Virus record (IMG/VR): IMGVR_UViG_3300025723_001543 | Location: 93,307 to 157,306 of that record | Direction: 5' to 3' (one strand) | DNA: 64,000 nucleotides | Source: a virus | Lineage: Duplodnaviria > Heunggongvirae > Uroviricota > Caudoviricetes | Part shown: in pieces, positions 1-64,000 of the stretch | Numbering within the stretch: position 1 is the first letter of the stretch | Layout: each line of letters opens with the position of its first letter | Translations under genes and position numbers: made by a program | Notes under the pieces: generated by a model | The model's database searches: none | Seen by the model: only the letters and a program-made list of their open reading frames with translations | What the model was told of the DNA's origin: nothing

Positions 1-413
1 GTAGCATGTTTGTTGCCACCATAATTTACACTTGAATAATCAAGCATAGCAAGTTTGCCATTAACTTTAACATTTTCTGATGTTGCATATCTTAAATTAT
101 AAGGATTTTCAATATACAAAGGTCTAGCATATGACTGAGAACTTTTTATTGCAATTCTAAATTCTCTATCAATCGTATTACCGATAGTATAATCGTTAAA
201 TGGGTCTGCAAAAATACCATTTTTAAAACGTTCTTGTGTACCAGCATCATTTTTAACTGAAAGTGTTTTTGTATCAAGTTCAAGTGCATTTAAAACTGTA
301 TAGTATTCAAGTCTTTTAATTCTATCTTCCAATGCGCCAATTTCACGCATTGTATAACCCTTGATAGTCTTAATATTTACTTGTACTGAAAGGTCTTTTC
401 TATTATATGTCAT
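1..413 (-). CDS. partial structural protein (N-terminal part; gene runs off window start), distal baseplate/tail-fibre region
   Basis: Minus-strand ATG at 411-413, open to position 1 (MTYNRKDLSVQVNIKTIKGYTMREIGALEDRIKRLEYYTV...). Lies directly downstream of the baseplate wedge operon. Confidence 0.4.
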   Translation of the reverse strand, partial: MTYNRKDLSVQVNIKTIKGYTMREIGALEDRIKRLEYYTVLNALELDTKTLSVKNDAGTQERFKNGIFADPFNDYTIGNTIDREFRIAIKSSQSYARPLYIENPYNLRYATSENVKVNGKLAMLDYSSVNYGGNKHA

Positions 414-417
414 TTTA

Positions 418-3345
418 CTATTCTGCTTCTTTAAATGTTAATGAAGGATAAGGAGGTACAAAAATTTCAGCAACAGACATTCCTGCTTTATTTATTGAAG
501 GCAATTTTGGTTTTAATGCTGGTGTGCCCAATTTGGCAACTAAATCACCATTTTTTGTTATTAAAAGAACATCAATTCTTGGTAAATAAAATTCTACATC
601 ATAAACAAAATTTTGATTAGGCATAGGAACAACATTGCTATCACCTTTTAAGAAAATTCCATCATTATTTGCAGGATTTACTGTTGCAGATGAAATTGTA
701 GTAGCAATAACTGCAGTGTTTGCCATCACTGATCTAAAGTCAATAAAATTTCTCAAATCATGTGCAATCAAAGATGTGTCAATATAAAGAGGTACTTCTA
801 ATGTTCTTATTGTTGTGTTTGCATCCGCAGTATTTGAATCATCAATAGGATATGAATCGACACTAAAGAATCCAGATTGTGTTGCTGTAATATTTGCAGT
901 AAAATGATTTAACTTAACAAGAAGTTTTGATGAACTATCCAACGATCCAGCATATGCTGGGTCTAAAACAAGTTCAGAAATTCCATAATAAGCGTCTCTT
1001 TCACCATTATCAAGAGTAAACCATTGTTTTTTATCTGGGTTTGCTTCATCATAAGATGCACCAAAATGAACATTTGCAATTTTATATGCATCAGGAAGTC
1101 CAAGTGGCCATGGACCAATTGTACCAGCAGGATGAGTAGAACAATCAATTTTTATATAAGTATTTTTATGTACAACTTTTTGTATTGCAGTTGCAGCTGG
1201 TCTTCCTACTGGTATTAATCCAATGATATTATATGAAGGAGAATCTGGATCAACTTCAAGTTGTGCATGAGAAAGTGTAGATGAATCAATTACAAATGTG
1301 TTTCCACTACCAAACAAGTCAACAGGTGTGCCTTGTTTAAAGAATTTTTGAACTGTAATAGTTCCAGTTCCAGAAAGAGTTGTATTTGGAACTAATGAAA
1401 CTTTGTTTGATGTATATATCGTATTAACTGTGTGATACGTTTTTGTTGCGCCAGAAGAAAGGACAATTCCATCACCAACATTAAATGCACTTGTAAAATC
1501 ATCAGTGGATGATACATTAGAAGCAGTTGTGTTTGATGCTTCAATATTGCCGGTGGTGATGAGTGCATTAGTTGTAGTATCTTGTGCGAAAAGAAGATCA
1601 ATACCTTCTTGTTGAATATCAGAAATAGTTCCTATACCATAATCGAATATGTCTGTTCCTGTTGTACTAAAAGAAACAGAACTTCTACCAGAAGATGGAA
1701 CCAATGTTCCTGACAACATAGCTTTATAAACAAACAGTGAATTATTTTCACCAGCTCCATTCGTTAATCTTTTAACGCTGGCAAGACCTGTGTCAAATAA
1801 TGAAGCAGTAAGATTACTATCTAATACATTTGCCTTTCCAGCACCATCTAATAGAATATCAGCATATGCTTTTCCATAAGTATTATTTACATAAAAACTC
1901 TTCGCATCATTTGTAAAACTTTTGCCGGGATTCATTTTTACATTAAAAATATAAAAATTATATACTGCGAATGCTGTACCTTTACGACCATTCTCATAGC
2001 TCAAAGCTTTAATACATGCAGTACCAATCTTATTTCCAATTGGAGATGTTCTCGATTGATCTAATGTCAAAACTCCTTGAGGTGTATCATAGATATCCAT
2101 CTGATCTAAATTATTAAAATCAAAAATACCAGCATAATTATATACTTGAACATAATTGCCATAACTAGATGTTACAATTTGATTTACAAGAGTATTAGTT
2201 GTCAAAGCTCTTGGAGCAAAAATTTTCTTTGGTGAAAGAAATTCTACACGATAACCATCGACATATCCAATTCCTGCAGATACGTTATAAAAGAAAACAT
2301 TGGCATTATATGAAGTGACATCTACCTGAAATGCATTGACAACAAAATCTCCAGCTTCTTCAGAAGTTCTCTTTGCCATTGTATCCATTATAGTACTATA
2401 TTGTGGATTAGTATTATTGATGACAAGTCTGCCATCTCCACCATCATATGAAAGAACATTTAAGAAATTTGCTGGTATAGTTACTTGAGTATTTGATGCA
2501 TCATAGTATACAGGTTCTGGAACAAGTTTAAGTCTATATGCACCGGGAGCATTATAGTTAGGACTACCAATAGAATTGTCATATAATGAATCATCTTCTA
2601 CAGAAGAAACAATATATTCTTTTGTATCAAACCCAACAACCATCCCTGCAACATTTACAGTATTTTCTTTTATAATAATATTTGTCGGTAAAGTTTTTAA
2701 GAAAAACCCTTTTTGATAAATTACGCCTTCTGAAAGACGAAGCCCATATCCTTGACCAAGAGCATTTACTGTGCTATTTGATGAAAGAGTATACAAAACT
2801 CCTAATTTATTTGCATTATTTAAAATACCAGTTTTGTCTTGATAAGAATTATAAACATCAATTTGCTCTGATGTTTGATTGAATTGGTTTACTTCTATAC
2901 CAGCATTGTTTCCAGATGTTACATATCGTATATAAGCTCTGTTTGTATCTAATGAACCAAAATTAACTGCAGATTCTGTTCCACTATATGCTCTAAATAC
3001 GGCTGCTCTAAGACCTGATGTATTAGATACAAGTAAATAGCTATTAGCAACATCAGGTAAATCACCAACAATAGTATTAAAATCTAAACTATTTGTAGAA
3101 TTATCTTTAAATCTTATGCAATAAAAATCAGATTGCTTGAATCCACAACCTTCTATAATTGAACCATCTTTGTAAATACTATTGCCAAATTTAGAAATTT
3201 GCCATTGAAGAATTGTCTGAAGCTGAGTTAATTCTCTTGCCTGAACAGCTGTGGCTGGACGAAACAATATTCTATAATATTGTTTGTTCTCATCAAAATC
3301 GTCAAAAAATGGAGCTATATTAAAATTCGTCTGTAACTCAGCCAT
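418..3345 (-). CDS. large structural protein (975 aa), baseplate-distal / short-fibre-like; not confidently mapped to T4 gp9-gp12
   Basis: Long ORF in the six-frame track, co-oriented and tightly packed with gp6/gp7/gp8 homologs. No catalytic motifs seen. Confidence 0.4.
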   Translation of the reverse strand: MAELQTNFNIAPFFDDFDENKQYYRILFRPATAVQARELTQLQTILQWQISKFGNSIYKDGSIIEGCGFKQSDFYCIRFKDNSTNSLDFNTIVGDLPDVANSYLLVSNTSGLRAAVFRAYSGTESAVNFGSLDTNRAYIRYVTSGNNAGIEVNQFNQTSEQIDVYNSYQDKTGILNNANKLGVLYTLSSNSTVNALGQGYGLRLSEGVIYQKGFFLKTLPTNIIIKENTVNVAGMVVGFDTKEYIVSSVEDDSLYDNSIGSPNYNAPGAYRLKLVPEPVYYDASNTQVTIPANFLNVLSYDGGDGRLVINNTNPQYSTIMDTMAKRTSEEAGDFVVNAFQVDVTSYNANVFFYNVSAGIGYVDGYRVEFLSPKKIFAPRALTTNTLVNQIVTSSYGNYVQVYNYAGIFDFNNLDQMDIYDTPQGVLTLDQSRTSPIGNKIGTACIKALSYENGRKGTAFAVYNFYIFNVKMNPGKSFTNDAKSFYVNNTYGKAYADILLDGAGKANVLDSNLTASLFDTGLASVKRLTNGAGENNSLFVYKAMLSGTLVPSSGRSSVSFSTTGTDIFDYGIGTISDIQQEGIDLLFAQDTTTNALITTGNIEASNTTASNVSSTDDFTSAFNVGDGIVLSSGATKTYHTVNTIYTSNKVSLVPNTTLSGTGTITVQKFFKQGTPVDLFGSGNTFVIDSSTLSHAQLEVDPDSPSYNIIGLIPVGRPAATAIQKVVHKNTYIKIDCSTHPAGTIGPWPLGLPDAYKIANVHFGASYDEANPDKKQWFTLDNGERDAYYGISELVLDPAYAGSLDSSSKLLVKLNHFTANITATQSGFFSVDSYPIDDSNTADANTTIRTLEVPLYIDTSLIAHDLRNFIDFRSVMANTAVIATTISSATVNPANNDGIFLKGDSNVVPMPNQNFVYDVEFYLPRIDVLLITKNGDLVAKLGTPALKPKLPSINKAGMSVAEIFVPPYPSLTFKEAE

Positions 3346-3354
3346 TGGTAGTCC

Positions 3355-4842
3355 TTAAATTGAAAAATACAATTTTAATTGTTCTGTTGTTATGCCTTGT
3401 CTACTAATAGGTTCTATATTTTTATAATAAAATATATTGGCGCTATATGGTACAATATCAGAAGTATTTATAGCTGCAGGAATAGCTGTTTCACCAGTAT
3501 AAAAACCAGTAACAGTTTCATATGGAGTAAATACTCCTTGTACATTCTTCAAATATAATTTTTCTGCATTCATATAAACAACAATTCCTGTTGCCCCACT
3601 TAAGTAACCAGTTACAATTTCCCCTTCTCCCATAAGACCACTAAAAGTATCTAATGCAAGAACATGTAATTGTAAAAATGTATTATCAATATACCTAAAT
3701 CCATCTAAAGTTGATATTGGATTATACATCAAAGATGCTTGTCTATATGTAATCCAATTTGGAAAATTATCACCTATATCTGTAGAAACAGAAACACCTA
3801 ATGTTGAACAATCTAATTCATATATTGTATTTGCACCATGACCATATTTTGGTGATATTATTGGATAAGTTGTTGCATCCATTCCAAAATAAGAATTTGC
3901 AACAATCTGAGTTGTGCAATAATTATATCCCATACCTCTTGCAATAACACGTATATTTTTTATTTCACCATGAAGCGGATCAACATCACATATAGCAAAA
4001 GCACCAATTCCATCTCCTTGAAACTGAACCTGTGGCGAAATAACAAAACTATTATTTACAATTTCAGTTATAGGCGATAGAGTAGAGATATATCTTCCAG
4101 CTGTATTTACTGTGTAATCACTAATTATAGATACAGAACGTGATGTAGGTCCACCAGCATAAAATGTAGATAAATTATATGATCCTGCAATAGATGATGT
4201 ATTCGTATTAGTAATTTTAAATGTGTTATTGTCTATGATCATGTCAATTTGACCATTAGCAGACATATAACCAGTTCCAGTATTACTTACCATACAAACA
4301 TGAATAGCGCCATCTTCAGCATTGCTAATAACTTCCGCATCACTTAATACAGGAATATAAGAATTGGTTGTAAATTTTTTTGTTAGAATACTAGAAATTG
4401 TGTAAAGATATTTCCATTTATATCCATCACTAGTGTTGAAATCGCCAACAGCTATGTCACCTTCAGGCATAACAATAGAAGGTGACATATAATTATTAAA
4501 TAAACATTTGTAAACTCTGTTTGAAGAATTTAATACATAATACATTTTAGAAGAAATATTTGGATCAGTATTATCATATTGATCATAAACAGTATTTGCT
4601 GTCCAATTTATTCTTGGAATAACAAATCCTACATCTTCTGGAACAACTCTTTTACCAAAAAGTAAATCTTTTTGTACATCATAATAATATGACTGTATAC
4701 TTTCATTTGTAGAAGGAGGATTCTGATCATCATCCCACATATCATTTTTACCAAACCCAACATAGTAACTGAAAGATGTATTAGAGATATTAGTTACTAT
4801 ATCTTCTATAATTTTTGTTTTGAAAGTTTGGTTAAAGGTCAT
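3355..4842 (-). CDS. 8: baseplate wedge protein, gp8-like
   Basis: Segments YYVGFGKNDMWDDD and RINWTANTVYDQYDNTDPNISSKMYYVLNSSNRVYKCLFN resemble remembered T4 gp8 (FITFGRSEPWSSNENE; RRDWGDTRYPDPYTFRINDIVVCNSAPYNATE...YRCLD). The ORF sits after gp7-like in wedge-operon order. Confidence 0.5.
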   Translation of the reverse strand: MTFNQTFKTKIIEDIVTNISNTSFSYYVGFGKNDMWDDDQNPPSTNESIQSYYYDVQKDLLFGKRVVPEDVGFVIPRINWTANTVYDQYDNTDPNISSKMYYVLNSSNRVYKCLFNNYMSPSIVMPEGDIAVGDFNTSDGYKWKYLYTISSILTKKFTTNSYIPVLSDAEVISNAEDGAIHVCMVSNTGTGYMSANGQIDMIIDNNTFKITNTNTSSIAGSYNLSTFYAGGPTSRSVSIISDYTVNTAGRYISTLSPITEIVNNSFVISPQVQFQGDGIGAFAICDVDPLHGEIKNIRVIARGMGYNYCTTQIVANSYFGMDATTYPIISPKYGHGANTIYELDCSTLGVSVSTDIGDNFPNWITYRQASLMYNPISTLDGFRYIDNTFLQLHVLALDTFSGLMGEGEIVTGYLSGATGIVVYMNAEKLYLKNVQGVFTPYETVTGFYTGETAIPAAINTSDIVPYSANIFYYKNIEPISRQGITTEQLKLYFSI

Positions 4843-4859
4843 ATTTTTAATTTACTTTC

Positions 4860-6470
4860 TTATGAATATAATACAGAGAAAAGATCAGTTTCTAGATTTA
4901 GGTTAAAATTGTTATCTGATATTATTAAGGGTTTGCCAAACATCATGTTACCTACAGGATGCATAACTTTTTTAACTACATCAACATATTTATCTAAAGA
5001 TTTTTCAACTTGTATTTCATATGAGTAATCTTGATAATAATAACTGTCCTGAATATATTTATCGGTGTTCAACAATCCTGTATTATCTGACCATCTTCCT
5101 TCTTCCATACCAACACCAGCAACATTTATTGTTAACTGAACTTCAGTATCTTGATTTCTTGGATTAGAGAATGTTAAGCTTTCTCCTTGTGTATTAAATC
5201 CGAATCCAGATGAAAGAAGTTTAACGTCGCCCACAGTTCCATTTGCAGCAGCCAATTCTGCAGTTATTACAGCATTGTTCCCCCATATTCCACCTTTGGA
5301 ATCGGTATACCCATATCCGGTAATCAATGGTTCTGTCACTGATACTTGTAAAGACCCGTTGTACTTTCTATCTCCAGAAGTAGTTGCATGTATTTCTGAT
5401 ATTGTTCCGATTGTTATATCATCAAATGTCAAAGCTTCCTGTAGAACAGAATTAACATTTGTATTATTTAAAACAGAACCATAATCTGCAGAAGATAGTA
5501 ATGTAGCAGCAGAGTCCGATAATAAATTGCTGTTTATACTAATGACAGAAGTATTGCTAATAGTTTTAATTTTAAAAGATGCACCACTTCCCATTGTTGC
5601 GGTTCTATATCCTATAGAAATATGTGAGTTAGCACGATATCCATATCCACCATCAACAATTTTAAAAGTAATATAACCAATATTTTTGCCATAATCTAGG
5701 AGAGCTTTTACATTAAATTGCAATCCCTTTGCTGAATCTGTATTTACTACAAGAACATCATTTATAGCATTATCTGCACCAGATGAATCCACTGTAGCAC
5801 TTCTAGCAGAACCAAGAACATAGGATGTGTTAGATAAAGTTGTAAACCCATCATATGTCAAATACTCACCAATTCCAAACTCATCTCCATTCTTTCCATA
5901 ATGCAAGTCTGTTATAAAAAGAATATAACAAATTTTATCACCAATGTACAATTCAACTGCTTCGTCTACATAAGCTATTGCACCAGTAGTAGTGCCAGTT
6001 ATAAATTTATTTAAATATGAAAAATGATTGGTACTATTTTTTGGTATAACTTCAATGTATTTTCTTTGATACCATTTACCACTTGAAGGTTTTAAAATAT
6101 CAATCTGAGGTAGATAAATTTCTATATTCTTGTTATAAAGCAATCTAAAAAGAAGCTTCATTCCTTCAGATGCACCTTTAGAACGATATACATCTAGTAT
6201 GTGTTTTTCAAGAAATCTTTTATCAGTAAGAATATTTTTTGGAATACCATCCATATATTTTGTCATAAAATATTTGACGTATTCATCGAGAGTTTGATCT
6301 ATGTCTCTATATTCACCAAGTCTTCTAGTTTTATATCCTACAGATGCCTCAGAGTCCATCCATTCGTAATATGCTTTTATAAATTGTATAAAATTTTCTC
6401 CTTCTTCTTTATAAAAAGAAGGGAATTGATTTTCTATTAAAGGAGCAATATTTTTTAAATCTGTAAACAT
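4860..6470 (-). CDS. 7: baseplate wedge protein, gp7-like (short form)
   Basis: KGASEGMKLLFRLLYNKNIEIY resembles remembered T4 gp7 C-terminal region (KGIEASYKFLFKVLYNEEVEIE). Position is immediately after gp6. Confidence 0.45.
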   Translation of the reverse strand: MFTDLKNIAPLIENQFPSFYKEEGENFIQFIKAYYEWMDSEASVGYKTRRLGEYRDIDQTLDEYVKYFMTKYMDGIPKNILTDKRFLEKHILDVYRSKGASEGMKLLFRLLYNKNIEIYLPQIDILKPSSGKWYQRKYIEVIPKNSTNHFSYLNKFITGTTTGAIAYVDEAVELYIGDKICYILFITDLHYGKNGDEFGIGEYLTYDGFTTLSNTSYVLGSARSATVDSSGADNAINDVLVVNTDSAKGLQFNVKALLDYGKNIGYITFKIVDGGYGYRANSHISIGYRTATMGSGASFKIKTISNTSVISINSNLLSDSAATLLSSADYGSVLNNTNVNSVLQEALTFDDITIGTISEIHATTSGDRKYNGSLQVSVTEPLITGYGYTDSKGGIWGNNAVITAELAAANGTVGDVKLLSSGFGFNTQGESLTFSNPRNQDTEVQLTINVAGVGMEEGRWSDNTGLLNTDKYIQDSYYYQDYSYEIQVEKSLDKYVDVVKKVMHPVGNMMFGKPLIISDNNFNLNLETDLFSVLYS

Positions 6471-6472
6471 TT

Positions 6473-8263
6473 TTATGATACTGGAGTTATAAGGACAACA
6501 ATTTTACTATAATCTATCTTTAAAAATTTGCTTTCATTTACTGTAATATCTGCAGCATTTGGCTTTGCATAAAAATCAACAGATTGGCTATAATTATAAG
6601 GGTTGATATCAAGCTGAACATCACCAGTTGTATAATTTACAGTACCAATACTTGGGTTCAAAATAACTCTATTCCCAGTCGAAGATGTATAACAAAGTCT
6701 TAGATTGCCTACACCATCATCCGTGATAAGAACATTTTGAAATAATGTCATTCCTTGAGCATATGAGAACAAACTACTCTGGAATATTTCTGGCTCACCA
6801 TTATTGTAAATATATTTTAAAGGTCTATAAAGAGCATTAGAGAAAGAAAAATTAATTCTCTGTGTTCTACCTTTTATAGGAGTAGTTTTATAGATCATTC
6901 TTATTGCAGTATCGTTACTTACAATAGAAGGGTCTGAAGAATCTATCATTGCCATCAATTTTGATTTTCTAAAATCGCTACCAAATTCTGTAAGATGATC
7001 ATTATCATAATTTTGTATAGAATTTGTAACATCAGTTATTAATTGATTGGATGTTTTGTGAGTTAATTTGGGGTCATAGATTACACTGGCAACAACTCTA
7101 ACATACAAATATTCTGGATCATATATTAATGGTACAGTTGTCATTGTTTTAGTTAAAAGAAAATTAATAATTGATTGTTTTAATTGTGAAGATATAAAAG
7201 GAATTGAACCATATGGAATTGGTGTTATAATTACTTTTCCGTATTGTGGAGGAACAGCATTTTCACCGCCATATACGCCAACAGTTTTAATCTGTGGAAA
7301 TTGATTTCTAACGAGTGTTATAAAATCATCTTTTGTAACACCTCTGTCCTGAGTAGTGAAGTGTCTAGGAGAATAAAATTTTATAGAATTGATATCTTCT
7401 CTTTCAGAACCATCCATAGCCACAATGTTTGTGGTAACAGCTACATCATACATATCATTTATTCTTCTGGAAACAGTAAAGTTAGAAACTTTATTTCCCA
7501 AATCACCATTTGTTGATCTATAATCAACTTTTACTATATTGCCATTTGTCAATGCCTTTGATACAATTCCATCACCAAATACAACTTCATATTGGTTTTC
7601 TTTGTATCCTTGCAAGAAATATACTTCAGAATTGGCAGTCAATCCAAGAAGACTTTCTGAATAAGCATATACATTATTAGCGGAATCTGTGTTAGAATTG
7701 ATGACTGTTACTATGATACTATTTGTATCAATATTTTCAGACTGAAGTACATAATTTGAACCATCAGTAACTGTAAAATATTCTGTTACAATTTTTCCTT
7801 CATATACATATATTGGTCCAGTAGAATATACGCCATTTCTATTAAATACGATTATATCTTCATCTGTAGTAAACTCAAGATTTACTTGATTGATAGTTGA
7901 TCTAATAGAATAATATTGTGGAATCATAACTGATGCTGGTGTATCAGCGCCTGTATTAATTGTTAGTGTAACCAAAGCTCTTGCAGATGTTCTAGAACGT
8001 GGAAGATAATTTAATTCTTTGGCATGTGAAACGACAGATTCTTTTAATTGAGCAGTGTCAAGAAACATTTCGCTTCCTACCATATTCAGATAGAAAGCAT
8101 CAATATATGTGTTATATGAAAGAACGTCTAGTAATTCACTGAGATTAGAACCTTCAAAATCATAATCTTTAAACTCAGTTTTCGCCTTGAGAAATGATTT
8201 TAGATTTTGTTTGATGCCATCAAAACTAGCTTCTGAAACTGAAAGAAATCCTGTGTTTGCCAT
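6473..8263 (-). CDS. 6: baseplate wedge protein gp6
   Basis: N-terminus IKQNLKSFLKAKTEFKDYDFEGSNLSELLDVLSYNTYIDAFY...NYLPRSRTSARA aligns with T4 gp6 (IKQNLIEWLNGQNEFLDYDFEGSRLNVLCDLLAYNTLYIQQF...GYLPTSKSAAQ). Confidence 0.85.
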   Translation of the reverse strand: MANTGFLSVSEASFDGIKQNLKSFLKAKTEFKDYDFEGSNLSELLDVLSYNTYIDAFYLNMVGSEMFLDTAQLKESVVSHAKELNYLPRSRTSARALVTLTINTGADTPASVMIPQYYSIRSTINQVNLEFTTDEDIIVFNRNGVYSTGPIYVYEGKIVTEYFTVTDGSNYVLQSENIDTNSIIVTVINSNTDSANNVYAYSESLLGLTANSEVYFLQGYKENQYEVVFGDGIVSKALTNGNIVKVDYRSTNGDLGNKVSNFTVSRRINDMYDVAVTTNIVAMDGSEREDINSIKFYSPRHFTTQDRGVTKDDFITLVRNQFPQIKTVGVYGGENAVPPQYGKVIITPIPYGSIPFISSQLKQSIINFLLTKTMTTVPLIYDPEYLYVRVVASVIYDPKLTHKTSNQLITDVTNSIQNYDNDHLTEFGSDFRKSKLMAMIDSSDPSIVSNDTAIRMIYKTTPIKGRTQRINFSFSNALYRPLKYIYNNGEPEIFQSSLFSYAQGMTLFQNVLITDDGVGNLRLCYTSSTGNRVILNPSIGTVNYTTGDVQLDINPYNYSQSVDFYAKPNAADITVNESKFLKIDYSKIVVLITPVS

Positions 8264-8264
8264 A

Positions 8265-8681
8265 TTATCTTACTCTTCTTAATAAAACATCTAGAGTTAC
8301 TGGATTGATATTATTTAACACAGAAAATATAATTGAAGCAGAATACATGTTTTGATCTGGCAATGCCTTCACAGAAACATTAATAAGATTGGCTCTTGGT
8401 TCGTAGTTCGTTATTACTTCTTTTATTTTTTCTTTTATCAAAAATTCTGTGTCTTGAGTAATATTTTCAAATAAATATGCCTTAAGACCAGCACCTATAT
8501 TGGGGCTAAAAAATCTTTCGTATGGCTCAGTAAACATTAAATTTATAATAGAACGTTTTACTGCGTTTTCATTAGTCAATAGTATTAGATCACCCTTTAC
8601 TGGGTGTATTATAAAATTAGTAGTGAGGTCTGAATAGAGTGTCTGTGTTGTCATTTTATTATTTATAATGATGTTCTGCAA
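8265..8681 (-). CDS. 25: baseplate wedge protein gp25 (lysozyme-fold sheath initiator)
   Basis: 138 aa. LYSDL...FENIT...NYEPRANLINVSV matches the T4 gp25/GPW family pattern (LYSDI...FENMT...NYEPRIDKLAVNV). Confidence 0.8.
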   Translation of the reverse strand: MQNIIINNKMTTQTLYSDLTTNFIIHPVKGDLILLTNENAVKRSIINLMFTEPYERFFSPNIGAGLKAYLFENITQDTEFLIKEKIKEVITNYEPRANLINVSVKALPDQNMYSASIIFSVLNNINPVTLDVLLRRVR

Positions 8682-10573
8682 GTTTGAAGGAATTGTGGAT
8701 TATATCTTTGAATATCATTTGCAGCAGATGATGCTAATTTCCAACCATCAGAAATAGGTTTAGAACCAAATGGACTGAAAGATTCGCCAGAAATAGCTGC
8801 ACTCATTCCTATTACAAAAGGTATTGCATTATCTGAACGTCTCATTTCTATAGATGCATTCGTTTTAACATTTAATATATTGCATACATTGCCTATCATA
8901 GTCTGCATACTTTTTCCAAAATATGTGCTTGTATCTGGTATAGAAGATGAACCAGTCACCATTTTTGATACTACAGAACCTATATCCATAGCTCCACCAA
9001 AAGATGCAAAGTTCTGCATACCAAATGAGTCAGCACCAGTTCCACCAGTGGGATTGCCAAATGATCCTACTTTTCTGCAAAATAGTTGATCTACAGCTGG
9101 AAGAGCGCATGGGGTTTCGCCAAAAAATGCTTTACCAGCATAAGATGGCGGTCTAAGAGTTGGGTTATTGGCAATTTTTTGTGTTGGAATTCTAGTACCT
9201 GTAATTAGTTCTGACATAAAATTGCCAATTGCTAAACCACCTGTTTGCTGTAAAAGTGGGCCAGCCGCAACACCACCAAGCGCACCAAATTGGCTAAGGA
9301 CACCACCAAGAGGAGAAGCACTTAATAAATTTTGAACAGCACCTACACCAATTTGTGTGGCTATCTGAGCAATGCTTCCTGAAGGATTTGTCAAAGCAGT
9401 TGCGCCAAGACCTATAGAAGAACCGGATGCAAGTTGAATTGCAGAAGCAATAGCATTACTTATGGAACTAGAAGAAAGATTTGGGGCATTACTAAGTACG
9501 CCAATATTTCCATTTAAATTAGAAGCGGCTGAAAGTATAACTGGTCCAAGAACGCCTAATGACATAGCAAGATCACTTGACCTTTGCACATTACCAAAAC
9601 TTGTATTATATGGGTTTGCTGCTGGTTGGCTACTTAAATAAAGACTTGAATATGTATTAATAATTGATGATAATGCATTAGCAAGATAAGCAACTTTATA
9701 AATGTCACTCAATGCAAGTATTCCTCTAATATTTCTTATGTAATTTTGATCTTCTAGTTCTGGAATACCAACAACCTGTGATATATGAACCATGTCAGAA
9801 GGATTTTCTATTGCGGCTAATACGTAAAAGAATTTTTCTAAAACATCAAATGGAACAACACCATATGATGCCAATTCTCTAGATTTTTTATCTATAGCGG
9901 TTTTTTCTATATCCGTCAAAAAATAACTTGATGTGTTTGATGATGAAGTTGGGAGACGAACATAATTTGGTGGGGCAGTTTTTTTCTGTAAAATGCCAGC
10001 AAACCCAGCAACAGCTGAACACATATTAACAGCTTTGCCAAATGCAGCATCAGAATTCTTCATAGATTGATCACCAAAGAAACCAGGATTGCTATATACA
10101 CCAACTTGTGTTAAAGCAGCCGTATCTTTGTTCATATTTGGTTTTGAAGAACTGCCAGTGGAATTGCCATTTGTATCAAATTGTGGTTGACTTGAATTTG
10201 GTGCTGGAGTACTATCACCGGATTTTAAATCAGAAACATCATTAGTAGAAGTTAATTTTGAATTAAAATAATTTTGAGCTGGCATAGAATTGTCAGCTGC
10301 AGCATCGGCAGTCGGCAACGAATAATTTGTAGTGGGTGCATTATACCCAGTGGTGACTGTAGGATTGGCTACATTTGTACTATAAAAATTTTGAGAGCCA
10401 GTTGAATTATATGAATAATTTGTACTTGGTGCATTAACATTAGTAATATCAGTTGTAACTGATGGATTGGCTACATTTGTACTATAAAAATCTTGTGCTG
10501 GCATAGAATTATCAGCAACCGTCTCTGCACTATTAGGAGCATTGAATCCAGTAATTGAAAAATTATTAGGCAT
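8663..10573 (-). CDS. S/T/N/G-rich structural protein with N-terminal tandem peptide repeats (function unknown, baseplate operon)
   Basis: 636 aa low-complexity protein. Repeats FYSTNVANP(S/T)VTT and MPAQ(D/N)(F/Y) are encoded by imperfect DNA duplications at about 10270-10530. Confidence 0.4.
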   Translation of the reverse strand: MPNNFSITGFNAPNSAETVADNSMPAQDFYSTNVANPSVTTDITNVNAPSTNYSYNSTGSQNFYSTNVANPTVTTGYNAPTTNYSLPTADAAADNSMPAQNYFNSKLTSTNDVSDLKSGDSTPAPNSSQPQFDTNGNSTGSSSKPNMNKDTAALTQVGVYSNPGFFGDQSMKNSDAAFGKAVNMCSAVAGFAGILQKKTAPPNYVRLPTSSSNTSSYFLTDIEKTAIDKKSRELASYGVVPFDVLEKFFYVLAAIENPSDMVHISQVVGIPELEDQNYIRNIRGILALSDIYKVAYLANALSSIINTYSSLYLSSQPAANPYNTSFGNVQRSSDLAMSLGVLGPVILSAASNLNGNIGVLSNAPNLSSSSISNAIASAIQLASGSSIGLGATALTNPSGSIAQIATQIGVGAVQNLLSASPLGGVLSQFGALGGVAAGPLLQQTGGLAIGNFMSELITGTRIPTQKIANNPTLRPPSYAGKAFFGETPCALPAVDQLFCRKVGSFGNPTGGTGADSFGMQNFASFGGAMDIGSVVSKMVTGSSSIPDTSTYFGKSMQTMIGNVCNILNVKTNASIEMRRSDNAIPFVIGMSAAISGESFSPFGSKPISDGWKLASSAANDIQRYNPQFLQTCRTSL

Positions 10574-12398
10574 TTGATCTTCCTCCTAATGCAGCTACTG
10601 CATATTGTAATTGAAGACCGGGAACACTTGATTGGCATTTTGGATCAGAACATGTTAGAATAGTTCCTCCACCAGAACCACCCGGTTGTGCTGATTCTAC
10701 ATGTACATGAATGCCGGGGCTATCATTTTTTTCTAATAAAATTTTGCTGTATGGAAGATTATCTCTTACAAATGCGGCAATTTCAGCAGTTGTTTGAACG
10801 TCTGGTTTATTAGAACAACGTAGATCGACTGCGCCGCCCTTAATATGATTGCCAGAATTACTTCTATACCATGAAGTAATCTGCATTCTTGCACCATATT
10901 TCTCAATGATTGGATCGATTATGTTCCATGCAACATTCATAGCTTCTATAATAACTGCTTTTTGCTGACCAGCTGGTACTGATCTTAGTCCAAGAACTTG
11001 GCCTATAGTAACATGCTTTGATATTTTTTCGTTTGTATTATAAATTGATGCTGGAACTGGTAATGGATTTTTTTCAGCTTTTCCATTTGCAGCAGCACCA
11101 GAAGGTTTATCATATGTGCTTGGATTTGGTGGTTGCATAGTGTCACCGCCTGAAATTTCTGGTGGCGCACCGGCACCTTGATTTGGTGCTGCAGATGCTT
11201 CAGCTTTTGGATTTGGTGTATTACCTTCATTCTTATATACAGAGAATTCGCCTTTGGACATTCTCTTGGCATTTTTTGGAAAATCAGGTGCTTCACGAAC
11301 AGAGGTCATATTATCAATAATAGTTTCTGCAGGAGCATATTGTGCCTGTGGCGCTTCAACAACATCAGCTGCAGTGCCGGGAGCAACAGGACTTGGAGTA
11401 CCAGCATCAATATCAGTGAATGGACTTCTATAGTCAGCATTTCCACTAGAATGAATTGACATAGTATCTTGACCAGATATTTTAACAGCTCCAGCTGCTT
11501 TGGTATCCATCTTTCCGTTTGTTTCTATACTCAAATCGTTCTTAGATACAACAGTAAATTTTCCTTTGTTGTTCTGAGTAAAATTTCCTTCTGTTCTGGT
11601 AAGATAATTTCCTTTTACATCTTGTGTAAAATCAATCTTGGATTGAACTATCATATTTTTATATGTTTGAAAAACTGTATTAGCATCAGAACGTGTAGTA
11701 AAATCTTTCTTCACATCTATAGTTTTGCTACCAGAAACTTGTGTACGCATATTTCCTGCAACAGTTAATCTATTATCACCACCAACAGTATGACTTAAAT
11801 CTTTGACAACTTCTGTTACTTTTGCACCATCTGTAAATTCTTCTATCGATCCTTCAACATATGTGTGCATATCACCTTTAACATGAAGAGAAAATGCACC
11901 ACCAACATTCATATCAAGATCGCCATCAGTTTCGATAGTCATTTTTCCATCTGCTTTTAAAATAAGATGGTTCTTGGCAAATATTGTTCCGTCGCCTTTT
12001 GGAGATATTATACCAACACCTTTCTTACCAGTAGAAACAATATGAATTGACCCGTCAGCATCAATCATTATTGTTGCACCCGAATGATGTTGAATAACAA
12101 TATTATCAGAACCAAAAGTATTATCAATCATGACTCTGTTTCCAGTAGCAGAAACAAACCCTTGCATATCAGTTGATTTACCTACACCCACAGATATGCC
12201 AGCTCCCGGTCCTGTATGCGTTATTGTTGTATCAGAAGCATGACCGGGTTTTTCTTTTACAGAAACTTCATAATATGGAATTGGATTGCCAGTTCCATCT
12301 ATATGTTGAGGCGAAGTACTTCTGCTAAGTCCATTGCCTTCTCTATTAGTAATTTTTTTAATATAAGCTGGATCATTTGTAAATTTATCTATTGACAT
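10566..12398 (-). CDS. central spike beta-helix protein with C-terminal M15 (VanY/D-Ala-D-Ala carboxypeptidase-like) peptidase domain; gp5 C-terminal analog
   Basis: Middle region has 8-residue beta-helix-like repeats (VMIDNTFGSDNIVIQHHSGATIMIDADGSIHIV...DMNVGGAFSLHVKGD). C-terminus carries SWYRSNSGNHIKGGAVDL ... GIHVHVE (His/Asp/His zinc ligands typical of peptidase M15). Confidence 0.6.
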   Translation of the reverse strand: MSIDKFTNDPAYIKKITNREGNGLSRSTSPQHIDGTGNPIPYYEVSVKEKPGHASDTTITHTGPGAGISVGVGKSTDMQGFVSATGNRVMIDNTFGSDNIVIQHHSGATIMIDADGSIHIVSTGKKGVGIISPKGDGTIFAKNHLILKADGKMTIETDGDLDMNVGGAFSLHVKGDMHTYVEGSIEEFTDGAKVTEVVKDLSHTVGGDNRLTVAGNMRTQVSGSKTIDVKKDFTTRSDANTVFQTYKNMIVQSKIDFTQDVKGNYLTRTEGNFTQNNKGKFTVVSKNDLSIETNGKMDTKAAGAVKISGQDTMSIHSSGNADYRSPFTDIDAGTPSPVAPGTAADVVEAPQAQYAPAETIIDNMTSVREAPDFPKNAKRMSKGEFSVYKNEGNTPNPKAEASAAPNQGAGAPPEISGGDTMQPPNPSTYDKPSGAAANGKAEKNPLPVPASIYNTNEKISKHVTIGQVLGLRSVPAGQQKAVIIEAMNVAWNIIDPIIEKYGARMQITSWYRSNSGNHIKGGAVDLRCSNKPDVQTTAEIAAFVRDNLPYSKILLEKNDSPGIHVHVESAQPGGSGGGTILTCSDPKCQSSVPGLQLQYAVAALGGRSNA

Positions 12399-12401
12399 TT
12401 A

Positions 12402-12782
12402 TTACCCACAAAAATTTCTGTAAAGAGCTGTTAAAGATTGTTCTAGTTTATCATTATCACTTGTGATAGTTGCGCTATCATATTTTCTAGAAAGTTCTTT
12501 TATAGCTTTATATAGAGTTAGCTTTTGAGGCTCACTCATGTAAAAAGTTGATTCTAATCTGTAAGCTTTCTCATTTATAAATTTATCAGACCCACCAATT
12601 ATAGTTACGGAAGCAGAATCGCCAGATACAGAACCAGAAGAATATATTTCACCATTTACAGCAATAACATATCCGTCTGTTGCATATTGTTCTAAATCAA
12701 CTGCTTCATTTCTTAGAGTATTTGAAAAATTTACAGCCAAATTTTTATGATATGAAATTGTGCCGGGAGACATTAATATCAT
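12402..12782 (-). CDS. hypothetical protein between the two gp5-like genes
   Basis: ORF only (126 aa). Confidence 0.3.
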   Translation of the reverse strand: MILMSPGTISYHKNLAVNFSNTLRNEAVDLEQYATDGYVIAVNGEIYSSGSVSGDSASVTIIGGSDKFINEKAYRLESTFYMSEPQKLTLYKAIKELSRKYDSATITSDNDKLEQSLTALYRNFCG

Positions 12783-13753
12783 GATGTTGAAGCTCCATCA
12801 AATGACATAGAAGCTAAAATATTTCTAGCATTCCCCAATTTTCTAGTATAACTTGCCCCAGTTCTATCAACAGTCCATACGCCGCCTATTTTCTTATAAG
12901 AATCATCTCTCTCAAAGTAAATAATTGCTGCAACAGAATCTTGAATTGTGGTAGATGCAAGTAATTTAGAATATGCTGTTCTTTCTGAAGTATGCAATTC
13001 ATGCCACATAAAATCTAATTGTTTTTCTAAAGGAGGAAGATTTGGTGGAAGAACTGGTGAATTTATGCCACAGAATTTTAATAGTGGCGTATATCGATCA
13101 TACTTCCCTGCTCTCCATTGAGCAATACCATATGATGGTTCGCCTTTATCATTTCCATTATATGCTTGCGGATTGATATTTTTACCAGATTCTCCTTGCA
13201 AATTACCACAAATAGCTGATACAATACATTTTAAATCACCAGAATATGAACCTTCTTCTTTCAACTTTTGCCAAAAATAATTATAAACTTTTTGTGTATT
13301 GCTTCCACCAGTCAATTGAGTTGTTGTTGGTGCGCCTGTATCTCCAGTAGAATTTGCTGCTGATGCAGCTGCAGAAGGATTTGACGAATTTTGAGTTGGG
13401 TCTGAACTGGAAACATTTGAATTTTGTGCTGGCGAAGAATTGATAGATTCCATACCACCATTTATTACACCTATAACTATTGGTTGTTGTGAATCAATAC
13501 CATCAAAAAAGAATCCAACTACCCAAGAACCTGGGGTCAAATTATGACTAGCATTTCCACCACCAGTCTGTCCACCAGTAGTTGGATACAAAACTAAAGC
13601 CCATGGCAGATCACCATCAGAAACTCTTTCAACATCTTCAGTATGGTGAATTCCAAATATTCGAACTCTAACTCGTGATCTATCGTCGCCAATATCTTTG
13701 ACTACACCAACAAACCATCTAAATCTATCACCATAAAAATCATCAGCTATCAT
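12779..13753 (-). CDS. 5: gp5-like baseplate hub protein: N-terminal OB-fold + lysozyme-like (lytic transglycosylase-type) domain, lacking the beta-helix
   Basis: RFRWFVGVVKDIGDDRSRVRVRIFGIHH...LPWALVLYPTTGGQ aligns with T4 gp5 N-terminus (NWFVGVVEDVMDP...RVRVRVFGLHP...LPWAQVLLPTTG). Downstream ES...YGIAQW resembles the SLT/lysozyme catalytic motif. Confidence 0.65.
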   Translation of the reverse strand: MIADDFYGDRFRWFVGVVKDIGDDRSRVRVRIFGIHHTEDVERVSDGDLPWALVLYPTTGGQTGGGNASHNLTPGSWVVGFFFDGIDSQQPIVIGVINGGMESINSSPAQNSNVSSSDPTQNSSNPSAAASAANSTGDTGAPTTTQLTGGSNTQKVYNYFWQKLKEEGSYSGDLKCIVSAICGNLQGESGKNINPQAYNGNDKGEPSYGIAQWRAGKYDRYTPLLKFCGINSPVLPPNLPPLEKQLDFMWHELHTSERTAYSKLLASTTIQDSVAAIIYFERDDSYKKIGGVWTVDRTGASYTRKLGNARNILASMSFDGASTS

Positions 13754-15123
13754 TGAATAGTCCCACCACCAGTATCATATTCACTTTTTTCATTAAGTTT
13801 TGTTAAATAACCATCTTTATTAATTCTTAAAGTTGTGGCTACCCTGTTTCCTGCACTCATTACTTGTTTTACTTCAGAAATAATAAAAAATCCAGATATA
13901 TATTTGTCTTGCTGAACATCATTAAACCCATGCATTTCTGGAATTTCACACCATATTATTTGTCCAGCTTTTAATTTCATATTTGCAGGAACAGTTATGC
14001 TAAAATCAACTTGATTTAATGCGTACATATATTTAGTGGCATTGCCAAATTTATAACGGTATTGTGGCTGAGTTTTGTTTTGTTCATTTAAATCTTCATA
14101 GTTATTAATTATATAACGTATCCTATTAGAATATTCAGTTTTGTCTACCTGATTTTTTACATAGTCGATGTATGGATCGGTATTCAAAGGATATTTTTCT
14201 AAATGATTTGGACCTGTTTCTTTTTCAAGTTCTGTAGGAGTACTATTATAATTTTTTTGTAAAAGACTTATTTCAAATAATTCATTTTGATAATATCCAC
14301 CAGCAATTTTTTCAATTGAAGAAAATCTTTTATTATTTACGATGTTTGAAATATAATAAAGATCGGCATCTGGAGTTGCATTTGTATCAGAAAATCCAGA
14401 TTCAACATCGGAAATATAACGATATTTTGTTTTTTGTATAGTATCTCTTTGTTTCCATGCATCTTCTATTAATTTTTGAATTGTCAAAAAATTAAACCCT
14501 TGATTATCTTCATAAAAAAGATAAAGAAAATGATTTTCATAATCTCTTGCAACAGCATGTTTTGCCAACCATTGAATTGCTTGAAATGGTCTAAGATTTG
14601 GCACAACAATATTTCTTACCTTCAAAGATTCTTCTATAGTAAATGGTTTTGTTTTTAAAAATTTTGTCTGTGTGTCTGCCATAATATATTCATTGTATAA
14701 ATTTTGAGCCATATTTTCTACAAGATCATTATAAGCATGTGAAACAAGTTTTCTTACATTTTGTAGAAACTCAACACTAACCAAATCAATGATAAACATC
14801 ATTCCTCTAGCTCTATCATCAAGAGCAATATCTCTCACAGCTTTGATAATAAATTGCATATTACCAGTATCTTTTTCGACAGAAGAAATACCAGATTTTT
14901 GCTTGTATTCAATACTTATTATTTCTTCCCCTGTAAATGGATAGTTAACAAATAATCCAATATTATCATTTATTAAAAGCTCTGCTTTCATGACGGGTTC
15001 AAAAATAGATTGATATATAGACAATTCGACAAACTGAGGCATTAAGCTCATTTCGTCATTACCATTAAATTTTTTAATTTTTAATTTTGAAATTTCTATT
15101 TCAAGAGGATTTAAATTACTCAT
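13750..15123 (-). CDS. baseplate hub protein, gp27-like (by position upstream of gp5-like; weak)
   Basis: 457-aa ORF translationally coupled to the gp5-like gene. No specific motif recognised. Confidence 0.4.
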   Translation of the reverse strand: MSNLNPLEIEISKLKIKKFNGNDEMSLMPQFVELSIYQSIFEPVMKAELLINDNIGLFVNYPFTGEEIISIEYKQKSGISSVEKDTGNMQFIIKAVRDIALDDRARGMMFIIDLVSVEFLQNVRKLVSHAYNDLVENMAQNLYNEYIMADTQTKFLKTKPFTIEESLKVRNIVVPNLRPFQAIQWLAKHAVARDYENHFLYLFYEDNQGFNFLTIQKLIEDAWKQRDTIQKTKYRYISDVESGFSDTNATPDADLYYISNIVNNKRFSSIEKIAGGYYQNELFEISLLQKNYNSTPTELEKETGPNHLEKYPLNTDPYIDYVKNQVDKTEYSNRIRYIINNYEDLNEQNKTQPQYRYKFGNATKYMYALNQVDFSITVPANMKLKAGQIIWCEIPEMHGFNDVQQDKYISGFFIISEVKQVMSAGNRVATTLRINKDGYLTKLNEKSEYDTGGGTIQ

Positions 15124-15676
15124 TAATTAAAGCTTCAAATTGTTGCCTAAATTCATTTACATATGGTTGTCTTAGCAATTTGATATTTCTTTTTGCTTCG
15201 TTTTTTTCATTTTCAACATCATATATGCTCTTTGCAACCCATCCAGCTGGATATCCAAGCATTTGATATGTGTTTGGGGTCATCGTATAATTATATGCTG
15301 CAATTGTTTCTGGTGTATCAGATGATAACCCCTGATAATAATAGTATGCAATAGAAGAAGGTATAACAATAGAAGTTAATTTATCTGCACTAACATTATA
15401 TTTGTCTTCTAGATAATTAATAAAATTGCCATAGTCCATTGGCCAAGAAGTATATGGGTCTATCATATTATTTGACATATAGATAATCCAATCTAAAGAT
15501 GAATCATCATATTCTTTATATGCAATAATATCAGGTCTTTCACCTTCCATAACTAGATAATCATAAAATTTTTCATATGAATTTCTATATGTCTGAATCA
15601 AAGCAACTCTAGACAATAAATTTATACATGACATATTATTGTATATTATTTTTGGAAAATATTTAAAAGAAGACAT
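15116..15676 (-). CDS. 53: baseplate wedge protein gp53
   Basis: RPDIIAYKEYDDSSLDWIIYMSNNMIDPYTSW resembles T4 gp53 (RPEELANAIYGNPQLYWVLLMCNDNYDPYYGW). Confidence 0.55.
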   Translation of the reverse strand: MSSFKYFPKIIYNNMSCINLLSRVALIQTYRNSYEKFYDYLVMEGERPDIIAYKEYDDSSLDWIIYMSNNMIDPYTSWPMDYGNFINYLEDKYNVSADKLTSIVIPSSIAYYYYQGLSSDTPETIAAYNYTMTPNTYQMLGYPAGWVAKSIYDVENEKNEAKRNIKLLRQPYVNEFRQQFEALINE

Positions 15677-15679
15677 ATG

Positions 15680-16456
15680 TTATGGACCTGATGTAGATGT
15701 AGATGATACAAAATCATCTCTTGTTTGAATGTTTATTTCTTGAAAAGATATATTCATTTCTACTATAGCAGATTTCCCATCTTTATAGAATGCAGGAGTT
15801 CCTCCAGCAGAACTATTTACTGTAAACCCAGTAATAAAAGAAGTTTTTACATTAGGAAGAATATTATTATCTCCAACATTAAAACTTAATTCTGCAAGAT
15901 ATGGATATTCAAGAGCAAATCCGCCACCAATTATTCTTGGATGCATGAACCCTTTAATATTAGTTATAATATTTTCTAAAGCAATTGCTTCTGCCTGTGA
16001 TCTAGGAGACATTTTCCATGTAAAAGAATAACTTTTTAATTTTACACCATTAAAAATGTTTGTATGGTGAGGATTTCTTACCATACCAGTTTCAGCTTGA
16101 GCAAGTTTTCCGATAATAGAATCAGAAACTCCCGGCATAATTGCAGCTGCTTGTAAAGAAGCATCTTTAATAAAAGCAAGCGCACCTTTGCCTGCACGAA
16201 TTTCGTTGGCATATGCTTCCATTTTGCTTTTTCCGGCCATAAGAACATCAGAAGGCGTATTTCCCAAAATATCTAAAGCCACATCACCAACATCCATGTT
16301 AAATTGATCTTGAAGACTTGAAGGCAAAGGAAGACGAATAATGCCATCAAAATTTTGAGATGCTTTGACTCCCGGTCTTGGTCTAACATATTTTTTAAAC
16401 ATGATCCTACAGCAATAAATAGGAACTTCTTCTGGAAAACTTAGAGATACAAACAT
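15680..16456 (-). CDS. baseplate protein, possibly tube-initiator family (gp48/gp54-like)
   Basis: First gene of the minus-strand baseplate operon, downstream of a late promoter. Weak C-terminal resemblance to tube-initiator proteins. Confidence 0.3.
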   Translation of the reverse strand: MFVSLSFPEEVPIYCCRIMFKKYVRPRPGVKASQNFDGIIRLPLPSSLQDQFNMDVGDVALDILGNTPSDVLMAGKSKMEAYANEIRAGKGALAFIKDASLQAAAIMPGVSDSIIGKLAQAETGMVRNPHHTNIFNGVKLKSYSFTWKMSPRSQAEAIALENIITNIKGFMHPRIIGGGFALEYPYLAELSFNVGDNNILPNVKTSFITGFTVNSSAGGTPAFYKDGKSAIVEMNISFQEINIQTRDDFVSSTSTSGP

Positions 16457-16466
16457 GTTTATCCTC

Positions 16467-16474
16467 TATAAATA
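16467..16474 (+). promoter_or_regulatory. T4-type late promoter TATAAATA for the plus-strand gp4-like operon
   Basis: Exact TATAAATA about 30 nt upstream of ATG 16504. Confidence 0.6.
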
Positions 16475-16483
16475 TAACAATAG

Positions 16484-16491
16484 TATTTATA
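16484..16491 (-). promoter_or_regulatory. T4-type late promoter TATAAATA (minus strand) for the baseplate operon
   Basis: Revcomp TATAAATA about 28 nt upstream of the minus-strand start at 16456; divergent with the site at 16467. Confidence 0.6.
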
Positions 16492-16503
16492 TGGCGAGAA
16501 TGA

Positions 16504-16947
16504 ATGGCATACAAAGGAAAATTTAAACCTGATAGACCAGAAAAATATAAAGGCGATCCTACGAAAATTGTGTATCGTAGCCTTTGGGAATTAAAATTTA
16601 TGCGTTATTTGGATTCCCATCCTAATGTAATATCATGGTCTTCAGAAGAAATTATTGTACCGTATATAAGCCCTATGGATAATAAAATTCATAGATACTA
16701 TCCAGATTTTTGGGTAAAAACTAAAGATAATAACAACAACATAAATACTATGTTAGTAGAAATAAAGCCCATGTATCAAGTTGTGGCACCTATAGTTCAA
16801 AAAAATATGACAAAAAGATATCTTACAGAAGTAAAAACATATGCTATAAATTCTGCCAAATGGAAAGCAGCACAAGAATTTTGTTCAAATAGGAAATGGA
16901 TATTTAAAATAATGACCGAAAAAGAACTTGGAATAGGGAAAAAATAA
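16504..16947 (+). CDS. head completion protein gp4-like (PD-(D/E)XK-like motif PDFW...VEIK)
   Basis: 147 aa, similar in size and position to T4 gene 4 (divergent from gene 53). PD...EIK motif present. Confidence 0.35.
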   Translation: MAYKGKFKPDRPEKYKGDPTKIVYRSLWELKFMRYLDSHPNVISWSSEEIIVPYISPMDNKIHRYYPDFWVKTKDNNNNINTMLVEIKPMYQVVAPIVQKNMTKRYLTEVKTYAINSAKWKAAQEFCSNRKWIFKIMTEKELGIGKK

Positions 16948-17552
16948 TGGGAATGTTCTCAGATAAATTAGACCCTAATAGACCAGTTAATAAAAGATCA
17001 GCTGATCAGGTCAGAAAATGGATGACCGGAAAACTTGGCGATTTTAGAAACGCCAATGCAAAAGTTCGTAATATTATGATGGATAATAGAGAATATCTTA
17101 GAACTTCTATGCGCCCCGGTTACATGTATCTATACATGTATAATCCTAAACATAAGGATACATTACCATTTTATGATAGGTATCCTCTTGTATTTCCGTT
17201 TAAAGCAGTTGAAAATGGATTTTTAGGGTTGAACCTCCACTATCTTCCTCCTATCATGAGAGCAAAACTTATGGATGCTCTTTATGATAAAGTTAATAAT
17301 AACAAATATGACGAGACAACTCGTCTTAAAATTAGTTATGATATTTTAAATGGAGCATCAAGATATAAGTATTTTAGACCTTGTGTAAAGAGATACTTGT
17401 ATTCACATCTTCAGACAAAGTTTCTTTTGATTCCAGCTAATGAATGGGATTATGCTTTGTTTATTCCGTTCGAACAGTTTGAAAAGCAGGGCAGCAGAAT
17501 AAATAAAGAGATCGTATATAGAGATTCAAGGAACAAAATTAATGGCGTTTAG
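16947..17552 (+). CDS. possible DNA end protector gp2-like (by position only)
   Basis: 201-aa ORF translationally coupled to the gp4-like gene. Confidence 0.25.
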   Translation: MGMFSDKLDPNRPVNKRSADQVRKWMTGKLGDFRNANAKVRNIMMDNREYLRTSMRPGYMYLYMYNPKHKDTLPFYDRYPLVFPFKAVENGFLGLNLHYLPPIMRAKLMDALYDKVNNNKYDETTRLKISYDILNGASRYKYFRPCVKRYLYSHLQTKFLLIPANEWDYALFIPFEQFEKQGSRINKEIVYRDSRNKINGV

Positions 17553-18258
17553 CGTAAATGAAATGTTATCCACCATTAATTCAAATGGTGGAATATCAAA
17601 AGCATCAAGATTTATGGCATATTTTAGAAAATACCCATCTGGTATTACAACAGATGGGAATGCTAGTGATTTATCTTTCTTTTGCGAATCTACTTCTATT
17701 CCCGGTATTGCGTATCAAACAGATGATATCAGGGCATCTGGTTATGGAAATATAGAAAAACGTCCTTATGCAACAGTATATCAAGATGTTACATTAAATT
17801 TCTTCTGTGATAATGATGGAAGAGTAATAAATTTTATGCATAAATGGTTGCAATCTATATTTAATTTTAATAATAAAAGTGCTCCAGATGCTACAACAAA
17901 TGCTGGTTTACCTCTTCATACTTTTGGGTATCCAAAAGATTATTTTGGAACAATAGAAATAATACATTATTATGATCAAAATTATGGGCAAGAGCAAATC
18001 GTATCTGTTTCTCTTCAGGAAGCATATCCAATTAATATTGGAGAAATAACAGTTGATTGGAATAGTACAGATACTCTTACTAAGATTCCTGTGACGTTTG
18101 CTTATACTTATTGGTCATCAGAAACACTTGATCAAGGAACTATTGATACTAATTCTTCTACCAGAGCATCTACATTGATGAATACACAAACAAGAATTGA
18201 TTCTTCGCTTTCTTCAGTTCAAGAAGCAATTGGAATAACAACTCCTTTAAATCGTTAA
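17542..18258 (+). CDS. tail tube-family paralog (gp48/gp54/gp3-like tube cap/initiator)
   Basis: Pattern SRFMAYF...FFCESTSIPG...PYATVYQDVTLNFFCDNDGRV..FMHKWLQ...IPVTFAY resembles tube-family proteins (compare gp19 in this window). Confidence 0.45.
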   Translation: MAFSVNEMLSTINSNGGISKASRFMAYFRKYPSGITTDGNASDLSFFCESTSIPGIAYQTDDIRASGYGNIEKRPYATVYQDVTLNFFCDNDGRVINFMHKWLQSIFNFNNKSAPDATTNAGLPLHTFGYPKDYFGTIEIIHYYDQNYGQEQIVSVSLQEAYPINIGEITVDWNSTDTLTKIPVTFAYTYWSSETLDQGTIDTNSSTRASTLMNTQTRIDSSLSSVQEAIGITTPLNR

Positions 18259-18285
18259 TATATTAAAAAAATAAGGTGAAATGAA

Positions 18286-18978
18286 ATGGCATTACCGAAA
18301 ATTAAACATCCTACTTATAAAATTACTATACCATCAAACAAAAAAGAAGTAAATTTTCGTCCTTTTACAGTACAAGAAGAAAAGCTTCTTCTTATGGCTA
18401 AGAATTCAGAAATTACTGAAGATATCATTAACACTGTAAGACAAGTTATTCAGAATTGTATTATTGAACCTATTGATGTTGAAAAACTTGCCATTTTTGA
18501 TATTGAATATATTTTTATTAAACTTAGGTCAAAATCAGTTGGAGAAATTGTTGAACTAGAATACATTGATCCTGAAACAAATGAAAATGTAAAGTTTAAG
18601 GTAAATTTAGAAGATATTGAAGTAAAGAGAGACGAAAAACATACTAATAAGTTTCCTCTTTTTGAGAATATTGGTGTCGTTATGCGGTATCCAACTCTTG
18701 ATGAAATCAAGGCAGTTGAAGATGCTGGTAAAGATGAAGCAGTATTTACTATGTTATTGAAATGTATCGACACAATTTATGACGATGAAACAGTATATTC
18801 TGATTATTCTGAGAAGGAATTGAAAGATTTTATTGATTCTCTTCCTATGGAAAGTATGGGAGCAATTCAAACTTTCTTTGAAACAATGCCTTCTGTTGAA
18901 CATACAGTAACACTAAAGAATAAACAAGGTGAGACTAAGGAAGTTGTATTAAAAGGAATTAATAGTTTTTTTACATAA
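18286..18978 (+). CDS. tail assembly chaperone (G-like), immediately upstream of tape measure
   Basis: 230-aa acidic protein ending at a T7 run (18966-18972). A -1 ORF continues to 19163 and overlaps the TMP start: classic G/GT arrangement. Confidence 0.5.
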   Translation: MALPKIKHPTYKITIPSNKKEVNFRPFTVQEEKLLLMAKNSEITEDIINTVRQVIQNCIIEPIDVEKLAIFDIEYIFIKLRSKSVGEIVELEYIDPETNENVKFKVNLEDIEVKRDEKHTNKFPLFENIGVVMRYPTLDEIKAVEDAGKDEAVFTMLLKCIDTIYDDETVYSDYSEKELKDFIDSLPMESMGAIQTFFETMPSVEHTVTLKNKQGETKEVVLKGINSFFT

Positions 18979-19163
18979 TGGTGGGATATAATAATATTGC
19001 CACCTATTATAATACTCTGTTTTCTTTGATACAACATCATAAATACTCATTGACAGAAGTATATGAAATGTACCCATATGAGCGTGATCTATTCGTTGAA
19101 TTATTAATACAGCATCTAAGAGAACAAGAAGAAGAAAACAACAGAAGAAACACACATGGCTGA
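18966..19163 (+). CDS. -1 frameshift extension of chaperone (GT-like product), slippery site T TTT TTT at 18966-18972
   Basis: Frame -1 ORF YIMVGYNNIATYYN...NTHG* begins at the heptanucleotide and ends by overlapping ATG 19156 of the tape measure gene. Confidence 0.45.
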   Translation, partial: FFYIMVGYNNIATYYNTLFSLIQHHKYSLTEVYEMYPYERDLFVELLIQHLREQEEENNRRNTHG

Positions 19164-21402
19164 TTTAGGTAATTTAACGAAAAAAGTTGCAGGAAAAGTT
19201 GGTTCTGCAGCTATGACTGTAGGAAAAACAGCCGGGGGCGCAGTTGCTTCCGCTGGTAAAGCAGTTGGTGGCGTTGTTAGTTCTCTTGCTCAAGGTACGT
19301 TCAATACTATAAAAAGTGGTATTGTTCAATCTACAGGCATAAATGCATTACGCCCATCTAATGTTATTGGTGGTGTATTAGATTCTGTTGGTCTTGGAGC
19401 AATGAGACCAGCATTTGGTGGAGACCCAACACAAAAAGCGGCTGCACAAGCAGCAAATCGTGTTGTAGCACAAAACAATGCTAATACTTCTTTAAAACCA
19501 TTAGAAGAACTTCTTCAAAAACTTTTAACAATCAATGAAAAAATTCTTGAAAATACTAACTCTATGTTAAGTTATGCAAAGAAACAAAGTGGACTATTAG
19601 ATACTGCTAATGATCTTGTTAAAAAACAGATGCTACAAGATATTGAAAATGCAAGAGTAGCAGCTGGAAAAGGAAAAGTTGGCGTAGGCACACCAGCAAA
19701 CGATAATACTCCCGGCAAAAAGCCAGCTGAAGGTGGTTTTCTCAGTGGAATTTTAGGGAGTATTATGGGTGGTGCTGGAAGTCTTTTAAAAATGCTTGGT
19801 CCAATCGGAGAATTTTTAGGTTCAATTGGAAGAATATTTTTAAAACTTGGCAGATTTACTATGTTATTAAATCCATATGTTCTTGCAGCTGAAGTAATAT
19901 TATTGTCTCTTAAAGCAGAAGATTGGGCATCTTTTTTTGACAATATTGGTAAAATATTTGGTGCTCTTGCTGAAGGAAAATTTCTTGAAGCTTTTACAAG
20001 ATCAATGCTTTTACTTCCTGAATTAATACTTAGAGGACTGATGAGAATTGCAGAATATATACTTGAATTTTTTGGATTTGAAGACTTAGCAAAAAAATTA
20101 AGTAAATTTATTGATTCATTTGACTTATATGATATATTGGTAAATTCTTTTAAAGAAATTGTTGATGTTATAATGAATATTGGATCAATGCTTGTAGATG
20201 GTGCAAAATTTATAGGCAAAAAAATTGGCGGTGTAATATCTGGTGTATGGGATACTATATCAAATGCATTTGGCACATTATTTAAAGATATAACGGATGC
20301 ATTTGATGCTTTTTCTTCTGGTGATATAATCAAAGGAATAGTAAAGTTAGTTTATGCAATACCAGATGCTCTTATTCAATGGGTCGGAAGAGCATTAGCC
20401 ACTGTAGTAGATTTTTTTGGTGGTGCAGAAATGGCTAAAACCATTCGTAATTTCTTAGATAATTTTAATCTAACAGATACTATTCTTAAATTTTTTACAT
20501 CTGTAAAAGAATATGTAACTGATACTTTTGCTAGTGCTACCAAAGCATTTTCTGATTGGTGGAAAGATTTTCATCCAATTGATGACATGATTGGAACATT
20601 TAGTTCAATAAAAGATTGGATAACATCTAAATTTACTGACACTACCAAAGCATTTTCTGATTGGTGGAAAGATTTTCATCCAATTGATGACATGATTGGA
20701 ACATTTAGTTCAATAAAAGATTGGATAACATCTAAATTTACTGACACTACCAAAGCATTTTCACAATGGTGGGATAGTTTTTCAATAATTGATATTGTAC
20801 TTACGCCATTCAATTATTTAAAAGATACTGCAACAGCATTATTTGATAATCTTCAAAAATCAGTTGCAGATGTTCTTTCGTTTGATCTTGTCAAAAAAGT
20901 AAGTGATTCTATAAGTTCAGTAGTAAGCGGCGTTTGGGATTTCTTTAAAGCTTTGCCAAGCAAAGCTGTTGATTTAATTTCTGATTTGATTCCTGATAGT
21001 CTTAAAGGTTTTTTCAAATCTATGTTTGGTAGTTCAACCACACCAACAGCAACACCAACTACACCGCCAGTAACACAACCAAGAACAGCTCTTACTCCAC
21101 AATCGACGAGTAGAGTAATTCAAGAACGTGAAGACGCTTTTAATGCTACACCAACTGCAGCTAATGTTTCACCAGTTCCAACTGGAAGAGAGCAAGTATT
21201 CAATCAACAATCTGCACGTATGTCAGTTGATCAAGCAGCACCAACAGCTGTAATTATAAACAACAATAATAATAGCCCAAATATTGGAAGTTCTGGGCAA
21301 AATTCACTGCCCAGAACTTCGGGTGCAGTACAAACAGCTCCACAATCATCTCATATAGACAGAGCATTATATGGAGATACTTATGGAGCTGGTGTTCCTT
21401 AG
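19156..21402 (+). CDS. tail tape measure protein (gp29-like)
   Basis: 748 aa. Gly/Ala-rich N-terminal hydrophobic segment, long helical body, 35-aa tandem repeats, and a position after the chaperone with frameshift. Confidence 0.6.
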   Translation: MADLGNLTKKVAGKVGSAAMTVGKTAGGAVASAGKAVGGVVSSLAQGTFNTIKSGIVQSTGINALRPSNVIGGVLDSVGLGAMRPAFGGDPTQKAAAQAANRVVAQNNANTSLKPLEELLQKLLTINEKILENTNSMLSYAKKQSGLLDTANDLVKKQMLQDIENARVAAGKGKVGVGTPANDNTPGKKPAEGGFLSGILGSIMGGAGSLLKMLGPIGEFLGSIGRIFLKLGRFTMLLNPYVLAAEVILLSLKAEDWASFFDNIGKIFGALAEGKFLEAFTRSMLLLPELILRGLMRIAEYILEFFGFEDLAKKLSKFIDSFDLYDILVNSFKEIVDVIMNIGSMLVDGAKFIGKKIGGVISGVWDTISNAFGTLFKDITDAFDAFSSGDIIKGIVKLVYAIPDALIQWVGRALATVVDFFGGAEMAKTIRNFLDNFNLTDTILKFFTSVKEYVTDTFASATKAFSDWWKDFHPIDDMIGTFSSIKDWITSKFTDTTKAFSDWWKDFHPIDDMIGTFSSIKDWITSKFTDTTKAFSQWWDSFSIIDIVLTPFNYLKDTATALFDNLQKSVADVLSFDLVKKVSDSISSVVSGVWDFFKALPSKAVDLISDLIPDSLKGFFKSMFGSSTTPTATPTTPPVTQPRTALTPQSTSRVIQEREDAFNATPTAANVSPVPTGREQVFNQQSARMSVDQAAPTAVIINNNNNSPNIGSSGQNSLPRTSGAVQTAPQSSHIDRALYGDTYGAGVP
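20539..20772 (+). repeat. in-frame 105-bp tandem direct repeat (2 identical copies + partial third) inside the tape measure gene
   Basis: ACCAAAGCATTTTCTGATTGGTGGAAAGATTTTCATCC... recurs at 20539, 20644 and 20749, encoding TKAFSDWWKDFHPIDDMIGTFSSIKDWITSKFTDT x2.3. Confidence 0.85.
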
Positions 21403-22349
21403 TCCTTAGCAAGCTTCTTAAAGAAACTCAAGTCTTCGTCGTCTTCCTCTGCGGAATCCCAAGGATTAGAAGCTTTTGGTGCTTCCTTCATTGCAGCCAT
21501 CTTTGGCGATGGAGCAAAGTCTGTAGAATCGGATACCATAGTCTTCTTGTTATCAACAGCAAGACCAAGAGCCTTTTCAAGACGCTTCTTCAACTCATCA
21601 TAAGTCTTGAAGTTCTTTGGATCAAGAAGTTCAGTGAGTGAATACTCAGACTTCCAAATCTTCTCAAGCTCATCATCATCTCTGACAAGAGGACCAGTAC
21701 GATCAAACTCTGACTTATCATAGTTTGGATATCCATCAACCTTACGAATCTTTAGCTTCAAGTTTGCACCTTCCCAAAGATCAAAAGGATTAAATGCATT
21801 TGAAGGATCATATTGCGGATGATCTGGACTACGACCCTGATCATCAAAAGCAGGATGCATAGCTTCATTGAGCTTCTCAAAAATCTTCTTACCATACTTG
21901 TAAAGGAAGACCTTGCCTTCATTCTGAGGGCGATTAGGATCAGAAACTACATAAATGTTTGAATAATAACTCAAACGACGCTTCTGCTTACGAACGACTT
22001 CCTTGTTAGACTCAATACCAGAATTCCACAACTGAGAATTATACTCAGTGCAAGGATCAGCAGTACCGGGACCAAAAGTAGTCAATGACTTCTCAATGTA
22101 CCATCCGCCCGGTCCCTGAAATCCATGATCCCAAATACGAGTAAAAGGAACATCCTCACCAGAAGGTGCTGGCAAGAAACGAATGATAGCATAACCATTT
22201 CCAGCCTTATCAATGTCAGGCTTCCAAAAACGATTATCTTCATTGTTACTTGTGGGAGAATTAATCTTGGCAATCTCGCTGTTGAGCTTATCAAACTGAG
22301 ACTTGCGGTTGCTCTTAAGTGCTTCAAAGTTAGTCATAGTTATCTCCAT
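21399..22349 (-). CDS. 32: single-stranded DNA-binding protein gp32 (probable true start at second ATG, 22337)
   Basis: KPDIDKAGNGYAIIRFLP, NEGKVFLYKYGKKIFEKL and WEGANLKLKIRK match T4 gp32 (KLDNAGNGQAVIRFLP, NEGKVFKYRFGKKIWDKI, WEGANFVLKVK). GGAG Shine-Dalgarno lies 7 nt before the second ATG. Confidence 0.9.
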   Translation of the reverse strand: MEITMTNFEALKSNRKSQFDKLNSEIAKINSPTSNNEDNRFWKPDIDKAGNGYAIIRFLPAPSGEDVPFTRIWDHGFQGPGGWYIEKSLTTFGPGTADPCTEYNSQLWNSGIESNKEVVRKQKRRLSYYSNIYVVSDPNRPQNEGKVFLYKYGKKIFEKLNEAMHPAFDDQGRSPDHPQYDPSNAFNPFDLWEGANLKLKIRKVDGYPNYDKSEFDRTGPLVRDDDELEKIWKSEYSLTELLDPKNFKTYDELKKRLEKALGLAVDNKKTMVSDSTDFAPSPKMAAMKEAPKASNPWDSAEEDDEDLSFFKKLAKD

Positions 22350-22391
22350 ATGTACGATGTGTTTACGATTGTTTGTTCGATGTATGTAAAA

Positions 22392-22964
22392 TCAAGAAAA
22401 TTTATCTCTCAAGATTCCACAGTATTTATCTTTTTCTATGTTTAGAAAAAGACGAAGTTTGATACAATTCAATTCTATTGTAGGCCAAAGAACTGGATCA
22501 AGAATCTTCTTATTCCAAGAATCAAAGAAACCAACACACTGATTAATAATAATAAATGTTTCTTTATGTATCTTCTTGCGAATAAGAAGCTTTAGTAAAT
22601 GAGGGTATTCCCCATCTTCCACCTTGAAGTTAGAATCAAAATCTTCAAGAAGCTCTTCTATATCATTCTTAAAGATATATGTCAATGATTCTTTTCGTAG
22701 TAGAAACTTTTTATAAGTAAGATCACATTCATTTGAAAGCAAATCACCTACCCATATGTTAGCATTTTCTGAAAGATTAGCAACAAGATAGTTAAATAAA
22801 TCTTCCTTCTTTGAAAGTTTATAAAACATATATTTGTCTTTACGACTTTCAAAAGATGATTCGTTTGCTCTTACTTTACCATTGTACTTGAAATAATCAT
22901 AAGATGGAAGAGTAAAATGTTGTTTAACAGCAAGATATTGTTTATATGCTTCAAAGGGTGTCAT
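22392..22964 (-). CDS. 59: helicase loader gp59
   Basis: YKQYLAVKQHFTLPSYDYFKYNG and RKDKYMFYKLSKKE match T4 gp59 (YKLYLMIKQHMNGKYDVIKYNW; RRDKYFFQKLSEKY). Adjacent to gene 32 as in T4. Confidence 0.8.
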   Translation of the reverse strand: MTPFEAYKQYLAVKQHFTLPSYDYFKYNGKVRANESSFESRKDKYMFYKLSKKEDLFNYLVANLSENANIWVGDLLSNECDLTYKKFLLRKESLTYIFKNDIEELLEDFDSNFKVEDGEYPHLLKLLIRKKIHKETFIIINQCVGFFDSWNKKILDPVLWPTIELNCIKLRLFLNIEKDKYCGILRDKFS

Positions 22965-23233
22965 TATGCACTTGTCTTGTTATAATAATCGGAGAAGAAA
23001 GAGTGCATCTCACGCCAGAAATCATTTTCATTACAAGGAAGCTTCCATGTTTGATATAGTTTCCAAATACGATCATCCATATCCTTGAAGTTATCATATG
23101 CAGAATGATTAATTCCTTTCATGACAGTATAACCTTTTTCTTCTAGATATTCAACGATATCATTTGTATCAAAATCATCAAGGTCAACATCAACTTCTGT
23201 TTCAATATATGCTGTCTTTATTGTTCTTCCCAT
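22964..23233 (-). CDS. small acidic protein at the dsbA position (between 33-like and 59)
   Basis: 89 aa. Synteny only. Confidence 0.25.
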   Translation of the reverse strand: MGRTIKTAYIETEVDVDLDDFDTNDIVEYLEEKGYTVMKGINHSAYDNFKDMDDRIWKLYQTWKLPCNENDFWREMHSFFSDYYNKTSA

Positions 23234-23243
23234 AATATACTCC

Positions 23244-23477
23244 TTAGATAGGAAGTCTATTTGTTTTCTTCATCATATTCATATTTTCAGCTTCATATTG
23301 AAGTCTTGCTTTCAAAATAGCATTATGCTTAATCAAAGCTGCAACTGTTTCTACTTCTATATTATGACTTTCACAATATAAAATTACAGCATCCATATAT
23401 TCACAATTTTTATTCTTCACAATCATCTCAATTTCAATAACAAAATCAGATGGAGTTTTAATATTAACAATTTTCAT
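23244..23477 (-). CDS. 33: late transcription co-activator gp33-like
   Basis: 77 aa. YMDAVILYCESHNIEVETVAALIK..ILKARLQYEAENMN resembles the remembered gp33 C-terminal region. Synteny 33-dsbA-59-32. Confidence 0.4.
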   Translation of the reverse strand: MKIVNIKTPSDFVIEIEMIVKNKNCEYMDAVILYCESHNIEVETVAALIKHNAILKARLQYEAENMNMMKKTNRLPI

Positions 23478-23484
23478 AATTAAT

Positions 23485-23790
23485 CCTTTTAAAAAGTGAG
23501 CCCATTCTGTTCCAAGGCGGTGCTCATACCCGTGAAACTTAAGCCGCTAGGCGAGTCTCAATGAGTGCATTATCGTTAGCATCTAAACGTTGCTTTTAGT
23601 CTCTTCGTACCTTTACTACAACCCGTCGAACCTATTTCCAGCCCATCAAAGATACATTGGTGACAATATTAGAGACCTTTGCTCTTATCATCGGTACGGT
23701 CATGCGAGGACCAATGTATCCATGGTGGACTGGTCGGGTACTGCCCCCGAGTCCGAATTGTCTATTCCTTACGCCTCAACGACTTAAGCA
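23485..23790 (-). ncRNA. ssrA: circularly permuted (two-piece) tmRNA gene. Acceptor piece about 23723-23790 (T-arm, 3' acceptor strand CCAGUCC, ACCA). Intervening segment 23645-23722. Coding piece about 23485-23644 (5' GGGCUGG..., resume codon GCU at 23580-23578, tag ANDNALIETRLAA, stop UAA 23541-23539)
   Basis: Minus-strand GGGCUGGAAAUAGGUUCGACGGG matches the tmRNA 5' end (E. coli GGGGCUGAUUCUGGAUUCGACGGG). AAUUCGGACUCGGGGGCAGUACCCGACCAGUCCACCA matches the tmRNA 3' end (AAUUUCGGACGCGGGUUCAACUCCCGCCAGCUCCACCA) but lies UPSTREAM of the 5' strand. The 7-bp acceptor stem has a G3:U wobble. Tag reading frame ends ...LAA-UAA. Confidence 0.7.
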
Positions 23791-23794
23791 TCAT

Positions 23795-23824
23795 ATTTAT
23801 AACACAGCTATTATTATATGTCAA
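23795..23824 (-). promoter_or_regulatory. sigma70-like promoter TTGACA-N17-TATAAA(T) (also contains TATAAATA) driving the tmRNA precursor
   Basis: Revcomp of 23819-23824 is TTGACA. A 17-nt spacer precedes TATAAAT at 23802-23795. Confidence 0.55.
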
Positions 23825-23829
23825 GCAAC

Positions 23830-24525
23830 TCAAATACCATATTTGTCTTTATATTTCTTGCGAACTTCTAGCAACTTGCCAACATAATCATCTCTTTTTT
23901 CAATAAAAATTTGTGGTTCTTCATCATCAACAGAAATCATTACTACAGTCTGAGAAATAGGTATGCCAGTTCTTTCTTCATACATGATTGCATAAGCAGC
24001 TGCTTGACAAAAATAATTAGTGATGTAACTTTTTTCTTTTGGTTTTAGTGCTGTCTTAAAATCGATAATAGAAAGTTTGCCTTCATATTCAGCAACACAA
24101 TCGACTGTTCCAGCCATCTCAAGATAGTCGGAATACAATCTTACTTCTTGAAGATGCACATTATCAATCTTTTCATCAATAACTTTCCTCAACCTAGAAA
24201 AACTTTCTAGGTCAATTATACTATATTTTTTATCGAAAACATCTTCATTATTGATATATTCTTCACAAATTTTATGAACACGAGTTCCACGAGAAGCAGC
24301 TTTAGAAGAAATTTTGTTTGCTTCTTCAGCACCAACTCGTCGCCGCCATTCCATAATAGCATCTTTCGTCATCATCCCAACAACAGTTGTCACTGATGGA
24401 TACTTGGCTCCGGTAGGAGTTTGATAAAACCTACCGGAGTCTGTGTTTATTTGTTCAACTTTTTCAATGATAATTTTATCAGTGTGTTGAAAGATTTTCT
24501 TCTTTTTTGAATTCGGTTTCCACAT
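23830..24525 (-). CDS. PD-(D/E)XK family nuclease (Cas4/RecB-like phage exonuclease)
   Basis: Motifs SVTTVVG, D...GTVD, IIDFKT (D..E.K). The annotated start overlaps the phoH 3' end by 47 nt in another frame. Confidence 0.55.
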   Translation of the reverse strand: MWKPNSKKKKIFQHTDKIIIEKVEQINTDSGRFYQTPTGAKYPSVTTVVGMMTKDAIMEWRRRVGAEEANKISSKAASRGTRVHKICEEYINNEDVFDKKYSIIDLESFSRLRKVIDEKIDNVHLQEVRLYSDYLEMAGTVDCVAEYEGKLSIIDFKTALKPKEKSYITNYFCQAAAYAIMYEERTGIPISQTVVMISVDDEEPQIFIEKRDDYVGKLLEVRKKYKDKYGI

Positions 24526-25279
24526 TCATTTGCACCATTTTATAGAGATTATTATCAAATTTGTTTTTTGTGATGATAAAATCTTTAACCAAACCAGAAC
24601 GAACTATATCATTTTCCACAAATTCAATGCAACTAAAATATTTGTGCATGTTCTTTAGAATTTTCATGAAATAAAATATACCTTGCTTTTCATCATCATA
24701 TTTCAAATCGGTTTGTCTATAATCACCACAGAATAAAATCTTAGAATTTTGTCCTGTTCTTGTGATGATTGTGGATAGTTCAGAGAATGTCATATTTTGA
24801 CATTCATCTACTATAATGATAGAATTGTCTAATGTCAAGCCTCTTAAGAAAGATGATGTCTGAAATTCGACGATTCCCTTATTTTTAAGAATATCGTATG
24901 CATCACCTCTACCATATAGTTCTCTACAGATTTCTTGATATGGTTGTTCATATACTTTTGCTTTTTCTTTTGCACTTCCCGGCAAGAATCCCATATCTCT
25001 GGATGGAACAACTGACCTGATAATAATTACTTTATGATATGTTCTAAAATTTTCTATCTCTGATAGTGCAAGATATAATGATATGAATGATTTTCCTGTG
25101 CCTGGTAATCCGTGGATTAATAAATTTTTTCCATTTGTGAAGTCTTTAAAAACTAATTCTTGATTTGTTGTTTTTGGTTTAATAGCTTTTATTTTTAAAC
25201 CATTTGATATAACAGTTTTTTCCTCAGTTCTTTTTTGTTTTCTTGACATTCTTTTTTCTGCACGGGTAGGTCTATCCAT
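24479..25279 (-). CDS. phoH: PhoH-like ATPase
   Basis: Walker A GLPGTGKS, Walker B IIIVDECQN; length and motif spacing typical of phage PhoH. Confidence 0.9.
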   Translation of the reverse strand: MDRPTRAEKRMSRKQKRTEEKTVISNGLKIKAIKPKTTNQELVFKDFTNGKNLLIHGLPGTGKSFISLYLALSEIENFRTYHKVIIIRSVVPSRDMGFLPGSAKEKAKVYEQPYQEICRELYGRGDAYDILKNKGIVEFQTSSFLRGLTLDNSIIIVDECQNMTFSELSTIITRTGQNSKILFCGDYRQTDLKYDDEKQGIFYFMKILKNMHKYFSCIEFVENDIVRSGLVKDFIITKNKFDNNLYKMVQMNVETEFKKEENLSTH

Positions 25280-25514
25280 TTGAATACCTCTTGTTAAAAT
25301 GATTATAGTAATACCAATCCTCTGTTTATAAGGTCAGCACTTCTATTTTTTGTTTGAGATGAGAGATAGAGGCGAGAATAAGCGGAGAGATTCAAATCTC
25401 TATTGAACTGATTATGTTTAAATAAACAATCTAGAATCAATGCTTATACACCTTTGAGTGACCAAATTAAATATGGTCACTGTTATTTATAGCTTTTCAT
25501 CCTTTTGAAAAGAA

Positions 25515-25522
25515 TATAAATA
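25515..25522 (+). promoter_or_regulatory. T4-type late promoter TATAAATA upstream of collagen-like fibre gene
   Basis: Exact octamer about 30 nt upstream of ATG 25552. Confidence 0.55.
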
Positions 25523-25551
25523 CAATGAGCCAAATATTTTAGGGAAATACA

Positions 25552-26592
25552 ATGACAACCAAAATTTTCGTATCCCAAATAGATACAACACAGCCAGATG
25601 GATCAACAGCTTCTTCCAATTCAGTAATTCTTCTTACAGATACTGGTCCTATATGGAAACCACTTTCTGCTTTAAATTCTGTTGGTTATACTGGTTCGCA
25701 AGGAATTAATGGTTATTTTGGATCAGTTGGCTATCGAGGTTCGACTGGCGAAGTTGGTGTGCCGGGAACATCTGGTTACAAAGGTTCTGTCGGATATACT
25801 GGTTCGGCTGGAGTTGGGTATCAAGGTTCTGTAGGATACACTAGTTCTATTGGTTATACAAGTTCTGTAGGATATACTGGTTCACAAGGAACTACAGGGT
25901 ATTTTGGTTCATTAGGTTATACTGGTTATTTTGGTTCAGTTGGTTATCAGGGTTCTTTAGGAGTCGGTTATCAAGGTTCTGTTGGTTATCAAGGGTCAGC
26001 TGGTATAACAGGAATACTTGCACCATTTCCTTTTATCAATCTTTCTGATGTTGCAGACACAAATGGCAATCCATATACTGGCTATAATGATTTTGGTGGT
26101 TCATATGTCAGAGTAAAACCATCAAGAGACGGATTAGTTCTTGATCCAACAGTTGTATTGACTCCCAACATTACTGTAAATGTAGATTTTCATGGTAATC
26201 AACTTCAACATCCTGTGTTCAGCGGTTATTCAGAAAATGTAATAGATGATGGTCAACCGGGCGCTTCTCTATCTGCAAATCCATTGAATGGTAATGTAAT
26301 TAAAGCTACTCTCAATTCACCTATTACAACTATTACAATGACAAATGCTGGATTAATTTCTGGAAGATTATTTTCAGTAACATTTTTCTTGAAACAAGAT
26401 TCTACTGGTGGAAGAGTACTTGATTGGACAAATAATATCATCTATTGGTCAACAGGTGATGGTATTAATCAAAATACTGGTCCAATCCTTTCAACACAAC
26501 CATTTTATACTGATATTATAACTGTATATACATATGATGCTGGTGGTTCTTGGTATGGAATCATGGGTGCTAGAGGTTTCCCAACACCATAA
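25552..26592 (+). CDS. collagen-like (Gly-X-Y) tail fibre protein
   Basis: About 40 uninterrupted GXY triplets (GYTGSQGINGYFGSVGYRGSTGEVGVPGTSGYKGSVGYTGSAG...) followed by a 190-aa C-terminal globular region. Confidence 0.6.
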   Translation: MTTKIFVSQIDTTQPDGSTASSNSVILLTDTGPIWKPLSALNSVGYTGSQGINGYFGSVGYRGSTGEVGVPGTSGYKGSVGYTGSAGVGYQGSVGYTSSIGYTSSVGYTGSQGTTGYFGSLGYTGYFGSVGYQGSLGVGYQGSVGYQGSAGITGILAPFPFINLSDVADTNGNPYTGYNDFGGSYVRVKPSRDGLVLDPTVVLTPNITVNVDFHGNQLQHPVFSGYSENVIDDGQPGASLSANPLNGNVIKATLNSPITTITMTNAGLISGRLFSVTFFLKQDSTGGRVLDWTNNIIYWSTGDGINQNTGPILSTQPFYTDIITVYTYDAGGSWYGIMGARGFPTP

Positions 26593-26607
26593 AAATGAGA
26601 GATTAAT

Positions 26608-28350
26608 ATGCCCGTATCTGCAATATCATTATTGAATAACATTGGATTAGCATCTCCAAAAATTCAAAAAATAATACCCAATTATTCTATTTTATTCTGG
26701 CATCATACAGAAAAATGGAATGATGTAAATTCATCCATCTCATATGGCAATGATCCTAGTAATTATAATGATCCGCTAAGAATTTTTAGACAATATGATA
26801 TTGGTCAGTCAAGTATACCAGATGTGGCTGGGTTTTATTCAAATTCGAAATCTACATTATCTTTTAATTATCTCGTAAGATGTGTATCGAGCAACACTGC
26901 ATGGCCGTCTATTTGTGATATAAAATATGATGCAAATACAAATATGAAAACTACTCAAGCAACTTTATTAGATGTTGGTGGGGCTCATAATTATACATTA
27001 GTTGGTAGAACTTCACCTCCTTTAAAAAATAGTGTTGGCACTCCTTTAATTCCTAATATACCAGTTTCTTATTATAATATTGCACATGCAGGCCATCTTC
27101 ATCAAGTAGAAGGGTTATATAATTTTATAACTTCAGTAAACCCAGGAGCTACTGATTCTATCCTTTTAAATGATCAAGCTGGAAGTCATGTACCAAAATC
27201 TTTTTCAAGTTTTTTTGTTGATCCTATAATAAAAGATCCAAGTTTATTAAATATTCCAGTTACAGCTATTCCAAAAGATATAATAGTTATGTATTATGGT
27301 AATTCTACTCTTTCTCTTGATCATTATGATCCATATGATTTAAGCATGAGCGGAGATAATAATAACATAGACTACTCTGCAAATAGTTATGCTCTTCCTT
27401 TAACATTTGTGCAAACTTCTACATATCTAGAAGCTGGTAAAGTAGGAGCTAAAAATTTAATAATTGCAGCAACAGATTCAAATAGTCTTCTTACTGAACC
27501 AAGAATTCTTGCTGGTTTACAGAGCCAAGTTAATGTTGTTGGTATCAATACCCCAAATACTATAACATTTGTAGCTTCTTCTAATACAGCTGGATGGCAT
27601 GATCATGCTCCTCTTGCAAAACAATCTAGTAAATTAATATCAAGTAATCCTGCAGTAACATATAATGTTATAACTAAACCAAACGGTGGAATTGTATATC
27701 CAAATAATGTTGGAGAAAAATATCCTGATGGACCCGATCCTATAAATCACAAACATAATGTTACATACACATCAGAATTAAAATTAAAATCAGTTAAGTT
27801 AAAAGCATTTTTATCAAAAACTAGTGATGCTCCAATTACAAAAGGATTGATAATTGGATACAGTATTGGCAAATATTCAAAATATTCTGGTATTAGTACA
27901 GATGGAAGTAATAGTTTACCACCGGGTTGGTATTTTTGTGATGGCCAAAATGGTACACCAGATTTAAGAGGAAAATATCCTTTCTTAGATTTTACTCAAG
28001 GAACTGATGATGGTAGCACAATTAATCCTACCAAATCATCAATTTTAATAAAACAAATAAATGTAGAAACTATAAATTGGCAACATGGGCATGTCAGTGG
28101 TACTTCTACATTACCAGGATCAGCCGGAAGTATGGATGTAGGAAGTCATGCATCAAATTATGATCCTATATCAAATCCAAATAATACAACTAGACATAAT
28201 CATCCAGTTTCTGGTCAAGTTACATTTTCACAAGCAAATCCAAGTGGTCTTGGTTCAACTATACAACCAAACGCAATAGTTGGAACTTCTTTTGATTATG
28301 AACCACCAACTGTAGAAATAGCATTCATAATGTATAATGATACAATATAA
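26608..28350 (+). CDS. tail fibre / receptor-binding protein with phage tail-collar domain
   Basis: C-terminal GWYFCDGQNGTPDLRGKYPF matches the tail-collar motif (GWxxCDG...PDLRG+F). Confidence 0.55.
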   Translation: MPVSAISLLNNIGLASPKIQKIIPNYSILFWHHTEKWNDVNSSISYGNDPSNYNDPLRIFRQYDIGQSSIPDVAGFYSNSKSTLSFNYLVRCVSSNTAWPSICDIKYDANTNMKTTQATLLDVGGAHNYTLVGRTSPPLKNSVGTPLIPNIPVSYYNIAHAGHLHQVEGLYNFITSVNPGATDSILLNDQAGSHVPKSFSSFFVDPIIKDPSLLNIPVTAIPKDIIVMYYGNSTLSLDHYDPYDLSMSGDNNNIDYSANSYALPLTFVQTSTYLEAGKVGAKNLIIAATDSNSLLTEPRILAGLQSQVNVVGINTPNTITFVASSNTAGWHDHAPLAKQSSKLISSNPAVTYNVITKPNGGIVYPNNVGEKYPDGPDPINHKHNVTYTSELKLKSVKLKAFLSKTSDAPITKGLIIGYSIGKYSKYSGISTDGSNSLPPGWYFCDGQNGTPDLRGKYPFLDFTQGTDDGSTINPTKSSILIKQINVETINWQHGHVSGTSTLPGSAGSMDVGSHASNYDPISNPNNTTRHNHPVSGQVTFSQANPSGLGSTIQPNAIVGTSFDYEPPTVEIAFIMYNDTI

Positions 28351-28362
28351 TAGGAGTATAAC

Positions 28363-28986
28363 ATGATTACAGTAGATCAAATTAAAGAAATTTGTCCAAA
28401 TGCAAAACAAGATATTGCTGAAGCAATTGCAAATAACTATGACCTTCTTTCTGAATATTATGATATCAATAGTCCATTGAGACTAGCACATTTTCTTGCT
28501 CAATGTGCTCATGAATCTGGTGGGTTTAGATTAATTCAAGAAAATTTAAACTATTCTGCAGAAGGTTTAGATAAAATTTTTCCAAAGTATTTTAAAAATG
28601 CTGGTCGTGATGCAACAGAATATGCTAGAAAACCAGAAAAAATTGCAAATGTTGTTTATGCAAATCGTATGGGTAATGGGAACGAAGAATCTGGTGATGG
28701 ATATCATTTTTGTGGAAGAGGTTTAATCCAATTGACTGGTAAGAATAATTATAAATCACTTGCTGAAACTCTCGAAATGACTATTGATGAAGCAGTAGAA
28801 TATCTTCAGACAGCTGGTGGAGCATTAGAATCTGCAGCATGGTTCTGGGCAAATAATGGGTTGAATGAAATTGCAGATACAGATGATATTCTTCGTATTA
28901 CTAAGAAAGTAAATGGTGGAACTATTGGTCTTGATGATCGTACACACAATGCAAATAAATTTAAAGAAGCTCTTGGTATTGATTAA
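28363..28986 (+). CDS. glycoside hydrolase family 19 (chitinase-like) endolysin
   Basis: LAQCAHESGGF...E...GRGLIQLTGKNNY are GH19 lysozyme catalytic-region signatures. Confidence 0.8.
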   Translation: MITVDQIKEICPNAKQDIAEAIANNYDLLSEYYDINSPLRLAHFLAQCAHESGGFRLIQENLNYSAEGLDKIFPKYFKNAGRDATEYARKPEKIANVVYANRMGNGNEESGDGYHFCGRGLIQLTGKNNYKSLAETLEMTIDEAVEYLQTAGGALESAAWFWANNGLNEIADTDDILRITKKVNGGTIGLDDRTHNANKFKEALGID

Positions 28987-28991
28987 ATAAA

Positions 28992-29354
28992 ATGGGTCAA
29001 TATCCTGTAGCAAGAATAGGTGATACAAGTGACCATGGCGGTGTCATTATATCATCGGGAACAAAGTACAGAGACAGTACTGATGGTAAATTGGTTTCTA
29101 GAGTTGGAGATTATCATAGTTGTCCAATTCCCGGTCATGGTGTCACTGCAATTATTACAGGGTCTCCTAAAGTAAGATCAGAAGGTTCACTTGTTGCAGC
29201 CATAACAAGTGTAACTGGATGTGGAGCAGCAATAAACAGTGGAAGTAAAACTACTACGGTTCCTATGCAAGGTGGTGGAGCAGGAAATGAAAATGCATTT
29301 ATTCTTGATAATAATGAACATGACCAGTTGAATGGTCCATCAGTAATGGGATAA
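28992..29354 (+). CDS. PAAR-repeat spike tip protein (gp5.4-like), free-standing in the fibre module
   Basis: Three PAAR-like repeats: PVARIGDTSDHGGVIISSG / VSRVGDYHSCPIPGHGVTAIITGSPKV / VAAITSVTGCGAAINSGS. Confidence 0.8.
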   Translation: MGQYPVARIGDTSDHGGVIISSGTKYRDSTDGKLVSRVGDYHSCPIPGHGVTAIITGSPKVRSEGSLVAAITSVTGCGAAINSGSKTTTVPMQGGGAGNENAFILDNNEHDQLNGPSVMG

Positions 29355-29358
29355 AATA

Positions 29359-31530
29359 ATGAAAATTTGGGTAGTTGGTGATTATTTAAAATCACAAGAT
29401 TTGAATGCTAACTTTGCAGAACTATCTAGCAATGTAGGTTTTTTGCAAGCAAACGTAGCAACTATTAATGCTGAAATAGGTGATATATACTCAAAATTAA
29501 ATGGTATTACATCTACTTCAAACGTTTCTGGGTTGGATGCTAGATATTTTACTGGCCAATATGTAACAGGATTTAGTCATAGTTCAAACAGTATTAGTTA
29601 TGAAGCTCCATTAATATATAAACAAATACCCGATTCTAGAATCGGCAACACTGTTATTGAAGCAAATACCTATACAATAGGAATAGGTCCAATTCTTCCT
29701 CTTGATAATACTGTAATTTACACAGCATCATTTTGGAGCAGAAAAGTACAAAATGGTAGTGCAAATTCTGGTACATTATATTTTGTTATATCAAATTACG
29801 AGGCAAACTTACAAGTTATACCAGGAGATGGCGGTTATTATCATTATCCAATAGAAAATTTAGTACAAAATACAATATCAACAGCTGATGGTTGGGAAAA
29901 ATATTCTTTTAATGTTGGTCCAAATTCTGGAACAAAAGATCATTCTACAAATGCAAAATTTATAAGTCTTGGGTTTATTGTAAATTATCCAGTCGATGGA
30001 CCAACTGCATATGGAAATGACGTATTTCAATTTACAGGATTTTCATTAAAACCGGCTGGAAATAATATTATTGGTTATACAGGATCGAGTGGAACTGATC
30101 AAGGCGAACCGGGTTATAAAGGTTCGAAAGGATTTACAGGTTCTCGTGGATTAACTGGATATTTTGGTTCTACTGGATTTAAAGGTTCACAAGGAATTAG
30201 TGGCTATCAAGGTAGTGCTGGAGTACAAGGATCAGTTGGTTATATAGGAAGTGCTGGTGTTCAAGGTTCAGTTGGTTATGAAGGTTCGGCTGGTGTAAGA
30301 GGATCGACTGGATATGTTGGATCATTAGGACCGGGAGTACAAGGATCAGTTGGTTATCTTGGTTCTACAGGGTTTAAAGGGTCTGTTGGATCAGTTGGTT
30401 ATAAAGGTTCAGTCGGTGATCCCGGTGGTCCAGTTGGTTATCAAGGTTCGGCTGGTTATCAGGGGAGTTTGGGATATCAAGGATCGGCTGGTGTCCAAGG
30501 ATCAACTGGATATGTTGGATCATTAGGACCGGGAGTACAAGGATCAGTTGGATTTAAAGGGTCGGCTGGTTATCAAGGTTCTGCAGGATTTCGTGGTTCT
30601 GCTGGATACAGAGGATCGGTTGGGTATCAAAGTTCTGTTGGATATCTTGGTTCTACAGGATATCTTGGTTCAGTAGGGTATCTTGGATCGGTAGGTTATA
30701 CAGGTTCTATTGGTGATCAAGGACCACCGGGTGGAAGCACAGGTTATACAGGCTCAGTTGGATTTGTCGGATCATTAGGATATGATGGCTCACTTGGATA
30801 TACAGGTTCTAGCGGATATACAGGATCAGTAGGGTTTATCGGATCATTAGGATATGATGGCTCACTTGGATATACAGGTTCAAGAGGTGGCGGATATTTT
30901 GGTTCTACCGGATATAGCGGCTCTATTGGATTTCAAGGATCAGCTGGTTATTTTGGTTCATTTGGTTATAAAGGAAGTGTTGGTTATTCTGGATCATATG
31001 GTTATCTTGGCTCAGTAGGATATACAGGTTCTGTTGGTGCAAGAGGCGTTGATGGTTATAAAGGTTCTATAGGTATAATGGGTTCTATAGGATATCAAGG
31101 TTCAGCTGGTACTTCATATCCTCCTGCGATTGCATTTGCTGCAAAATCTGACATAGGTTCTTATGAACAAGATTATTGGATATTTGATATAGTTGTATTA
31201 AATAAAGGTAATGGGTTTGATTATTTAAGTGGTAAATTTACTGCACCAAAAACAGGATATTATTATATACATCTTTCTGGAGATGTAGATTATTATGCTG
31301 ATGGTATGATAAGAATTTATTTTGCAGTTAATGATGTAATTTATACGACTGCAAAATATATCAGTACAAAATATTCTACGCAAAATGGATGGCAAAATTT
31401 TAATATGTCAACTGTCATGTATCTACATGAAGGCGATTATATTATGCCTTACATAGAAATAGCTGGTGGTCAAAATATAGATAGTAACCCAGAAAACACT
31501 TCTTTTGATGGTTTTTTTATAGGAGAATAA
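29359..31530 (+). CDS. collagen-like fibre protein with C-terminal C1q/TNF-like globular domain (candidate whisker/fibritin analog)
   Basis: About 110 GXY triplets (res ~235-565). The C-terminus fits the C1q signature F-x5-N-x4-F-x6-F-x5-G-x-Y-x-(I)-x-(L): FDIVVLNKGNGFDYLSGKFTAPKTGYYYIHL. The gene lies two genes upstream of gp13, where T4 has wac. Confidence 0.75.
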   Translation: MKIWVVGDYLKSQDLNANFAELSSNVGFLQANVATINAEIGDIYSKLNGITSTSNVSGLDARYFTGQYVTGFSHSSNSISYEAPLIYKQIPDSRIGNTVIEANTYTIGIGPILPLDNTVIYTASFWSRKVQNGSANSGTLYFVISNYEANLQVIPGDGGYYHYPIENLVQNTISTADGWEKYSFNVGPNSGTKDHSTNAKFISLGFIVNYPVDGPTAYGNDVFQFTGFSLKPAGNNIIGYTGSSGTDQGEPGYKGSKGFTGSRGLTGYFGSTGFKGSQGISGYQGSAGVQGSVGYIGSAGVQGSVGYEGSAGVRGSTGYVGSLGPGVQGSVGYLGSTGFKGSVGSVGYKGSVGDPGGPVGYQGSAGYQGSLGYQGSAGVQGSTGYVGSLGPGVQGSVGFKGSAGYQGSAGFRGSAGYRGSVGYQSSVGYLGSTGYLGSVGYLGSVGYTGSIGDQGPPGGSTGYTGSVGFVGSLGYDGSLGYTGSSGYTGSVGFIGSLGYDGSLGYTGSRGGGYFGSTGYSGSIGFQGSAGYFGSFGYKGSVGYSGSYGYLGSVGYTGSVGARGVDGYKGSIGIMGSIGYQGSAGTSYPPAIAFAAKSDIGSYEQDYWIFDIVVLNKGNGFDYLSGKFTAPKTGYYYIHLSGDVDYYADGMIRIYFAVNDVIYTTAKYISTKYSTQNGWQNFNMSTVMYLHEGDYIMPYIEIAGGQNIDSNPENTSFDGFFIGE

Positions 31531-31531
31531 A

Positions 31532-31834
31532 ATGCAGTATACAGTAACTTATACTGAAGCGGAAGACATGGCAATGCAAAGTGTTACTGTTTCAGTAGAT
31601 TCTTGGATACAAAATATTTGTCATCAAAGATCAAAACAGGCTATGGATACTATAATCAATAATTCAATAAACAAATTTTTGGATGCTGGTATTCCTATTC
31701 CTTCTACAAGAGAAGAAATAGTTTTAACTGTTTTTGCAAATGGTTGGGAAAAAACTGGTCTTACAAAAAATACTGAATTATTAGCAAACACATATTACAT
31801 GACGCCACCACCAAGAAAAGTAGCAAACACATAA
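31532..31834 (+). CDS. hypothetical protein
   Basis: ORF, 100 aa. Confidence 0.3.
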   Translation: MQYTVTYTEAEDMAMQSVTVSVDSWIQNICHQRSKQAMDTIINNSINKFLDAGIPIPSTREEIVLTVFANGWEKTGLTKNTELLANTYYMTPPPRKVANT

Positions 31835-31857
31835 ATACTTAAAAGAGGTATTTTAAA

Positions 31858-32598
31858 ATGGCAACATTACAAACCAGAACTGATTTCAAAGAATATTGTC
31901 TCAGAAGACTTGGTAAACCTGTAATTGATATTAATGTTGATGACGATCAGGTCGATGATCGTGTTGATGACGCATTGAAATTTTATTGGGATTATCATTT
32001 TGATGGTACTGAAAAAATTTATTATAAACATGTTTTTACTCCTCAAGATATATCAAATGGTTATATTCCACTACCAGATAATATTATTGGAGCTGTAAAC
32101 ATATTTGATATTGGAGATTATGTTGCTACAAATAATATTTTTAATATTAGATACCAGATTGCATTGAATGATCTTTACACATTAACATATCAATCTATGG
32201 TTCCGTATTATATGGCATTTCAACAACTACAACTTTTAGAACAATTGCTCGTTGGCAAACAACCAATTCGTTATAATAGAAAAACAAATAAATTGTATAT
32301 AGACGTTGATTGGGCTAAAATTTATCCCGGTCAATATCTTGTTGTAGAAGCATATCAGGTCGTCGATCCGAATGAGTATTCATCTGTATGGAATGATAGA
32401 TGGTTACAAAAATATGCATCAGAATTAATTAAAAGACAATGGGGTAGCAATCTTACTAAATTTGTTGGAATGCAGTTGCCCGGTGGTATTCAGTTTAATG
32501 GTGAAAAAATTTATAATGATGCAGATGCTGCAGTTGAAAAATTAGAAAAAGAAGTAATAGATGGTTACAGTTTGCCCGTTGTAGATATGATAGGTTGA
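31858..32598 (+). CDS. 13: neck protein gp13
   Basis: TDFKEYCLRRLGKPVIDINVDDDQVDDRVDDALKFYWDYHFDG and C-terminal NDRWLQKYASELIKRQWG...MQLPGGIQFNGEKI match T4 gp13 ([61 protein letters not shown]...MMLPGGVTIDGQRL). Confidence 0.85.
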   Translation: MATLQTRTDFKEYCLRRLGKPVIDINVDDDQVDDRVDDALKFYWDYHFDGTEKIYYKHVFTPQDISNGYIPLPDNIIGAVNIFDIGDYVATNNIFNIRYQIALNDLYTLTYQSMVPYYMAFQQLQLLEQLLVGKQPIRYNRKTNKLYIDVDWAKIYPGQYLVVEAYQVVDPNEYSSVWNDRWLQKYASELIKRQWGSNLTKFVGMQLPGGIQFNGEKIYNDADAAVEKLEKEVIDGYSLPVVDMIG

Positions 32599-32649
32599 AA
32601 TATACTTTTTATAAATACTCTTGTATAACAATTTACAGGAGTATTAAAA

Positions 32650-33324
32650 ATGGAAAAATATGGGTTTGTTTATATCTGGTTTGATAAAAAACACAGCAGA
32701 TTTTATATAGGTTCACATTGGGGGACAGAAGATGACGGGTATATTTGTAGTTCAGCTTGGATGCTAAAAGCTTATAAAATAAGACCAGATGATTTTAAAA
32801 GAAAAATTATTAAAAAAATATTTTCAAGTAGAAAAGAACTGATGGAAGAAGAATTTCGTTATTTGAGTATGATAAAAGAATATGAGTTAAAAACTAGATA
32901 TTATAATTTAAATATTAAAGCTACTGGTCATTGGTCAACATACCCAGAAAAAGTAAAAACAATATCTGAAAAAATATCTATTCGTACCAAAGAAGCTATG
33001 GCTCGTCCTGAAATTCGTGAGAATTATCTTATTGGATTGGCAACAAGAGATAACAAATCATCTGATCCAAATGTTTGTGAAAAACGTCGTGTATCTATGA
33101 TTGGAAAAAATACAGGTAAAGATAATTCAAAAGCTAGAAGAATGGCTACAGAAGCCAATACGGGCAGACCTTTATCAGATACACACAAAGAAAAAATTAA
33201 AAGTACTACACATTTTAAAACAATAAATAGTAGTAAAATAAAATGTGTTCATTGTGATTTTGAAGGAAACATGGGCAATATTGCTAGATATCACAACGAT
33301 AAATGTAACAGAAAGATACTTTAA
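32650..33324 (+). CDS. GIY-YIG homing endonuclease (Seg/I-TevI-like) with NUMOD-like repeats and C-terminal zinc finger
   Basis: GFVYIWFDKKHSRFYIGS (GIY...YIG). C-terminal CVHCDFEGNMGNIARYHNDKC. Free-standing between gp13 and gp14. Confidence 0.75.
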   Translation: MEKYGFVYIWFDKKHSRFYIGSHWGTEDDGYICSSAWMLKAYKIRPDDFKRKIIKKIFSSRKELMEEEFRYLSMIKEYELKTRYYNLNIKATGHWSTYPEKVKTISEKISIRTKEAMARPEIRENYLIGLATRDNKSSDPNVCEKRRVSMIGKNTGKDNSKARRMATEANTGRPLSDTHKEKIKSTTHFKTINSSKIKCVHCDFEGNMGNIARYHNDKCNRKIL

Positions 33325-33884
33325 TGTTACCATTTAATTTATTCATACAATTAGATGAAGATCAGCAACAAGCATTAAAATATGCTGCTAGAGCCCATGC
33401 TGGGCAGACAAGATCAGATGGTTCTGATTATATTCGTCATCCTGAAAGAGTTGCTAAGAGTGTTATGCAGTTTAAAAAATCACATAATATTGATGCTCTT
33501 ATGAGTGCTGCGTATCTTCATGATACTATTGAAGATACTAATACTACTAAAGATGATTTAGAAAAATTGTTTGGTAGTCTAGTTGCTTCTCTTGTACAAG
33601 AGTTGACTACTGATAAAGACGATCTTGAAAAAGCTGGTGGTAAGACAGAATATTTATCTCAGAAGATGAAAAAAATGTCTAGCTATGCTTTGGTCATCAA
33701 GTTGGCAGATAGATTGGATAATGTACAAGATATCAAGTCAGCAAAGAATGCTGCATGGCGTGAGAAATATAAAAAAGAAACTCTTAGAATAATGAACTAT
33801 ATAGAGAAGGAAAGAGTTTTATCAAAGACTCATATGAAAATTATTACAGCTATACGCCATAAGCTATCGGAGTTGGATCACTAA
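33324..33884 (+). CDS. small alarmone hydrolase (RelA/SpoT-type HD-domain (p)ppGpp hydrolase, Mesh1-like)
   Basis: HAGQTRSDGSDYIRHPERVA...AAYLHDTIEDTNTTKDDLEKLFGSLVASLVQELT aligns with the SpoT hydrolase core (HEGQ.R.SGEPYI.HP..VA...AALLHDVIEDT....E....FG..VA.LV.GVT). 186 aa, no synthetase domain. Confidence 0.7.
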   Translation: MLPFNLFIQLDEDQQQALKYAARAHAGQTRSDGSDYIRHPERVAKSVMQFKKSHNIDALMSAAYLHDTIEDTNTTKDDLEKLFGSLVASLVQELTTDKDDLEKAGGKTEYLSQKMKKMSSYALVIKLADRLDNVQDIKSAKNAAWREKYKKETLRIMNYIEKERVLSKTHMKIITAIRHKLSELDH

Positions 33885-33885
33885 A

Positions 33886-35778
33886 ATGTTAATGTTTAAA
33901 CAGTTTATCAAAGAAAATGCTATTACAGGTTATAATACCCTTCTAAACGAAGAATTGAACGATGCTCAAAAAAAAGTTGTTGATTCATGGGGTGAAAACA
34001 CAAAGGCTAAGAAAATTTCTAAAGATGCAATTCCAGAAGGACAAGATAGAACATATATCCCTCTAGAACATCCAGATGACAATAAGCCAGTAGAACCTCA
34101 TCCAGATGTTAAAGCGCATCTGGAAAAGCATGGCTATAAGATAACTGATTATAAAGGTAATAAAGCAATTGAGCCTAAGTATAACAGAGAAATTCGTATT
34201 GGTAAAGCATTAGCTGCAACAGGTGCTTCAAAAGAATTAGTTAGCACATTTAACAACGATCCTAAAAGGGCTGCTTCCAATTCTGGTAAACTAGGCGTAG
34301 TTATTTCTCGTCACCCACATGATGTTGCTGGAATGTCTACTGACAGAGGTTGGCGTTCATGTATGAGTATGAGTACAACAGGAGCTAAAAAAGGTATTGG
34401 TGCTGGTAGTAATAGTCATTATCTAAAGCATGATGTTCAACAAGGAACACACGTTGCTTATCTTGTACACGAACATGACAAAGAAGCTAAACAACCTCTT
34501 GCAAGAATAGCATTGAAACCATTTCAATCGGAAGATAAAAAAGATACCATTCTCAGACCAGAAGAATCACAATATGGAACTTCTGATCATGCATTTGGAC
34601 ATACAGTAAAAAAATGGGCTGAAACAAATTTTCCTGTTAAAGATGATAAAATATACAGAAAAAATAAAAAATTATATAATGATGATCAAAAAGATGTGAT
34701 TGCCAGTCCTAATGCTTCATTAAAAAGTAAAGACCCTAATACCAGAGCCGCAGCTTTTGATAATAGTAATGTGTCACATGAACATATTACAAAAGGATTA
34801 AATGATGAACAAGCTCAAGTACAACTTGCTGCTATTCAACATCCAAATGCAACGGCAGAGCATATCACAAAAGCTTTAGGAATTGATCATATTGGAATTA
34901 GAGCAGCTGCGATTCAACATCCTAATGCAACAGCAGAACATATTACACATGTATTGCATAATGATGGTGATGATTATGTAAGAAAAGCTGCATTAAAAAA
35001 TAAAAATGCAACAGCAGAACATCTTACCCATGTATTAAATAATAAATGGGGTGAAGATAGAAATGTAAGAATTGCTGCATTACAACATCCAAAATTACCA
35101 GCAAAAGAAATTACTAAAGTTTTAAATGGTACTAGTGGTCCTGAAAAAGCATTTGCAGTATCTAATCCTAATGCAACACCAGATCATATTAATAAAGCTT
35201 TGGATGCTCACAATCATTCTGATATCAGACAAGCTGCTATTCAAAATCCTCATGTTAAATTATCATCAGAACATATAACAAAAGCATTAAATGATGTAGA
35301 CACAAGAATAAGAGGAATTGCTGTAAGAAGACCAGAAGCAACAACAGAGCATATTACAAAAGCATTAAATGATGATAAATCATTTGTCAGATCACATGCT
35401 ATTCAAAATCCTAAAGCAACTGCAGAACATATTTCTAAAGTATTAAATGATCCAAATGAAGAAGATGGTATAAAAAGATCAGCGGTAGCTCATCCAAATG
35501 CAACATCTGCACATATTTCTAAAGCATTAAATGATCCAGATGAGGCTGTAAGAAGAACAGCAATATCTAATCCAAATGCAAATGCAGAACATATTTCTAA
35601 AGCATTAAATGATCCAGATGACGTTGTAAGAAGAAAAGCAGTAAATCATCCCAATGCAACTGAGGAACATGCTTTAAAAGCATCAACAGATAAATCTTCA
35701 ATGTTCGTTCGTAATGATGCAGAACAACGTCTTGCACAGTTTAGAGTAGCAAATAAAAGAAAAAGTAAAGAGCTATAA
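33886..35778 (+). CDS. protein with unknown N-terminal domain (~300 aa) plus ~12 tandem 27-aa HEAT/PBS-lyase/LRV-like alpha repeats
   Basis: Repeats of consensus NPNATAEHI(T/S)KALNDPD..VRR.AI (e.g. HPNATSAHISKALNDPDEAVRRTAIS; NPNANAEHISKALNDPDDVVRRKAVN). Translationally coupled to the SAH gene. Confidence 0.6.
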   Translation: MLMFKQFIKENAITGYNTLLNEELNDAQKKVVDSWGENTKAKKISKDAIPEGQDRTYIPLEHPDDNKPVEPHPDVKAHLEKHGYKITDYKGNKAIEPKYNREIRIGKALAATGASKELVSTFNNDPKRAASNSGKLGVVISRHPHDVAGMSTDRGWRSCMSMSTTGAKKGIGAGSNSHYLKHDVQQGTHVAYLVHEHDKEAKQPLARIALKPFQSEDKKDTILRPEESQYGTSDHAFGHTVKKWAETNFPVKDDKIYRKNKKLYNDDQKDVIASPNASLKSKDPNTRAAAFDNSNVSHEHITKGLNDEQAQVQLAAIQHPNATAEHITKALGIDHIGIRAAAIQHPNATAEHITHVLHNDGDDYVRKAALKNKNATAEHLTHVLNNKWGEDRNVRIAALQHPKLPAKEITKVLNGTSGPEKAFAVSNPNATPDHINKALDAHNHSDIRQAAIQNPHVKLSSEHITKALNDVDTRIRGIAVRRPEATTEHITKALNDDKSFVRSHAIQNPKATAEHISKVLNDPNEEDGIKRSAVAHPNATSAHISKALNDPDEAVRRTAISNPNANAEHISKALNDPDDVVRRKAVNHPNATEEHALKASTDKSSMFVRNDAEQRLAQFRVANKRKSKEL

Positions 35779-35781
35779 ATA
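35774..35781 (+). promoter_or_regulatory. T4-type late promoter TATAAATA upstream of gp14
   Basis: Exact octamer 28 nt upstream of ATG 35809. Confidence 0.5.
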
Positions 35782-35808
35782 GTATATAAAAACAAAAGAA
35801 AGCTATAA

Positions 35809-36537
35809 ATGGCCACATCATTATATTTTAACAATTTTACTTCTGCAAGTGAACAGAACCTAATAGAGAATCTTGTCATAGAGTCTATAAAGGCTTATGG
35901 TATTAATACTTATTATGTTCCCAGAACAATTATCACCAGAGATAATGCTTTCAGAGAACAATTTGTTACTGAATATGGTGAAGGTGTAAATGTCGAAATG
36001 TATTTAAAGAACGTCAACGGATTTGCTGGTGATGGAGAATTTCTTTCTAAATTTGGTGTAGAAGTAAGAGATCAATTAACATTTTCTGTTGCCTTAAGAA
36101 TTTTTGAAAATGAAGTTGGTTCTATCTTAAGAAGAGATAGACCATTAGAAGGTGATCTTATTTGGTTTCCGTTGAACCAACATCTTTATCATATTAAATT
36201 TGTTAACAAGACACCTATTTTTTATCAAATGGGCGCAATACAAATGTATGATGTTGTATGTGAATTGTTTGAATATTCTAATGAAGTATTCAATACAGGA
36301 TTTGATACTATAGACAACATGTATAATGCTCTTTTAACAACTACTGATCCTTATGTTATTACTACAGAAAATGGTATTCCTTTATTTGATGAGAATGGAA
36401 TTGAATTGATAGAAGAACAATACGATCTTAATATGATTGACACAAATTCACAAAATGATTATTTTGAATCTCAAGGAATTGAATTTTTAGATTTCAGTGC
36501 AAAAGACCCATTTAGTGAATCAGATAGGAGAGCATAA
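35809..36537 (+). CDS. 14: neck protein gp14-like
   Basis: 242 aa between gp13 and gp15 in conserved order. Size similar to T4 gp14. Confidence 0.5.
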   Translation: MATSLYFNNFTSASEQNLIENLVIESIKAYGINTYYVPRTIITRDNAFREQFVTEYGEGVNVEMYLKNVNGFAGDGEFLSKFGVEVRDQLTFSVALRIFENEVGSILRRDRPLEGDLIWFPLNQHLYHIKFVNKTPIFYQMGAIQMYDVVCELFEYSNEVFNTGFDTIDNMYNALLTTTDPYVITTENGIPLFDENGIELIEEQYDLNMIDTNSQNDYFESQGIEFLDFSAKDPFSESDRRA

Positions 36538-37349
36538 TGATTGGTGGCTCTCCTTTTTACAATTCTCTTTTTAAAAAATATGTGGTAATATTTGGAACTC
36601 TTTTCAATAATATTATGATAGAACGTGTTAGCGATTCTGGTGTTTTAGAACAAACTTTTAAGGTTCCTATTGCTTATGGGCCAAGAGAAAAATTTCTTGC
36701 TCGTGTGGAAGAAAATCCAGATGCATCTGCAGTAACTGCTATAAGATTACCAAGAATGTCTTTTGAGATATCTGGTGTTACTTATGACCCAAGCAGAAAA
36801 TTACAAACAGTAGGCAAGATTGGTTCAAAAAGAGAATTAAATGGAAAAAATACTTATAAAAAAGTATTTAATCCAGTACCTTATAATCTTGGATTTAAAT
36901 TAGATATTATGGTAAAGACAATGGAAGACGGTTTAAGAATCGTAGAGCAAATACTTCCTTATTTTACACCAGAATGGACTGTAAGCGCAAGACTTTTACC
37001 AGATTATGATAATATAACAGATATTCCATTGATTATGGATGGTATGGACATCAGCGATTCATATGAAAGCGATTTTGTTGCTAGAAGAGCACTCATATTT
37101 ACATTAAATTTTACTATGAAATGTTATTTTTATGGTCCTGTAACTGAATCTAAACTTATTAAAATTTCTGATGTTAGAATATATCCTAATCTTACTGCAA
37201 ATAGTGATGTTGCTGATATAAATGTTAGACCGGGACTAACTGCTAATGGAATGCCAACTTCTGATCCATCTTTATCTATACCATTATCTCAAATAGAAGA
37301 GACAGATACATATGGATTTATTGTAACTGTGAGTGAAACATATGGTTAA
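36537..37349 (+). CDS. 15: tail sheath stabiliser / tail completion protein gp15
   Basis: SPFYNSLFKKYVVIFGTLFNNIMIERV and RIVEQILPYFTPEW match T4 gp15 (MFGYFYNSSFRRYATLMGDLFSNIQIKRQ; QIVEQILPYFQPHF). Confidence 0.8.
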   Translation: MIGGSPFYNSLFKKYVVIFGTLFNNIMIERVSDSGVLEQTFKVPIAYGPREKFLARVEENPDASAVTAIRLPRMSFEISGVTYDPSRKLQTVGKIGSKRELNGKNTYKKVFNPVPYNLGFKLDIMVKTMEDGLRIVEQILPYFTPEWTVSARLLPDYDNITDIPLIMDGMDISDSYESDFVARRALIFTLNFTMKCYFYGPVTESKLIKISDVRIYPNLTANSDVADINVRPGLTANGMPTSDPSLSIPLSQIEETDTYGFIVTVSETYG

Positions 37350-37731
37350 TAAAGATGTAATTTCAAATTCATTAGGAATACCACCCATTCCTTCTCCACC
37401 AAATCCTGTATTCTTGCCGTCAAAAGAAAAGAATGACTATGAATATGCTCGTCAGAACATGTATGATATCATAGAAAAAGGTCAATCTGCATTAGAAGAT
37501 ATTGTAGATATTGCTAGACAATCAGAATCTCCTAGAGCATATGAAGTAGTCACCAATTTAATTAAAACTTTGGCTGAAACAAATAAAGACCTTATGGAAT
37601 TAGCAAAAAAGAACAAAGAAATTAATAAAGCTGATAGTAGCAATGAAGGTAATAAAACAGTCAACAACAATTTATTTGTTGGTTCTTCTTCTGAGTTATT
37701 GAAGATGATTAGGTCTGATTATAATGAATAG
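37333..37731 (+). CDS. 16: terminase small subunit gp16
   Basis: DYEYARQNMYDIIEKGQSALEDIVDIARQSESPRAYEVVTNLIKTLAETNKDLMEL aligns with T4 gp16 ([56 protein letters not shown]). Confidence 0.8.
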   Translation: MKHMVNKDVISNSLGIPPIPSPPNPVFLPSKEKNDYEYARQNMYDIIEKGQSALEDIVDIARQSESPRAYEVVTNLIKTLAETNKDLMELAKKNKEINKADSSNEGNKTVNNNLFVGSSSELLKMIRSDYNE

Positions 37732-38608
37732 TACAAATGAAGTATATCTTGGTAATATAAACTTAAAGCGTAAAGGTGTCCAACTAGAATTTTCAAAAGA
37801 ACAAATTTTAGAATATATAAAGTGCGCCAATGATGTAAATTATTTTTGTGAGAATTATGTTAAGATCGTGAGTATTGATAAAGGACTCGTTTCTTTTAGT
37901 CCTTATCAATATCAAAAAAGAATGTTTAAAGTATTTGATGACAACCGTTTTACAATATGTAAAATGCCTCGTCAGGTGGGGAAAACAACAGGTGTTGTTG
38001 GGTATATGCTTCATAAAATTCTTTTCAATGAAAATTATAATATTGCAGTTTTGGCTAATAAACAAATTCAATCAAAAGAAATTCTTTCTCGAATTCAACT
38101 TGCATATGAATGGTTGCCCAAATGGATGCAGCAAGGCATTATTCAATGGAATAGAGGAAATATCGAATTGGAAAATGGTTCTAAAATACTTGCAGCTGCC
38201 ACTTCATCATCTGCTATTCGTGGTCAATCTTATAATCTAATTTATCTTGATGAGTTTGCATTCGTTCCCAGAAATATTCAAGACACATTTTTTGCTTCAG
38301 TATTCCCAACAATTTCTTCTGGTAACACTTCTAAATTATTAATAACTTCCACACCAAATGGTATGAATTTATTTTATAAAATTTGGATGGACTCTGTTAA
38401 TAGTGAAAATTCTTATGCCCGTGTTGATGTTCATTGGTCAGATGTTCCCGGCAGAGACGAAGCATGGAAAGTAGAAACTATTCGAAATACTTCTGTTGAT
38501 CAATTTCGTCAAGAGTTTGAATGTTTAGACGGTGATACAGAAATTAATATTTTAATAGATAACATTTCCAAAAAAGTTGCAATCAAAGAAATTATAAATA
38601 TAATATGA
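37724..38608 (+). CDS. 17: terminase large subunit gp17, N-terminal (ATPase) fragment fused to a 28-aa N-intein
   Basis: Walker A RQVGKTT (T4 SRQLGKTT). Extein ends ...SVDQFRQEFE (T4 ...LAQFRQEHTAAFE), then CLDGDTEINILIDNISKKVAIKEIINII-stop, i.e. intein block A (C-L-x-x-D-T-x-I). Confidence 0.85.
   Translation: MNSTNEVYLGNINLKRKGVQLEFSKEQILEYIKCANDVNYFCENYVKIVSIDKGLVSFSPYQYQKRMFKVFDDNRFTICKMPRQVGKTTGVVGYMLHKILFNENYNIAVLANKQIQSKEILSRIQLAYEWLPKWMQQGIIQWNRGNIELENGSKILAAATSSSAIRGQSYNLIYLDEFAFVPRNIQDTFFASVFPTISSGNTSKLLITSTPNGMNLFYKIWMDSVNSENSYARVDVHWSDVPGRDEAWKVETIRNTSVDQFRQEFECLDGDTEINILIDNISKKVAIKEIINII
38522..38605 (+). other. N-terminal half of atypically split intein (Int-N, 28 codons starting with Cys)
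   Basis: TGT at 38522 lies in frame with the terminase ATPase fragment. CLDGDTEI motif; stop codon 38606-38608. Confidence 0.75.
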
Positions 38609-38624
38609 ATGCAATTTTATAGGA

Positions 38625-39194
38625 TTGAATTATATGCATTATAGAAAAATTTGGGAAAATACACACGGAAAAATACCAACTGATGAAAATGGGTTTTCTT
38701 ATGAAATACATCATATAGATGGTAATCATAAAAATAATAACATAGAAAATTTACAATTAGTTACAATAAGAGAACATTTCGATATTCATTTACAGCAAGA
38801 AGATTGGTTTGCAGCTGCATTAATTGCTAAAAGAATTGGATTTGGTCCAGATTATTCTTCAAATTTACAAAAAGGAAAGAAAAGACCAAATATTGGTGGA
38901 GTTTCAAAAGGAACAGTTCCGTGGAATAAAGGGAAAAAATATTCTTTTTCTGAAGAAGTTAGAAACAACAGAAAAGGTAAAAGATTTGGAAAAGTTAAAA
39001 TTACTGATCATGAATGTTGTTTAATTTTGAAAAAATATAATAATAAAATTCCTTTAAATGGTGTAGGTGATATATCAAAAAATGGAAGAAAAATTACTTA
39101 TGAAAGAGTTTTTTCTAAAGAATTTCATAAAGAATATAACGTAACTGAATCACAATTATATAATATAATTACAGGAAAACGAAATGTTCTTTAA
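38625..39194 (+). CDS. free-standing HNH homing endonuclease between the terminase halves (likely ATG start at 38634; track start 38625 is TTG)
   Basis: EIHHIDGNHKNNNIENLQLVTIREHFDIH is an HNH motif. Its frame differs from both terminase fragments, and its 3' end overlaps the C-intein ORF start by 11 nt. Confidence 0.8.
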   Translation: MNYMHYRKIWENTHGKIPTDENGFSYEIHHIDGNHKNNNIENLQLVTIREHFDIHLQQEDWFAAALIAKRIGFGPDYSSNLQKGKKRPNIGGVSKGTVPWNKGKKYSFSEEVRNNRKGKRFGKVKITDHECCLILKKYNNKIPLNGVGDISKNGRKITYERVFSKEFHKEYNVTESQLYNIITGKRNVL

Positions 39195-39507
39195 AAATAA
39201 TAATACATTAATAGAAACATCTGAAGGGTATTTACCTTTTAAAGGTGTACAAAAAATTAAAAAAAATGGTCAAATTGAAATTCATTTAGAAAACGGCAGT
39301 CAATTAAAATGTTCGCTTACCCACCGAATCATGACTGTAGATGGTTGGAAGAAATCTATTGATCTTAAGAACGACGATATTATCATATGTAAAAACGAAA
39401 AATCTAAGATATTTTTTCTAGATTACAAAGAGGGAGAATTTGAATATTTTGATATTGTTGGAGTAGAAAATGAACAGTTTTATGCAAATGATATTTTATC
39501 ACATAAT
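39184..39507 (+). other. C-terminal half of atypically split intein (Int-C, 108 codons; ends ...ILSHN, +1 Cys at 39508)
   Basis: Own ATG with AGGA Shine-Dalgarno 7 nt upstream. Terminal HN | C splice junction. Confidence 0.75.
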
Positions 39508-40317
39508 TGCGAATTCTTAGGTTCTACTAACACTCTTATCCATCCTTCAGTTCTTTCTAGATTAGCATACATGAGACCAATAGACAATCCTCATGAAGTA
39601 AAAATATATAAACATCCAATCAAAGATCATATTTATTCCATAACAGTAGATGTTAGCGAAGGTTTAGGGATGGATTCATCTGCACTCGTAGTAATCGATT
39701 GTTCTACTGTTCCATATGAAGTCGTTGCTACATTTAAAGATTCAAATATATCACAATTAATGTTACCAACATTACTTTCTAATATAGGAAAATATTATAA
39801 CGAAGCAGCTATATTGGTTGAAATAAATATAGGATCACAAGTAGTAAATATTCTACATCAAGATTTAGAATATGAAAATATTGTTATGACAAAAATGAGT
39901 GGTAAAAAAGGCACAGCAATAGGTATATCAGGTAATCAAAATAGATTAGGTATAAAAACAACTCAAGTTACTAAAAGAATAGGATGCGCTAACTTAAAAA
40001 CTCTTATCGAATCTGATAAAATAATTTTAAATGATTATGATATTATAAATGAACTGTCCACATATGCTGTTGATAGAAATACTTACAATGCAGAAGAAGG
40101 ACATCATGACGATTTGGTAATGTGCATGGTTCTTTTTGCTTGGATGGCAAGTCAAAATTATTTTAAAGATGTTTCAAATACAGATATCCGTAGACGAATT
40201 GAAGAAGAAGTTGAAGAAGATTTCACACCTTTTGGTATTATACATGATGGCAGGGAAGAAGAATTTAACGATAAAGTAATGAGTGAAAACGAGTTTGAAA
40301 AATTTTTACTAAATTGA
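39184..40317 (+). CDS. 17: 108-aa C-intein fused to terminase large subunit C-terminal (nuclease) fragment
   Basis: ORF opens MFFKNNN...EYFDIVGVENEQFYANDILSHN followed by CEFLGSTNTLIHP. Intein blocks F/G end in HN with +1 Cys. The extein then continues in register with T4 gp17 (FEGTSGTLI...), with HDDLVMCMVLFAWM matching T4 HDDLVMSLVIFGWL. Confidence 0.85.
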   Translation: MFFKNNNTLIETSEGYLPFKGVQKIKKNGQIEIHLENGSQLKCSLTHRIMTVDGWKKSIDLKNDDIIICKNEKSKIFFLDYKEGEFEYFDIVGVENEQFYANDILSHNCEFLGSTNTLIHPSVLSRLAYMRPIDNPHEVKIYKHPIKDHIYSITVDVSEGLGMDSSALVVIDCSTVPYEVVATFKDSNISQLMLPTLLSNIGKYYNEAAILVEINIGSQVVNILHQDLEYENIVMTKMSGKKGTAIGISGNQNRLGIKTTQVTKRIGCANLKTLIESDKIILNDYDIINELSTYAVDRNTYNAEEGHHDDLVMCMVLFAWMASQNYFKDVSNTDIRRRIEEEVEEDFTPFGIIHDGREEEFNDKVMSENEFEKFLLN

Positions 40318-40322
40318 GTTTT

Positions 40323-40330
40323 TATAAATA
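40323..40330 (+). promoter_or_regulatory. T4-type late promoter TATAAATA upstream of sheath gene
   Basis: Exact octamer 47 nt upstream of ATG 40377. Confidence 0.45.
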
Positions 40331-40376
40331 ATCATACGAAATAATATGTGATTTTTATTATAAAAAGGAGAAAACA

Positions 40377-42509
40377 ATGCCATTTCAAGTTAGTCCCGGC
40401 GTTAACGTTTCTGAAATTGATCTAACAACCATTGTTCCTGCCGTTTCTTCAACTTTTGGAGCAACTGCTGGAGTATTCAAATGGGGTCCAATAGAAGACA
40501 GAGTACTTGTGTCATCTGAGGACGAGTTAGTATCAGTTTTTGGAAAACCAAACGCAAATAATTACGAAACCTTCTTCACAGCTGCAAATTTCTTGGCATA
40601 TGGCAATCAGCTATATGTATCAAGAGCAGCTTCAGCCTCCGCATATAATGCCGTCGCTAATGTTGGATCAACAGGTGTAGGTGGAAATACTGTTGTTATT
40701 AAAAATCTTCATGATTTTGAAGCACAATATACTACATTAAATGAAGCTGGTGGTTCAAATGCTTATAGCAATGTTTATTTTGTTGCTAAGTATGCTGGTG
40801 ATGTTGGCAATTCTATAAGAATTTCTATCTGCCCAACAGAAACTGCTTATGCAAGTCAACTTATGGCTTATAATGGGTCAAATGTTGCAATTCAAATTTC
40901 TAATACATATTTTTCATTCAATATTCCAGTAGGATCAATGGAAGCTAATATAGTTTTCCAAAGTGTCACTGACGTAAATCTTGCTCCTTCTATGGCAGTT
41001 GATATGAAGAATAACATTAACATCGGTGATGTGTTTCTTGTAGGTAATACTTCTACTGGAACACAATACTTAACTGTTAGTGCTGTTGGTGGAACAACTA
41101 GTGTTAGTGTTGGTTCAGGAATTAATTCTAGCTTCCAGATAATGTTTAATGAAACTTATAGACAGAAGATGGATATTACAATTTCTGGTACTGCAAATAG
41201 CATCACTGGAAATTATTATGGCACAACTTTAGCCAATAAGTATTGGGAATTTCACAATGCTGTTGATATGGCTCCAGGAACATCTGGATATGTATCATCA
41301 AGAAATGCAAACAACATGGTTATGGATCAAGTCCATATCGTTGTTGTAGATCAAAATGGTAAGTTTACTGGTATTCCCGGTGAAATTCTAGAAGTTTGGC
41401 CAAATCTTTCAATTGCAACTGATGCAAAGGGCGAACAAGGCGGTTCTATTTTCTATAGAGACGTTCTTAATATGAGTTCAAAGTATGTATGGTCTGCAAA
41501 GGACATACTATCAACAACTCCACGCAATGCTGATGATACTCTTCTTGCACCATCTTTAACTAACAATCTTTCTTTGAATTTTGCTAGTGGCGCAGATGGT
41601 GATCCAGAATCTACTATTGCTGTATCAAAGTTAATGACTGCATATGACAAGTATAAGTCATCAGAAGATGTAGATGTTTCTTTGATTCTTGGTGGTAAGG
41701 CAAGAGGAAATATTGGTGAAGTACTCGCAAATTACATCATCGATAATATCTGCGAATATAGGAAAGATTGTGTAGCATTTATTTCACCTGATCTTTCTGC
41801 AGTAGTAAATGTTCCCGGTCATGAGCTAGATAATGTTACAGCTTTTAGAAATGCATTGACTTCAACTTCATATGCAGTTCTTGATTCTGGTTATAAGTAT
41901 CAATATGATAAGTATAATGACACATATCGTTGGGTTCCTCTTAATGGTGATATTGCTGGTCTTTGTGTTCGTACAGATAATGTTCGTGATGCATGGTGGT
42001 CTCCAGCTGGATTCAACAGAGGCATTATCAAGAATGTTGTAAAGCTTGCATACAATCCTGATAAGGCAAATCGTGATGTTCTTTATCGTAATGGTGTAAA
42101 CCCTGTAGTCAATTTCCCCGGTCAGGGAACAGTTCTATATGGTGATAAGACCTTGCTTGCAAGACCATCTGCATTTGATCGTATCAATGTACGCAGACTA
42201 TTCATTGTGCTTGAGAAGGCAATTGCGATTGCTGCTAAGTCAACTCTATTTGAATTCAACGATGATTTTACAAGAGCTTCATTCCGCAATCTTGTAGAAC
42301 CATATCTTCGTGATATTCAGGGTCGTCGTGGAATCTATGATTTCAGAGTAATTTGTGATACTACAAATAACACTCCTGAAGTTATTGATGCAAACGAATT
42401 TAGAGGTGACATTTATATCAAGCCCGCACGTTCAATCAATTTCATTCAGCTCAACTTCGTTGCAGTACGCACTGGTGTCGAGTTTACTGAAATTGTTGGC
42501 AAGTTTTAA
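40377..42509 (+). CDS. 18: tail sheath protein gp18
   Basis: N-terminus VSPGVNVSEIDLTT...AGVFKWGPIEDRVLVSSEDELVSVFGKP...FFTAANFLAYGNQLYVSRA aligns with T4 gp18 (LSPGIELKETTVQS...AGKFQWGPAFQIKQVTNEVDLVNTFGQP...YFMSAMNFLQYGNDLRVVRA). Confidence 0.9.
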   Translation: MPFQVSPGVNVSEIDLTTIVPAVSSTFGATAGVFKWGPIEDRVLVSSEDELVSVFGKPNANNYETFFTAANFLAYGNQLYVSRAASASAYNAVANVGSTGVGGNTVVIKNLHDFEAQYTTLNEAGGSNAYSNVYFVAKYAGDVGNSIRISICPTETAYASQLMAYNGSNVAIQISNTYFSFNIPVGSMEANIVFQSVTDVNLAPSMAVDMKNNINIGDVFLVGNTSTGTQYLTVSAVGGTTSVSVGSGINSSFQIMFNETYRQKMDITISGTANSITGNYYGTTLANKYWEFHNAVDMAPGTSGYVSSRNANNMVMDQVHIVVVDQNGKFTGIPGEILEVWPNLSIATDAKGEQGGSIFYRDVLNMSSKYVWSAKDILSTTPRNADDTLLAPSLTNNLSLNFASGADGDPESTIAVSKLMTAYDKYKSSEDVDVSLILGGKARGNIGEVLANYIIDNICEYRKDCVAFISPDLSAVVNVPGHELDNVTAFRNALTSTSYAVLDSGYKYQYDKYNDTYRWVPLNGDIAGLCVRTDNVRDAWWSPAGFNRGIIKNVVKLAYNPDKANRDVLYRNGVNPVVNFPGQGTVLYGDKTLLARPSAFDRINVRRLFIVLEKAIAIAAKSTLFEFNDDFTRASFRNLVEPYLRDIQGRRGIYDFRVICDTTNNTPEVIDANEFRGDIYIKPARSINFIQLNFVAVRTGVEFTEIVGKF

Positions 42510-42523
42510 GAGGGAGAAATAAA

Positions 42524-43075
42524 ATGGCATTTAATATCAATGAAATTAGATCACAGCTAAAATTTGGCGGTGCGAGAAATTCTCTCTTCCAAGTAATTAT
42601 CAGCAATCCAATTAATCCAGTTGCTGATATTAAAGTTCCTTTCCTTTGTAAGGTAGCTCAAATTCCAAGTTCACAACTTGGTCTAATTGAGGTTCCTTAT
42701 TTTGGAAGAAGACTTAAGATTGCTGGTGATCGTCGTTTTGATCCATGGACAGTAACAATTATCAATGATGAAGATTTTGCTGTAAGAAACGCCATGGAAC
42801 AATGGAACAACTACATCAATCTTTATCAGCAAAATGTTACTGCACTTGCAACAGGTGCTCCATCTGAATATAAGTCACAGGCAACTGTGACTCAGTTTGG
42901 AAAATCTGGAGATGTTCTAAGAACTTATCAGTTCAATGGAATTTATCCAGAATCAATTTCTACAATTGATCTTGCATGGGCAACTGTTGACGAGATTGAA
43001 GAATTCCAAGTAACATTCCAATATGACACATTTCAAATATTGAATGGTCCTACTGGTAATGCTGGTGGTTCCTAA
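42524..43075 (+). CDS. 19: tail tube protein gp19
   Basis: LKIAGDRRFDPWTVTIINDEDFAVRNAMEQWNNYI matches T4 gp19 (INVAGDRTFDDWTVTVMNDEAHDARQKFVDW). Confidence 0.9.
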   Translation: MAFNINEIRSQLKFGGARNSLFQVIISNPINPVADIKVPFLCKVAQIPSSQLGLIEVPYFGRRLKIAGDRRFDPWTVTIINDEDFAVRNAMEQWNNYINLYQQNVTALATGAPSEYKSQATVTQFGKSGDVLRTYQFNGIYPESISTIDLAWATVDEIEEFQVTFQYDTFQILNGPTGNAGGS

Positions 43076-43085
43076 TTAAGTAATC

Positions 43086-43125
43086 GAGAGCCGTTATAAA
43101 TAGAGTATAACGGCTCTCTTTTCTT
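43086..43125 (+). terminator. intrinsic terminator after gp19: perfect 13-bp stem (GAGAGCCGTTATA / TATAACGGCTCTC), 7-nt loop, then TTTTCTT. The stem also contains a late-promoter octamer TATAAATA (43096-43103)
   Basis: Arms 43086-43098 and 43106-43118 are perfectly complementary, with a T-rich tail at 43119-43125. Confidence 0.7.
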
Positions 43126-43141
43126 AAGGAAAAATATTATT

Positions 43142-44749
43142 ATGGTTCAATTATTTGGATATGAAATAAAAAGAAAAAATGAAAAGCCACTTGAGTCCTT
43201 TGCACCAGAGTTAAAGGATGATGGTGCTGTTGTTGTTGCAGCTGGTGGTGCATATGGCACATTCGTTGATCTTGCTGGTACTGCTAGAACCGAATCAGAA
43301 TTAGTTGCAAAATATAGAGAAATTTCTTTACAGCCGGAATTAGAACAAGCCATTGATGATATTGTCAATGAGGCTATGGATGTTGACGCAGAAAAAATCG
43401 TAAGTCTCAACACAGATAAATTAGAATATAGTGATAATGTTAAAAATATTTTTAGAGAAGAATTTGAAAATATACTAGATTTGTTTAATTTTCAAAATGA
43501 AGCTTATGAAATTTTTAAAAGATGGTATATTGATGGTCGTATGTACTATCATGTTATTATTGATGAAAAATCACCAAGAGAAGGTATTAAAGAATTTAGA
43601 TACCTTGATCCTAGAAAAATTCGAAAAATTAGAGAAGTAAAAAGAACTCCAAAAGGTCCAATTACTGTTTTTGATGCAAAAAATGAATATTTTGTGTATA
43701 ATGATAGAACATTTTTGCCAGCTGGTGGTAATGGTGGTCTTCCTATGGATACAAACACATCTGGTTTGAGAATATCAACTGATTCTATTCTTCATGTTAC
43801 ATCTGGCATGATGGATCAAAATAATTCTGTTGTATATTCGTATCTTCAAAAAGCAATTAAACCTCTTAATCAGTTGAGAACACTTGAGGATGCAACAGTT
43901 ATCTATCGTATTTCTCGTGCGCCTGAAAGAAGAATTTTTTATATTGATGTTGGCAATCTTCCAAAAATTAAAGCAGAACAGTATCTTCGTGATATGATGG
44001 TTCGACACAAGAATCGTCTTGTTTATGATGCTGCCAGTGGTGAAGTTCGTGATGATCGAAAGTACATGACTATGCTTGAAGATTATTGGCTACCTCGTCG
44101 TGAAGGAAATCGTGGTACTGAAATTACTACACTTCCAGCTGGACAAAATCTTGGTGAAATGGATGACGTATTATATTTTCAAAAAAGATTATATGATTCA
44201 TTGAATGTTCCTATTTCAAGATTAAACTCTGGTCAGTCAGGATTTAATCTTGGCCGTTCTGCAGAAATTACTAGAGATGAAGTTAAATTTACAAAATTTG
44301 TCGGAAGACTTCGTAGACGTTTTTCTCAATTGCTTCTCAAGGCACTTGAAAAACAATTAATATTAAAAGGTGTTGTTTCTGAAGAAGATTGGCCCGAAAT
44401 TTCTAATAAATTAAATTTTGATTTTCATATTGATAATCATTTTGAAGAATTTAAAGAAGCAGAAGTTATTTCAAATAGAATTAATATTTTAAATCAAATT
44501 CAACCATATATTGGTAAGTATTATTCTGATGAATGGGTTCGCAAAAATGTTCTACATCAAACTGATGAAGAAATTCTTGAAATGATGCAACAGATGGCTG
44601 AAGAACAACCATCACCAGAAACTATGGTTCCTGAAGATGAAGTCAATCAGGGATTAAAATCTATGGAACAACAATCAAAACTACAGAATACGGGTGGTAA
44701 TGCTCCAAAAACAAATTCGAGCATACCAGGTCAAGGTTCTGCGTATTAA
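43142..44749 (+). CDS. 20: portal vertex protein gp20
   Basis: FKRWYIDGRMYYHVIIDEKSPREGIKEFRYLDPR and YRISRAPERRIFYIDVGNLP match T4 gp20 ([54 protein letters not shown]). Confidence 0.9.
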   Translation: MVQLFGYEIKRKNEKPLESFAPELKDDGAVVVAAGGAYGTFVDLAGTARTESELVAKYREISLQPELEQAIDDIVNEAMDVDAEKIVSLNTDKLEYSDNVKNIFREEFENILDLFNFQNEAYEIFKRWYIDGRMYYHVIIDEKSPREGIKEFRYLDPRKIRKIREVKRTPKGPITVFDAKNEYFVYNDRTFLPAGGNGGLPMDTNTSGLRISTDSILHVTSGMMDQNNSVVYSYLQKAIKPLNQLRTLEDATVIYRISRAPERRIFYIDVGNLPKIKAEQYLRDMMVRHKNRLVYDAASGEVRDDRKYMTMLEDYWLPRREGNRGTEITTLPAGQNLGEMDDVLYFQKRLYDSLNVPISRLNSGQSGFNLGRSAEITRDEVKFTKFVGRLRRRFSQLLLKALEKQLILKGVVSEEDWPEISNKLNFDFHIDNHFEEFKEAEVISNRINILNQIQPYIGKYYSDEWVRKNVLHQTDEEILEMMQQMAEEQPSPETMVPEDEVNQGLKSMEQQSKLQNTGGNAPKTNSSIPGQGSAY

Positions 44750-44753
44750 AAAA

Positions 44754-44761
44754 TATAAATA
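44754..44761 (+). promoter_or_regulatory. T4-type late promoter TATAAATA downstream of portal gene
   Basis: Exact octamer 30 nt upstream of ATG 44792. Confidence 0.5.
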
Positions 44762-44791
44762 AAGTAACAGATTTTTTATTGGAGAAATATA

Positions 44792-44980
44792 ATGGATAAT
44801 GAGAATCTTGAAAATATTTTAGTACATGCATGGAATAAAGATGCAGTAAATCTACGTGGAGCTTTGGATGCAGAAATGCAAGCCAGAGTTTCTGATCATA
44901 TCGAAGATATGGTAGCTAATGTTTCTGCTAGACTTTTTAATCCATCACTATCAACAACAGATGAGAATCACGAAGGATAA
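44792..44980 (+). CDS. small prohead core protein (gp67/gp68-position)
   Basis: 62-aa ORF with a late promoter, between portal and prohead genes. Confidence 0.3.
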   Translation: MDNENLENILVHAWNKDAVNLRGALDAEMQARVSDHIEDMVANVSARLFNPSLSTTDENHEG

Positions 44981-44986
44981 TTAAAA

Positions 44987-46711
44987 ATGGAAAAGTCAGT
45001 ACGTAACACCATCAACTCCATTATGGAAGTGGCACAGCCTTTGTCACAGGGCGAAATTAATTTTAAGGCGCTTCATGGCGAACCAAAGCCAACAAATAGA
45101 GATATGATTCCTGGGATTACTGACCAAGATTTTATTTTTAATGGTAATCCTCGTAAAGATAATAAACTTCCTGCATCATATCAGAATGGTGAAAATGATG
45201 CATCAAAAGATGTTTATGATAAAAATTTAAAGGTAACACAAAATTATTATCCCCAAAAAGAAGTTGGGGTTAAAGAAGAAGTTGAATCTGTTGAAGAAGC
45301 TATGAAGGGTGAAGATGAATATAATGCTCGTTATGGCGCTGGTGGAAAGAAGCGTTCATCTGATGAAGTAGAAAATTCTTATATGAAGAACAAGGAAAAA
45401 GTTCTTAATAAGTATAATAATAAAAGTAGTGAAAAAGAAGTTTCTGAGCCAGTCAAAGAAGAAATGAAGGGTGAAACTGAATACAATGCTCGTTATGGTA
45501 AAGGCGGAAAAAAGAAGCCAAATCCAGATAAAACAAAAGAAAAAACTGATTGGAAAGAAATTCTTACAAGAAAGAAAGAAGTTTCTGAAGAAGTTGAATC
45601 TATTGAAGAAGAAATATACTCAACTATTAAAACATTCGTTATCGGTGAGTATGGCATTTCAGTACAAGAATCATCAGATATTTATTGTGTAATTAATCCA
45701 GTAAATGAAGATGAGTATTTTACAGAAGATTATAACGATGCGTGTGATACTGCTAAAGCAATTTTAAGAACTATTGTCAAGGAAGCTATCGAAGAAGAAG
45801 AAGCAATTGCTTTAGCTGAAAAGAGAATTGACGTAGAAAAAGCTATGTATGCTCGTTATGTTCCTGGAAAGTTTACAAAAAAGCCAAATAAGTTAAAAGG
45901 AAACCAGAAGGTTCTTGACAAGAATCATAATGGTCATCTTGATAAGCAAGACTTTGAAATGCTTCGTAAGGAAGAAGCAGAAGAGCTTGAAGAAAAGAAT
46001 TGGATTGCTGGTGCTATCAAACATCCTGGTGCTCTAAAGGCTGCAGCAAAACGTGCTGGCGAAACCACATCAGAATATGAGCAAGAACATAAGCATGATT
46101 CTGGTAAAGCTGGAAAACGTGCACGTCTTGCACTTACTTTGAATAAAATGCATGAAAACTATGATGATTCAAAAGAAGAAGTCAGTATGGTTACAACAGA
46201 ACTTAAGTCAATGATCCACGATGCTACAGAACTTCTTAGCAAGATGCCATCACAGATGCATGTAGAACCATGGGTTCAAGCAAAGGTAGCAATGGCAAAA
46301 GCTTCTATCTGTAGTATTCATGATTACATAGTATATGGCAATGTAAATGAAGAAGTAGAACCACTTGATGAAATTTCTCGTGATCTTGCTTCTAGATATA
46401 TTCAAAAAGCTAAAACAAGTACTCGTGGTGCATATTATGGTGATGATGTAAAAACTTCTGGAAAAAGACAAAAAGGAATTGATCTTGCTCTTCTTAAGAA
46501 GTGGGGTGATAAGAAATTTGGTTATCCTGAGCCAAAGGTAAAGGCTACTGAAGAAGTAGTAAATCATGTTGAAGAAGGCGCAGAAGTTGATCGTATGGAA
46601 AGACACATTGAAACAAGTGAAATTAAATCTGGAAAATCGCCAAAGGTAGCAAAACAGATTGCATGGGCTACTATCAATAAACGTGGTATGTTGAAGAAGG
46701 ACGGGAAGTAA
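44987..46711 (+). CDS. large highly charged (K/E-rich) protein with internal repeats; candidate prohead core / internal head protein
   Basis: Repeated modules (E)MKGE.EYNARYG.GGKK x2. Shares a KKEVSEEV segment with the next ORF. Located between portal and protease gp21 (T4 has gp67/gp68 there). Confidence 0.3.
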   Translation: MEKSVRNTINSIMEVAQPLSQGEINFKALHGEPKPTNRDMIPGITDQDFIFNGNPRKDNKLPASYQNGENDASKDVYDKNLKVTQNYYPQKEVGVKEEVESVEEAMKGEDEYNARYGAGGKKRSSDEVENSYMKNKEKVLNKYNNKSSEKEVSEPVKEEMKGETEYNARYGKGGKKKPNPDKTKEKTDWKEILTRKKEVSEEVESIEEEIYSTIKTFVIGEYGISVQESSDIYCVINPVNEDEYFTEDYNDACDTAKAILRTIVKEAIEEEEAIALAEKRIDVEKAMYARYVPGKFTKKPNKLKGNQKVLDKNHNGHLDKQDFEMLRKEEAEELEEKNWIAGAIKHPGALKAAAKRAGETTSEYEQEHKHDSGKAGKRARLALTLNKMHENYDDSKEEVSMVTTELKSMIHDATELLSKMPSQMHVEPWVQAKVAMAKASICSIHDYIVYGNVNEEVEPLDEISRDLASRYIQKAKTSTRGAYYGDDVKTSGKRQKGIDLALLKKWGDKKFGYPEPKVKATEEVVNHVEEGAEVDRMERHIETSEIKSGKSPKVAKQIAWATINKRGMLKKDGK

Positions 46712-46712
46712 T

Positions 46713-48050
46713 ATGGATAAGAAACCAAATTTCGACCAATACAAGAGAGAAAAAGTTGCTTCTTCAAATGATAAACCACAAGCTGGTTCTGCATGGGATG
46801 AACATGGCAGAATGGCAAATTCTAATGTAAAAAATGCTCATTATTTTTGGGATGCAAAATTTCCTGATAAAGAAAGAGCAATGCGCCATGCTGAAAAAGC
46901 TAAGAAACATGCTGCCGATTATGATGCACTCATGAAAAGTGAATGGCCAAAAGGTTATAATAAAAAAACAAATGAAGAAGTAGAACAGATCGATGAAATT
47001 TCTGACAAACTTGCATTAAATTATGCAAAAAGAGCAGAAAAATCTATGGATAATGCAATGGTAAAAGGTTCAGAAGGTCATGAAACTTTTATGAAAAGAT
47101 CAAAAGGACATACTCTTGCTCTTGATAAAATTAATCAAGGATACAAACGTTTAAAAGCAAAAGTTGGAACTAGCGATGCTAATGCTAAAGATGTTGCTTA
47201 TGATAAAGCAGTAAAGGAAGATGTTGATTCTGCTCGTGCTGCACAGCAAAAGGCTAAAGATTATACAGAAATGGGCCATGATGCTGGAAGAATTGGTGAT
47301 GAAAAAGCAATGAGAAGACATTTTGCTAATGCTGCTTTAGAAAAATTAAAAATTAAAGCCGCAATGAAGAAAAAAGAAGTTTCAGAAGAAGTTCTTGATG
47401 AAACAGAATTTAAAAGAGCTGATTTAGAAAGAGCTTCAGCGGCTTTAGATAAAGCAAGAGATACAAATAAAAGAAAAAATCTTGATCCTGATCTTAAGAA
47501 AAGAGCAGAAAATTGGCATAGACAAAATTTTCTTACTAAACAATTAACTTATATGAGAAGTCGTATTGCATCACAAGCACAACCAAGAAATGAAGAAATT
47601 GAAGTAACTTCGGAAGCTCGTGATGATATATTTTTTCATAAAGATGCTTTAGAAGATTTATCTGGAACAATTTCTCGTCTTAAGAAGAGTGGCAAAGCAG
47701 TTCCTGACGATCTTCTTAGACAATTAGATAAACATAAGCAAGCTGTTGCAAGACTGAGAAGTGGTAAATCGAGATTTGCAGAAGATGCAGACCCAACAAC
47801 AATGCAATCAGATAAACGTGATATTATAACTTCTACAAGAATTTCACCTGCAGGAAGAGTGGAACTTTTTAAACGTCACAAACCAAGAAAACAAATTAAA
47901 ATTGGTGAATCAGATGATATGATTGAAGAAAAACTAAATAGATTATATGAAAATCTTTCTGATGAAAATAAAGAAAAATTTATAGAAAAATTAGAAACTG
48001 AAGAAGGCATAATGCAGTTATTTCAGTTTGCAGAAGAACAAGGATTTTAA
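46713..48050 (+). CDS. second highly charged helical protein, paralogous segment to preceding ORF; candidate internal head/scaffold-like protein
   Basis: 445 aa, K/E/A-rich, shared KKEVSEEV motif, translationally coupled to the previous ORF. Confidence 0.3.
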   Translation: MDKKPNFDQYKREKVASSNDKPQAGSAWDEHGRMANSNVKNAHYFWDAKFPDKERAMRHAEKAKKHAADYDALMKSEWPKGYNKKTNEEVEQIDEISDKLALNYAKRAEKSMDNAMVKGSEGHETFMKRSKGHTLALDKINQGYKRLKAKVGTSDANAKDVAYDKAVKEDVDSARAAQQKAKDYTEMGHDAGRIGDEKAMRRHFANAALEKLKIKAAMKKKEVSEEVLDETEFKRADLERASAALDKARDTNKRKNLDPDLKKRAENWHRQNFLTKQLTYMRSRIASQAQPRNEEIEVTSEARDDIFFHKDALEDLSGTISRLKKSGKAVPDDLLRQLDKHKQAVARLRSGKSRFAEDADPTTMQSDKRDIITSTRISPAGRVELFKRHKPRKQIKIGESDDMIEEKLNRLYENLSDENKEKFIEKLETEEGIMQLFQFAEEQGF

Positions 48051-48052
48051 AA

Positions 48053-48304
48053 ATGTCGGCTGTTTATAAATTTTTAGGAACAGAAATTGGATTAAACGGA
48101 ACAGGAAATACTGTTTCTTTATCTAGACTTGTTAGAATAACAAATGCAAACAATACTTTAACTGTTTTATCAGTTGCTAATACAACTGCTACTTATGCTA
48201 ACGTCACACTTACACCATATGAAGTAATAACATTAGAAAAATCTACCACTGATTTACTTACAGGTGTAAATTTAAAAGCCGTTTCAGTAGCATATAGGAA
48301 TTAA
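48053..48304 (+). CDS. hypothetical small protein preceding prohead protease
   Basis: ORF, 83 aa. Confidence 0.3.
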   Translation: MSAVYKFLGTEIGLNGTGNTVSLSRLVRITNANNTLTVLSVANTTATYANVTLTPYEVITLEKSTTDLLTGVNLKAVSVAYRN

Positions 48305-48308
48305 AAAA

Positions 48309-48974
48309 ATGAAACTTATCACAGAATTAAACGAAGATGTAAAATGCATCACGGAAGAAGGAAGAGAAGGGCAAAAGACACTTTATATTGTCGGTCCTTT
48401 TATTCAAACTGAACAAAAAAATAGAAATAACCGTATATATAGAATGGAATCAGTTTCTCGTGAAGTTAAGCGTTATGTAGAAAATTATGTCAATAAGAAT
48501 AGAGCTTTGGGCGAACTAGGTCATCCAGATAGTCCTTCTATGAATCTTGATAGAGTTTCACATTGCATTACAAGCCTTACACAAGAAGGCAATAATTTTA
48601 TGGGAAAAGCTAAGATTCTTAATACTCCAATGGGAAATATTGCTCGCAATCTTATTGAAAGTGGCGTTCAACTTGGTGTTTCTACAAGAGGTATGGGATC
48701 AATTGTAGAAGAAAATGGAGTTCATGTTGTTCAAGACGATTTTTATCTTGCTACAGCAGGTGATATTGTTGCTGATCCTTCCGCACCTGATGCTTTTGTA
48801 AATGGCATCATGGAAGGCGTTGAGTGGATTTGGGACAACGGTATTATAAAGGCTCAGAAGGTAGAAGCAGCTAAGAAGCACATTAATGAAGTAGCTGCCA
48901 AAGTTACACATTCTAAAAAAGAACTTGAAGAAGCAAAGCTGAGAGTATTTCAGCATTTAATTTCAAATTTATAA
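48309..48974 (+). CDS. 21: prohead core protease gp21
   Basis: GPFIQTEQKNRNNRIYRMESVSREV...LGELGHPDSPSMNLDRVSHCIT...AKILNTPMGNIARNLIESG matches T4 gp21 (GPFMEADTINRNKRLYRKNLLESEI...GELGHPSENRINLNNVSHLIK...VQILNTPNGNIARSLLKDG). Confidence 0.88.
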   Translation: MKLITELNEDVKCITEEGREGQKTLYIVGPFIQTEQKNRNNRIYRMESVSREVKRYVENYVNKNRALGELGHPDSPSMNLDRVSHCITSLTQEGNNFMGKAKILNTPMGNIARNLIESGVQLGVSTRGMGSIVEENGVHVVQDDFYLATAGDIVADPSAPDAFVNGIMEGVEWIWDNGIIKAQKVEAAKKHINEVAAKVTHSKKELEEAKLRVFQHLISNL

Positions 48975-48978
48975 AAAG

Positions 48979-48986
48979 TATAAATA
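48979..48986 (+). promoter_or_regulatory. T4-type late promoter TATAAATA upstream of gp22
   Basis: Exact octamer 34 nt upstream of ATG 49020. Confidence 0.5.
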
Positions 48987-49019
48987 ATTTACATATAAAA
49001 TTTTTAAGGAGAATATCTA

Positions 49020-50066
49020 ATGTCTGACGAACTAAACAATATTGATGATGTAGAAGAAATCACTCTTGAAGAAGATGCTGCTGCATCAAATCAAGCAACA
49101 ATTGCTATGAAGCCAACTGGAATTTCACGTTCTGATTTGATTTCAAAGATGGTTGCTTATGCATCACAACTTGGTAAAGAAGACCTTTCTCAAGCAATTG
49201 AGAAGATGGGAATTCCTGAGCCAGAAGAAATTTTTAACAACAATACAAATCTTGCAACTGGCGATATGTCTGCAAAAAACAAGGCTACTATTAGATCAAG
49301 TAATGCTAAGGGCGATCCTATGCAGTCAGTAAAGGAAGACCTAAATCTTCTTTTTGGTGATTCAACTGATCTTTCTGAAGATTTTCGTATTAAGGTAGGA
49401 ACACTATTTGAAGCTGCTGTTTCAACTAGAGTTGGAATCGAAAACGCTCGTCTAGAAGAAGAATTTGAAGAAAAGCTTGAAGAATCATATATTGAAATTA
49501 AGGAAGATATGATGTCAAATATTGACGCATATCTAAATTATGCAGTAGCAGAATGGGCTTCTGATAATAGACTTGCTATCGAAAACAATATTCGTGCTCA
49601 AGTAACCGAATCTTTTATCAACGGATTGAAGGGTCTATTTGAAGAGCATTATGTTGAAATTCCAGAAGACAAGGTTGATGTTGTTGAATCATTGGCAATG
49701 CGTATCGAAGAACTAGAAACTCTAGTAAACGAAACCACTGCAGATAATATTGAACTTACAAAGCTTGTCAATGAAAAGGAAGTCAGAGAAATTTCTGATA
49801 GCCTAACAGAAGGAATGACTTCAGTACAAAAAGATAAGTTTGTTAAGCTTACTGAAGCTGTGAGTTATTCTGATGCAAATGAATTCCGTAAGAAGGCAAA
49901 TGTCATTAAGGAAACATATTTTGCTGGAAAGAGCGATATCAAGGTTGTTGAAGATCGTCTTCTTAGTGAGAGTGTTGAAGAGCCAGAAATGAACAAGTCA
50001 AATTCAAACATGGATTCTTCTATGCAGATGTATGTTTCTAATCTTTCTAAAACAATTAAAAAGTAA
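49020..50066 (+). CDS. 22: prohead core scaffold protein gp22
   Basis: YLNYAVAEWASDNRLAIENNIRAQVTESFINGLKGLFEEHYVEIPEDKVDVVESLAMRIEELE aligns with T4 gp22 (FLDHLAKEWLAENKLAVDKGIKAELFESMLGGLKELFVEHNVVVPEESVDVVAEMEEELQE). Confidence 0.85.
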   Translation: MSDELNNIDDVEEITLEEDAAASNQATIAMKPTGISRSDLISKMVAYASQLGKEDLSQAIEKMGIPEPEEIFNNNTNLATGDMSAKNKATIRSSNAKGDPMQSVKEDLNLLFGDSTDLSEDFRIKVGTLFEAAVSTRVGIENARLEEEFEEKLEESYIEIKEDMMSNIDAYLNYAVAEWASDNRLAIENNIRAQVTESFINGLKGLFEEHYVEIPEDKVDVVESLAMRIEELETLVNETTADNIELTKLVNEKEVREISDSLTEGMTSVQKDKFVKLTEAVSYSDANEFRKKANVIKETYFAGKSDIKVVEDRLLSESVEEPEMNKSNSNMDSSMQMYVSNLSKTIKK

Positions 50067-50071
50067 AAAAT

Positions 50072-50079
50072 TATAAATA
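50072..50079 (+). promoter_or_regulatory. T4-type late promoter TATAAATA upstream of major capsid gene
   Basis: Exact octamer 35 nt upstream of ATG 50114. Confidence 0.55.
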
Positions 50080-50113
50080 ATATTACAAATAACTTTCCTA
50101 AAGGAGAAATTAA

Positions 50114-51466
50114 ATGAACCCTCTAAATGAAGAACTAATTGCTAAGTGGAAGCCCCTTCTTGAACATCCTGATCTTCCAAAGATCACTGATATGCATCGT
50201 CGTAATACAACTGCACAGCTTCTTGAAAATACAGAAAGAGCTATCCGTGAACAGGCTGCTTTCAACCCACAGTCACTTCTAACTGAAACTGGCATCAATG
50301 CTGCCGGAACTGGTGGATACGGTGGAGCTGGTGGTGCTGGCGTTGCTGGTTACGACCCAATCCTTATCTCACTTATTCGTCGTTCTGTTCCTAACCTTAT
50401 TGCTTATGATATCTGCGGCGTTCAGCCAATGACTGGTCCTACTGGACTTATCTTCGCAATGCGTTCACAGTATGCTAACAGCACTGCAAAGGGCAACGAA
50501 ACATTCTATGATGAAGTTCTAACTAACAACTCAACTATTGCTTCTGGTGCAAATACAATCGGCAACGCACAGACTGGTACTTCAGGTGCATTTGCTGGTG
50601 CTTCAGGCGCTGATGCTTATAACTTTGCTCAAGGCATGACTACTTCACAGTCAGAAGGTCTTGGATCAAATTATACATTCCCTGAAATGGCATTCAGCAT
50701 TGATAAGGTTTCTGTAACTGCTCGTAGCCGTGCGCTAAAGGCAGAATACACTATGGAACTTTCTCAAGATTTGAAGGCAGTTCATGGTCTAGATGCTGAA
50801 ACAGAACTTGCTAACATTCTTCAGTCAGAAATTCTTGCTGAAATCAATCGTGAAGTAGTTCGTACAATCAACCTTTCTGGCGTTTCTGGCGCTCAGTATG
50901 GCACAACAACTCCCGGCGTATTCGATCTTGATACTGACTCAAACGGTCGTTGGTCAGTTGAAAAGTTCAAGGGTCTTATGTTCCAGATTGAAAGAGAAGC
51001 TAACCAGATTGCCAAGGACACTCGTCGTGGTAAGGGTAACATCATCATCTGTTCTTCTGACGTTGCTTCAGCTCTTCAGATGGCTGGTGTTCTTGACTAC
51101 ACTCCTGCTCTTGCTTCAAATAACCTACAGGTAGATGACACTGGTAATACTTTCGCTGGTATTCTCAATGGTCGTTTCCGTGTTTACATTGATCCTTATA
51201 CCACTGGCAACTATGCCACTATCGGTTATAAGGGTGCAAATGCATTTGACGCTGGTATCTTCTATTGCCCATACGTTCCTCTACAGATGGTTCGTGCAGT
51301 TGGTCAAGATACATTCCAGCCAAAGATTGGATTCAAGACTCGTTACGGAATGGTCGCAAACCCATTCGCCCGTTCAGTTGTTGGATCACCTAATCTTTCA
51401 GACGGAACTATCATAAGCAACTCAAATGGTTACTATCGTAGAGTTATTGTCAACAATATTCTCTAA
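50114..51466 (+). CDS. 23: major capsid protein gp23
   Basis: YDPILISLIRRSVPNLIAYDICGVQPMTGPTGLIFAMRSQY matches T4 gp23 (...PMVRRVFPRLIAHDLVSVQPM...). GC-richer codon usage typical of a highly expressed gene. Confidence 0.9.
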   Translation: MNPLNEELIAKWKPLLEHPDLPKITDMHRRNTTAQLLENTERAIREQAAFNPQSLLTETGINAAGTGGYGGAGGAGVAGYDPILISLIRRSVPNLIAYDICGVQPMTGPTGLIFAMRSQYANSTAKGNETFYDEVLTNNSTIASGANTIGNAQTGTSGAFAGASGADAYNFAQGMTTSQSEGLGSNYTFPEMAFSIDKVSVTARSRALKAEYTMELSQDLKAVHGLDAETELANILQSEILAEINREVVRTINLSGVSGAQYGTTTPGVFDLDTDSNGRWSVEKFKGLMFQIEREANQIAKDTRRGKGNIIICSSDVASALQMAGVLDYTPALASNNLQVDDTGNTFAGILNGRFRVYIDPYTTGNYATIGYKGANAFDAGIFYCPYVPLQMVRAVGQDTFQPKIGFKTRYGMVANPFARSVVGSPNLSDGTIISNSNGYYRRVIVNNIL

Positions 51467-51472
51467 TAAAAA

Positions 51473-51494
51473 CCCCGCTGATTCAAAGGCGGGG
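51473..51494 (-). terminator. intrinsic terminator for minus-strand early operon (CCCCGC-10nt loop-GCGGGG, followed by UUUUU on minus strand)
   Basis: Stem 51473-51478/51489-51494; A5 at 51468-51472 gives a U-run in minus orientation. Confidence 0.55.
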
Positions 51495-51526
51495 CAATAC
51501 AAGACGGTTTCAAGCCGCAAACTTAA

Positions 51527-51553
51527 GGGGAGCAGAGATGCTCCCCTTTTTTT
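51527..51553 (+). terminator. strong intrinsic terminator after gp23 (GGGGAGCA-GAGA-TGCTCCCC + T7)
   Basis: 8-bp GC-rich stem 51527-51534/51539-51546, T-run 51547-51553. Confidence 0.8.
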
Positions 51554-52016
51554 ATTTCATATCCTTGATAATTTTATCAAGTTGGTCTGCAGTTATTGGC
51601 CCATATTCATTTTTTAAAATACTCCAAAGAGCATCTTCTACTCCTTCTCCATAGTATGACGCAAGAGGTTGGGGAACCTCATCAACATCCTTTGAATAAT
51701 TAATAACATTAACAAAAGTCATTTTATTTTCATCATCCCATGACTTTAGATAATGATTATCTTCATCAAACATACGAAGATAATCTTCCTTCGTAATTTC
51801 ACGATGAGACAAAATGATAGTTGGCTCAAGATGAAGTTGACTAAATTCTTTCAAATTAGCTTCACTTTCTTGCATTATATATTCATCACACGCATGATCA
51901 ATATCATCTTCTACCTCAAAAACATATCTCATCCGGTATTGAGAAAGTGCTTCCAACATCACAAGTTTCTTAACCATATAACTATTCTCCTTAGATAATA
52001 TAAAAGGTATCACCAC
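51552..52016 (-). CDS. hypothetical early protein
   Basis: ORF, 154 aa, last gene of a minus-strand operon ending at the terminators. Confidence 0.4.
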   Translation of the reverse strand: MVIPFILSKENSYMVKKLVMLEALSQYRMRYVFEVEDDIDHACDEYIMQESEANLKEFSQLHLEPTIILSHREITKEDYLRMFDEDNHYLKSWDDENKMTFVNVINYSKDVDEVPQPLASYYGEGVEDALWSILKNEYGPITADQLDKIIKDMK

Positions 52017-52302
52017 TCAGAACATGAGTATGTAAAAACCTATTGGGATTACGTATTTCTTTATATTGAGTTACGGGAATATCAATAATGACCTCTTCCT
52101 TTTTCACAGGAGGAGGAACATCATTTTCGTATATTTCAACTATATTAATTTTGCTTCCATGATTTTTCTTTGCAGAGATTTTCTCTACAAATTTCTTTGC
52201 TTCTTTTATAGAAGAAAAAATCTCAAACTTCTTTTCAAAATCCAAAGTTTGAGATTTATCAAGAAACCAATAGCCGTATTCGACTTTATATTTGGTAATC
52301 AT
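51991..52302 (-). CDS. hypothetical early protein
   Basis: ORF, 103 aa. Confidence 0.35.
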   Translation of the reverse strand: MITKYKVEYGYWFLDKSQTLDFEKKFEIFSSIKEAKKFVEKISAKKNHGSKINIVEIYENDVPPPVKKEEVIIDIPVTQYKEIRNPNRFLHTHVLSGDTFYII

Positions 52303-52547
52303 GCTGACACCCGAAAGTTATGAGTATCATGAAAATACTGTTTACCATGGTCAATAGCATCATACTGATGACAACCATTTTTAATGGTGAAGCGATCCAC
52401 TTGAAAAACTTGTTGATTATTACTAAATTCGTATACACAAAAATAGTTATCACCATTCCATGTGATGAACTGATTCAGTTTGAAGTCAGAAGCAACAACC
52501 ATACGGTTGATGACAGCATCATGAAAATCGATATACAACCTAGCCAT
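52299..52547 (-). CDS. hypothetical early protein
   Basis: ORF, 82 aa. Confidence 0.35.
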   Translation of the reverse strand: MARLYIDFHDAVINRMVVASDFKLNQFITWNGDNYFCVYEFSNNQQVFQVDRFTIKNGCHQYDAIDHGKQYFHDTHNFRVSA

Positions 52548-52603
52548 GTGAACCTCCGTTGTTCATATAAAGACCATATCATACCAATATATGGTGTCAA
52601 GCA

Positions 52604-52957
52604 CTAATTTCCAAAATATTCTTCGTTTGGATTATCTTTCATAAAAGATTCAGCAAAAGCTTGAGCGGTTTCTTCATCATAACTATCTGGGATATTTGCT
52701 TCTGGATAATATTGAAACATGCTTGTACCAGAATCGGTAACATTTTCTACACCATACATAACAGAATATGAATGGTCACGATGAACTTTAATATCCATAC
52801 AACGTACAACTTTTTTCTTGGCAAAAGCTTTCATTTCGTATATATCACGGGTCCATTCTTCACCTTCATGACGAAGAGTTTCTGTACGATCAAAAATCTT
52901 ATGAACACGAGGAACCCAATAGGTATATCCAATGTCATATTTGGTTTTGATATCCAT
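52604..52957 (-). CDS. hypothetical early protein
   Basis: ORF, 117 aa, first gene after the minus-strand sigma70-like promoter. Confidence 0.4.
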   Translation of the reverse strand: MDIKTKYDIGYTYWVPRVHKIFDRTETLRHEGEEWTRDIYEMKAFAKKKVVRCMDIKVHRDHSYSVMYGVENVTDSGTSMFQYYPEANIPDSYDEETAQAFAESFMKDNPNEEYFGN

Positions 52958-52989
52958 ATGTAATCTCCAATTTCAATATCACAATACCT

Positions 52990-53018
52990 ATTATATAGAT
53001 AAAAAAAATGATGTCAAG
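52990..53018 (-). promoter_or_regulatory. sigma70-type early promoter TTGACA-N17-TATAAT (minus strand)
   Basis: Revcomp of 53013-53018 is TTGACA and revcomp of 52990-52995 is TATAAT; 17-nt spacer. Confidence 0.6.
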
Positions 53019-53041
53019 CCAAAAAAAGTTTAAAATAGGTG

Positions 53042-53070
53042 TTGACATTCTTTTTTGATGGGTCTAATAT
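53042..53070 (+). promoter_or_regulatory. sigma70-type early promoter TTGACA-N17-TAATAT (plus strand), followed by ACACAC-ATGAG-GTGTGT inverted repeat at the start region
   Basis: TTGACA 53042-53047, TAATAT 53065-53070. Divergent from the promoter at 52990-53018. Confidence 0.6.
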
Positions 53071-53122
53071 GCCTCCATACACACATGAGGTGTGTAGCAA
53101 TCAGTGAAAGAAGGGTTACATT

Positions 53123-53389
53123 ATGAATTACAACATTACCAAGATGGATCGTGTCATCATTGCTCTCACGGCTGGTGATCAGCTTACCAAGCGTCAGATC
53201 AAGGCTCGTTTTGGAGTTGCCAATCCCCGTGCTACAATCTCTGACCTTCGTATGAAGGGGTTCCCAATTTATCTTCGTAAGCATAAGACCACTAAGGGAA
53301 CTACTCTCAAGTATGAGCTTGGCAAGCCTTCTCGTGCTGTCATTGCTGCTGGTTATCAGTATCTGGCCATGCAGAAGCAGACTGGCTAA
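53123..53389 (+). CDS. small basic protein, possible winged-helix DNA-binding protein, in its own promoter-terminator unit
   Basis: 88 aa, GC-richer than the genome average. LTKRQIKARFGVANPRATISDLRMKGFPI is HTH-like. Flanked by a consensus promoter and an intrinsic terminator. Confidence 0.3.
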   Translation: MNYNITKMDRVIIALTAGDQLTKRQIKARFGVANPRATISDLRMKGFPIYLRKHKTTKGTTLKYELGKPSRAVIAAGYQYLAMQKQTG

Positions 53390-53403
53390 TAAAATAATTT
53401 AAA

Positions 53404-53428
53404 AAGGGGGTTGACGCCCCCTTTTTTT
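53404..53428 (+). terminator. intrinsic terminator (A-run, GGGGG-TTGACG-CCCCC, T7); bidirectional-capable
   Basis: Stem 53406-53410/53417-53421, T-run 53422-53428. Confidence 0.7.
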
Positions 53429-53438
53429 ATGCTAATAT
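53411..53438 (+). promoter_or_regulatory. sigma70-type promoter TTGACG-N16-TAATAT whose -35 hexamer is the terminator loop
   Basis: TTGACG 53411-53416 (hairpin loop), TAATAT 53433-53438, upstream of ATG 53457. Confidence 0.45.
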
Positions 53439-53456
53439 GAATCATCAACAACGGAG

Positions 53457-53738
53457 ATGGTCATGTCCAAGCGCAAAACCTTCAATGTCGAAGAATTTAA
53501 ACAATCCATCAACAAGATGCTTGCTGGCTCTGTTATCAATCCAGAAGGTCGCAAGTCGATGATTGTCATCCTTGAAGACGTTCTTATGCAGACTGGCAAC
53601 TACAAAGGTTTCCGATACCTTAGTGAAAAGGAAGTTCCGGCTGGGCATACAGCTGGAATTAATCACAGCGATTATTTTCAACCCACACATGAAGAATTAT
53701 TTGACAACACAGATAACACTCGTGTTTGTTACCTTTGA
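53457..53738 (+). CDS. hypothetical early protein
   Basis: ORF, 93 aa. Confidence 0.35.
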   Translation: MVMSKRKTFNVEEFKQSINKMLAGSVINPEGRKSMIVILEDVLMQTGNYKGFRYLSEKEVPAGHTAGINHSDYFQPTHEELFDNTDNTRVCYL

Positions 53739-53944
53739 GGGAGAATACCATGCTTAATATGGAATTTTACCTTGATGCGATGTTGCGTGTCAGCTGGACT
53801 GTGGTTGACTACATGCTCGAAATGATGTATGTTTTGGATACAAACAACGAGAAAAATAAAATCGAGGCATTAGAAATCCTTCGTAAGGAAGCAAAATACA
53901 AGTTTTCTGACGAAGAACGCTATGAAAACGGAATCTTCATCTAA
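53726..53944 (+). CDS. hypothetical early protein
   Basis: ORF, 72 aa. Confidence 0.3.
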   Translation: MLPLRENTMLNMEFYLDAMLRVSWTVVDYMLEMMYVLDTNNEKNKIEALEILRKEAKYKFSDEERYENGIFI

Positions 53945-53958
53945 AAGGAGAATGTATC

Positions 53959-54417
53959 ATGGGTACTCGTGCAGTTTTCACATTTAAGGACGATCTTAAC
54001 ACTTTTGCCGTCTATAAACATTGGGATGGATACCCAGAAGGTGCATCTGAGTACTTGACCAAAGCAATTCCTATTTCATGGGGATTGGATAGATATGAGG
54101 CTGATGACTTTTCAGCTGCTTTTGTCGCAGCGAATAAGAAAAATGGGGGTGATATCTATCTCACACCATCTATAGATGCTCATAGTGATTTGGAATACCA
54201 TTACGAGTTGACTTCTGCCGTTACGAATAGCCAATTGATTATTCGTGCATCTAAGGTTGAATATGAACGCATCAATGAAGATGACTATCAAATTGCTTTT
54301 AAGGAGATTTTTTACGGTCGCTTGAAAGAATTTGTTGACATCTACGGTAGTTCTGATACAAAGAAGATGTGGAACACGTTGGACAAGTCGCCCAACAAGC
54401 TTTATGAAGGAGTCTGA
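53959..54417 (+). CDS. hypothetical early protein
   Basis: ORF, 152 aa. Confidence 0.35.
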   Translation: MGTRAVFTFKDDLNTFAVYKHWDGYPEGASEYLTKAIPISWGLDRYEADDFSAAFVAANKKNGGDIYLTPSIDAHSDLEYHYELTSAVTNSQLIIRASKVEYERINEDDYQIAFKEIFYGRLKEFVDIYGSSDTKKMWNTLDKSPNKLYEGV

Positions 54418-54420
54418 ATC

Positions 54421-54528
54421 ATGGACACTACTACTTGCCTTATCATCTTTGGACCGTTGATTTGTATGGTTATTGGCATGGCAATCGGTTTAGCTTTCCT
54501 TCACTATACGGAGAATACCAATGTCTAA
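54421..54528 (+). CDS. small single-pass membrane peptide (35 aa), not in ORF track
   Basis: AAGGAG Shine-Dalgarno 9 nt upstream of ATG 54421. MDTTTCLIIFGPLICMVIGMAIGLAFLHYTENTNV with one hydrophobic helix. Stop overlaps the next gene start. Confidence 0.35.
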   Translation: MDTTTCLIIFGPLICMVIGMAIGLAFLHYTENTNV

Positions 54529-54823
54529 AGGTCTCTTGCTTTTGATTGGTGATAATCAGGGTATTTTCATTCCTCAAACATTTGCAGAAAAATATGCGGA
54601 TAATTGGTTTCTGGTAAATTCAGATGCCTTGGATATTGTTAAGGAAGGTCCAAATCATCCTGAATATTGGGATGCATGGAGTGATGTATTGGATGACGCA
54701 ACTCTCACAGATAACAATAACAATCTATGGAGATTGTATCAAGACGGTGATCTATGGATGTTCTGCAATGAACTGATGAAAGACGAAGAGTATGAAAACT
54801 TCTTTGGAGAAAAACGAGAATGA
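54521..54823 (+). CDS. hypothetical early protein
   Basis: ORF, 100 aa. Confidence 0.35.
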   Translation: MSKGLLLLIGDNQGIFIPQTFAEKYADNWFLVNSDALDIVKEGPNHPEYWDAWSDVLDDATLTDNNNNLWRLYQDGDLWMFCNELMKDEEYENFFGEKRE

Positions 54824-55317
54824 GAGACATTTTTATCATTAGTGACACTCATTTTGGTCATGAAAACATCTTGACTTTCACAGACGAGCATCGTAATGTT
54901 GTTCGTTCATTTGCAGATGTGGACGAAATGGATGCACTTATGATTGACAACTGGAACAAGACCGTCAAAGATAATGATATTGTTTATCATCTAGGTGATG
55001 TGTTCTTTGGTAAAGGATATCAAGTCTTGCCTTTTCTAAAGGGTCGTAAAAGATTGGTGTTAGGCAATCATGATAATCCTAAAAGCAATCATATCACGAA
55101 AAATTTTCAAAAAGTTATGTTACTGCGGTGGTTCCCTGAGTTTGATTGCGTTCTTACTCATATTCCTATGCATGAAAGTGGAATGACTAAAGTTAAATAC
55201 AATCTTCATGGGCACATTCATCAAAAAAAATCTCCTACAGAACGACATGTAAATTGTTGTGTTGAGGTTCGTGATTACACACCTATCGCAATCGAAGATA
55301 TCATGAAGGGTCTATAA
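54820..55317 (+). CDS. calcineurin-like metallophosphoesterase (phage Ser/Thr-phosphatase-like)
   Basis: Motifs DTHFGH, GDVFFG, GNHD, GHIHQ in canonical order. Confidence 0.75.
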   Translation: MRDIFIISDTHFGHENILTFTDEHRNVVRSFADVDEMDALMIDNWNKTVKDNDIVYHLGDVFFGKGYQVLPFLKGRKRLVLGNHDNPKSNHITKNFQKVMLLRWFPEFDCVLTHIPMHESGMTKVKYNLHGHIHQKKSPTERHVNCCVEVRDYTPIAIEDIMKGL

Positions 55318-55318
55318 A

Positions 55319-55711
55319 ATGACTAAACTTCCTGCACTTGTCTATAATCGTAACATGATAGTTCATGGGTCTGCTGAACCAATTCAAAACAATTATCATA
55401 ATGATGATTTTCATCGTGAACCACCAGTAGAAACCATCATTGATGCAGAAAATATCAAAGAAAAAGTTATGGACTATCTTGGTGCTGTATTGGCTAGATG
55501 TTGGTATGATAAGAAGCTTATGGCTGGTTTGGAATTAAATGCTCATAGGACACTTCGTCACTTGGGCATTCTTCTTCCTCCAGAGTTGGAAATCAAGTTT
55601 GAAAAGACAAATAAAGAACGTCCCAAGCTTCTCATCTATGAATGGAACAAGGAACGTACATTCAAACGCAAGGTATGCTATCTACAAATGATGATGATGG
55701 CTGGGAGGTAA
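55319..55711 (+). CDS. hypothetical early protein
   Basis: ORF, 130 aa. Confidence 0.3.
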   Translation: MTKLPALVYNRNMIVHGSAEPIQNNYHNDDFHREPPVETIIDAENIKEKVMDYLGAVLARCWYDKKLMAGLELNAHRTLRHLGILLPPELEIKFEKTNKERPKLLIYEWNKERTFKRKVCYLQMMMMAGR

Positions 55712-55713
55712 GA

Positions 55714-56046
55714 ATGACTGATGATGAAGCAGATATGTATTATGATCGTTGGTTAATTGCTAAGAATACAATTAAGCGACTTGAAGCTGGCATCATGGAA
55801 ATGAAGCAGACAATTGCTAATAGAGAAAATGAGATTGAACGTCTCACAAAAAAATGTGATATGCAAGCTAACATTCTTCGTCACTTGACACCAGATAAGT
55901 TTCCTGATACATTATTTATTAGTGGGGTTCTTGGTGAACGGGATTTAAACAATATGCCTCAGAAGCTTCTTGTTGTTCCTGCATATGGTGTTGACTTTAG
56001 CTATATCTATGAGCGTACAGAAAAAACAACAGGACCAGAGTGGTAA
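55714..56046 (+). CDS. hypothetical early protein (start moved to internal ATG with GGGAGG Shine-Dalgarno; track ORF 55642-56046)
   Basis: RBS GGGAGGT 5-7 nt before ATG 55714. The upstream part of the track ORF overlaps the previous gene. Confidence 0.35.
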   Translation: MTDDEADMYYDRWLIAKNTIKRLEAGIMEMKQTIANRENEIERLTKKCDMQANILRHLTPDKFPDTLFISGVLGERDLNNMPQKLLVVPAYGVDFSYIYERTEKTTGPEW

Positions 56047-56047
56047 G

Positions 56048-56365
56048 ATGGTAGGATACAAGTCAAAGAAACTACTAGCTGAAAGTAGAGAGAGTAATGT
56101 GAGATATTCATTGGTACGTTTGCATGATGGCGCTGGGGATTCTGGACCCATGTGCCAGATACTTGATCCAGAAAATTATCAATTTATCGAAGGTGAGAAC
56201 CGTCCCCGTATTGGGTGCGGTATTCGTGTTGGTTCTTTCTATGGGAGAACCTATGACTCACAAGACTGGTGGCAGACTAGCCCCGTATTAGAGATTCTTG
56301 AAGAGCGTGAGGACTATATGAAGTTCAGGACTCGCAATTCAGAATACGAGTGGAAGACTTTTTGA
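56048..56365 (+). CDS. hypothetical early protein (start at internal ATG 56048; track ORF 55970-56365)
   Basis: The previous gene stops at 56046, with this ATG 2 nt later. Confidence 0.3.
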   Translation: MVGYKSKKLLAESRESNVRYSLVRLHDGAGDSGPMCQILDPENYQFIEGENRPRIGCGIRVGSFYGRTYDSQDWWQTSPVLEILEEREDYMKFRTRNSEYEWKTF

Positions 56366-56366
56366 T

Positions 56367-56960
56367 ATGCCATTTAAACCAAATGAATTGCCTTCACTTG
56401 AAATTTTAAATGATTTATTTATATTAGATATTGAAAACGGCATTCTCTATTGGAAAGAACGTGATAGAAAATATTTTCCAAATCATAAAGCGCATGTAAC
56501 GTGGAATGCAAAATTAGCTAATAAAAAAGCTGGGTCTATCAAAGATAATTTTAAAAAAAATGGTACAAATAAACAATACCACATTATTATGTTTAAAAAC
56601 AAAATGATTTATTCACATAGAGTAATTTTTAAAATATATTATGGATATGAACCAATATATATTGATCATATTAATGGAAATGGTTTAGATAATAGACCTA
56701 TAAATTTAAGATCAGTAACACAAATTGAAAATAATAGAAACATTTCTATTTCAAGAAAAAATAAAAGTGGTGTTGTTGGTGTGTGGTTTGATTCAAGACG
56801 AAAAAAATGGAGAGCCCAATTAATAACTAATAAAAAATGTTATTGGAAATTTTTTGATACATTTGAAGAAGCAGTTGATTATAGAATATTTTTAGAAGAA
56901 ACACATGGGTTTTCTGCGACAGGAAAAAAAACACATGAAATTACAAAAGAAGTAGCGTGA
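56367..56960 (+). CDS. HNH-AP2 homing endonuclease
   Basis: HNH motif HRVIFKIYYGYEPIYIDHINGNGLDNRPINLRSVTQIENN followed by AP2 DNA-binding domain SGVVGVWFDSRRKKWRAQLITNKKCYWKFFDTFEEAVDYR. Markedly more AT-rich than flanking genes. Confidence 0.8.
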   Translation: MPFKPNELPSLEILNDLFILDIENGILYWKERDRKYFPNHKAHVTWNAKLANKKAGSIKDNFKKNGTNKQYHIIMFKNKMIYSHRVIFKIYYGYEPIYIDHINGNGLDNRPINLRSVTQIENNRNISISRKNKSGVVGVWFDSRRKKWRAQLITNKKCYWKFFDTFEEAVDYRIFLEETHGFSATGKKTHEITKEVA

Positions 56961-56977
56961 TAAACTAGGAGTTTAAA

Positions 56978-57355
56978 ATGACAACATGGAAAGTTTCAAC
57001 AAAGTATAAGAAGTCTATCACTGAAAAACAGTTCTGGACAAAAGATGGCAAAACCATTATCTATAGCATTGGTTGGCGTTGGGGATATGCTCGCTATGCT
57101 GAGAAGCCAGAGATTGATGAAGATGATGAAGAAGTAAATATCTATGAACTTGGTGATGTGATTGATCAAGAGCAAGAAGATGGCTGTTGGTCTGATTGGG
57201 AATTTCCTGATGACATGGATGAAGAAGAACAAGAACGTCTTCAAGAAGCATATGAAGAAGAATATGATGAAGGTCTTGAAGGTGAAGGTTGGGTTTGCGA
57301 TGATACAGAAACATGGTTTTCTGGTCCACTAGAAATTGAGGAAGAAACAGAATGA
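56978..57355 (+). CDS. acidic hypothetical protein
   Basis: 125 aa, D/E-rich C-terminal half. Confidence 0.3.
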   Translation: MTTWKVSTKYKKSITEKQFWTKDGKTIIYSIGWRWGYARYAEKPEIDEDDEEVNIYELGDVIDQEQEDGCWSDWEFPDDMDEEEQERLQEAYEEEYDEGLEGEGWVCDDTETWFSGPLEIEEETE

Positions 57356-58536
57356 TTGCTCGTATTGTCTTGACATTCGTATCTCTTGTAGTGTATGGTT
57401 TCATTACTAAGTTGTATAATCCAATTTCAACATTGATTTTGGGTAGCACAGCTGGTGATCAGTTTGCAAACAGTGACATGGCATATGTAAAGTCCATGTA
57501 CATTTTTTTTCTTTTTGATGGGGTAAATTTTATGCTTGGACCTATTCTTTTCTTTACTCTTGCCGTCATCTGGTTTAAGCCAATGAAGCAGTGGATTATT
57601 GCGGCATCTACTTTTGCTATCGCACTTTTCCTTATTAACCCTGATCAAGCATGGGCATATGCTGATACGACAGATAAGACTGAGGCATATACTATCCTTC
57701 CTAATCAGTCAGCTTTCTGGGTTCCAGATGTTGGTGCTAACAAGGAAAGTCAGGCTCAATTTGAAAGTGAGTCTTACTACAATGAACGCAAGATTGCATC
57801 GAAGCGTTTCGTAGTTCCTCATCAGAAACTTTCTAACTCTGGTGGATATCTTGGTTGGGATTTCTATATTCCTACTGGTCGTCTCTATATTGTTGATCGT
57901 ACACCTTATAGCCGTGAATGGGTTGCTGGTACACATCGTGGAACATCTTCAAGGGATGAGTCTTTTCCTTGTCAGACTAAAGAAGGTTTGAATATTACAG
58001 CTGGTGTTTCTATTGGTGCTTCTGTATCGGAAGATAATGCTGCAAAGTTTCTTTATAACTTTGGTGTAATTCCTCCTTCTGGAAAGTCTATTGATCCTGT
58101 TGTCATCTTCACTTCTGTTTACTATGGGCGTAGCCTGACTGATATTATGGATGATGTTGGTCGTAAGAAGATTCAGACTATGGTGTGCGGTGAAGTTGGT
58201 CGTCGCACATTCGATCAAGCCAATGCTGACTACATTCCAATGATGGATACTATTGAGAAGAATGCTAAAGATTATTTTGGTAAGCTTGGAATCACTATTA
58301 ATTTTGTCGGATGGGCTGATACTTTTACTTTCGATAAGGAAATTCAAGTTGCAATTAATCGTAAGTTTGAAGCAGAAAAACTTGCATCTATTATGAGTAC
58401 TCTTGAGTCAATTGCACAACTCAATGTTCAAAATGGTCTTGGTGCTGGTTTGGCTAACAAGGGATTGCCAATTGTTGTAACTCCCGGTATGATTGATGCA
58501 CTTATTAATCTTGTACCAAAGACTGTGGTAAAGTAA
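57352..58536 (+). CDS. multi-pass membrane protein with C-terminal SPFH (band-7/prohibitin)-like domain (tentative)
   Basis: N-terminal hydrophobic helices (VLTFVSLVVYGFI; ILFFTLAVIWF; IIAASTFAIALFLI). C-terminal region resembles slipin-like cores with an AEK-rich helix (FDKEIQVAINRKFEAEKLASIMSTLESIAQLNVQ). Confidence 0.35.
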   Translation: MIARIVLTFVSLVVYGFITKLYNPISTLILGSTAGDQFANSDMAYVKSMYIFFLFDGVNFMLGPILFFTLAVIWFKPMKQWIIAASTFAIALFLINPDQAWAYADTTDKTEAYTILPNQSAFWVPDVGANKESQAQFESESYYNERKIASKRFVVPHQKLSNSGGYLGWDFYIPTGRLYIVDRTPYSREWVAGTHRGTSSRDESFPCQTKEGLNITAGVSIGASVSEDNAAKFLYNFGVIPPSGKSIDPVVIFTSVYYGRSLTDIMDDVGRKKIQTMVCGEVGRRTFDQANADYIPMMDTIEKNAKDYFGKLGITINFVGWADTFTFDKEIQVAINRKFEAEKLASIMSTLESIAQLNVQNGLGAGLANKGLPIVVTPGMIDALINLVPKTVVK

Positions 58537-58537
58537 A

Positions 58538-58939
58538 ATGGATAGGCGTAAGTTTTTTTCTTTTTTACCAGCTGCTCCAGTTGGTATGTTGATGGCTGCG
58601 GAGGCTATGGCAAAAGCTCCCCCAGCATCAATGGCTCCTGATAAAGCATTAATGACACTTACTGCTCATAGTACTCCACCGCTTGTTACGCCCCGTGATC
58701 CATTTACATTTGCGCCTCTTCTTGAAAGAGGATCATTCACTATTCCAAAAGAATATGTTAATCATTACGTATCATCTTTAGACAATAAATTCAATAACAA
58801 ATTGACTATTGGTAAAGGCATGGAGGTAGAAGCAGATATGAACTTTGACTCTGAAACGAGGGTTGCTATGTCTGTTGGCAAGGATGGACATCTTTGGTTG
58901 AAGATTAATGATGAATGGAAAAGGATCGTAACAGAATGA
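58538..58939 (+). CDS. secreted/periplasmic protein with twin-arginine (Tat)-like signal peptide
   Basis: MDRRKFFSFLPAAPVGMLMAAEAMAKA: RRxFF motif, hydrophobic core, AxA cleavage-type site. Translationally coupled to the upstream membrane protein. Confidence 0.35.
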   Translation: MDRRKFFSFLPAAPVGMLMAAEAMAKAPPASMAPDKALMTLTAHSTPPLVTPRDPFTFAPLLERGSFTIPKEYVNHYVSSLDNKFNNKLTIGKGMEVEADMNFDSETRVAMSVGKDGHLWLKINDEWKRIVTE

Positions 58940-58948
58940 AGTTTACTA

Positions 58949-59155
58949 ATGAGTTATAGGTCGTACTGTTTCAAAGAAATTGATGGTAACAATGAAGAAG
59001 TTACTATTCAAATTACAGAGTTTGATGTTCTCGATATTTATTGGGAACAATGGATTGAAAGACAACCAGATCGAACAGAGCCACTTGACATTCTCGAAGA
59101 AGAGTGTATAGTAGCATGGATGGAAACTTATAAGGGATGGCAAGTTTTATCGTAA
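58949..59155 (+). CDS. hypothetical protein
   Basis: ORF, 68 aa. Confidence 0.3.
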   Translation: MSYRSYCFKEIDGNNEEVTIQITEFDVLDIYWEQWIERQPDRTEPLDILEEECIVAWMETYKGWQVLS

Positions 59156-59168
59156 AGAAAGGTTTGTT

Positions 59169-59369
59169 ATGAAGAAGGAAGTTATGATGATTGACCCGCC
59201 TTCTGGTTGGAAATATGGGTTTCCTAAGCCTTTGACAGAAGATGCAGAGGGCAGAAATCTTGAATGGTTAGTTGAACAAGGATATCCTCAAAAAGAAATC
59301 GATGCTTGTGGAAAGCATTTTTATTGCCGCTATTGGAAACAGGAGATTGAAGATGAATCTGGAAATTGA
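59169..59369 (+). CDS. hypothetical protein
   Basis: ORF, 66 aa. Confidence 0.3.
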   Translation: MKKEVMMIDPPSGWKYGFPKPLTEDAEGRNLEWLVEQGYPQKEIDACGKHFYCRYWKQEIEDESGN

Positions 59370-59616
59370 TGACGAGCTTGTAAGCAAGATTATTGTTGAA
59401 GATTTGAAGAAGGCATACATCTCTTGTCAAGAAGAAATTGCTCGATTGGTATCAAAGTCAAGTCCACTTGAAGATTATGAATATCAAGATGTGTATGATA
59501 ATGAAGAAACCTCAAATGCGTTGGCAAGAGTTCTTCAATATTATATGTATCGTCCTTATGCCGACGAATTCATCAAAGAAAATAGGTATAGAAAAGGTCA
59601 TTATTTCGATGATTGA
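59353..59616 (+). CDS. hypothetical protein (internal ATG with AGGAG Shine-Dalgarno; track ORF 59272-59616)
   Basis: AGGAG 59341-59345, 7 nt before ATG 59353. Confidence 0.3.
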   Translation: MNLEIDDELVSKIIVEDLKKAYISCQEEIARLVSKSSPLEDYEYQDVYDNEETSNALARVLQYYMYRPYADEFIKENRYRKGHYFDD

Positions 59617-59653
59617 TTGAAGATAAATAGCATATAAACAAGGATTATATGCT

Positions 59654-60175
59654 ATGCCTCTTTTAACAACTCAACCAAATAACATAAATTTTCTTTCTCC
59701 ATTAGGATTTAAATTTACTTTGGCACGGGCTCCAAATTTGGATTTCTTTGTCACTGACGTTAATATTCCTTCCTTAGCACTTGGATTTATCCAATCGCCA
59801 ACGCCATTTAAAGTTCTTGAAATAGCCGGAAATAGATTAGACTATGGCGATCTTCAAGTTACATTTAAAGTAGACGAAGATTTTCAAAATTATTTGGAAG
59901 TTTATAATTGGTTAGTTGGTCTTGGATTTCCAGAAAATTTTGGTCAATATAAAACTCTTCAATCTGTAAGTCCCGGTTCAAAAGATGGGTTATACTCTGA
60001 TGCCACTCTTACTATTTTAAATAGTAATATGAATCCAAATATCATAGTTTCATTTGAAGACTTGTTTCCGGTTTCATTAAGTGATATAAATTTCACTTCA
60101 ACTGATTCGGATGTGAACTATGTTACCAACACAGTTAGTTTTAAATATAAAATTTTTAGGGTAGCAAAAATATAG
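59654..60175 (+). CDS. tail tube-family paralog (gp19/gp54-like)
   Basis: FKFTLARAPNLDFFVTDVNIPSLALGFIQSPTPFKVLEIAGNRLDYGDLQVTFKVDEDFQNYLEVYNW parallels gp19 of this phage (FQVIISNPINP...KVAQIPSSQLGLIEVPYFGRRLKIAGDRRFDPWTVTIINDEDFAVRNAMEQW). Confidence 0.5.
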   Translation: MPLLTTQPNNINFLSPLGFKFTLARAPNLDFFVTDVNIPSLALGFIQSPTPFKVLEIAGNRLDYGDLQVTFKVDEDFQNYLEVYNWLVGLGFPENFGQYKTLQSVSPGSKDGLYSDATLTILNSNMNPNIIVSFEDLFPVSLSDINFTSTDSDVNYVTNTVSFKYKIFRVAKI

Positions 60176-60185
60176 GATTTTTATT

Positions 60186-60620
60186 ATGAAGCTTGATGAT
60201 ATTCATGATATGTGGGACGAAGATTGTAATATTGATCGTACTGAACTTGGTAATGAAAGTTTAAAGCTTCCTAAAATGCATAGCAAGTATCTTCGTATTT
60301 TCTCAGATGAAAATATGCTTTTGAAGAAACTAGAACAAGATCGTAAACAATTTATTAAGTTGAAATATGATTATTATCGTGGTATAATGCCTCCAGAAGA
60401 TTTAAAAGAACATGGATGGCAACCATTTCAATTAAATGTATTGAAATCGGATGTTCCTATGCATATAGAAGCTGATCAAGATATTATTAATATTAATTTG
60501 AGAATTGCTATGCAGCAAGAAAAAGTAGATGTACTTGAATCAATTATTAAATCAATTAAAGATAGAGGATTTCAAATTAAAAATGCAATTGAATTTGAAA
60601 AATTTAAAGTAGGTGCGTGA
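60186..60620 (+). CDS. uvsY: recombination mediator UvsY
   Basis: YYRGIMPPEDL...VLKSDVPMHIEADQDII and IKSIKDRGFQIKNAIEFEKFKVGA match T4 UvsY (YYSGRGDGDEF...VLSADKDVLKVDTSL; LDAIKSRGFAIKHIQDMRAFEAGK). Confidence 0.8.
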   Translation: MKLDDIHDMWDEDCNIDRTELGNESLKLPKMHSKYLRIFSDENMLLKKLEQDRKQFIKLKYDYYRGIMPPEDLKEHGWQPFQLNVLKSDVPMHIEADQDIININLRIAMQQEKVDVLESIIKSIKDRGFQIKNAIEFEKFKVGA

Positions 60621-62064
60621 CAAGTTATACGTTACAAAAGTAAATGAAGTTTATGCTAGAGTGACATGTGAACCATCTGTTGCACAGGAACTTTGTGATA
60701 ATTTTACATTTACAGTACCCGGTGCTAAATTTATTCCTGCGGTTCGCAATAAATTTTGGGATGGAAAAATAAAACTTTATAATACAATGACTGCTTTGTT
60801 ATATTTTGGCTTAATTAAAGAAGTATCAGAATTTGCATCTTCTAGAAATTATGATGTTGAATATGATGATAACTGTAAACCAAACTTAACTACATTCAAT
60901 GATTCAGAGGTAAAAGAATTTTTAAACGACTGTGAGTTAACATTGACTCCTCGTGATTATCAAATAAACGCCTTTCGTCATGCAATAAAGTATGACAGAG
61001 GCGTTTTTTTATCACCAACTGCTTCCGGCAAATCATTAATTATCTATCTATTAACGAGGTATTATAATGCACGTACTCTTATTATTGTTCCAACTACTTC
61101 TTTGGTTAGTCAACTTGCCTCTGACTTTGCTGATTATGGTTTTATATCCGATAAGTTCGTCCATAGAATTTATGAGGGTCAAGATAAACAGACAGATAAA
61201 CCAATTACCATCTCAACATGGCAATCTATATACAAGTTGCCTAAAAGCTATTTCGAACAGTTTGATGTGGCCATAGGAGACGAGGCACATTTATTCAAAG
61301 CCAAATCTCTTACATCAATTATGGAGAAGATGGGCAATTGTAAATATCGTTTTGGGTTTACTGGTACTTTAGATGGTTCGCAAACAAACAAAATGGTTTT
61401 AGAAGGATTGTTTGGTCCTGTATATAAAGTAACAACGACTGCTGAATTGATGGAAAAAAATCATGTTGCTGATCTTAAAATTAAAGCAATTGTTCTTGGA
61501 TATAGTGATGAGGAAAGAAAACTCGTCAAGAGCATGTCATATCAAGATGAAGTAGATTTTATTGTAAGGCATCAAGCAAGAAACAAATTTTTACGTAATT
61601 TGTCACTTTCTTTGGAAGGAAACTCACTTATTCTCTTTCAATTTGTTGAAAAACATGGTAAGATGTTATTTGATATGTTGAAGGATAAACAGCCAGATAG
61701 ACCTATATTTTTTATTCATGGAGGAATTGATGGAGAAGAACGTGAAGCAATACGGCATATCGTTGAAAAAGAAACTAATGCTATCATTGTTGCCAGTTAC
61801 GGCACATTCTCAACTGGTGTTAACATACGCAATCTTCATAATGTTGTGTTTAGTTCTCCGACCAAATCTCGTGTGAGAACATTACAATCAATTGGTCGTG
61901 GACTACGTATAGGAACAGAAAAATCATCTGTAGTAGTATATGATATTGCAGATGATTTAAAACATAAAACAAAAATGAATTTTACATTATTACATTTTAT
62001 GGAACGTCTAAATATATACAATAGTGAAAGTTTTGATTACAAAATTTACAATGCGAGTATTTAA
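60613..62064 (+). CDS. uvsW: DNA helicase UvsW (SF2), GTG start overlapping uvsY stop
   Basis: LSPTASGKSLIIYLLTRYY...LIIVPTTSLVSQLASDFADYGF...AIGDEAHLFKAKSL...IIVASYGTFSTGVNIRNLHNVVF match T4 UvsW (NLPTSAGKSLIQALLARYY...LIIVPTTALTTQMADDFVDY...NDECHLATGKSI...IIVASYGVFSTGISVKNLHHVVL). Confidence 0.88.
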   Translation: MRDKLYVTKVNEVYARVTCEPSVAQELCDNFTFTVPGAKFIPAVRNKFWDGKIKLYNTMTALLYFGLIKEVSEFASSRNYDVEYDDNCKPNLTTFNDSEVKEFLNDCELTLTPRDYQINAFRHAIKYDRGVFLSPTASGKSLIIYLLTRYYNARTLIIVPTTSLVSQLASDFADYGFISDKFVHRIYEGQDKQTDKPITISTWQSIYKLPKSYFEQFDVAIGDEAHLFKAKSLTSIMEKMGNCKYRFGFTGTLDGSQTNKMVLEGLFGPVYKVTTTAELMEKNHVADLKIKAIVLGYSDEERKLVKSMSYQDEVDFIVRHQARNKFLRNLSLSLEGNSLILFQFVEKHGKMLFDMLKDKQPDRPIFFIHGGIDGEEREAIRHIVEKETNAIIVASYGTFSTGVNIRNLHNVVFSSPTKSRVRTLQSIGRGLRIGTEKSSVVVYDIADDLKHKTKMNFTLLHFMERLNIYNSESFDYKIYNASI

Positions 62065-62066
62065 AA

Positions 62067-62663
62067 ATGACAGAAGTACCAGAAGTACCAGAATTAGCAA
62101 AAGAAATTCGTAAAGAAAAAGTTAAAAAAGTAAGTATTCATTATATTGATAATAAGAAATTTTATACAGCTATTATTCAATATAAAAGTGATTGTGCAGA
62201 AGCTGATGAAAAGGGTGAAGAACATCCAAGGATTCCTCCTTATATTGGCGAATGTCTTTATAAAATTGCAACTCGTCTTTCTCTAAAACCAAACTTCATC
62301 AGTTATACGTATCGTGATGAAATGATTTCAGATGGACTAGAGAACTGTGTTAATTATTTAAATAATTTTAATCCTGAAAAATCAACAAATCCATTTGCAT
62401 ATTTTACGCAGATTATTTGGTATGCTTTCTTAAGGCGTATTGACAAAGAGAAGAAACATCTGTATATCAAACAGAAGACTTTGGAGAATTTTTACTTTGA
62501 AGGTATGCTGGCTGAACAATCTATAGGTGATGAAAAAAATGTGACTGTCAATTTGGATAATGATTATATGAAAAATCTTGTCAAGTCATACGATAAAAAA
62601 CAATCAGAGAAAGCAACAAAGCGTAAAGATAAAAAAATTGGAGTGGAGAAGTTTTATGAATAA
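62067..62663 (+). CDS. 55: late-transcription sigma factor gp55
   Basis: YRDEMISDGLENCVNYLNNFNPEKSTNPFAYFTQIIWYAFLRRIDKEKK matches T4 gp55 ([49 protein letters not shown]). Confidence 0.88.
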   Translation: MTEVPEVPELAKEIRKEKVKKVSIHYIDNKKFYTAIIQYKSDCAEADEKGEEHPRIPPYIGECLYKIATRLSLKPNFISYTYRDEMISDGLENCVNYLNNFNPEKSTNPFAYFTQIIWYAFLRRIDKEKKHLYIKQKTLENFYFEGMLAEQSIGDEKNVTVNLDNDYMKNLVKSYDKKQSEKATKRKDKKIGVEKFYE

Positions 62664-62926
62664 TGATAATATACATATGGTTCCACCAAGTGTGGTAGAT
62701 ATTGTTGAAAAAATTAATTCGCCTATCGCTCATCCAAATGAGAAAATGAATTATCTCGTAAGGCTTGAGACCATTCGTGACTATTGTATCTCATCAATCA
62801 ATAAGCATAATAGTAATACTCAAAAGAATAATGTTTTTAAAGATACCCGTCCTAAAACAAATTATTCACGAATTGGTAGAAACAACGTATGAATCATTAG
62901 TTATATAAAATGAAAGGAGACTCAGT

Positions 62927-63998
62927 GTGACACGTATTGCTCTTATAACTGATACCCACTTTTGGAGTTAAAAATGACTCCCCTGTTATGCTTAACAACA
63001 TGAAGGATTTTCTTGATGAAATCTTTTTTCCGTATATTGATAGACACTCTATCAAATCTATTGTCCATCTTGGTGATCTTGTTGATCGCCGCAAATATAT
63101 TAATATTGCCACTGCTAAGAGATTGAGAGAAGATTTCCTTGAAAAAATTGCTTCAAGGGATTTAGACTTTCATATCATTGCTGGCAATCATGATACTTAC
63201 TATAAGAATACGAACAATGTGAATTCATTGAAAGAACTTGTAGTGCATCAATATCCTTCATTTAAAGTGTGGGATAACACACCAGTATCATGGTCATTCA
63301 ATAATACTAATATTTTATTGACACCATGGATTTGTGATGAGAACCGTGAAGAATCATTAAGGATTATTAATGAAACACGTTGCCCAATTCTTTTTGGCCA
63401 TTTGGAACTTGCAGGTTTCCCAATGTTTGTTGGTGCTCCTCCGTCTCATGGTGACGACCCTAATATCTTCAATCGTTTTGATACTGTATGTAGTGGGCAT
63501 TACCATCATCGTAGTAGCAGAGGAAATATTCATTATCTTGGTTCGCCGTGTGAATTTACTTGGGCAGACTACAATGATAAAAAAGGTTTTCATGTATTTG
63601 ACACAGAAACGAGAGAACTAGAATTTATTGAAAACTCATATACAATGTTTCAAAAAATTTGGTATGATGATATAACTCTTGGAAATGAACCAGAAAAAAT
63701 TGATCTTGATTTTTATGCAGGAAGGCATATCAAAGTTATTATTAAAAACAGAATTGATCCTTATAAGTTTGATATGTTCATTAATCAACTTGAAAAGCGT
63801 GGGGTTCATGACTTGCAGGTAGTTGAAGACCATTTAAATTTGTATCTAGAAGAAGATTCTGATATAATAAACGAAGCAGAAGACACAATGACTATTCTTA
63901 GAAAGTATCTTACTAGCATGAGTGCAAATACAGATATGAAAGACAGAGTAGAAAAAATAGTTAGTGACCTTTATATGAAAGCCCAAACTATAGAGTGA
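62927..63998 (+). CDS. 47: recombination endonuclease subunit gp47 (Mre11/SbcD-like) interrupted by a +1 frameshift: N-terminal 14 codons with motif I in one frame, remainder in frame of ORF 62988-63998
   Basis: AAGGAG Shine-Dalgarno then GTG 62927 encodes MTRIALITDTHFWS-stop. The +1 frame continues (T)FGVKNDSPVMLNN...IVHLGDLVDRRK...IIAGNHDTYY (motifs II and III). Joined, ITDTHFGVKNDSPV parallels T4 gp47 LGDWHLGVKADDEW. Confidence 0.7.
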
Positions 63999-64000
63999 GG

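What the first reader, a model, noticed from the sequence alone, without database searches (positions are those of the whole stretch)
29359..31530. Collagen triple-helix fibre with a C1q/TNF-like head at the position of T4 fibritin (wac)
The 723-aa protein has ~110 uninterrupted Gly-X-Y triplets (hexad pattern G-S-x-G-Y-x). Its C-terminal globular domain fits the C1q signature almost perfectly (FDIVVLNKGNGFDYLSGKFTAPKTGYYYIHL). C1q heads are obligate trimers like the fibritin foldon. The gene lies two genes upstream of neck protein gp13, where T4 encodes wac. This suggests a whisker or side fibre built on a collagen stalk instead of a coiled coil. A second collagen-like fibre (25552-26592) uses the same hexad repeat, creating long near-identical DNA repeats that could drive recombination and length variation between the two fibre genes.
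Basis: partly seen in the sequence, partly recalled or inferred. Interest (0 to 1): 0.7.

Follow-up and report, generated by a model that had tools for sequence, protein, structure and literature searches.

The report
Phage collagen fibre with C1q tip
An uncultured T4-like phage encodes a roughly 100-nm collagen-type fibre ending in a true C1q-family knob, most likely a fast-evolving host-binding fibre; each part is already known in phages, but together they copy the layout of animal C1q-family proteins.

Summary
The 723-aa ORF (29359-31530, +) is real and under purifying selection. It has four parts:
- a conserved N-terminal motif;
- an uncharacterised N-domain;
- a 348-residue Gly-X-Y stalk of 112 triplets, with 7 interruptions, so not "uninterrupted";

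It lies in one apparent late operon: fibre B, gp12-like p580, lysozyme-like, PAAR, this gene, p100, gp13. That matches T4's wac position, but there is no homology to fibritin.

In about 160 related loci, the slot between PAAR and gp13 is a variable fibre cassette. Head type and stalk length change (18 to 222 triplets), and heads are 30-55% identical where gp13 is about 80%. This fits a receptor-binding fibre better than a fibritin-like assembly whisker. Where it attaches to the virion is unresolved.

New side finding: the downstream 100-aa gene belongs to a family that follows a C1q-headed protein in 71 of 77 unrelated phage loci.

The claim of long near-identical DNA repeats between the two collagen genes is wrong (longest exact match 17 nt). 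Phage collagen fibres and phage C1q-like receptor-binding proteins are both published, so this is a new variant of a known kind.

The parts
25515..25522 (+). T4-type late-promoter-like motif TATAAATA, 37 nt upstream of fibre B. No further copy on this strand until 32610, so fibre B through gp13 is probably one late transcription unit (inferred).
   Evidence: The same motif lies 30-55 nt upstream of gp14, gp18, gp20, gp22 and gp23.
25552..26592 (+). Fibre B: a 346-aa collagen-like protein (34 triplets, same Ser/Tyr hexad) with a conserved C-terminal domain that matches phage tail-fibre C-terminal families.
   Evidence: It is conserved in 36 related loci.
26608..28350 (+). p580: a fibre-like protein with a gp12-type 'collar' motif (LPPGWYFCDG...PDLRG).
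   Evidence: Pfam Collar is weak (E 0.19); phrog_8469 tail fibre E 1.5e-8. Only the motif aligns to T4 gp12.
28363..28986 (+). Lysozyme-like (GH19-type) protein next to PAAR, possibly virion-associated.
   Evidence: phrog_181 E 4e-74; Pfam Glyco_hydro_19 is weak.
28992..29354 (+). PAAR spike-tip protein. It marks the conserved left border of the variable slot.
   Evidence: Pfam PAAR_motif 51 bits. Conserved in 32 loci.
29359..31530 (+). Gene A: the 723-aa collagen-stalk fibre with a C1q head (whole ORF).
   Evidence: dN/dS is 0.03-0.25 against the 94%-identical strain L167.
29359..29436 (+). Conserved N-terminal motif, aa 1-26 (MKIWVVGDYLKSQDLNANFAELSSNV). It is shared with slot fibres that have other distal ends (L002, L003, L007, L016). 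Candidate virion-attachment element (inferred).
29536..30063 (+). N-domain, about aa 60-235, predicted beta-rich, with no Pfam or PDB match. Present in L001, L018 and L007 but absent from L002, so it is optional.
   Evidence: The AF2 model is unreliable (pLDDT 42).
30073..31116 (+). Collagen-like stalk, aa 239-586. It has 112 Gly-X-Y triplets in 8 runs with 7 interruptions and would be about 100 nm if fully triple-helical. Composition: 17% Ser, 10% Tyr, 2% Pro, 6% charged, no KGE/KGD.
   Evidence: dN/dS 0.03.
30233..30598 (+). Internal duplication within the stalk: 168 nt at 76% identity, 198-nt period, with a 47-nt exact core at 30307/30505.
30742..30885 (+). Tandem 24-aa (72-nt) duplication GYTGSVGF(V/I)GSLGYDGSLGYTGS(S/R). 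The scaffold gap of strain L167 falls here.
31117..31527 (+). C-terminal globular C1q (gC1q/TNF-like jelly-roll) head, aa 587-723. Pfam match covers aa 592-721.
31532..31834 (+). p100: a 100-aa protein whose ATG lies 1 nt after the stop of gene A, with AGGAG inside the 3' end of gene A. It belongs to a family that almost always follows a C1q-headed phage protein.
31858..32598 (+). gp13-type neck protein (head-tail adaptor Ad2). It marks the conserved right border of the variable slot.
   Evidence: phrog_211 E 1.4e-39. 60-81% identical in the 160 related loci retrieved.

Best explanation
Gene A encodes a late-expressed, homotrimeric virion fibre of an uncultured T4-like myovirus that is probably freshwater.

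Proposed mechanism:
1. Three chains are registered by the C-terminal gC1q jelly-roll head. In C1q, adiponectin and collagens VIII/X this head is an obligate trimer and nucleates the collagen helix, which zips from C to N terminus.
2. The 348-residue Gly-X-Y region forms a thin triple-helical stalk of about 100 nm, with 7 interruptions that would act as kinks or hinges.
3. The N-terminal conserved motif, possibly with the N-domain, anchors the fibre to the particle.
4. The C1q head is the distal, rapidly evolving ligand-binding tip that contacts the host surface, probably a glycan or outer-membrane component.
5. The downstream p100 protein is a conserved partner of C1q-headed fibres, most likely an assembly factor.

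What is shown: domain identities, gene context, purifying selection, variability of the slot and the head, and the p100 linkage.

What is inferred: trimerisation, triple-helix formation, virion incorporation, receptor binding, the attachment site and the role of p100. My estimate for the attachment site is baseplate or tail about 0.5, neck about 0.3.
For: Domains:
- Collagen scores 141 bits and C1q 39 bits over the full profile.
- The head aligns end to end with C1QL3 (E about 1e-4) and with C1q chains.

Context:
- The gene is embedded between PAAR and gp13 in a T4-type structural module, with a late-promoter motif only at the head of the operon.

Functional constraint:
- dN/dS is 0.03 for the stalk, 0.10 for the N-domain and 0.25 for the head, against a 94%-identical strain.

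Variability:
- The same slot in relatives holds fibres with the same N-terminal motif but other distal domains and 18-222 triplets.
- Heads of orthologues are 30-55% identical, while gp13 is about 80% and gp19 about 88%.
- Across 41 C1q-headed proteins, the heads are the most divergent part.

Literature:
- C1q-domain proteins are proposed receptor-binding proteins lying in hypervariable islands of marine and cryoconite phages (PMC3909814, PMC7468147).
- eCIS fibres carry C1q tips (PMC12923769).
- The Pam3 tail fibre has a TNF-like tip and needs a chaperone (PMC9608196).
- Collagen folds from C to N terminus (PMC11923368).

p100:
- It lies 4-40 nt downstream of a C1q-headed ORF in 71 of 77 independent IMG/VR loci.
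- 9 of 10 sampled partner proteins pass the Pfam C1q threshold.
- The pair is also present in cultured phages DC33 and S-SRM01.
Against: - There is no direct evidence that the protein is in virions or binds anything.
- The head model has only moderate confidence (pLDDT 60) because the alignment is shallow. No trimer could be modelled.
- The stalk is atypical for a stable collagen: 2% Pro, 6% charged residues, and no KGE/KGD salt-bridge triplets. Triple-helix stability is therefore unproven.
- The N-terminal anchor has no homologue of known location.
- In L018 the motif is preceded by a 92-aa extension, so it is not always N-terminal.
- The gene's position next to gp13 equals that of wac in T4, so a neck fibre remains possible.
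- The distal module of the A-1(L) neck fibre did not bind its host (PMC10966104). A distal binding fold therefore does not prove primary receptor recognition.
- p100 sequence does not co-vary with the head (Spearman 0.20, against 0.53 with the shaft). It is not a tip-specific chaperone.
Confidence: 0.72

Rival explanations
1. Fibritin analogue. The fibre is a neck or collar whisker attached to gp13/gp14. It acts mainly in assembly or retraction of the other tail fibres, or as an environmental sensor, with collagen replacing the coiled coil and the C1q head replacing the foldon as trimerisation nucleus.
For: - The gene order p580 (gp12-like collar motif), gene A, (p100), gp13 mirrors T4's gp12-wac-gp13.
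- It is co-transcribed with gp13 (inferred).
- Both are trimeric fibres with a C-terminal trimerisation domain.
- Neck fibres about 100 nm long with distal binding modules exist in myophage A-1(L) (PMC10966104).
Against: - There is no similarity to T4 wac.
- The slot is replaced wholesale among close relatives whose gp13 is about 80% identical. That is unexpected for a partner of conserved neck proteins and for an assembly chaperone.
- The head is the fastest-evolving part.
- In the cultured phage S-SRM01 the same C1q-plus-p100 module lies in a tail-fibre cluster, and elsewhere it occurs on contigs of about 5-70 kb whose virus type was not determined.
- T4 also places gp9 to gp12, which are baseplate fibre genes, immediately upstream. 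Map position does not separate neck fibres from baseplate fibres.
Confidence: 0.2
2. Capsid or other surface decoration fibre, comparable to collagen-like capsid-binding proteins or Hoc-type adhesins. It would mediate non-specific adherence to particles, mucus or non-host surfaces and would not be needed for infection.
For: - C1q domains are general pattern-recognition modules.
- The N-domain is uncharacterised.
- Nothing fixes the attachment site.
Against: - The gene sits in the baseplate-tip, fibre and neck operon, not with the head genes.
- Relatives' slot genes resemble tail-fibre families.
- The structural neighbours of the head among phage proteins are tail-fibre tips.
Confidence: 0.05
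3. Recently captured animal C1q-family gene (a moron) with no structural role in the phage.
For: - The head is directly sequence-similar to metazoan gC1q domains.
- Horizontal transfer from animals has been proposed for eCIS C1q tips (PMC12923769).
Against: - Orthologues in syntenic phages are already only 30-55% identical.
- Hundreds of phage-type C1q heads exist, and they are far closer to this one than animal C1q is. In one search, E was down to 1e-12 for distant fibre proteins in a 1.8-billion-protein library.
- The collagen is of a phage-specific Ser/Tyr type that is shared with other fibres of the clade.
- The gene has a phage-specific partner, p100.
Confidence: 0.03

Closest known systems
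Metazoan C1q-family proteins with a collagen stalk (C1q A/B/C, C1q-like proteins, adiponectin/CTRPs, collagens VIII and X)
   Same: - Same domain order: a Gly-X-Y stalk followed by a C-terminal gC1q jelly-roll.
- Pfam C1q match over the whole profile.
- Direct alignment to C1QL3 and C1q.
   Different: - The stalk is 112 triplets, Ser/Tyr-rich, with 2% Pro and no hydroxyproline system expected.
- The N-terminus is a phage-specific motif and domain.
- The gene is encoded in a phage late structural operon.
C1q-domain putative receptor-binding proteins of marine, pelagiphage and cryoconite phages (Mizuno et al. 2014, PMC3909814; Bellas et al. 2020, PMC7468147) and C1q-tipped eCIS fibres (PMC12923769)
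   Same: - C-terminal Pfam C1q head on a phage or phage-tail-like fibre protein.
- The head is the hypervariable part.
- It lies next to other fibre genes.
- The p100-linked C1q proteins found here probably belong to this group.
   Different: - Most of the p100-linked C1q proteins found here have no collagen: 0-6 triplets in 250-1,632-aa proteins.
- The protein here sits on a 100-nm collagen stalk in a T4-like myovirus.
- The conserved downstream p100 gene was not found in the passages I read from these papers (text searches for 'C1q' only).
Phage collagen-like tail fibres ('bacteriophage collagen', Smith et al. 1998, cited in PMC4621102; E. coli prophage collagens, PMC3368898; S-CRM01 collagen 'tail fiber' genes)
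   Same: - A Gly-X-Y shaft in a tail-fibre gene cluster.
- The best PHROG hits are tail-fibre families.
- S-CRM01 carries three such genes downstream of its gp12-like gene.
   Different: - The S-CRM01 and other cultured-phage matches cover only the collagen part.
- The tblastn search of 50,697 phage records found only one weak head match: DC33, E 0.01, which has no collagen hit.
PRD1 spike protein P5, and Bacillus BclA (collagen-like region with a TNF/C1q-like trimeric head)
   Same: - Fibre with a C-terminal TNF/C1q-fold trimer as distal knob.
- That both have short collagen-like regions is from my own knowledge.
   Different: - Those heads do not match Pfam C1q by sequence. BclA has its own family, BclA_C.
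- Their stalks are much shorter or heavily glycosylated.
- They are unrelated in genomic context.
T4 fibritin (wac)
   Same: - A trimeric fibre gene immediately upstream of gp13 and downstream of a gp12-like gene.
- A C-terminal trimerisation nucleus.
   Different: - No sequence similarity.
- Collagen stalk in place of an alpha-helical coiled coil.
- C1q head in place of the foldon.
- The locus is hypervariable in relatives.
Pam3 tail fibre gp24 and its chaperone gp25 (PMC9608196)
   Same: - A TNF-like distal domain on a myophage fibre.
- A small dedicated partner protein that is needed for assembly.
   Different: - p100 has no detectable similarity to known fibre chaperones.
- p100 does not co-vary with the tip.
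- The Pam3 shaft is alpha-helical.

Membership tests
C1q domain (Pfam PF00386; gC1q / TNF-like jelly-roll) | Profile score above the curated gathering threshold, over the full domain | tested here: met
   39.0 bits against a cut-off of 23.7; aa 592-721 = profile 1-127/127. phmmer hits to C1QL3, C1q, cerebellin and EMILIN.
C1q domain (Pfam PF00386; gC1q / TNF-like jelly-roll) | Ten-strand (two five-stranded sheets) beta jelly-roll fold | tested here: met
C1q domain (Pfam PF00386; gC1q / TNF-like jelly-roll) | Assembles as a compact trimer | not testable with these tools
   Only single-chain prediction was available. The trimer is inferred from the family and from the adjoining collagen.
Collagen triple-helix repeat (Pfam PF01391) | Long Gly-X-Y periodicity | tested here: met
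   141 bits. 112 triplets in 8 runs, Gly at every third residue apart from 7 short breaks.
Collagen triple-helix repeat (Pfam PF01391) | Forms a stable triple helix | not testable with these tools
   The composition is atypical: 2% Pro, 6% charged, no KGE/KGD. Strong purifying selection on X/Y residues (dN/dS 0.03) argues for a structural constraint.
T4 fibritin (wac) neck whisker | Sequence homology to fibritin (N-terminal neck-binding region, coiled-coil segments, foldon) | tested here: not met
   BLASTP best E is 0.05, over a short helical stretch only.
T4 fibritin (wac) neck whisker | Gene position between the gp12-like gene and gp13 | tested here: met
   One extra small gene (p100), plus the lysozyme-like and PAAR genes, intervene.
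T4 fibritin (wac) neck whisker | Attached to the neck or collar of the virion | not testable with these tools
   Needs cryo-EM or immuno-EM.
Phage receptor-binding fibre | Located in the tail-fibre/baseplate gene cluster and expressed late | tested here: met
   Operon with fibre B, p580 and PAAR; late-promoter motif at 25515. Expression is inferred.
Phage receptor-binding fibre | Distal domain hypervariable or exchanged between close relatives | tested here: met
   Slot survey. Head 30-55% identical against gp13 at about 80%. The head is the most divergent part in 41 module pairs.
Phage receptor-binding fibre | Binds a host surface receptor | not testable with these tools
   Host unknown; needs adsorption or binding assays.
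Tail-fibre assembly chaperone (Tfa / gp38 / Pam3 gp25-like), for p100 | Small gene immediately downstream of the fibre gene and linked to its distal domain type | tested here: met
   71 of 77 p100 homologues follow a C1q-headed ORF at 4-40 nt. In the gp13-anchored set, p100 occurs only in C1q loci.
Tail-fibre assembly chaperone (Tfa / gp38 / Pam3 gp25-like), for p100 | Sequence similarity to known fibre chaperones | tested here: not met
   No Pfam, PHROG or PDB match.
Tail-fibre assembly chaperone (Tfa / gp38 / Pam3 gp25-like), for p100 | Co-variation with the fibre tip | tested here: not met
   Spearman p100 vs head 0.20, against p100 vs shaft 0.53. p100 stays conserved (0.84) where heads have diverged.

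The most novel reading that the evidence does not exclude
'C1q head plus p100' is an obligate two-protein module of aquatic phage adhesins.
- p100 would be a previously unrecognised, class-specific folding or trimerisation factor, or a retained tip partner, for phage gC1q knobs.
- The module has been grafted onto very different shafts.
- In this T4-like clade the shaft is a proline-poor, charge-poor Ser/Tyr collagen of about 100 nm. Its stability would have to come from a mechanism not used by animal or Scl-type bacterial collagens, such as Tyr/Ser ladders or glycosylation.
- The fibre may project from the neck as a collagen 'whisker'.
Probability: 0.3. Interest if true: 0.65.

Novelty: new variant of a known kind. 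Interest (0 to 1): 0.45.

Why it matters
- It shows that the complete collagen-stalk-plus-gC1q design used by animal pattern-recognition and matrix proteins also exists in a virus of bacteria, where it is apparently used as a host-recognition fibre.
- The locus is a clean natural example of modular fibre evolution: a fixed slot between PAAR and gp13, a shared N-terminal motif, variable stalk length and exchangeable tips.
- The Ser/Tyr, proline-poor stalk is a test case for what stabilises collagen helices without hydroxyproline or salt bridges.
- The p100 family gives a concrete, testable candidate for how phage C1q/TNF-like knobs are assembled. That is relevant to engineering receptor-binding proteins and self-trimerising collagen materials.

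Tried and rejected
1. Full-length searches are swamped by collagen, so the domains were searched separately.
2. Word-indexed homology searches returned almost nothing: 1, 1 and 4 hits. The exhaustive HMMER search was needed.
3. IMG/VR scans with the head alignment found nothing, and with the N-domain alignment found only the 26-aa motif. Anchoring on gp13 worked.
4. The N-domain could not be characterised. The AF2 model was unusable (pLDDT 42). Sequence profiles found no PDB or Pfam match. tblastn of the N-terminus against phages gave nothing significant. The attachment site is therefore unresolved.
5. The closest cultured relatives, DLP6 and Cr30, have only hypothetical proteins upstream of gp13.
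6. I predicted that p100 would co-vary with the head, like a Tfa-type chaperone. This was tested and not met. I keep only the class-level linkage.
7. Strain L167 was examined for a stalk-length difference. It is colinear, and its only break is a 100-N scaffold gap in the tandem duplication. That is an assembly ambiguity, not evidence of a length change.
8. Homology to T4 wac and gp12 is rejected.
9. Sigma-70 promoter and terminator scans were no better than shuffled sequence.
10. The idea that inter-gene repeats drive recombination is rejected.
Full report
**Observation**

The ORF at 29359-31530 (+) is real and encodes 723 aa. No ORF of 60 aa or more lies on the opposite strand inside it, apart from one that overlaps its first 37 nt.

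- Pfam gives Collagen at 141 bits.
- Pfam gives C1q (PF00386) at 39.0 bits against a gathering cut-off of 23.7. The match covers aa 592-721 and the whole profile, 1-127/127.
- A direct count finds 112 Gly-X-Y triplets between aa 239 and 586, but in 8 runs separated by 7 interruptions. The breaks are Q, VQ, V, VQ, SSV, T and YF. The longest run is 26 triplets, so 'uninterrupted' is wrong.
- The X position is Ser in 50 triplets and Tyr/Phe in 42, which confirms the G-S-x-G-Y-x hexad.
- The second collagen gene (25552-26592) has 34 triplets of the same type.
- The claim that the two genes share long near-identical DNA repeats fails. The longest exact match is 17 nt, and the best local alignments are 65-77% identical.
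- Genuine repeats exist only inside the gene: a 198-nt-period duplication with a 47-nt exact core, and a 72-nt tandem duplication.

**Genomic setting**

The window is the structural module of a T4-type myovirus. Baseplate genes lie on the minus strand. On the plus strand lie gp13, gp14, gp15, gp17, gp18, gp19, gp20, gp22 and gp23, in T4 order.

No close relative exists among 50,697 GenBank phage records. The portal protein is 60% identical to Stenotrophomonas phage DLP6, 56% to the phiM12 group and about 50% to cyanomyoviruses.

Gene A is tightly packed in the series fibre B, p580, lysozyme-like protein, PAAR, gene A, p100, gp13.

- p580 carries a gp12-type collar motif.
- The T4 late-promoter motif TATAAATA lies 37 nt upstream of fibre B. 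It does not recur on this strand until after gp13, although it precedes many other structural genes. The series therefore looks like one late operon, which is an inference.
- The p100 start codon is 1 nt after the stop of gene A, with AGGAG inside the 3' end of gene A.
- T4's order gp12-wac-gp13 was verified in the annotated record, so the positional analogy to wac is correct.
- There is no sequence similarity to fibritin or, beyond the collar motif, to gp12.

**The head**

Besides the Pfam match, plain phmmer aligns the last 140 residues end to end with solved C1QL3 (E about 1e-4) and hits C1q, cerebellin, EMILIN and caprin-2.

- Solved phage receptor-binding tips also appear: cyanophage A4 tail fibre, A-1(L) short-tail-fibre carbohydrate-binding domain, PRD1 P5, TM4 gp23 RBD and lactococcal phage 1358 RBP.

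The 'C1q/TNF-like head' is therefore supported by both sequence and fold.

**Relatives and the variable slot**

Close homologues are very rare. Among 1.8 billion representative proteins, only two match the head at E below 1e-30.

Anchoring on gp13 retrieved 160 related loci from IMG/VR and JGI metagenomes. In the closest clade (gp13 at least 75% identical), the block fibre B, p580, lysozyme-like, PAAR is conserved and gp13 follows. What lies between PAAR and gp13 varies.

- Six non-redundant loci have the C1q-type fibre: the window, L001, L018 (the same contig as L091), L090, L013 and the fragment L005. A 94%-identical strain, L167, also has it.
- L002 has a 1,057-aa protein with the same 26-aa N-terminal motif, 222 triplets of the same Ser/Tyr collagen, and entirely different distal domains with a glycine-rich end.
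- L007 has the N-domain, 18 triplets and another C-terminus.
- Most other loci have one or two different collagen-containing genes.

Between the window and its relatives, gp13 is about 80% identical, gp19 about 88% and the lysozyme-like protein 80-86%. The N-domain is 32-56% identical and the head 30-55%.

Against strain L167, every part of the gene is under purifying selection. dN/dS is 0.10 for the N-domain. For the stalk it is 0.03, from 52 synonymous against about 5 non-synonymous changes. It is 0.25 for the head, which is the highest value within the gene, although counts are small.

The gene is therefore functional, its stalk sequence is constrained beyond the glycines, and its tip evolves fastest. 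Stalk length varies among orthologues: 112 triplets here, about 143 or more in L001, and 93 in L018.

**The stalk**

At 0.286 nm per residue, 348 residues give about 100 nm. The composition is unusual for a collagen: 17% Ser, 10% Tyr, 3% Phe, 2% Pro and 6% charged residues, with no KGE or KGD triplets. A recent survey reports KGD/KGE salt-bridge triplets as characteristic of viral collagens (PMC11923368). The same Ser/Tyr type is common in other fibres of this phage clade, so it is a clade feature. Whether it forms a stable helix, and how, is untested.

**p100**

In the gp13-anchored set, the 100-aa gene downstream of gene A occurs only in the C1q loci.

- *Independent search.* A search for p100 homologues that was not anchored on gp13 found 101 in IMG/VR. 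In the 78 new loci examined, 71 of the 77 p100 genes that have an upstream ORF lie 4-40 nt after an ORF ending in a C1q-like head. Three of the six exceptions end in the same C-terminal signature.
- *Partner proteins.* Most partners are 250-460 aa and lack collagen.
- *Pfam check.* Nine of ten sampled partners pass Pfam's C1q threshold. These include the cultured Limnohabitans phage DC33 (848 aa, 46 bits) and Synechococcus phage S-SRM01 gp009. In S-SRM01 the pair sits in the tail-fibre cluster, and both genes are annotated only as hypothetical.
- *Known families.* p100 has no Pfam, PHROG or PDB match.
- *Co-variation test.* I predicted that p100 would co-vary with the head, and it does not. 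Across 41 unique pairs, p100 similarity correlates 0.20 with head similarity and 0.53 with the rest of the fibre protein. p100 stays conserved (median 0.84) where the heads have diverged.

p100 is thus a conserved partner of the C1q-head class. A general folding or trimerisation factor, or a structural partner, are the most plausible roles. It is not a tip-specific chaperone.

**Interpretation**

The best-supported reading is a homotrimeric virion fibre. The gC1q head registers and nucleates the collagen helix, which folds from C to N terminus (established for collagens; PMC11923368). The head also serves as the distal, fast-evolving ligand-binding knob.

This matches published proposals that C1q-domain proteins are receptor-binding proteins in hypervariable islands of marine and cryoconite phages (PMC3909814, PMC7468147). 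It also matches solved phage fibre tips with this fold (PMC9608196, PMC10966104).

It is not supported by homology, and it fits poorly with wholesale replacement of the gene among close relatives. A neck attachment nevertheless cannot be excluded, because the N-terminal anchor has no characterised homologue.

**Novelty**

Phage collagen-like fibres and phage C1q-like receptor-binding proteins are each known. Their combination reproduces the animal C1q, collagen VIII/X and adiponectin architecture with a bona fide Pfam C1q domain. In the 50,697 GenBank phage records searched here, no record matched both the collagen stalk and the head. It appears restricted to a small clade of uncultured T4-like phages. 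I rate it a new variant of a known kind, of moderate interest. The p100 linkage is the most useful new lead.

Noticed in passing
window 31532-31834; loci L169-L246, L247, L248: The 100-aa protein downstream of the fibre gene belongs to an unannotated family with invariant W25, N28, C30, H31 and R33. In 71 of 77 independent phage loci it immediately follows a protein that ends in a C1q domain. The pair is also present in the cultured phages Limnohabitans DC33 and Synechococcus S-SRM01.
   Followed up: yes
L001 11180-11460: In the closest syntenic relative, the orthologous fibre gene is broken by a frame shift inside the collagen repeats. It is called as 402 aa plus 391 aa, with about 80 codons of collagen in another frame between them. 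This could be an assembly error, a pseudogene or a genuine split; it is unresolved.
   Followed up: partly
L002 10001-13174 (the same contig as L010): The slot fibre of a related 202-kb phage has the same 26-aa N-terminus and 222 Ser/Tyr collagen triplets. It ends in two Ig-like-looking repeats and a glycine-rich C-terminal domain in place of C1q. L018 carries a similar Ig-like segment N-terminal to the conserved motif.
   Followed up: partly
window 37724-40317: The large terminase (gp17) is split into two ORFs (37724-38608 and 39184-40317) by an inserted HNH endonuclease ORF (38625-39194; Pfam HNH_3). In relative L001 it is a single 537-aa gene.
   Followed up: partly
window 32650-33324: A homing-endonuclease-like ORF (phrog_314) lies between gp13 and the HD-domain gene. 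It is absent from L001. It is the only stretch with DNA similarity to a cultured phage: 76% to a phiM12 homing endonuclease.
   Followed up: partly
window 33886-35778: A 630-aa protein has about a dozen HEAT/LRV-like repeats ('HPNATAEHITKAL') and an unassigned N-terminal 290 aa. It is inserted between the HD gene and gp14 and is absent from L001. Function unknown.
   Followed up: no
window 33324-33884: An HD_4 / HD-domain protein (the domain family of RelA/SpoT-type (p)ppGpp hydrolases) is encoded between the neck genes gp13 and gp14. It is conserved in L001.
   Followed up: no
window 28363-29354: A free-standing GH19-like lysozyme gene lies directly upstream of the PAAR spike-tip gene and is conserved across the clade. 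It may be a virion-associated tail lysozyme that is separate from the gp5-like hub.
   Followed up: no
window 30073-31116 and many related loci: A Ser/Tyr-rich, proline-poor, charge-poor collagen (G-S-x-G-Y-x) is the common stalk chemistry of several different fibre genes in this phage clade. Such genes have up to 222 triplets.
   Followed up: partly
L247 (PQ492659.1): Limnohabitans phage DC33 is a 39-kb circular genome whose annotated genes include one very large ORF (cut at the edge of the region shown), a peptidase lysin and a C1q-headed 848-aa protein. The record classifies it under Inoviridae, which looks like a mis-assignment.
   Followed up: no
one search hits P0007, P0011, P0013, P0016-P0019, P0022, P0035: A large metagenomic family of non-collagen fibre-like proteins has repeated 'MRIDSSGNVGIGT' motifs and ends in a conserved C1q-like head (QPAFHATSS...GRFTAPVTGVYYFY...GFGGYLIG). 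Their genomic context was not examined.
   Followed up: no

Follow-up and report, generated by a model that had tools for sequence, protein, structure and literature searches.

Stand-alone small alarmone hydrolases (SAHs) have already been described in phages. Those of PVP-SE1 (PbcSpo) and of the Salmonella phage SSU5 (PaSpo), representing two subfamilies, neutralise all tested toxSAS toxins (PMC7229694) and, like the metazoan enzyme Mesh1, consist of a single HD_4 domain of about 180 residues with no synthetase. Mesh1 is reported to hydrolyse both (p)ppGpp and (p)ppApp (PMC7644958), and it has also been described as removing phosphate from NADPH and the 3'-phosphate from CoA. MuF polymorphic toxins of temperate phages that carry (p)ppApp-synthetase domains provide a precedent for a phage delivering an alarmone-metabolising enzyme in association with its capsid (PMC12226406; PMC5512222). 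In T-even phages, the only feature common to diverse internal anti-defence proteins is a capsid targeting sequence (CTS), MKTYQEFIAE in T4, which is removed by one cut (PMC8442874, PMC3012670); the protease gp21 cuts after Glu, for example at ITE-6 and LTE-619 of Alt (PMC5694885). Finally, I-TevI and the Seg proteins are free-standing, intergenic GIY-YIG homing endonucleases of T4-like phages that are present or absent among close relatives.

The locus presented here touches on each of these systems. It lies in a 64-kb stretch of DNA (hereafter the window, meaning the whole stretch that was analysed), in which three genes on the + strand stand between a gp13-like gene and gp14, as an earlier sequence-only reading had placed them. 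The main new point is that the products of the second and third, an SAH and a repeat protein, both begin with a leader that resembles the T4 CTS. The features are as follows.

31858-32598, + strand: gp13-like neck protein (head-tail adaptor; PHROG211, 1.4e-39), upstream boundary of the insertion
32610-32617, + strand: TATAAATA, T4-type late-promoter-like box, 40 nt upstream of the endonuclease ATG
32650-33324, + strand: gene 1, homing-endonuclease-like, 224 aa
33324-33884, + strand: gene 2, predicted SAH with a Mesh1-like HD_4 domain, 186 aa
33324-33359, + strand: leader of the SAH, MLPFNLFIQLDE, capsid-targeting-like, ending in L-x-E
33886-35778, + strand: gene 3, repeat protein, 630 aa
33886-33915, + strand: leader of the repeat protein, MLMFKQFIKE, with the pattern and Glu-10 of the T4 CTS
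33952-34731, + strand: conserved N-terminal alpha/beta domain of the repeat protein, with invariant GMST.RGW.SC, Y192, D198, P204, R207 and Y230-G231
34735-35685, + strand: twelve HEAT/LRV-like helix-pair repeats of 26-29 aa each (Pfam HEAT, LRV)
35774-35781, + strand: TATAAATA again, overlapping the repeat-protein stop codon, 35 nt upstream of gp14
35809-36537, + strand: gp14 neck protein (T4_neck-protein, 1.1e-29), downstream boundary
48309-48974, + strand: T4-type prohead protease, gp21-like (Peptidase_S77, 1.9e-32)
49020-50066, downstream of the protease: scaffold gene (T4_CASP, 2.6e-60)
50114-51466, downstream of the scaffold gene: major capsid protein gene (Gp23, 4e-143)

In the window gp14 is followed by gp15, and a portal is encoded besides the protease, scaffold and major capsid protein. 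Pfam Phage_T4_gp13 was found on the gp13-like orthologues of two related loci (L003, L004). The source phage is distant from T4, and its gp15 reaches at best ~45% identity to that of any cultured phage. In its nearest cultured relatives, Stenotrophomonas phage DLP6 and Sinorhizobium phage phiM12, gp13-gp14-gp15-gp16-gp17 are contiguous, so that the block is an insertion relative to this arrangement, and a normally contiguous 13-14 junction is indeed interrupted, as had been proposed. The close couplings reported earlier are likewise present, with a TAATG overlap between genes 1 and 2 (33322-33326) and TAA-A-ATG between genes 2 and 3 (33882-33888).

Gene 1 had been called a GIY-YIG endonuclease, an assignment that is weakly supported: its motif spacing fits, but its statistics are poor. 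Like I-TevI and the Seg proteins, it has its own late-promoter box, a G-x-x-Y...Y-I-G motif with an 11-residue Tyr-Tyr spacing (G5-x-x-Y8 and Y19-I-G21), a conserved Glu and Asn (E68 and N86, which fall on I-TevI E75 and N90 in a weak alignment) and a C-terminal half that is basic and holds a Cys/His cluster; it also matches PHROG314 'homing endonuclease' at 8e-14. Unlike them, it reaches no curated GIY-YIG threshold (Pfam PF01541: E=1, 10.2 bits against a 22.6-bit cut-off), its profile matches PDB 1ln0 only weakly (E=0.18; hhalign probability 9.7%), and either R45 or R51 could be the catalytic Arg. Its architecture comprises a GIY-YIG-like N-domain, a basic middle region and an invariant C-x2-C...H-x3-C tail, and the residues invariant in its family include G5, Y8, Y19, G21, R45, E68, N86, C199, C202, H215 and C219. 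The family is unannotated; it counts at least 1,868 metagenomic members, and no precomputed Pfam domain is recorded for any of these.

The sequence-only reading further saw in gene 1 a plausible vehicle of a linked three-gene unit, that is, one mobile cassette with the hydrolase and the repeat protein as the cargo of the endonuclease. The tight coupling of the genes in the window, the recurrence of the same trio in two related loci (L001, L002) and the frequency of homing endonuclease genes at neighbouring junctions of related phages would fit such a cassette, but its parts are found separately. In five loci (L003, L004, L005, L010, L096), gp13, SAH, repeat protein and gp14 follow one another with no endonuclease, the SAH ATG lying 4-7 nt past the gp13 stop and the cargo proteins being 57-88% identical, while yet another locus (L097) has the SAH with neither endonuclease nor repeat protein. 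Among the loci examined, the two others in which a member of the endonuclease family was seen (L033, L034) have no adjoining SAH, and at further junctions the repeat protein stands with no SAH. In a junction alignment, an endonuclease insert of ~725 bp (32599-33323), to which the box at 32610 belongs, is missing from L003 and L004. We therefore drop both the vehicle and the linked unit, and hold a single cassette to be extremely improbable; the comparison indicates instead that the endonuclease is a recent, separate and independent insertion that did not bring in the other two genes. Together with its own late promoter, it would have entered the 4 nt that separate gp13 from the hydrolase gene after the pair was in place. 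Among clade members, SAH identity is 84-95%, against 75-80% for gp13, gp14 and gp15 (69-80% with gp18).

The identification of gene 2 as a Mesh1-like SAH, a kind already known in phages, is well supported by profile and motif evidence. HD_4 (residues 17-156; 1.6e-18, 67.4 bits against a 27.2-bit cut-off) and HD are its sole Pfam matches, with no synthetase or regulatory domain found over its 186 residues, and it matches the hydrolase part of NCBIfam spoT_relA (TIGR00691) at 6e-26. The HD motifs claimed earlier are present (GQTR30, RH39P, H66D67..E70D71, KLAD129, N133), and R30, H39, H66-D67, E70-D71, D129 and N133 align with MESH1 and are invariant in a six-sequence alignment. The metal-binding and catalytic motifs of PaSpo, PbcSpo and Mesh1 are all there, here too in the product of a large lytic phage, and the stand-alone RelA/SpoT-type hydrolase without synthetase proposed from the sequence is thus upheld.

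The best solved relatives of this protein are metazoan MESH1 proteins (human MESH1, PDB 3nr1, 7.5e-19), ahead of bacterial SAHs (~1e-12), and the cofactor activities described for MESH1 raise the alternative that the hydrolase acts on 2'/3'-phosphorylated cofactors (NADPH/NADP+ to NADH/NAD+, or CoA to dephospho-CoA) and not on alarmones. Its role would then be to sustain NAD or CoA pools, for instance against NAD-depleting defences. Two loci (L102, L103) encode SAH domains, 60-63% identical to that of gene 2, fused to cytidylyltransferase-like domains of the NMNAT/PPAT type, which adds to this alternative, although in the phages concerned the fused proteins may do something else. However, every residue for (p)ppGpp hydrolysis is conserved, phage SAHs of two subfamilies neutralise toxSAS toxins, and Mesh1 also acts on alarmones in the report cited above; we consider a cofactor substrate unlikely.

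In contrast with PaSpo and PbcSpo, the SAH of the window sits in a late neck operon, and in contrast with distant phage SAHs it carries an extra CTS-like leader of 12-13 residues. The leaders of the SAH and the repeat protein take the form M-x-x-F-x-x-F-I-x-(x-x-)E over 10-12 residues. A 10-residue spacing, M-x-x-[FY]-x-x-F-I-x-E, is common to the leaders here and to those of T4 IPI, IPII, IPIII and Alt; the SAH version differs in having Leu at position 10 and Glu at 12, against Glu at 10 in the T4 CTS. The cut-site-like I/L-x-E end, the putative late expression and the diversity of cargo for which the leader is the sole common feature are further likenesses to the T4 internal proteins. The start of gene 3 could be Met1 or Met3, and its counterpart in L003 is called from the second Met.

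Within the window, only the SAH and repeat-protein starts fit the pattern ^M.{1,3}[FYW]..[FYW][ILVM]. The SAH leader is conserved in the clade. The SAHs of DLP6 and of Vibrio phage pv27 lack it, and their genes have small genes of early type around them. Such a leader (e.g. MKTFKKYIAED) is present at 19 of the 31 closest SAH loci but at only 1 of 49 distant ones, the distant SAHs beginning straight with the HD helix. Over 95 loci, the strict form ending in E is found at 37 ORF starts, all co-oriented with a family gene, against none of 609 opposite-strand ORFs and 2 of 5,027 internal Met positions. Many of these matches fall on neighbouring, unrelated genes that stand 3-5 in a row, and in four loci (L022, L026, L017, L090) TATAAATA lies 33-39 nt upstream of a run of leader genes. 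The PSSM and the regexes were drawn up after the motif had been seen; under the PSSM, built from family leaders, the T4 CTS ranks in the top 0.04% and the SAH leader is only modestly unusual (tail probability 0.0017). About one third only of the gene 3 family sequences show the pattern, part of the shortfall arising because calls are truncated or mis-started. We know of no report of CTS conservation between T4 and T4-like phages as distant as this one.

The late-promoter box noted earlier at 35774 is present, with the second copy at 32610-32617. Over the whole window TATAAATA is not above chance (16 copies, 11.2 expected); eight + strand copies lie directly upstream of late-gene starts, and the SAH and repeat-protein genes are co-oriented within the neck operon, downstream of the copy at 32610. 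Support from virions comes from one distant homologue, ORF132 of the Ralstonia jumbo phage RsoM2USA, which is 42% identical to the gene 3 N-domain (1e-30), starts with MKTFKQFL and is among the ten most abundant virion bands by LC-MS/MS, as assigned by gel band from whole virions.

The SAH and repeat protein could also be ordinary cytoplasmic late accessory proteins that are not packaged. Their leader would then do something else; as an amphipathic helix, for example, it might aid expression, stability or localisation, or bind a partner. SAHs are common among phages (412 phage records), and those of other phages lie among early genes, the leader is a short pattern only, and some leader-bearing family members stand inside replication modules (L090, L091), L090 with its late-promoter box. 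Against this, the leader has the length, spacing and terminal Glu of the CTS defined by experiment in T4, and it marks series of unrelated genes that follow late promoters. Among SAHs it occurs precisely on the sub-clade whose contexts are late or structural, and in ORF132 it has a bearer that is an abundant virion protein. Taken with this evidence, a purely cytoplasmic role seems to us somewhat unlikely.

The explanation that we prefer, and in which our confidence is evenly balanced, is that an older pair of SAH and repeat protein is made late, packaged in the head, trimmed and injected, the endonuclease having been inserted later. In a clade of uncultured T4-like phages, this two-gene accessory block between gp13 and gp14 would be transcribed together with the late neck genes. 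The leader would dock both proteins onto the prohead scaffolding core, and the gp21-type protease encoded in the window would cut after I/L-x-E; T4 uses the same type of protease and scaffold. Once mature, the proteins would remain inside the head and pass into the next host alongside the DNA, injection being probable because both start with a leader like that which loads proteins into the T4 head. Gene content, homology, catalytic motifs, insertion history and leader distribution are read from the sequences themselves, whereas packaging, cleavage, injection, substrate and target are our inference for a phage distant from T4. The cargo also differs, T4 carrying small basic proteins or an ADP-ribosyltransferase where here it would be an HD hydrolase and a 70-kDa enzyme-plus-solenoid protein. 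The MuF enzymes, for their part, are synthetases fused to a MuF head domain, whereas gene 2 is a predicted hydrolase with a short, putatively removable leader.

Once inside, the hydrolase would at once remove 3'-pyrophosphorylated nucleotides, (p)ppGpp or (p)ppApp, or alternatively the pyrophosphate put on tRNA CCA ends by toxSAS/CapRel-type defences. The earlier suggestion that it degrades (p)ppGpp to blunt the stringent response keeps its hydrolase domain, but simple blunting during infection needs revision because the late operon and the capsid-targeting-like leader point to delivery by the virion.

More widely, it is possible, if somewhat doubtful, that the CTS-like leader marks a large unrecognised set of head-packaged, injected effectors, the SAH included, in environmental T4-like and jumbo phages; the form M-[KL]-x-F-[KS]-x-[FY]-[IL]-x-E may be a functional homologue of the T4 CTS. 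If so, the SAH would be the first example of an alarmone hydrolase delivered by virions, the phage would counter alarmone or toxSAS defence before expressing any gene of its own, the injected proteins of uncultured phages would be readable from sequence alone, and the set would include a family of ~2,300 clusters combining a GNAT-like, Cys-containing enzyme domain with interchangeable target-binding solenoids.

That family is the one to which gene 3 belongs, an unannotated phage family of ~2,300 cluster representatives, all with the conserved N-domain (about 260-280 aa). The domain has no Pfam match even at E<=10, and its fold may be weakly GNAT-like; neither an acetyltransferase profile nor an acetyl-CoA-binding motif was found in it, nor does any family member carry such a Pfam domain. 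It is probably enzymatic. The same N-domain occurs in RsoM2USA ORF132 and in paralogous pairs of the Erwinia, Dickeya, Pseudomonas Lu11 and Agrobacterium Atu_ph07 jumbo phages (30-42% identity, E down to 1e-30, BFVD Foldseek 1e-19), with the same MKTFKQFL-type start; unlike gene 3, these homologues have other C-terminal regions and are often tandem paralogues. The combination of N-domain and regular HEAT/LRV array read from the sequence is borne out by Pfam (HEAT 48.7 bits, cut-off 23.5; LRV 30.1 bits, cut-off 21.6) and by AlphaFold2, which places 12 helix pairs (24 helices) over residues 284-600 with pLDDT >90. The array of twelve repeats of 27 aa described earlier is real, but its units vary from 26 to 29 aa and comprise 11 clear ones and a degenerate one.

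The repeat protein would bind, and possibly modify, a host target through its variable solenoid. It might instead serve in the structure or assembly of the neck or head, as a decoration protein, a chaperone or a scaffold; its co-orientation with late genes, the virion homologue and its frequent proximity to gp13, gp14, gp15, gp17 or gp18 (~20 of 79 IMG/VR loci in a single-sequence search) would allow this. The position of the gene is not fixed, however, being 13/14, 14/15, 16/17, beside uvsY, beside regA or DNA polymerase, or after the gp41 helicase, and the gene is absent from L097, DLP6 and phiM12. The C-terminal module is moreover swapped among five repeat types (HEAT here; LRV, DUF4116, LRR or WG elsewhere), and the invariant Cys/Arg/Asp/Tyr set of the N-domain is typical of an active site; a structural role appears very unlikely to us. 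Within the clade, N-domains are 83-91% identical and the fast-evolving HEAT parts only 57-70%, protein length ranges from 568 to 630 aa, and in the window the last 3.3 repeat units form a DNA tandem repeat of period 78 (35407-35670).

The window derives from an uncultured, AT-rich T4-like myovirus, in which tail-fibre genes are followed by gp13, three ORFs, gp14, gp15, gp16, gp17, gp18, gp19, gp20, the prohead genes and gp23. A megablast search of GenBank phages with the region recovered no close cultured phage, the sole match being a 147-nt patch of the endonuclease gene in Sinorhizobium phage phiM12, and gp15 shared at most 45-48% identity with proteins of Stenotrophomonas phage DLP6, cyanophages and phiM12. 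Both DLP6 and phiM12 keep genes 13 to 17 uninterrupted, in agreement with the normally contiguous 13-14 order assumed by the sequence-only reading, so that the three-ORF block represents an insertion relative to that order. The ORFs occupied exactly the positions assigned to them in that reading, with the expected tight stop/start junctions (TAATG and TAA-A-ATG):

32650-33324, gene 1, endonuclease-like ORF (PHROG314 'homing endonuclease', 8e-14)
33324-33884, gene 2, small alarmone hydrolase (SAH)
33886-35778, gene 3, 630-aa repeat protein with 280 N-terminal residues and a C-terminal 12-unit HEAT/LRV solenoid

No paralogue of these genes was detected elsewhere within the window, and PADLOC returned zero matches for all three proteins. 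Rfam identified no RNA family in 28000-41000, and scans for sigma-70 promoters and terminators remained at or below chance level.

Gene 1 had been described as a GIY-YIG homing endonuclease and as the plausible vehicle of its two neighbours. It matched no Pfam, NCBIfam or PDB entry, including by phmmer against PDB, and belongs to a family of at least 1,868 metagenomic proteins of ~225 aa, which all lack a Pfam domain and many of which are located on contigs of 100-290 kb. The family alignment revealed invariant G5, Y8, Y19, G21, R45, R51, E68 and Y84-Y85-N86, together with an invariant C-x2-C...H-x3-C tail. Residues Y8, Y19-I-G, E68 and N86 align with Tyr6, Tyr17-V-G, Glu75 and Asn90 of I-TevI, but with poor statistics (PDB profile search E=0.18; hhalign probability 9.7%), and the Pfam GIY-YIG model reached E=1 at best. 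The motif alignment and the PHROG314 match speak for the proposed identity and these statistics against it, and we therefore call gene 1 GIY-YIG-like rather than a proven member. Its role as a carrier did not survive comparison with relatives: in six loci of related uncultured phages (L003, L004, L005, L010, L096 and L097), only a few bases separate the gp13 stop from the hydrolase ATG, and the endonuclease is absent. Relative to these, the window holds ~725 extra bases, composed of a late-promoter-like box (TATAAATA) and the endonuclease ORF, whose first 147 nt share 76% DNA identity with the homing endonuclease gene of phiM12. The endonuclease gene is a separate and recent insertion, not the vehicle of genes 2 and 3; we consider this reconstructed history highly probable, and a trio carried by the endonuclease is essentially excluded. 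This corrects a tempting but wrong inference, in which a homing endonuclease adjoining accessory genes is taken as their carrier.

A fixed functional pair of SAH and repeat protein was likewise rejected, since their adjacency is confined to one clade of close uncultured relatives (L001-L005, L010 and L096) and the 202-kb contig L097 lacks the repeat protein between its gp13, SAH and gp14 genes. Elsewhere, the latter lies between gp14 and gp15 or between gp16 and gp17, and also before uvsY, beside regA and DNA polymerase, or after the gp41 helicase. With the genes found unlinked in related phages, neither the trio nor the pair can be regarded as a unit. Additional small inserts occur in the neck/terminase module of close relatives (L004 9754-10386 and 12299-12682; L097 6473). 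One, a 210-aa ORF, separates the repeat protein from gp14, and another, between gp16 and gp17, is a 127-aa ORF starting with MKTFKNFISE, a form of the leader described below, so the junctions of this module are generally plastic.

The HD-hydrolase identity proposed for gene 2 was borne out by HD_4 (67.4 bits versus a 27.2-bit cut-off), by the spoT_relA model over its hydrolase part (6e-26) and by a full R/H/HD/ED/D/N residue set (R30, H39, H66-D67, E70-D71, D129 and N133). Its top solved relatives were human and Drosophila MESH1 (7.5e-19 and 2.2e-18), followed by Rel/SpoT hydrolase domains and bacterial SAHs. We assign the predicted protein to the SAH family with high confidence. Phage SAHs are common (412 phage records by tblastn) and those of PVP-SE1 and SSU5 neutralise all toxSAS toxins tested (PMC7229694), so the enzyme class is not new. 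SAH domains 55-63% identical to that of the window also form C-terminal or internal parts of proteins of 491-1,197 aa (L102 2090-4552; L103 3413-4888; L108 1814-5407; L101 3-2981), with cytidylyltransferase-like (HIGH-motif) N-terminal partners in L102 and L103 and DUF5824 in L108. In L102 and L103, where the partners of these closely related domains are nucleotidyltransferases of NMNAT/PPAT type, the fusion would fit another substrate, NADP(H) or CoA, as described for MESH1, an alternative we judge unlikely.

Gene 3 combines, as anticipated, an uncharacterized N-terminal domain with a regular HEAT/LRV array, here of 12 units. The N-terminal 280 residues (N-domain) had no sequence match in Pfam, PHROG, NCBIfam or PDB; they were predicted as a confident alpha/beta domain (pLDDT 84.7), for which Foldseek found nothing significant in PDB, and a PcfJ-like identity was not substantiated by the weak BFVD matches (E>=0.09). 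Clustered at 50%, the N-domain family comprises 2,315 representatives, 1,765 of them with E<=1e-10; the domain is almost always N-terminal in its protein and has invariant GMST.RGW.SC, Y192, D198, P204, R207 and Y230-G231. In other phages it stands alone or is joined to DUF4116, LRV, HEAT, LRR or WG repeats. Within the clade, identity reached 84-95% for SAH and 83-91% for the N-domain, versus 69-80% for gp13, gp14, gp15 and gp18, while the solenoid, of variable length, was the least conserved (57-70%), as would be expected if a conserved module, catalytic or core, were coupled to a diversifying, putatively binding module. In the L006/L011 lineage, with the N-domain/HEAT gene at the gp16-gp17 junction, a distinct 254-aa protein consisting solely of HEAT repeats (586-1350; HEAT 6.6e-26) is encoded ahead of that gene.

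Genes 2 and 3 start alike (MLPFNLFIQLDE and MLMFKQFIKE, respectively), and their starts resemble the capsid targeting sequence (CTS) of T4 internal proteins, MKTYQEFIAE, which anchors them to the scaffold core, is taken off by a single cleavage and is the sole feature common to the diverse T-even internal anti-defence proteins (PMC8442874, PMC3012670). Among the window's 510 potential ATG starts, six matched the pattern ^M.{1,3}[FYW]..[FYW][ILVM], and just two of these are true gene starts, those of the adjacent genes 2 and 3. Across 95 loci, the strict, Glu-ending form of this leader occurred at 37 ORF starts, all co-oriented with the family gene, versus none of 609 opposite-strand ORFs and 2 of 5,027 internal Met positions. 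A general N-terminal AT-rich codon bias was discarded as its source, as other real genes and opposite-strand ORFs do not carry it. Under a PSSM built from family leaders, the T4 CTS ranked in the top 0.04%. Many of the 24 distinct leaders belong to unrelated neighbours, some encoding DUF6267 proteins. These sit in runs of three to five successive genes, unrelated to one another, with the common leader M-x-x-F-x-x-[FY]-[IL]-x-E (L022 5886-9697; L026 6468-10502; L014 8581-12077; L066 4096-5993; L113; L121), frequently with an N-domain family gene and a single TATAAATA at their head; they look like islands of internal-protein genes. In L022, L026, L017 and L090, TATAAATA is located 33-39 nt upstream of leader-gene runs. 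Among SAHs, the leader is present in 19 of the 31 closest IMG/VR relatives (e.g. MKTFKKYIAEDTLNESAL) and in 1 of 49 more distant ones, and is missing from those of Vibrio phage pv27 and DLP6, located among small early-type genes. For the SAH, the leader is an add-on.

The window also encodes a T4-type prohead protease, scaffold, capsid protein and portal. The propeptide of T4 gp23 is cleaved at ...FLTE/AEIGG, and the window's gp23 reads ...SLLTE58/TGINAAG at the equivalent place, which would fit T4 protease specificity. In T4, gp21 cleaves after Glu in I/L-x-E contexts, e.g. ITE-6 and LTE-619 of Alt (PMC5694885). The N-domain homologue ORF132 of RsoM2USA (42% identity, 1e-30), starting with MKTFKQFL, ranks by abundance within the top ten protein bands of the virion (LC-MS/MS). 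From these features we infer, as the most economical reading and with evenly balanced confidence, that the products of genes 2 and 3 would be made late, packaged in the head, trimmed by the prohead protease and injected into the host, as counterparts of the injected T4 head proteins IPI* and Alt. Upon DNA entry, the SAH would clear (p)ppGpp, (p)ppApp or tRNA 3'-pyrophosphate, and the solenoid of the N-domain/HEAT protein would select the host target on which that protein acts. The same logic has been applied to Alt-family enzymes encoded beside baseplate genes (Iyer et al., PMC5512222). It is possible, if clearly less probable, that the leader has another role and both proteins stay in the producing cell; that the repeat protein is a structural component, a reading to be weighed with the abundance of ORF132 in virions, seems quite improbable.

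The CTS principle is already known, as are SAHs, HEAT repeats and free-standing endonucleases. The novelty lies in the combination of a CTS-like leader with a predicted alarmone hydrolase, in a leader-bearing SAH sub-clade and in an effector-like family that is very large and unannotated. Phages are known to counter toxSAS/CapRel-type defences with alarmone hydrolases, so far regarded as products made once infection has begun; if injection holds true, a capsid-preloaded hydrolase would act before defence stops translation, changing our view of the timing of this arms race. The leader further offers a simple sequence handle for injected proteins of uncultured T4-like phages, and points to the uncharacterized family, with its conserved N-domain and swappable repeat modules, as a biochemical priority.

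Other features of the window deserve mention. Its large terminase is a 'fractured' gene (37724-40317): gp17N closes with ...QEFE plus a 28-aa tail (CLDGDTEINIL...); after it comes a free-standing HNH_3 endonuclease (38625-39194) that has a TATAAATA of its own (38593), and gp17C then starts with ~108 extra residues ending in ...SHN before CEFLGS. The split is common to L003 and L097, and L004 and L010 encode a single 535-aa gp17 reading ...QEFECEFLGS...; the arrangement resembles a split intein whose halves flank a homing endonuclease. Between portal and prohead protease (44987-48050), two large ORFs of 574 and 445 aa, highly charged and rich in Lys and Glu, without Pfam match or leader and the first with a duplicated ...MKGE.EYNARYG.GGKK... 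segment, may encode prohead core proteins. Finally, a 723-aa tail-fibre-like protein (29359-31530) displays a long collagen triple-helix region of G-x-x repeats, with GC up to 47%, and a C-terminal C1q domain.

Follow-up and report, generated by a model that had tools for sequence, protein, structure and literature searches.

The gene for the large terminase subunit (TerL) of an uncultured marine T4-like myovirus, which has the gp13-gp20 gene order, is divided into two open reading frames (ORFs), and a free-standing gene for an HNH endonuclease is located between them. This locus lies within the 64,000-nucleotide stretch of DNA that was analysed, which is referred to as the window. The question is how a complete TerL protein can be obtained from such a gene, and what the endonuclease gene does between its halves. 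The reading that we favour, at a probability of roughly 0.9, is that this TerL gene is a fractured gene with a split mini-intein, into which an HNH homing gene is placed after residue 28.

Organization of the terminase locus

TerL of the window is encoded by the ORFs 37724-38608 and 39184-40317. The three ORFs of the locus, including that of the HNH gene, are in frames 2, 0 and 1 respectively. The coordinates and sequences quoted in the initial annotation of this DNA are all correct, and the features are as follows (a slash in a sequence marks a splice junction).

37333-37731, plus strand: gene for the small terminase subunit, given as context (PHROG 445, E 2.9e-38; Pfam DNA_Packaging, E 5.6e-8)
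37724-38521, plus strand: TerL N-extein, ATPase domain, 266 aa, ending with ...FRQEFE (Pfam Terminase_6N, E 2.1e-22)
38522-38608, plus strand: Int-N, 28 aa, CLDGDTEINILIDNISKKVAIKEIINII and stop codon, block A with the Cys1 nucleophile (6dsl_A CatN, TIGR01445)
38522-39507, plus strand: entire mobile cassette of 986 bp, comprising Int-N, spacer, HNH gene and Int-C (divergence step relative to L001; empty site)
38568-38623, plus strand: RNA hairpin (minimum-free-energy structures, arm covariation)
38593-38600, plus strand: TATAAATA, late-promoter motif of the T4 type, located in the loop of the hairpin (distance to ORF starts)
38634-39194, plus strand: free-standing HNH homing endonuclease gene, 186 aa (Pfam HNH_3, E 9.6e-13; PHROG 12324, E 9.7e-21)
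39184-39507, plus strand: Int-C, 108 aa, blocks B (SLTH), F (FDIVGV) and G (ILSHN) (6dsl_B CatC, E 5.1e-7)
39508-40317, plus strand: TerL C-extein, nuclease domain, 269 aa, starting with CEFLGSTNTL, Cys+1 nucleophile (Pfam Terminase_6C, E 1.8e-12)

The first ORF encodes a protein of 294 aa with the C-terminus ...SVDQFRQEFE/CLDGDTEINILIDNISKKVAIKEIINII-stop, in which the coding part of Int-N is 38522-38605; its start codon is overlapped by the stop codon of the small terminase subunit gene. The third ORF encodes a protein of 377 aa, which starts with MFFKNNN... and runs through ...ANDILSHN/CEFLGSTNTLI. The two ORFs are confirmed as the terminase halves by matches to Terminase_6N (first ORF, E 2e-22) and Terminase_6C (third ORF, E 2e-12). 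Int-C has its own AGGA ribosome site, which is located within the 3' end of the HNH gene, and its start overlaps the stop of the free-standing HNH gene by 11 nt, as previously annotated. This overlap is 7-25 nt in most relatives with a locatable Int-C start, and is essentially absent in L137 and L140. Int-N and Int-C, which are 28 and 108 aa long in the window, are 24-40 and mostly 104-109 aa long in the relatives. Within TerL, the insertion point of the cassette, at the codons ...QEFE/CEF..., is close to where the ATPase domain gives way to the nuclease domain.

Int-N and Int-C as the halves of an atypically split intein

The initial annotation described an atypically split intein with a 28-aa Int-N and a 108-aa Int-C. 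This description agrees with the matches to CatN and CatC and with the comparison of folds. PDB 6DSL, a consensus of the atypically split TerL inteins known as 'Cat', is the best match of Int-N and Int-C both by sequence and by fold. Its chain CatC (6dsl_B) matches Int-C in a phmmer search with E 5.1e-7 and an identity of ~30%, and its chain CatN (6dsl_A) aligns with Int-N, the EFE extein included. The Int-C part is modelled by AlphaFold at a pLDDT of ~90, and the top Foldseek match of this model is 6DSL_B; of the 57 matches at E <= 0.001, the 50 listed (E <= 4.1e-4) comprise only inteins and intein-like Hint domains. Int-N is modelled as a helix at a pLDDT of ~60, without alignment depth, and the assembled HINT fold lies outside the model. 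Profile support for the intein blocks is partial: both the Pfam Intein_splicing domain (E 1.4e-6, 28.6 bits) and, on the fused intein, TIGR01445 intein_Nterm (E 2.4e-4, 22.0 bits) are matched, but these scores are under the curated cut-offs of 35.8 and 24.5 bits respectively.

Cys1 is encoded at 38522-38524 in the motif C-L-D-G-D-T and aligns to position 1 of CatN, which bears the C1A mutation. The motifs S-L-T-H (block B), F-D-I-V-G-V (block F) and S-H-N/C (block G and the +1 residue) are all present in the window. C1 is invariant in nine reconstructed inteins, and C1, the block-B His, the block-F Asp, the His-Asn pair and Cys+1 are unchanged in nine sequences, down to 27% identity. The His, Asp and His-Asn of Int-C are invariant in 29 sequences, and neither alignment A1 nor alignment A2 shows variation at H81, D124, H141, N142 or C143. 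For the pairs with unsaturated synonymous sites (L001, L003, L006 and L008), omega of Int-C is 0.02-0.3, which indicates purifying selection. Int-N and Int-C would together constitute a class-1 intein that is capable of trans-splicing.

These results bear on the possibility that the intein halves are decayed remnants and that the TerL fragments assemble non-covalently without splicing, like the NrdA halves of Aeh1. Functional genes that are fractured by an endonuclease and contain no intein are described in PMC2677866, and the break in TerL is near a domain boundary, such that non-covalent assembly is conceivable. However, the invariance of all the catalytic residues down to 27% identity and the purifying selection on Int-C in the non-saturated comparisons speak against decay, and homologues with this insertion site undergo splicing in vitro (PMC11766414). 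We regard decay as very improbable.

Predicted spliced product and empty sites

When 38522-39507 is removed, a TerL of 535 aa is obtained. The junction of this predicted spliced protein, FRQEFE/CEFLGSTNTL, is the exact sequence of an intein-less metagenomic TerL, P0008 (535 aa), which reads ...SVDQFRQEFECEFLGSTNTL. The junction is likewise identical to those of intein-less P0010 and L013, the TerL site of the latter being GACAAGAATTTGAG/TGCGAATTTTTAGG. The C-extein is 90% identical to the corresponding region of P0008. The predicted spliced TerL aligns continuously with T4 gp17 from end to end (E 6.7e-105). The alignment of the extein junction proposed in the initial annotation, with QFRQEHTAAFEGTSGTLI as the T4 gp17 counterpart, holds. 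The ATPase domain of T4 gp17 (2o0h) aligns as far as residue 272 of the spliced product, and the nuclease domain of RB49 gp17 (3c6a) aligns from residue 274 on. Contiguous mini-intein alleles occur at the same TerL site, and Int-C is carried by ~30 of the 120 best TerL-C clusters, indicating that its presence among close TerL relatives is patchy.

The HNH endonuclease and mobility of the cassette

The product of the HNH gene matches Pfam HNH_3 with 48 bits, as compared with the cut-off of 24.8, and the annotation of its family, PHROG 12324, is intron-like endonuclease. Its ATG at 38634 agrees with the MxYRK start in 29 homologues. The HNH motif is located at approximately residues 24-52 (38703-38789), and the putative DNA-binding half at residues 83-179 (38880-39170). 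E24, H26, H27, D29, N34, N39, H48 and H52 are invariant, and the catalytic His, Asn and His positions are invariant across 30 HNH sequences. Omega of the HNH gene is 0.14-0.27 for the unsaturated pairs L001, L003, L006 and L008. The homologues form 166 clusters, and in every context examined the gene is located between TerL halves. The C-terminal half of the protein is 43% identical to that of the GIY-YIG endonuclease of Cat-type loci (E 1e-20). This common DNA-binding half suggests that the nuclease domain was swapped on a common TerL-site recognition module. NUMOD3 (E 0.8) and CENP-B_N (E 0.14) match the protein weakly, and the HNH family profile matches no solved structure by sequence.

In comparison with the relative L001, the cassette differs at 32 of 986 nt (96.8% identity) and the exteins at 248 of 1608 nt (84.6% identity; Fisher p 2e-25). 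The divergence step occurs no more than 18 nt from the left splice junction and no more than 12 nt from the right one. The dS values are 0.06-0.18 for the cassette and 0.8-1.3 for the exteins, those of the cassette being 5 to 20 times below those of its flanks. The empty site is observed in P0008 and L013. The location of the divergence step at the intein boundaries indicates that the cassette moved recently as a unit, and it supports the proposal of the initial annotation that the HNH protein is the mobilising endonuclease.

According to the mechanism that we propose, the locus would give rise to two polypeptides, a TerL-N/Int-N fusion (294 aa) and an Int-C/TerL-C fusion (377 aa). The short Int-N would dock with the nearly complete Int-C to complete the HINT fold, and class-1 trans-splicing by Cys1, the block-B His, the block-F Asp, the His-Asn pair and Cys+1 would produce the 535-aa TerL, with the intein being discarded. 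The target of the HNH protein would be the intein-less TerL alleles of co-infecting relatives, which it would cleave, and repair of the cut allele would copy the whole Int-N/HNH/Int-C block (homing).

Hairpin and late-promoter motif upstream of the HNH gene

The 5' arm of the hairpin is located within Int-N codons (KKVAI), and the 3' arm begins at the Int-N stop codon and reaches the GG in the Shine-Dalgarno sequence of the HNH gene. The minimum-free-energy hairpins of the window, L001, L003, L006, L008 and L009 agree. The duplex energy of the arms with their own partners is -211 kcal/mol versus -162 +/- 11 kcal/mol for permuted arms, the observed value being reached by one of 5000 permutations. 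The hairpin of the window alone (-9.9 kcal/mol, z -1.1) is no stronger than shuffled sequences, and the hairpin regions, taken as 98-nt segments, show no extra stability relative to the rest of the same loci (mean z ~0). Because the stability of single hairpins is weak, the case for the hairpin is based on the covariation of its arms.

The motif TATAAATA starts 41 nt upstream of the HNH ATG, leaving a gap of 33 nt between them, and 41 of 46 distinct relatives have its exact sequence a short distance upstream of the HNH gene. For nine of the ten plus-strand copies in the window, 28-47 nt separate the end of the motif from the start of a downstream ORF of at least 80 aa. The count over the whole window, 16 versus 11.2 expected, is not above chance, and only the position of the motif relative to ORF starts is telling. 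This position suggests that TATAAATA is used as a promoter. The endonucleases of T-even phages are controlled by a hairpin and a late promoter of the same design (PMC2988022), in which, as in the Aeh1 and T4 I-TevI type, the ribosome site of the endonuclease gene is sequestered by a hairpin, with the late promoter inside or beside that hairpin. The fractured genes of Dassa et al. also have this design, with a hairpin, often bearing TATAAATA, upstream of the endonuclease (PMC2677866). Expression of the HNH gene is probably restrained in this T-even style: in read-through mRNA the hairpin would pair with the HNH ribosome site, and the late promoter in the hairpin loop would give transcripts that lack the 5' arm. 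Because the host operon of the window is itself late, the hairpin would damp translation of the HNH gene rather than delay it.

HNH packaging accessory proteins are found beside terminase genes in HK97-like phages, and the HNH protein may be such a factor, or may be domesticated for phage competition, instead of being a homing endonuclease. Its gene is inside the terminase operon, and its family is uniform in length and under purifying selection. However, the close relatives with intact TerL, L013, L014 and the P0008 contig, contain genes for TerS, TerL and sheath, but no HNH gene in the region shown, and split variants without HEG exist (L005, L011 and L081). The HNH gene is co-transferred with the intein halves, its putative DNA-binding half recurs in a GIY-YIG endonuclease that another phage lineage has in this position, and it has the control elements of T-even homing endonucleases. 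An accessory protein of the HK97 gp74 type was rejected, since the HNH protein is not a conserved partner of TerL and is absent from the region shown of the three intein-less relatives. A packaging or domesticated role is very improbable, and a homing endonuclease is the preferred assignment.

Recurrence of the three-ORF layout

The three-ORF layout is present in every HNH-type locus examined (14 contigs and one place listed without DNA) and in 37 further distinct loci among 80 taken from IMG/VR. This recurrence is far beyond chance. Cultured, viable phages have the same kind of split TerL, the cultured-phage relatives of the window intein being those of Serratia 92A1 and Vibrio EniLVp02; these examples are unannotated.

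Indel errors could give rise to three ORFs that abut or overlap in different frames, if sequencing or assembly frameshifts had broken an ordinary contiguous intein with an in-frame HNH domain. However, the same layout is found in all HNH-type loci examined, in independent assemblies at 45-97% identity, and every ORF is equipped with an ATG, a stop and an AGGA ribosome site of its own. The frame pattern varies between relatives (2,0,1; 2,1,2; 0,1,2), and in L006 the TerL halves share a frame that the HNH gene does not. The cassette length of 986 bp is not a multiple of 3, and among the 120 best matches no protein of more than 402 aa spans Int-C and the C-extein. The recurrent layout, found in every HNH-type contig examined, and the varying frames refute a frameshift artefact in practice, and the view of the initial annotation that the locus is not a contiguous mini-intein stands. 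That the interruption is a group I intron with an HNH ORF, removed from RNA, is scarcely credible, since, even though T-even phages have such introns (PMC2988022), no Rfam family is matched in 37300-40500 at E up to 1, and the sequences on either side of the HNH gene encode recognisable intein blocks that continue the reading frames of the exteins.

Relation to known split inteins and fractured genes

Split inteins with a short Int-N were already known from metagenomic terminase genes, as the initial annotation stated. AceL-TerL was reportedly described by Thiel et al. in 2014, and the Cat consensus intein (PDB 6DSL) is said to come from Stevens et al. in 2018. GOS-TerL was described by Dassa et al. 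2009 (PMC2677866), and both GOS-TerL and AceL-TerL perform trans-splicing in vitro (review PMC11766414). GOS-TerL, AceL-TerL and Cat share with the window the host protein TerL, the insertion site (N-extein ...EFE, C-extein CE(F)), and the break after the first ~25-37 residues, which leaves a short Int-N and an Int-C of >100 aa; catalysis by Cys1 and Cys+1 in AceL-TerL is also common to the window. CatN starts with EFE-A(C1A)LSGDT and CatC ends with SHA-CE, the window reads FRQEFE/CLDGDT...SHN/CEFLG, and the Cat-type loci in IMG/VR read EFE/CLSGDT...SHN/CEFLG at the same site. In contrast, Int-C of the window is only ~30% identical to that of Cat, a distance which suggests that the window represents a separate subfamily. 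The Cat-type loci also differ in gene context from the T4-like gp13-gp20 order of the window, and have a GIY-YIG instead of an HNH endonuclease between the halves.

The fractured loci of Dassa et al. 2009 contain only GIY-YIG and Vsr-like endonucleases (PMC2677866). The fractured genes of marine phages, for example gp41-1, NrdJ-1 and IMPDH-1, have, like the window, an N-half with Int-N, a free-standing endonuclease and Int-C with the C-half on one strand, and the 3' end of the endonuclease gene overlaps the downstream start, but the proportions of their inteins are inverted in the window. In Aeh1 nrdA-mobE (Edgell, Gibb, Belfort 2010, PMC2988022), an HNH endonuclease splits an essential T4-like gene as in the window, but there is no intein and the halves join non-covalently. 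PolB of the Pseudomonas jumbo phage MIJ3 (PMC6892783) likewise has a putative split intein and a free-standing HNH between its halves; however, the host protein is different, and blocks A, N2, B and N4 are all in the N-half, at a canonical split site.

The arrangement is a textbook fractured gene, which is widespread in metagenomes and already described. The chances are even that the window represents a distinct HNH-associated TerL intein subfamily, ~30% identical to AceL, GOS and Cat, whose shared DNA-binding half and recent-homing footprint are apparently undescribed in the searchable literature. The ~30%-identical subfamily, the DNA-binding half common to HNH and GIY-YIG endonucleases, and the unannotated cultured-phage examples are modest additions. 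The underlying principles are each published, and the value of the locus is incremental (annotation, tool mining, experimental model) rather than conceptual. Short-Int-N split inteins are wanted for protein ligation, and few natural ones are characterised; the locus and its many relatives provide a divergent intein set in full genomic context. If the fragments splice efficiently, they would represent a new, possibly orthogonal short-Int-N ligation tool. The locus and its relatives also provide an unusually clean natural record, which includes the exact empty site of close relatives, contiguous mini-inteins, HEG-containing and HEG-less split forms, the sharp homing footprint and the probable T-even-style control.

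Organization of the TerL locus

The locus belongs to the already known atypically split inteins of the large terminase subunit (TerL), among which it forms a separate subfamily associated with HNH genes, and its arrangement is that of the known fractured genes. The initial annotation, which described a fractured TerL gene with a split intein and a free-standing HNH gene between its halves, is real and rightly interpreted. The locus consists of three ORFs.

37724-38608, + strand: TerL-N + Int-N ORF, 294 aa, ending ...SVDQFRQEFE and then CLDGDTEINILIDNISKKVAIKEIINII-stop
38634-39194, + strand: HNH ORF, 186 aa, in a frame different from that of the TerL-N ORF
39184-40317, + strand: Int-C + TerL-C ORF, 377 aa, in a third frame, starting MFFKNNN..., then ...FYANDILSHN, junction, CEFLGSTNTLI

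The ORF map and the sequence reproduce exactly the coordinates, frames, overlap and sequences first reported. The reading frames are 2, 0 and 1, and the HNH stop and the Int-C start overlap by 11 nt. The cassette (38522-39507) is 986 bp long, which is not a multiple of three, so that an in-frame contiguous intein is impossible, and the claim that this is not a contiguous mini-intein stands. Pfam/PHROGs searches assign Terminase_6N (E 2e-22) to the first ORF, HNH_3 (E 1e-12) to the middle ORF, and Terminase_6C (E 2e-12) with a weak Intein_splicing match to the third. The small terminase gene lies upstream and the tail sheath gene downstream, and related contigs have the T4 gene order gp13-gp14-gp15-TerS-TerL-sheath-tube-portal. 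The source is an AT-rich, marine T4-like myovirus, and is regarded as uncultured because no close relative is found among deposited phages when 20 kb of the window is compared with INPHARED by megablast. The G+C content is 0.23-0.27 in the cassette region (38450-39500) and 0.29-0.33 in the flanking TerL exteins.

Identity of the intein and its junctions

Removal of 38522-39507 gives a 535-aa protein. A metagenomic intein-less TerL (P0008) is also 535 aa long, is 90% identical to the window over the C-extein, and reads ...SVDQFRQEFECEFLGSTNTLIHPSVLSRL, which is exactly the ligated junction predicted for the window. The proposed splice-site boundaries thus coincide with a natural intein-less sequence. 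The identical empty site is seen in DNA in two further alleles (P0010 and L013). The spliced product gives an unbroken alignment with T4 gp17 (E 6.7e-105), in which QFRQEFECEFLGSTNTLI faces QFRQEHTAAFEGTSGTLI, as had been claimed for the extein junction. In this product, residues up to 272 align with the T4 ATPase-domain construct and those from 274 onward with the RB49 nuclease domain, which places the junction (266/267) a few residues ahead of the domain boundary.

The intein profiles proposed as a check match the fused intein, but under their cut-offs: Pfam Intein_splicing with 28.6 bits (E 1.4e-6; cut-off 35.8 bits) and TIGR01445 intein_Nterm with 22.0 bits (E 2.4e-4; cut-off 24.5 bits). 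The best PDB match of the fused intein is 6dsl_B, 'Consensus engineered intein CatC' (E 5.1e-7), and Int-N with the preceding extein aligns to 6dsl_A, CatN, the sequence of which begins EFE-A-LSGDT. AlphaFold gives a poor model for the fused intein as a single sequence (pLDDT 54). With 28 Int-C homologues, pLDDT is ~90 over Int-C, and Int-N is a low-confidence helix because the alignment has no depth over Int-N; we therefore infer the completed fold. A Foldseek search with this model puts 6DSL_B first, and only inteins or intein-like Hint domains occur among the other 49 matches listed.

Nine reconstructed inteins, whose identity falls as low as 27%, show no variation at Cys1, the block-B His, the block-F Asp, His-Asn or Cys+1, and the same invariance is observed in 29 Int-C sequences. 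The possibility that these segments are decayed remnants that no longer splice is in conflict with this invariance of the catalytic residues and with purifying selection.

Recurrence of the layout

The initial annotation raised the concern that frameshift errors over 38500-39520 create the three ORFs. HNH-type loci from independent assemblies were compared (L001-L003, L006-L009, L015-L020 and one place without DNA), with HNH identity down to 45%. The three-ORF layout, in which each ORF has its own start, stop and AGGA site, is present in all of them, and likewise in all 37 further distinct IMG/VR loci analysed. The frame pattern varies from locus to locus, and no protein fusing the parts is found among the 120 best matches. 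These results together exclude a frameshift artefact.

Mobility of the cassette

The region is colinear and gapless between the window and the related locus L001. The exteins differ at 248 of 1608 nt (84.6% identity), whereas the cassette differs at only 32 of 986 nt (96.8% identity; Fisher p 2e-25 against the exteins). On the left, extein differences stop 18 nt ahead of the N-junction, and on the right they resume 12 nt past the C-junction. At synonymous sites the exteins have diverged by 0.8-1.3 and the cassette by 0.06-0.18, indicating that the contrast reflects recent transfer and not protein constraint. Of the 120 TerL-C clusters closest to the window, ~30 have Int-C; the nearest full-length relative lacks it. 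This contrast and the patchy distribution are the footprint one would expect if the Int-N/HNH/Int-C block homes as a whole and the co-conversion tracts are very short. The co-transfer of the HNH gene with the intein halves and the divergence step at the junctions support its presumed role as the mobilising endonuclease.

HNH endonuclease

The omega value of the HNH gene is 0.14-0.27, as determined only from pairs with unsaturated synonymous sites (L001, L003, L006 and L008). In the HNH family, which has 166 clusters, protein length ranges over 186-211 aa and the catalytic motif does not vary. These results indicate that the gene is maintained. Neither the HNH protein nor its family profile gives a useful match among PDB sequences. 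Over its C-terminal half (C-terminal 100 residues; 38880-39170), the HNH protein has 43% identity (E 1e-20) with the corresponding half of the Cat/AceL-type GIY-YIG protein (L022 2424-2990). This similarity suggests that two endonuclease families with unlike catalytic domains have their DNA-binding half in common and are found at one position in allelic inteins. The nuclease domain appears to have been exchanged on a DNA-binding module common to both. An HNH protein accessory to packaging is rejected, because the gene is absent from the region compared in intein-less relatives (L013, L014 and the P0008 contig), is co-transferred with the intein and has homing-endonuclease-style control. A group I intron is rejected, because 37300-40500 gives no Rfam match (E up to 1) and the intein blocks are in frame with the exteins.

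Control elements

The elements are as follows.

38593-38600, + strand: TATAAATA motif in the last Int-N codons, beginning 41 nt ahead of the HNH ATG
16467, 25515, 32610, 35774, 40323, 43095, 48979, 50072, + strand: other TATAAATA copies 28-47 nt ahead of long plus-strand ORF starts
38568-38623, + strand: hairpin with TATAAATA in its loop; 5' arm in the Int-N coding sequence, 3' arm starting at the stop codon and reaching into the GG of the HNH Shine-Dalgarno sequence

The count of TATAAATA across the window shows no excess over chance. Nine of the ten plus-strand copies end 28-47 nt ahead of an ORF start, when ORFs of 80 aa or more are counted, and the sheath gene is among these ORFs; the exception, at 44754, is 226 nt from the next ORF. 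By their positions, the nine copies are evidently predicted T4-type late promoters of this phage, and effectively amount to its putative late-promoter map. Of 46 distinct relatives, 41 have an exact TATAAATA just upstream of the HNH gene, placed either within Int-N or in the spacer.

The hairpin of the window is weak (z -1.1), and the hairpin regions show no excess stability over random windows of the same loci (mean z ~0). RNAalifold predicts no pairs on the MAFFT alignment of this region, because the 3' arms are out of register. The summed duplex energy is -211 kcal/mol for the loci's own arms, as compared to -162 +/- 11 with arms exchanged between loci, and permuted arms reach the observed value in only 1 of 5000 permutations. 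The hairpin arms covary. The same hairpin/late-promoter arrangement has been described for I-TevI, segB and Aeh1 mobE (PMC2988022). According to Dassa et al., 15 of 16 fractured-gene loci have hairpins, TATAAATA occurs in ten of those, and overlap of the endonuclease 3' end with the downstream start is a further feature (PMC2677866). From sequence comparison, we infer trans-splicing, HNH cleavage specificity and promoter use in the window.

Comparison with known split inteins

Dassa et al. defined fractured genes in 2009 and described a single gp17-like terminase locus in which the split falls 'at an unusual point' and the C-part has 122 residues (PMC2677866). This intein is GOS-TerL (Int-N 37 aa), which was later shown to trans-splice, as was AceL-TerL (Int-N 25 aa); 6DSL is the solved structure of their consensus, 'Cat' (PMC11766414). 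Split inteins with a short Int-N are therefore already known from metagenomic terminase genes, as had been stated (PMC2677866, PMC11766414). The host protein, insertion site and split topology of GOS-TerL, AceL-TerL and Cat are common with those of the window's intein, but the identity is only ~30%. An HNH gene within a putative split intein has been reported in PolB of phage MIJ3 (PMC6892783).

The CatC sequence finds 122 Cat-type loci in IMG/VR, which differ from the window in gene context. Among the 14 inspected, ten have a 189-aa GIY-YIG protein as the intervening ORF; in one (L072 2424-2993) this ORF is split in two (95 and 78 aa), apparently a decay stage, and in three (L081, L084, L099) it is entirely lost. 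The loci found in this way suggest that Cat-type inteins are associated with GIY-YIG endonucleases. Split forms without an endonuclease gene are found in L005, L081 and Vibrio phage EniLVp02. In L005 (3126-5122), which belongs to the window's subfamily, Int-N is 36 aa long and ends ...WETQCSNLIVN, and the TerL-N + Int-N ORF overlaps the start of the Int-C + TerL-C ORF by 25 nt. A search with the fused intein gives many 360-415 aa proteins starting with Int-C, and three proteins (P0298, P0312, P0340) with a contiguous mini-intein, ~30% identical, at the same TerL ATPase/nuclease junction. P0298 reads ...AQEYE, junction, CVTGDT...SHN, junction, CSFLGSSNSLI, and the +1 residue of P0340 is Ser. 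These contiguous forms presumably represent the pre-invasion state in the Dassa model.

TerL inteins in other phages

Two cultured Straboviridae carry unannotated atypically split TerL inteins. In Serratia phage 92A1 (L012, OR088902.1 100654-103616), TerL-N ends ...FKQEH, followed by CIARDS... (Int-N 37 aa), a 236-aa SegE-like GIY-YIG ORF, and a 'hypothetical protein' composed of Int-C and TerL-C (...THN, junction, CAEFHGTSGTLI); compared with that of the window, the junction is displaced by one residue. Vibrio phage EniLVp02 (L011, PP209424.1 82412-84698) has two TerL halves and no endonuclease.

A second TerL intein hotspot is located in the ATPase domain (L019/L020 1028-3004, L022 520-2394, also L035, L046 and L072; proteins P0366 and P0312), and two inteins are therefore possible in one TerL gene. 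P0366 has a contiguous intein ahead of CDEFA (Walker B), P0312 starts with Int-C at that site, and some TerL-N ORFs at this hotspot are 621-658 aa long with a LAGLIDADG domain.

In Eucampyvirinae (Campylobacter phage vB_CcoM-IBB_35, L010, NC_041833.1 41760-47033, and matches H42-H61), the TerL region is annotated as an interrupted feature, 'similar to terminase large subunit'; within it are a homing endonuclease of MobE type and a segment resembling Int-C, 29-39% identical to that of the window. In Vibrio phages K469, 1.244.A and others (H44-H55; ~1970-2800), ORFs annotated as 'terminase-like family protein' or hypothetical protein match Int-C residues 2-67 at 40-43% identity, and may be further inteins or remnants.

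The window's locus is of moderate-to-low value as a discovery, and its use lies in annotation and in mining for split-intein tools.
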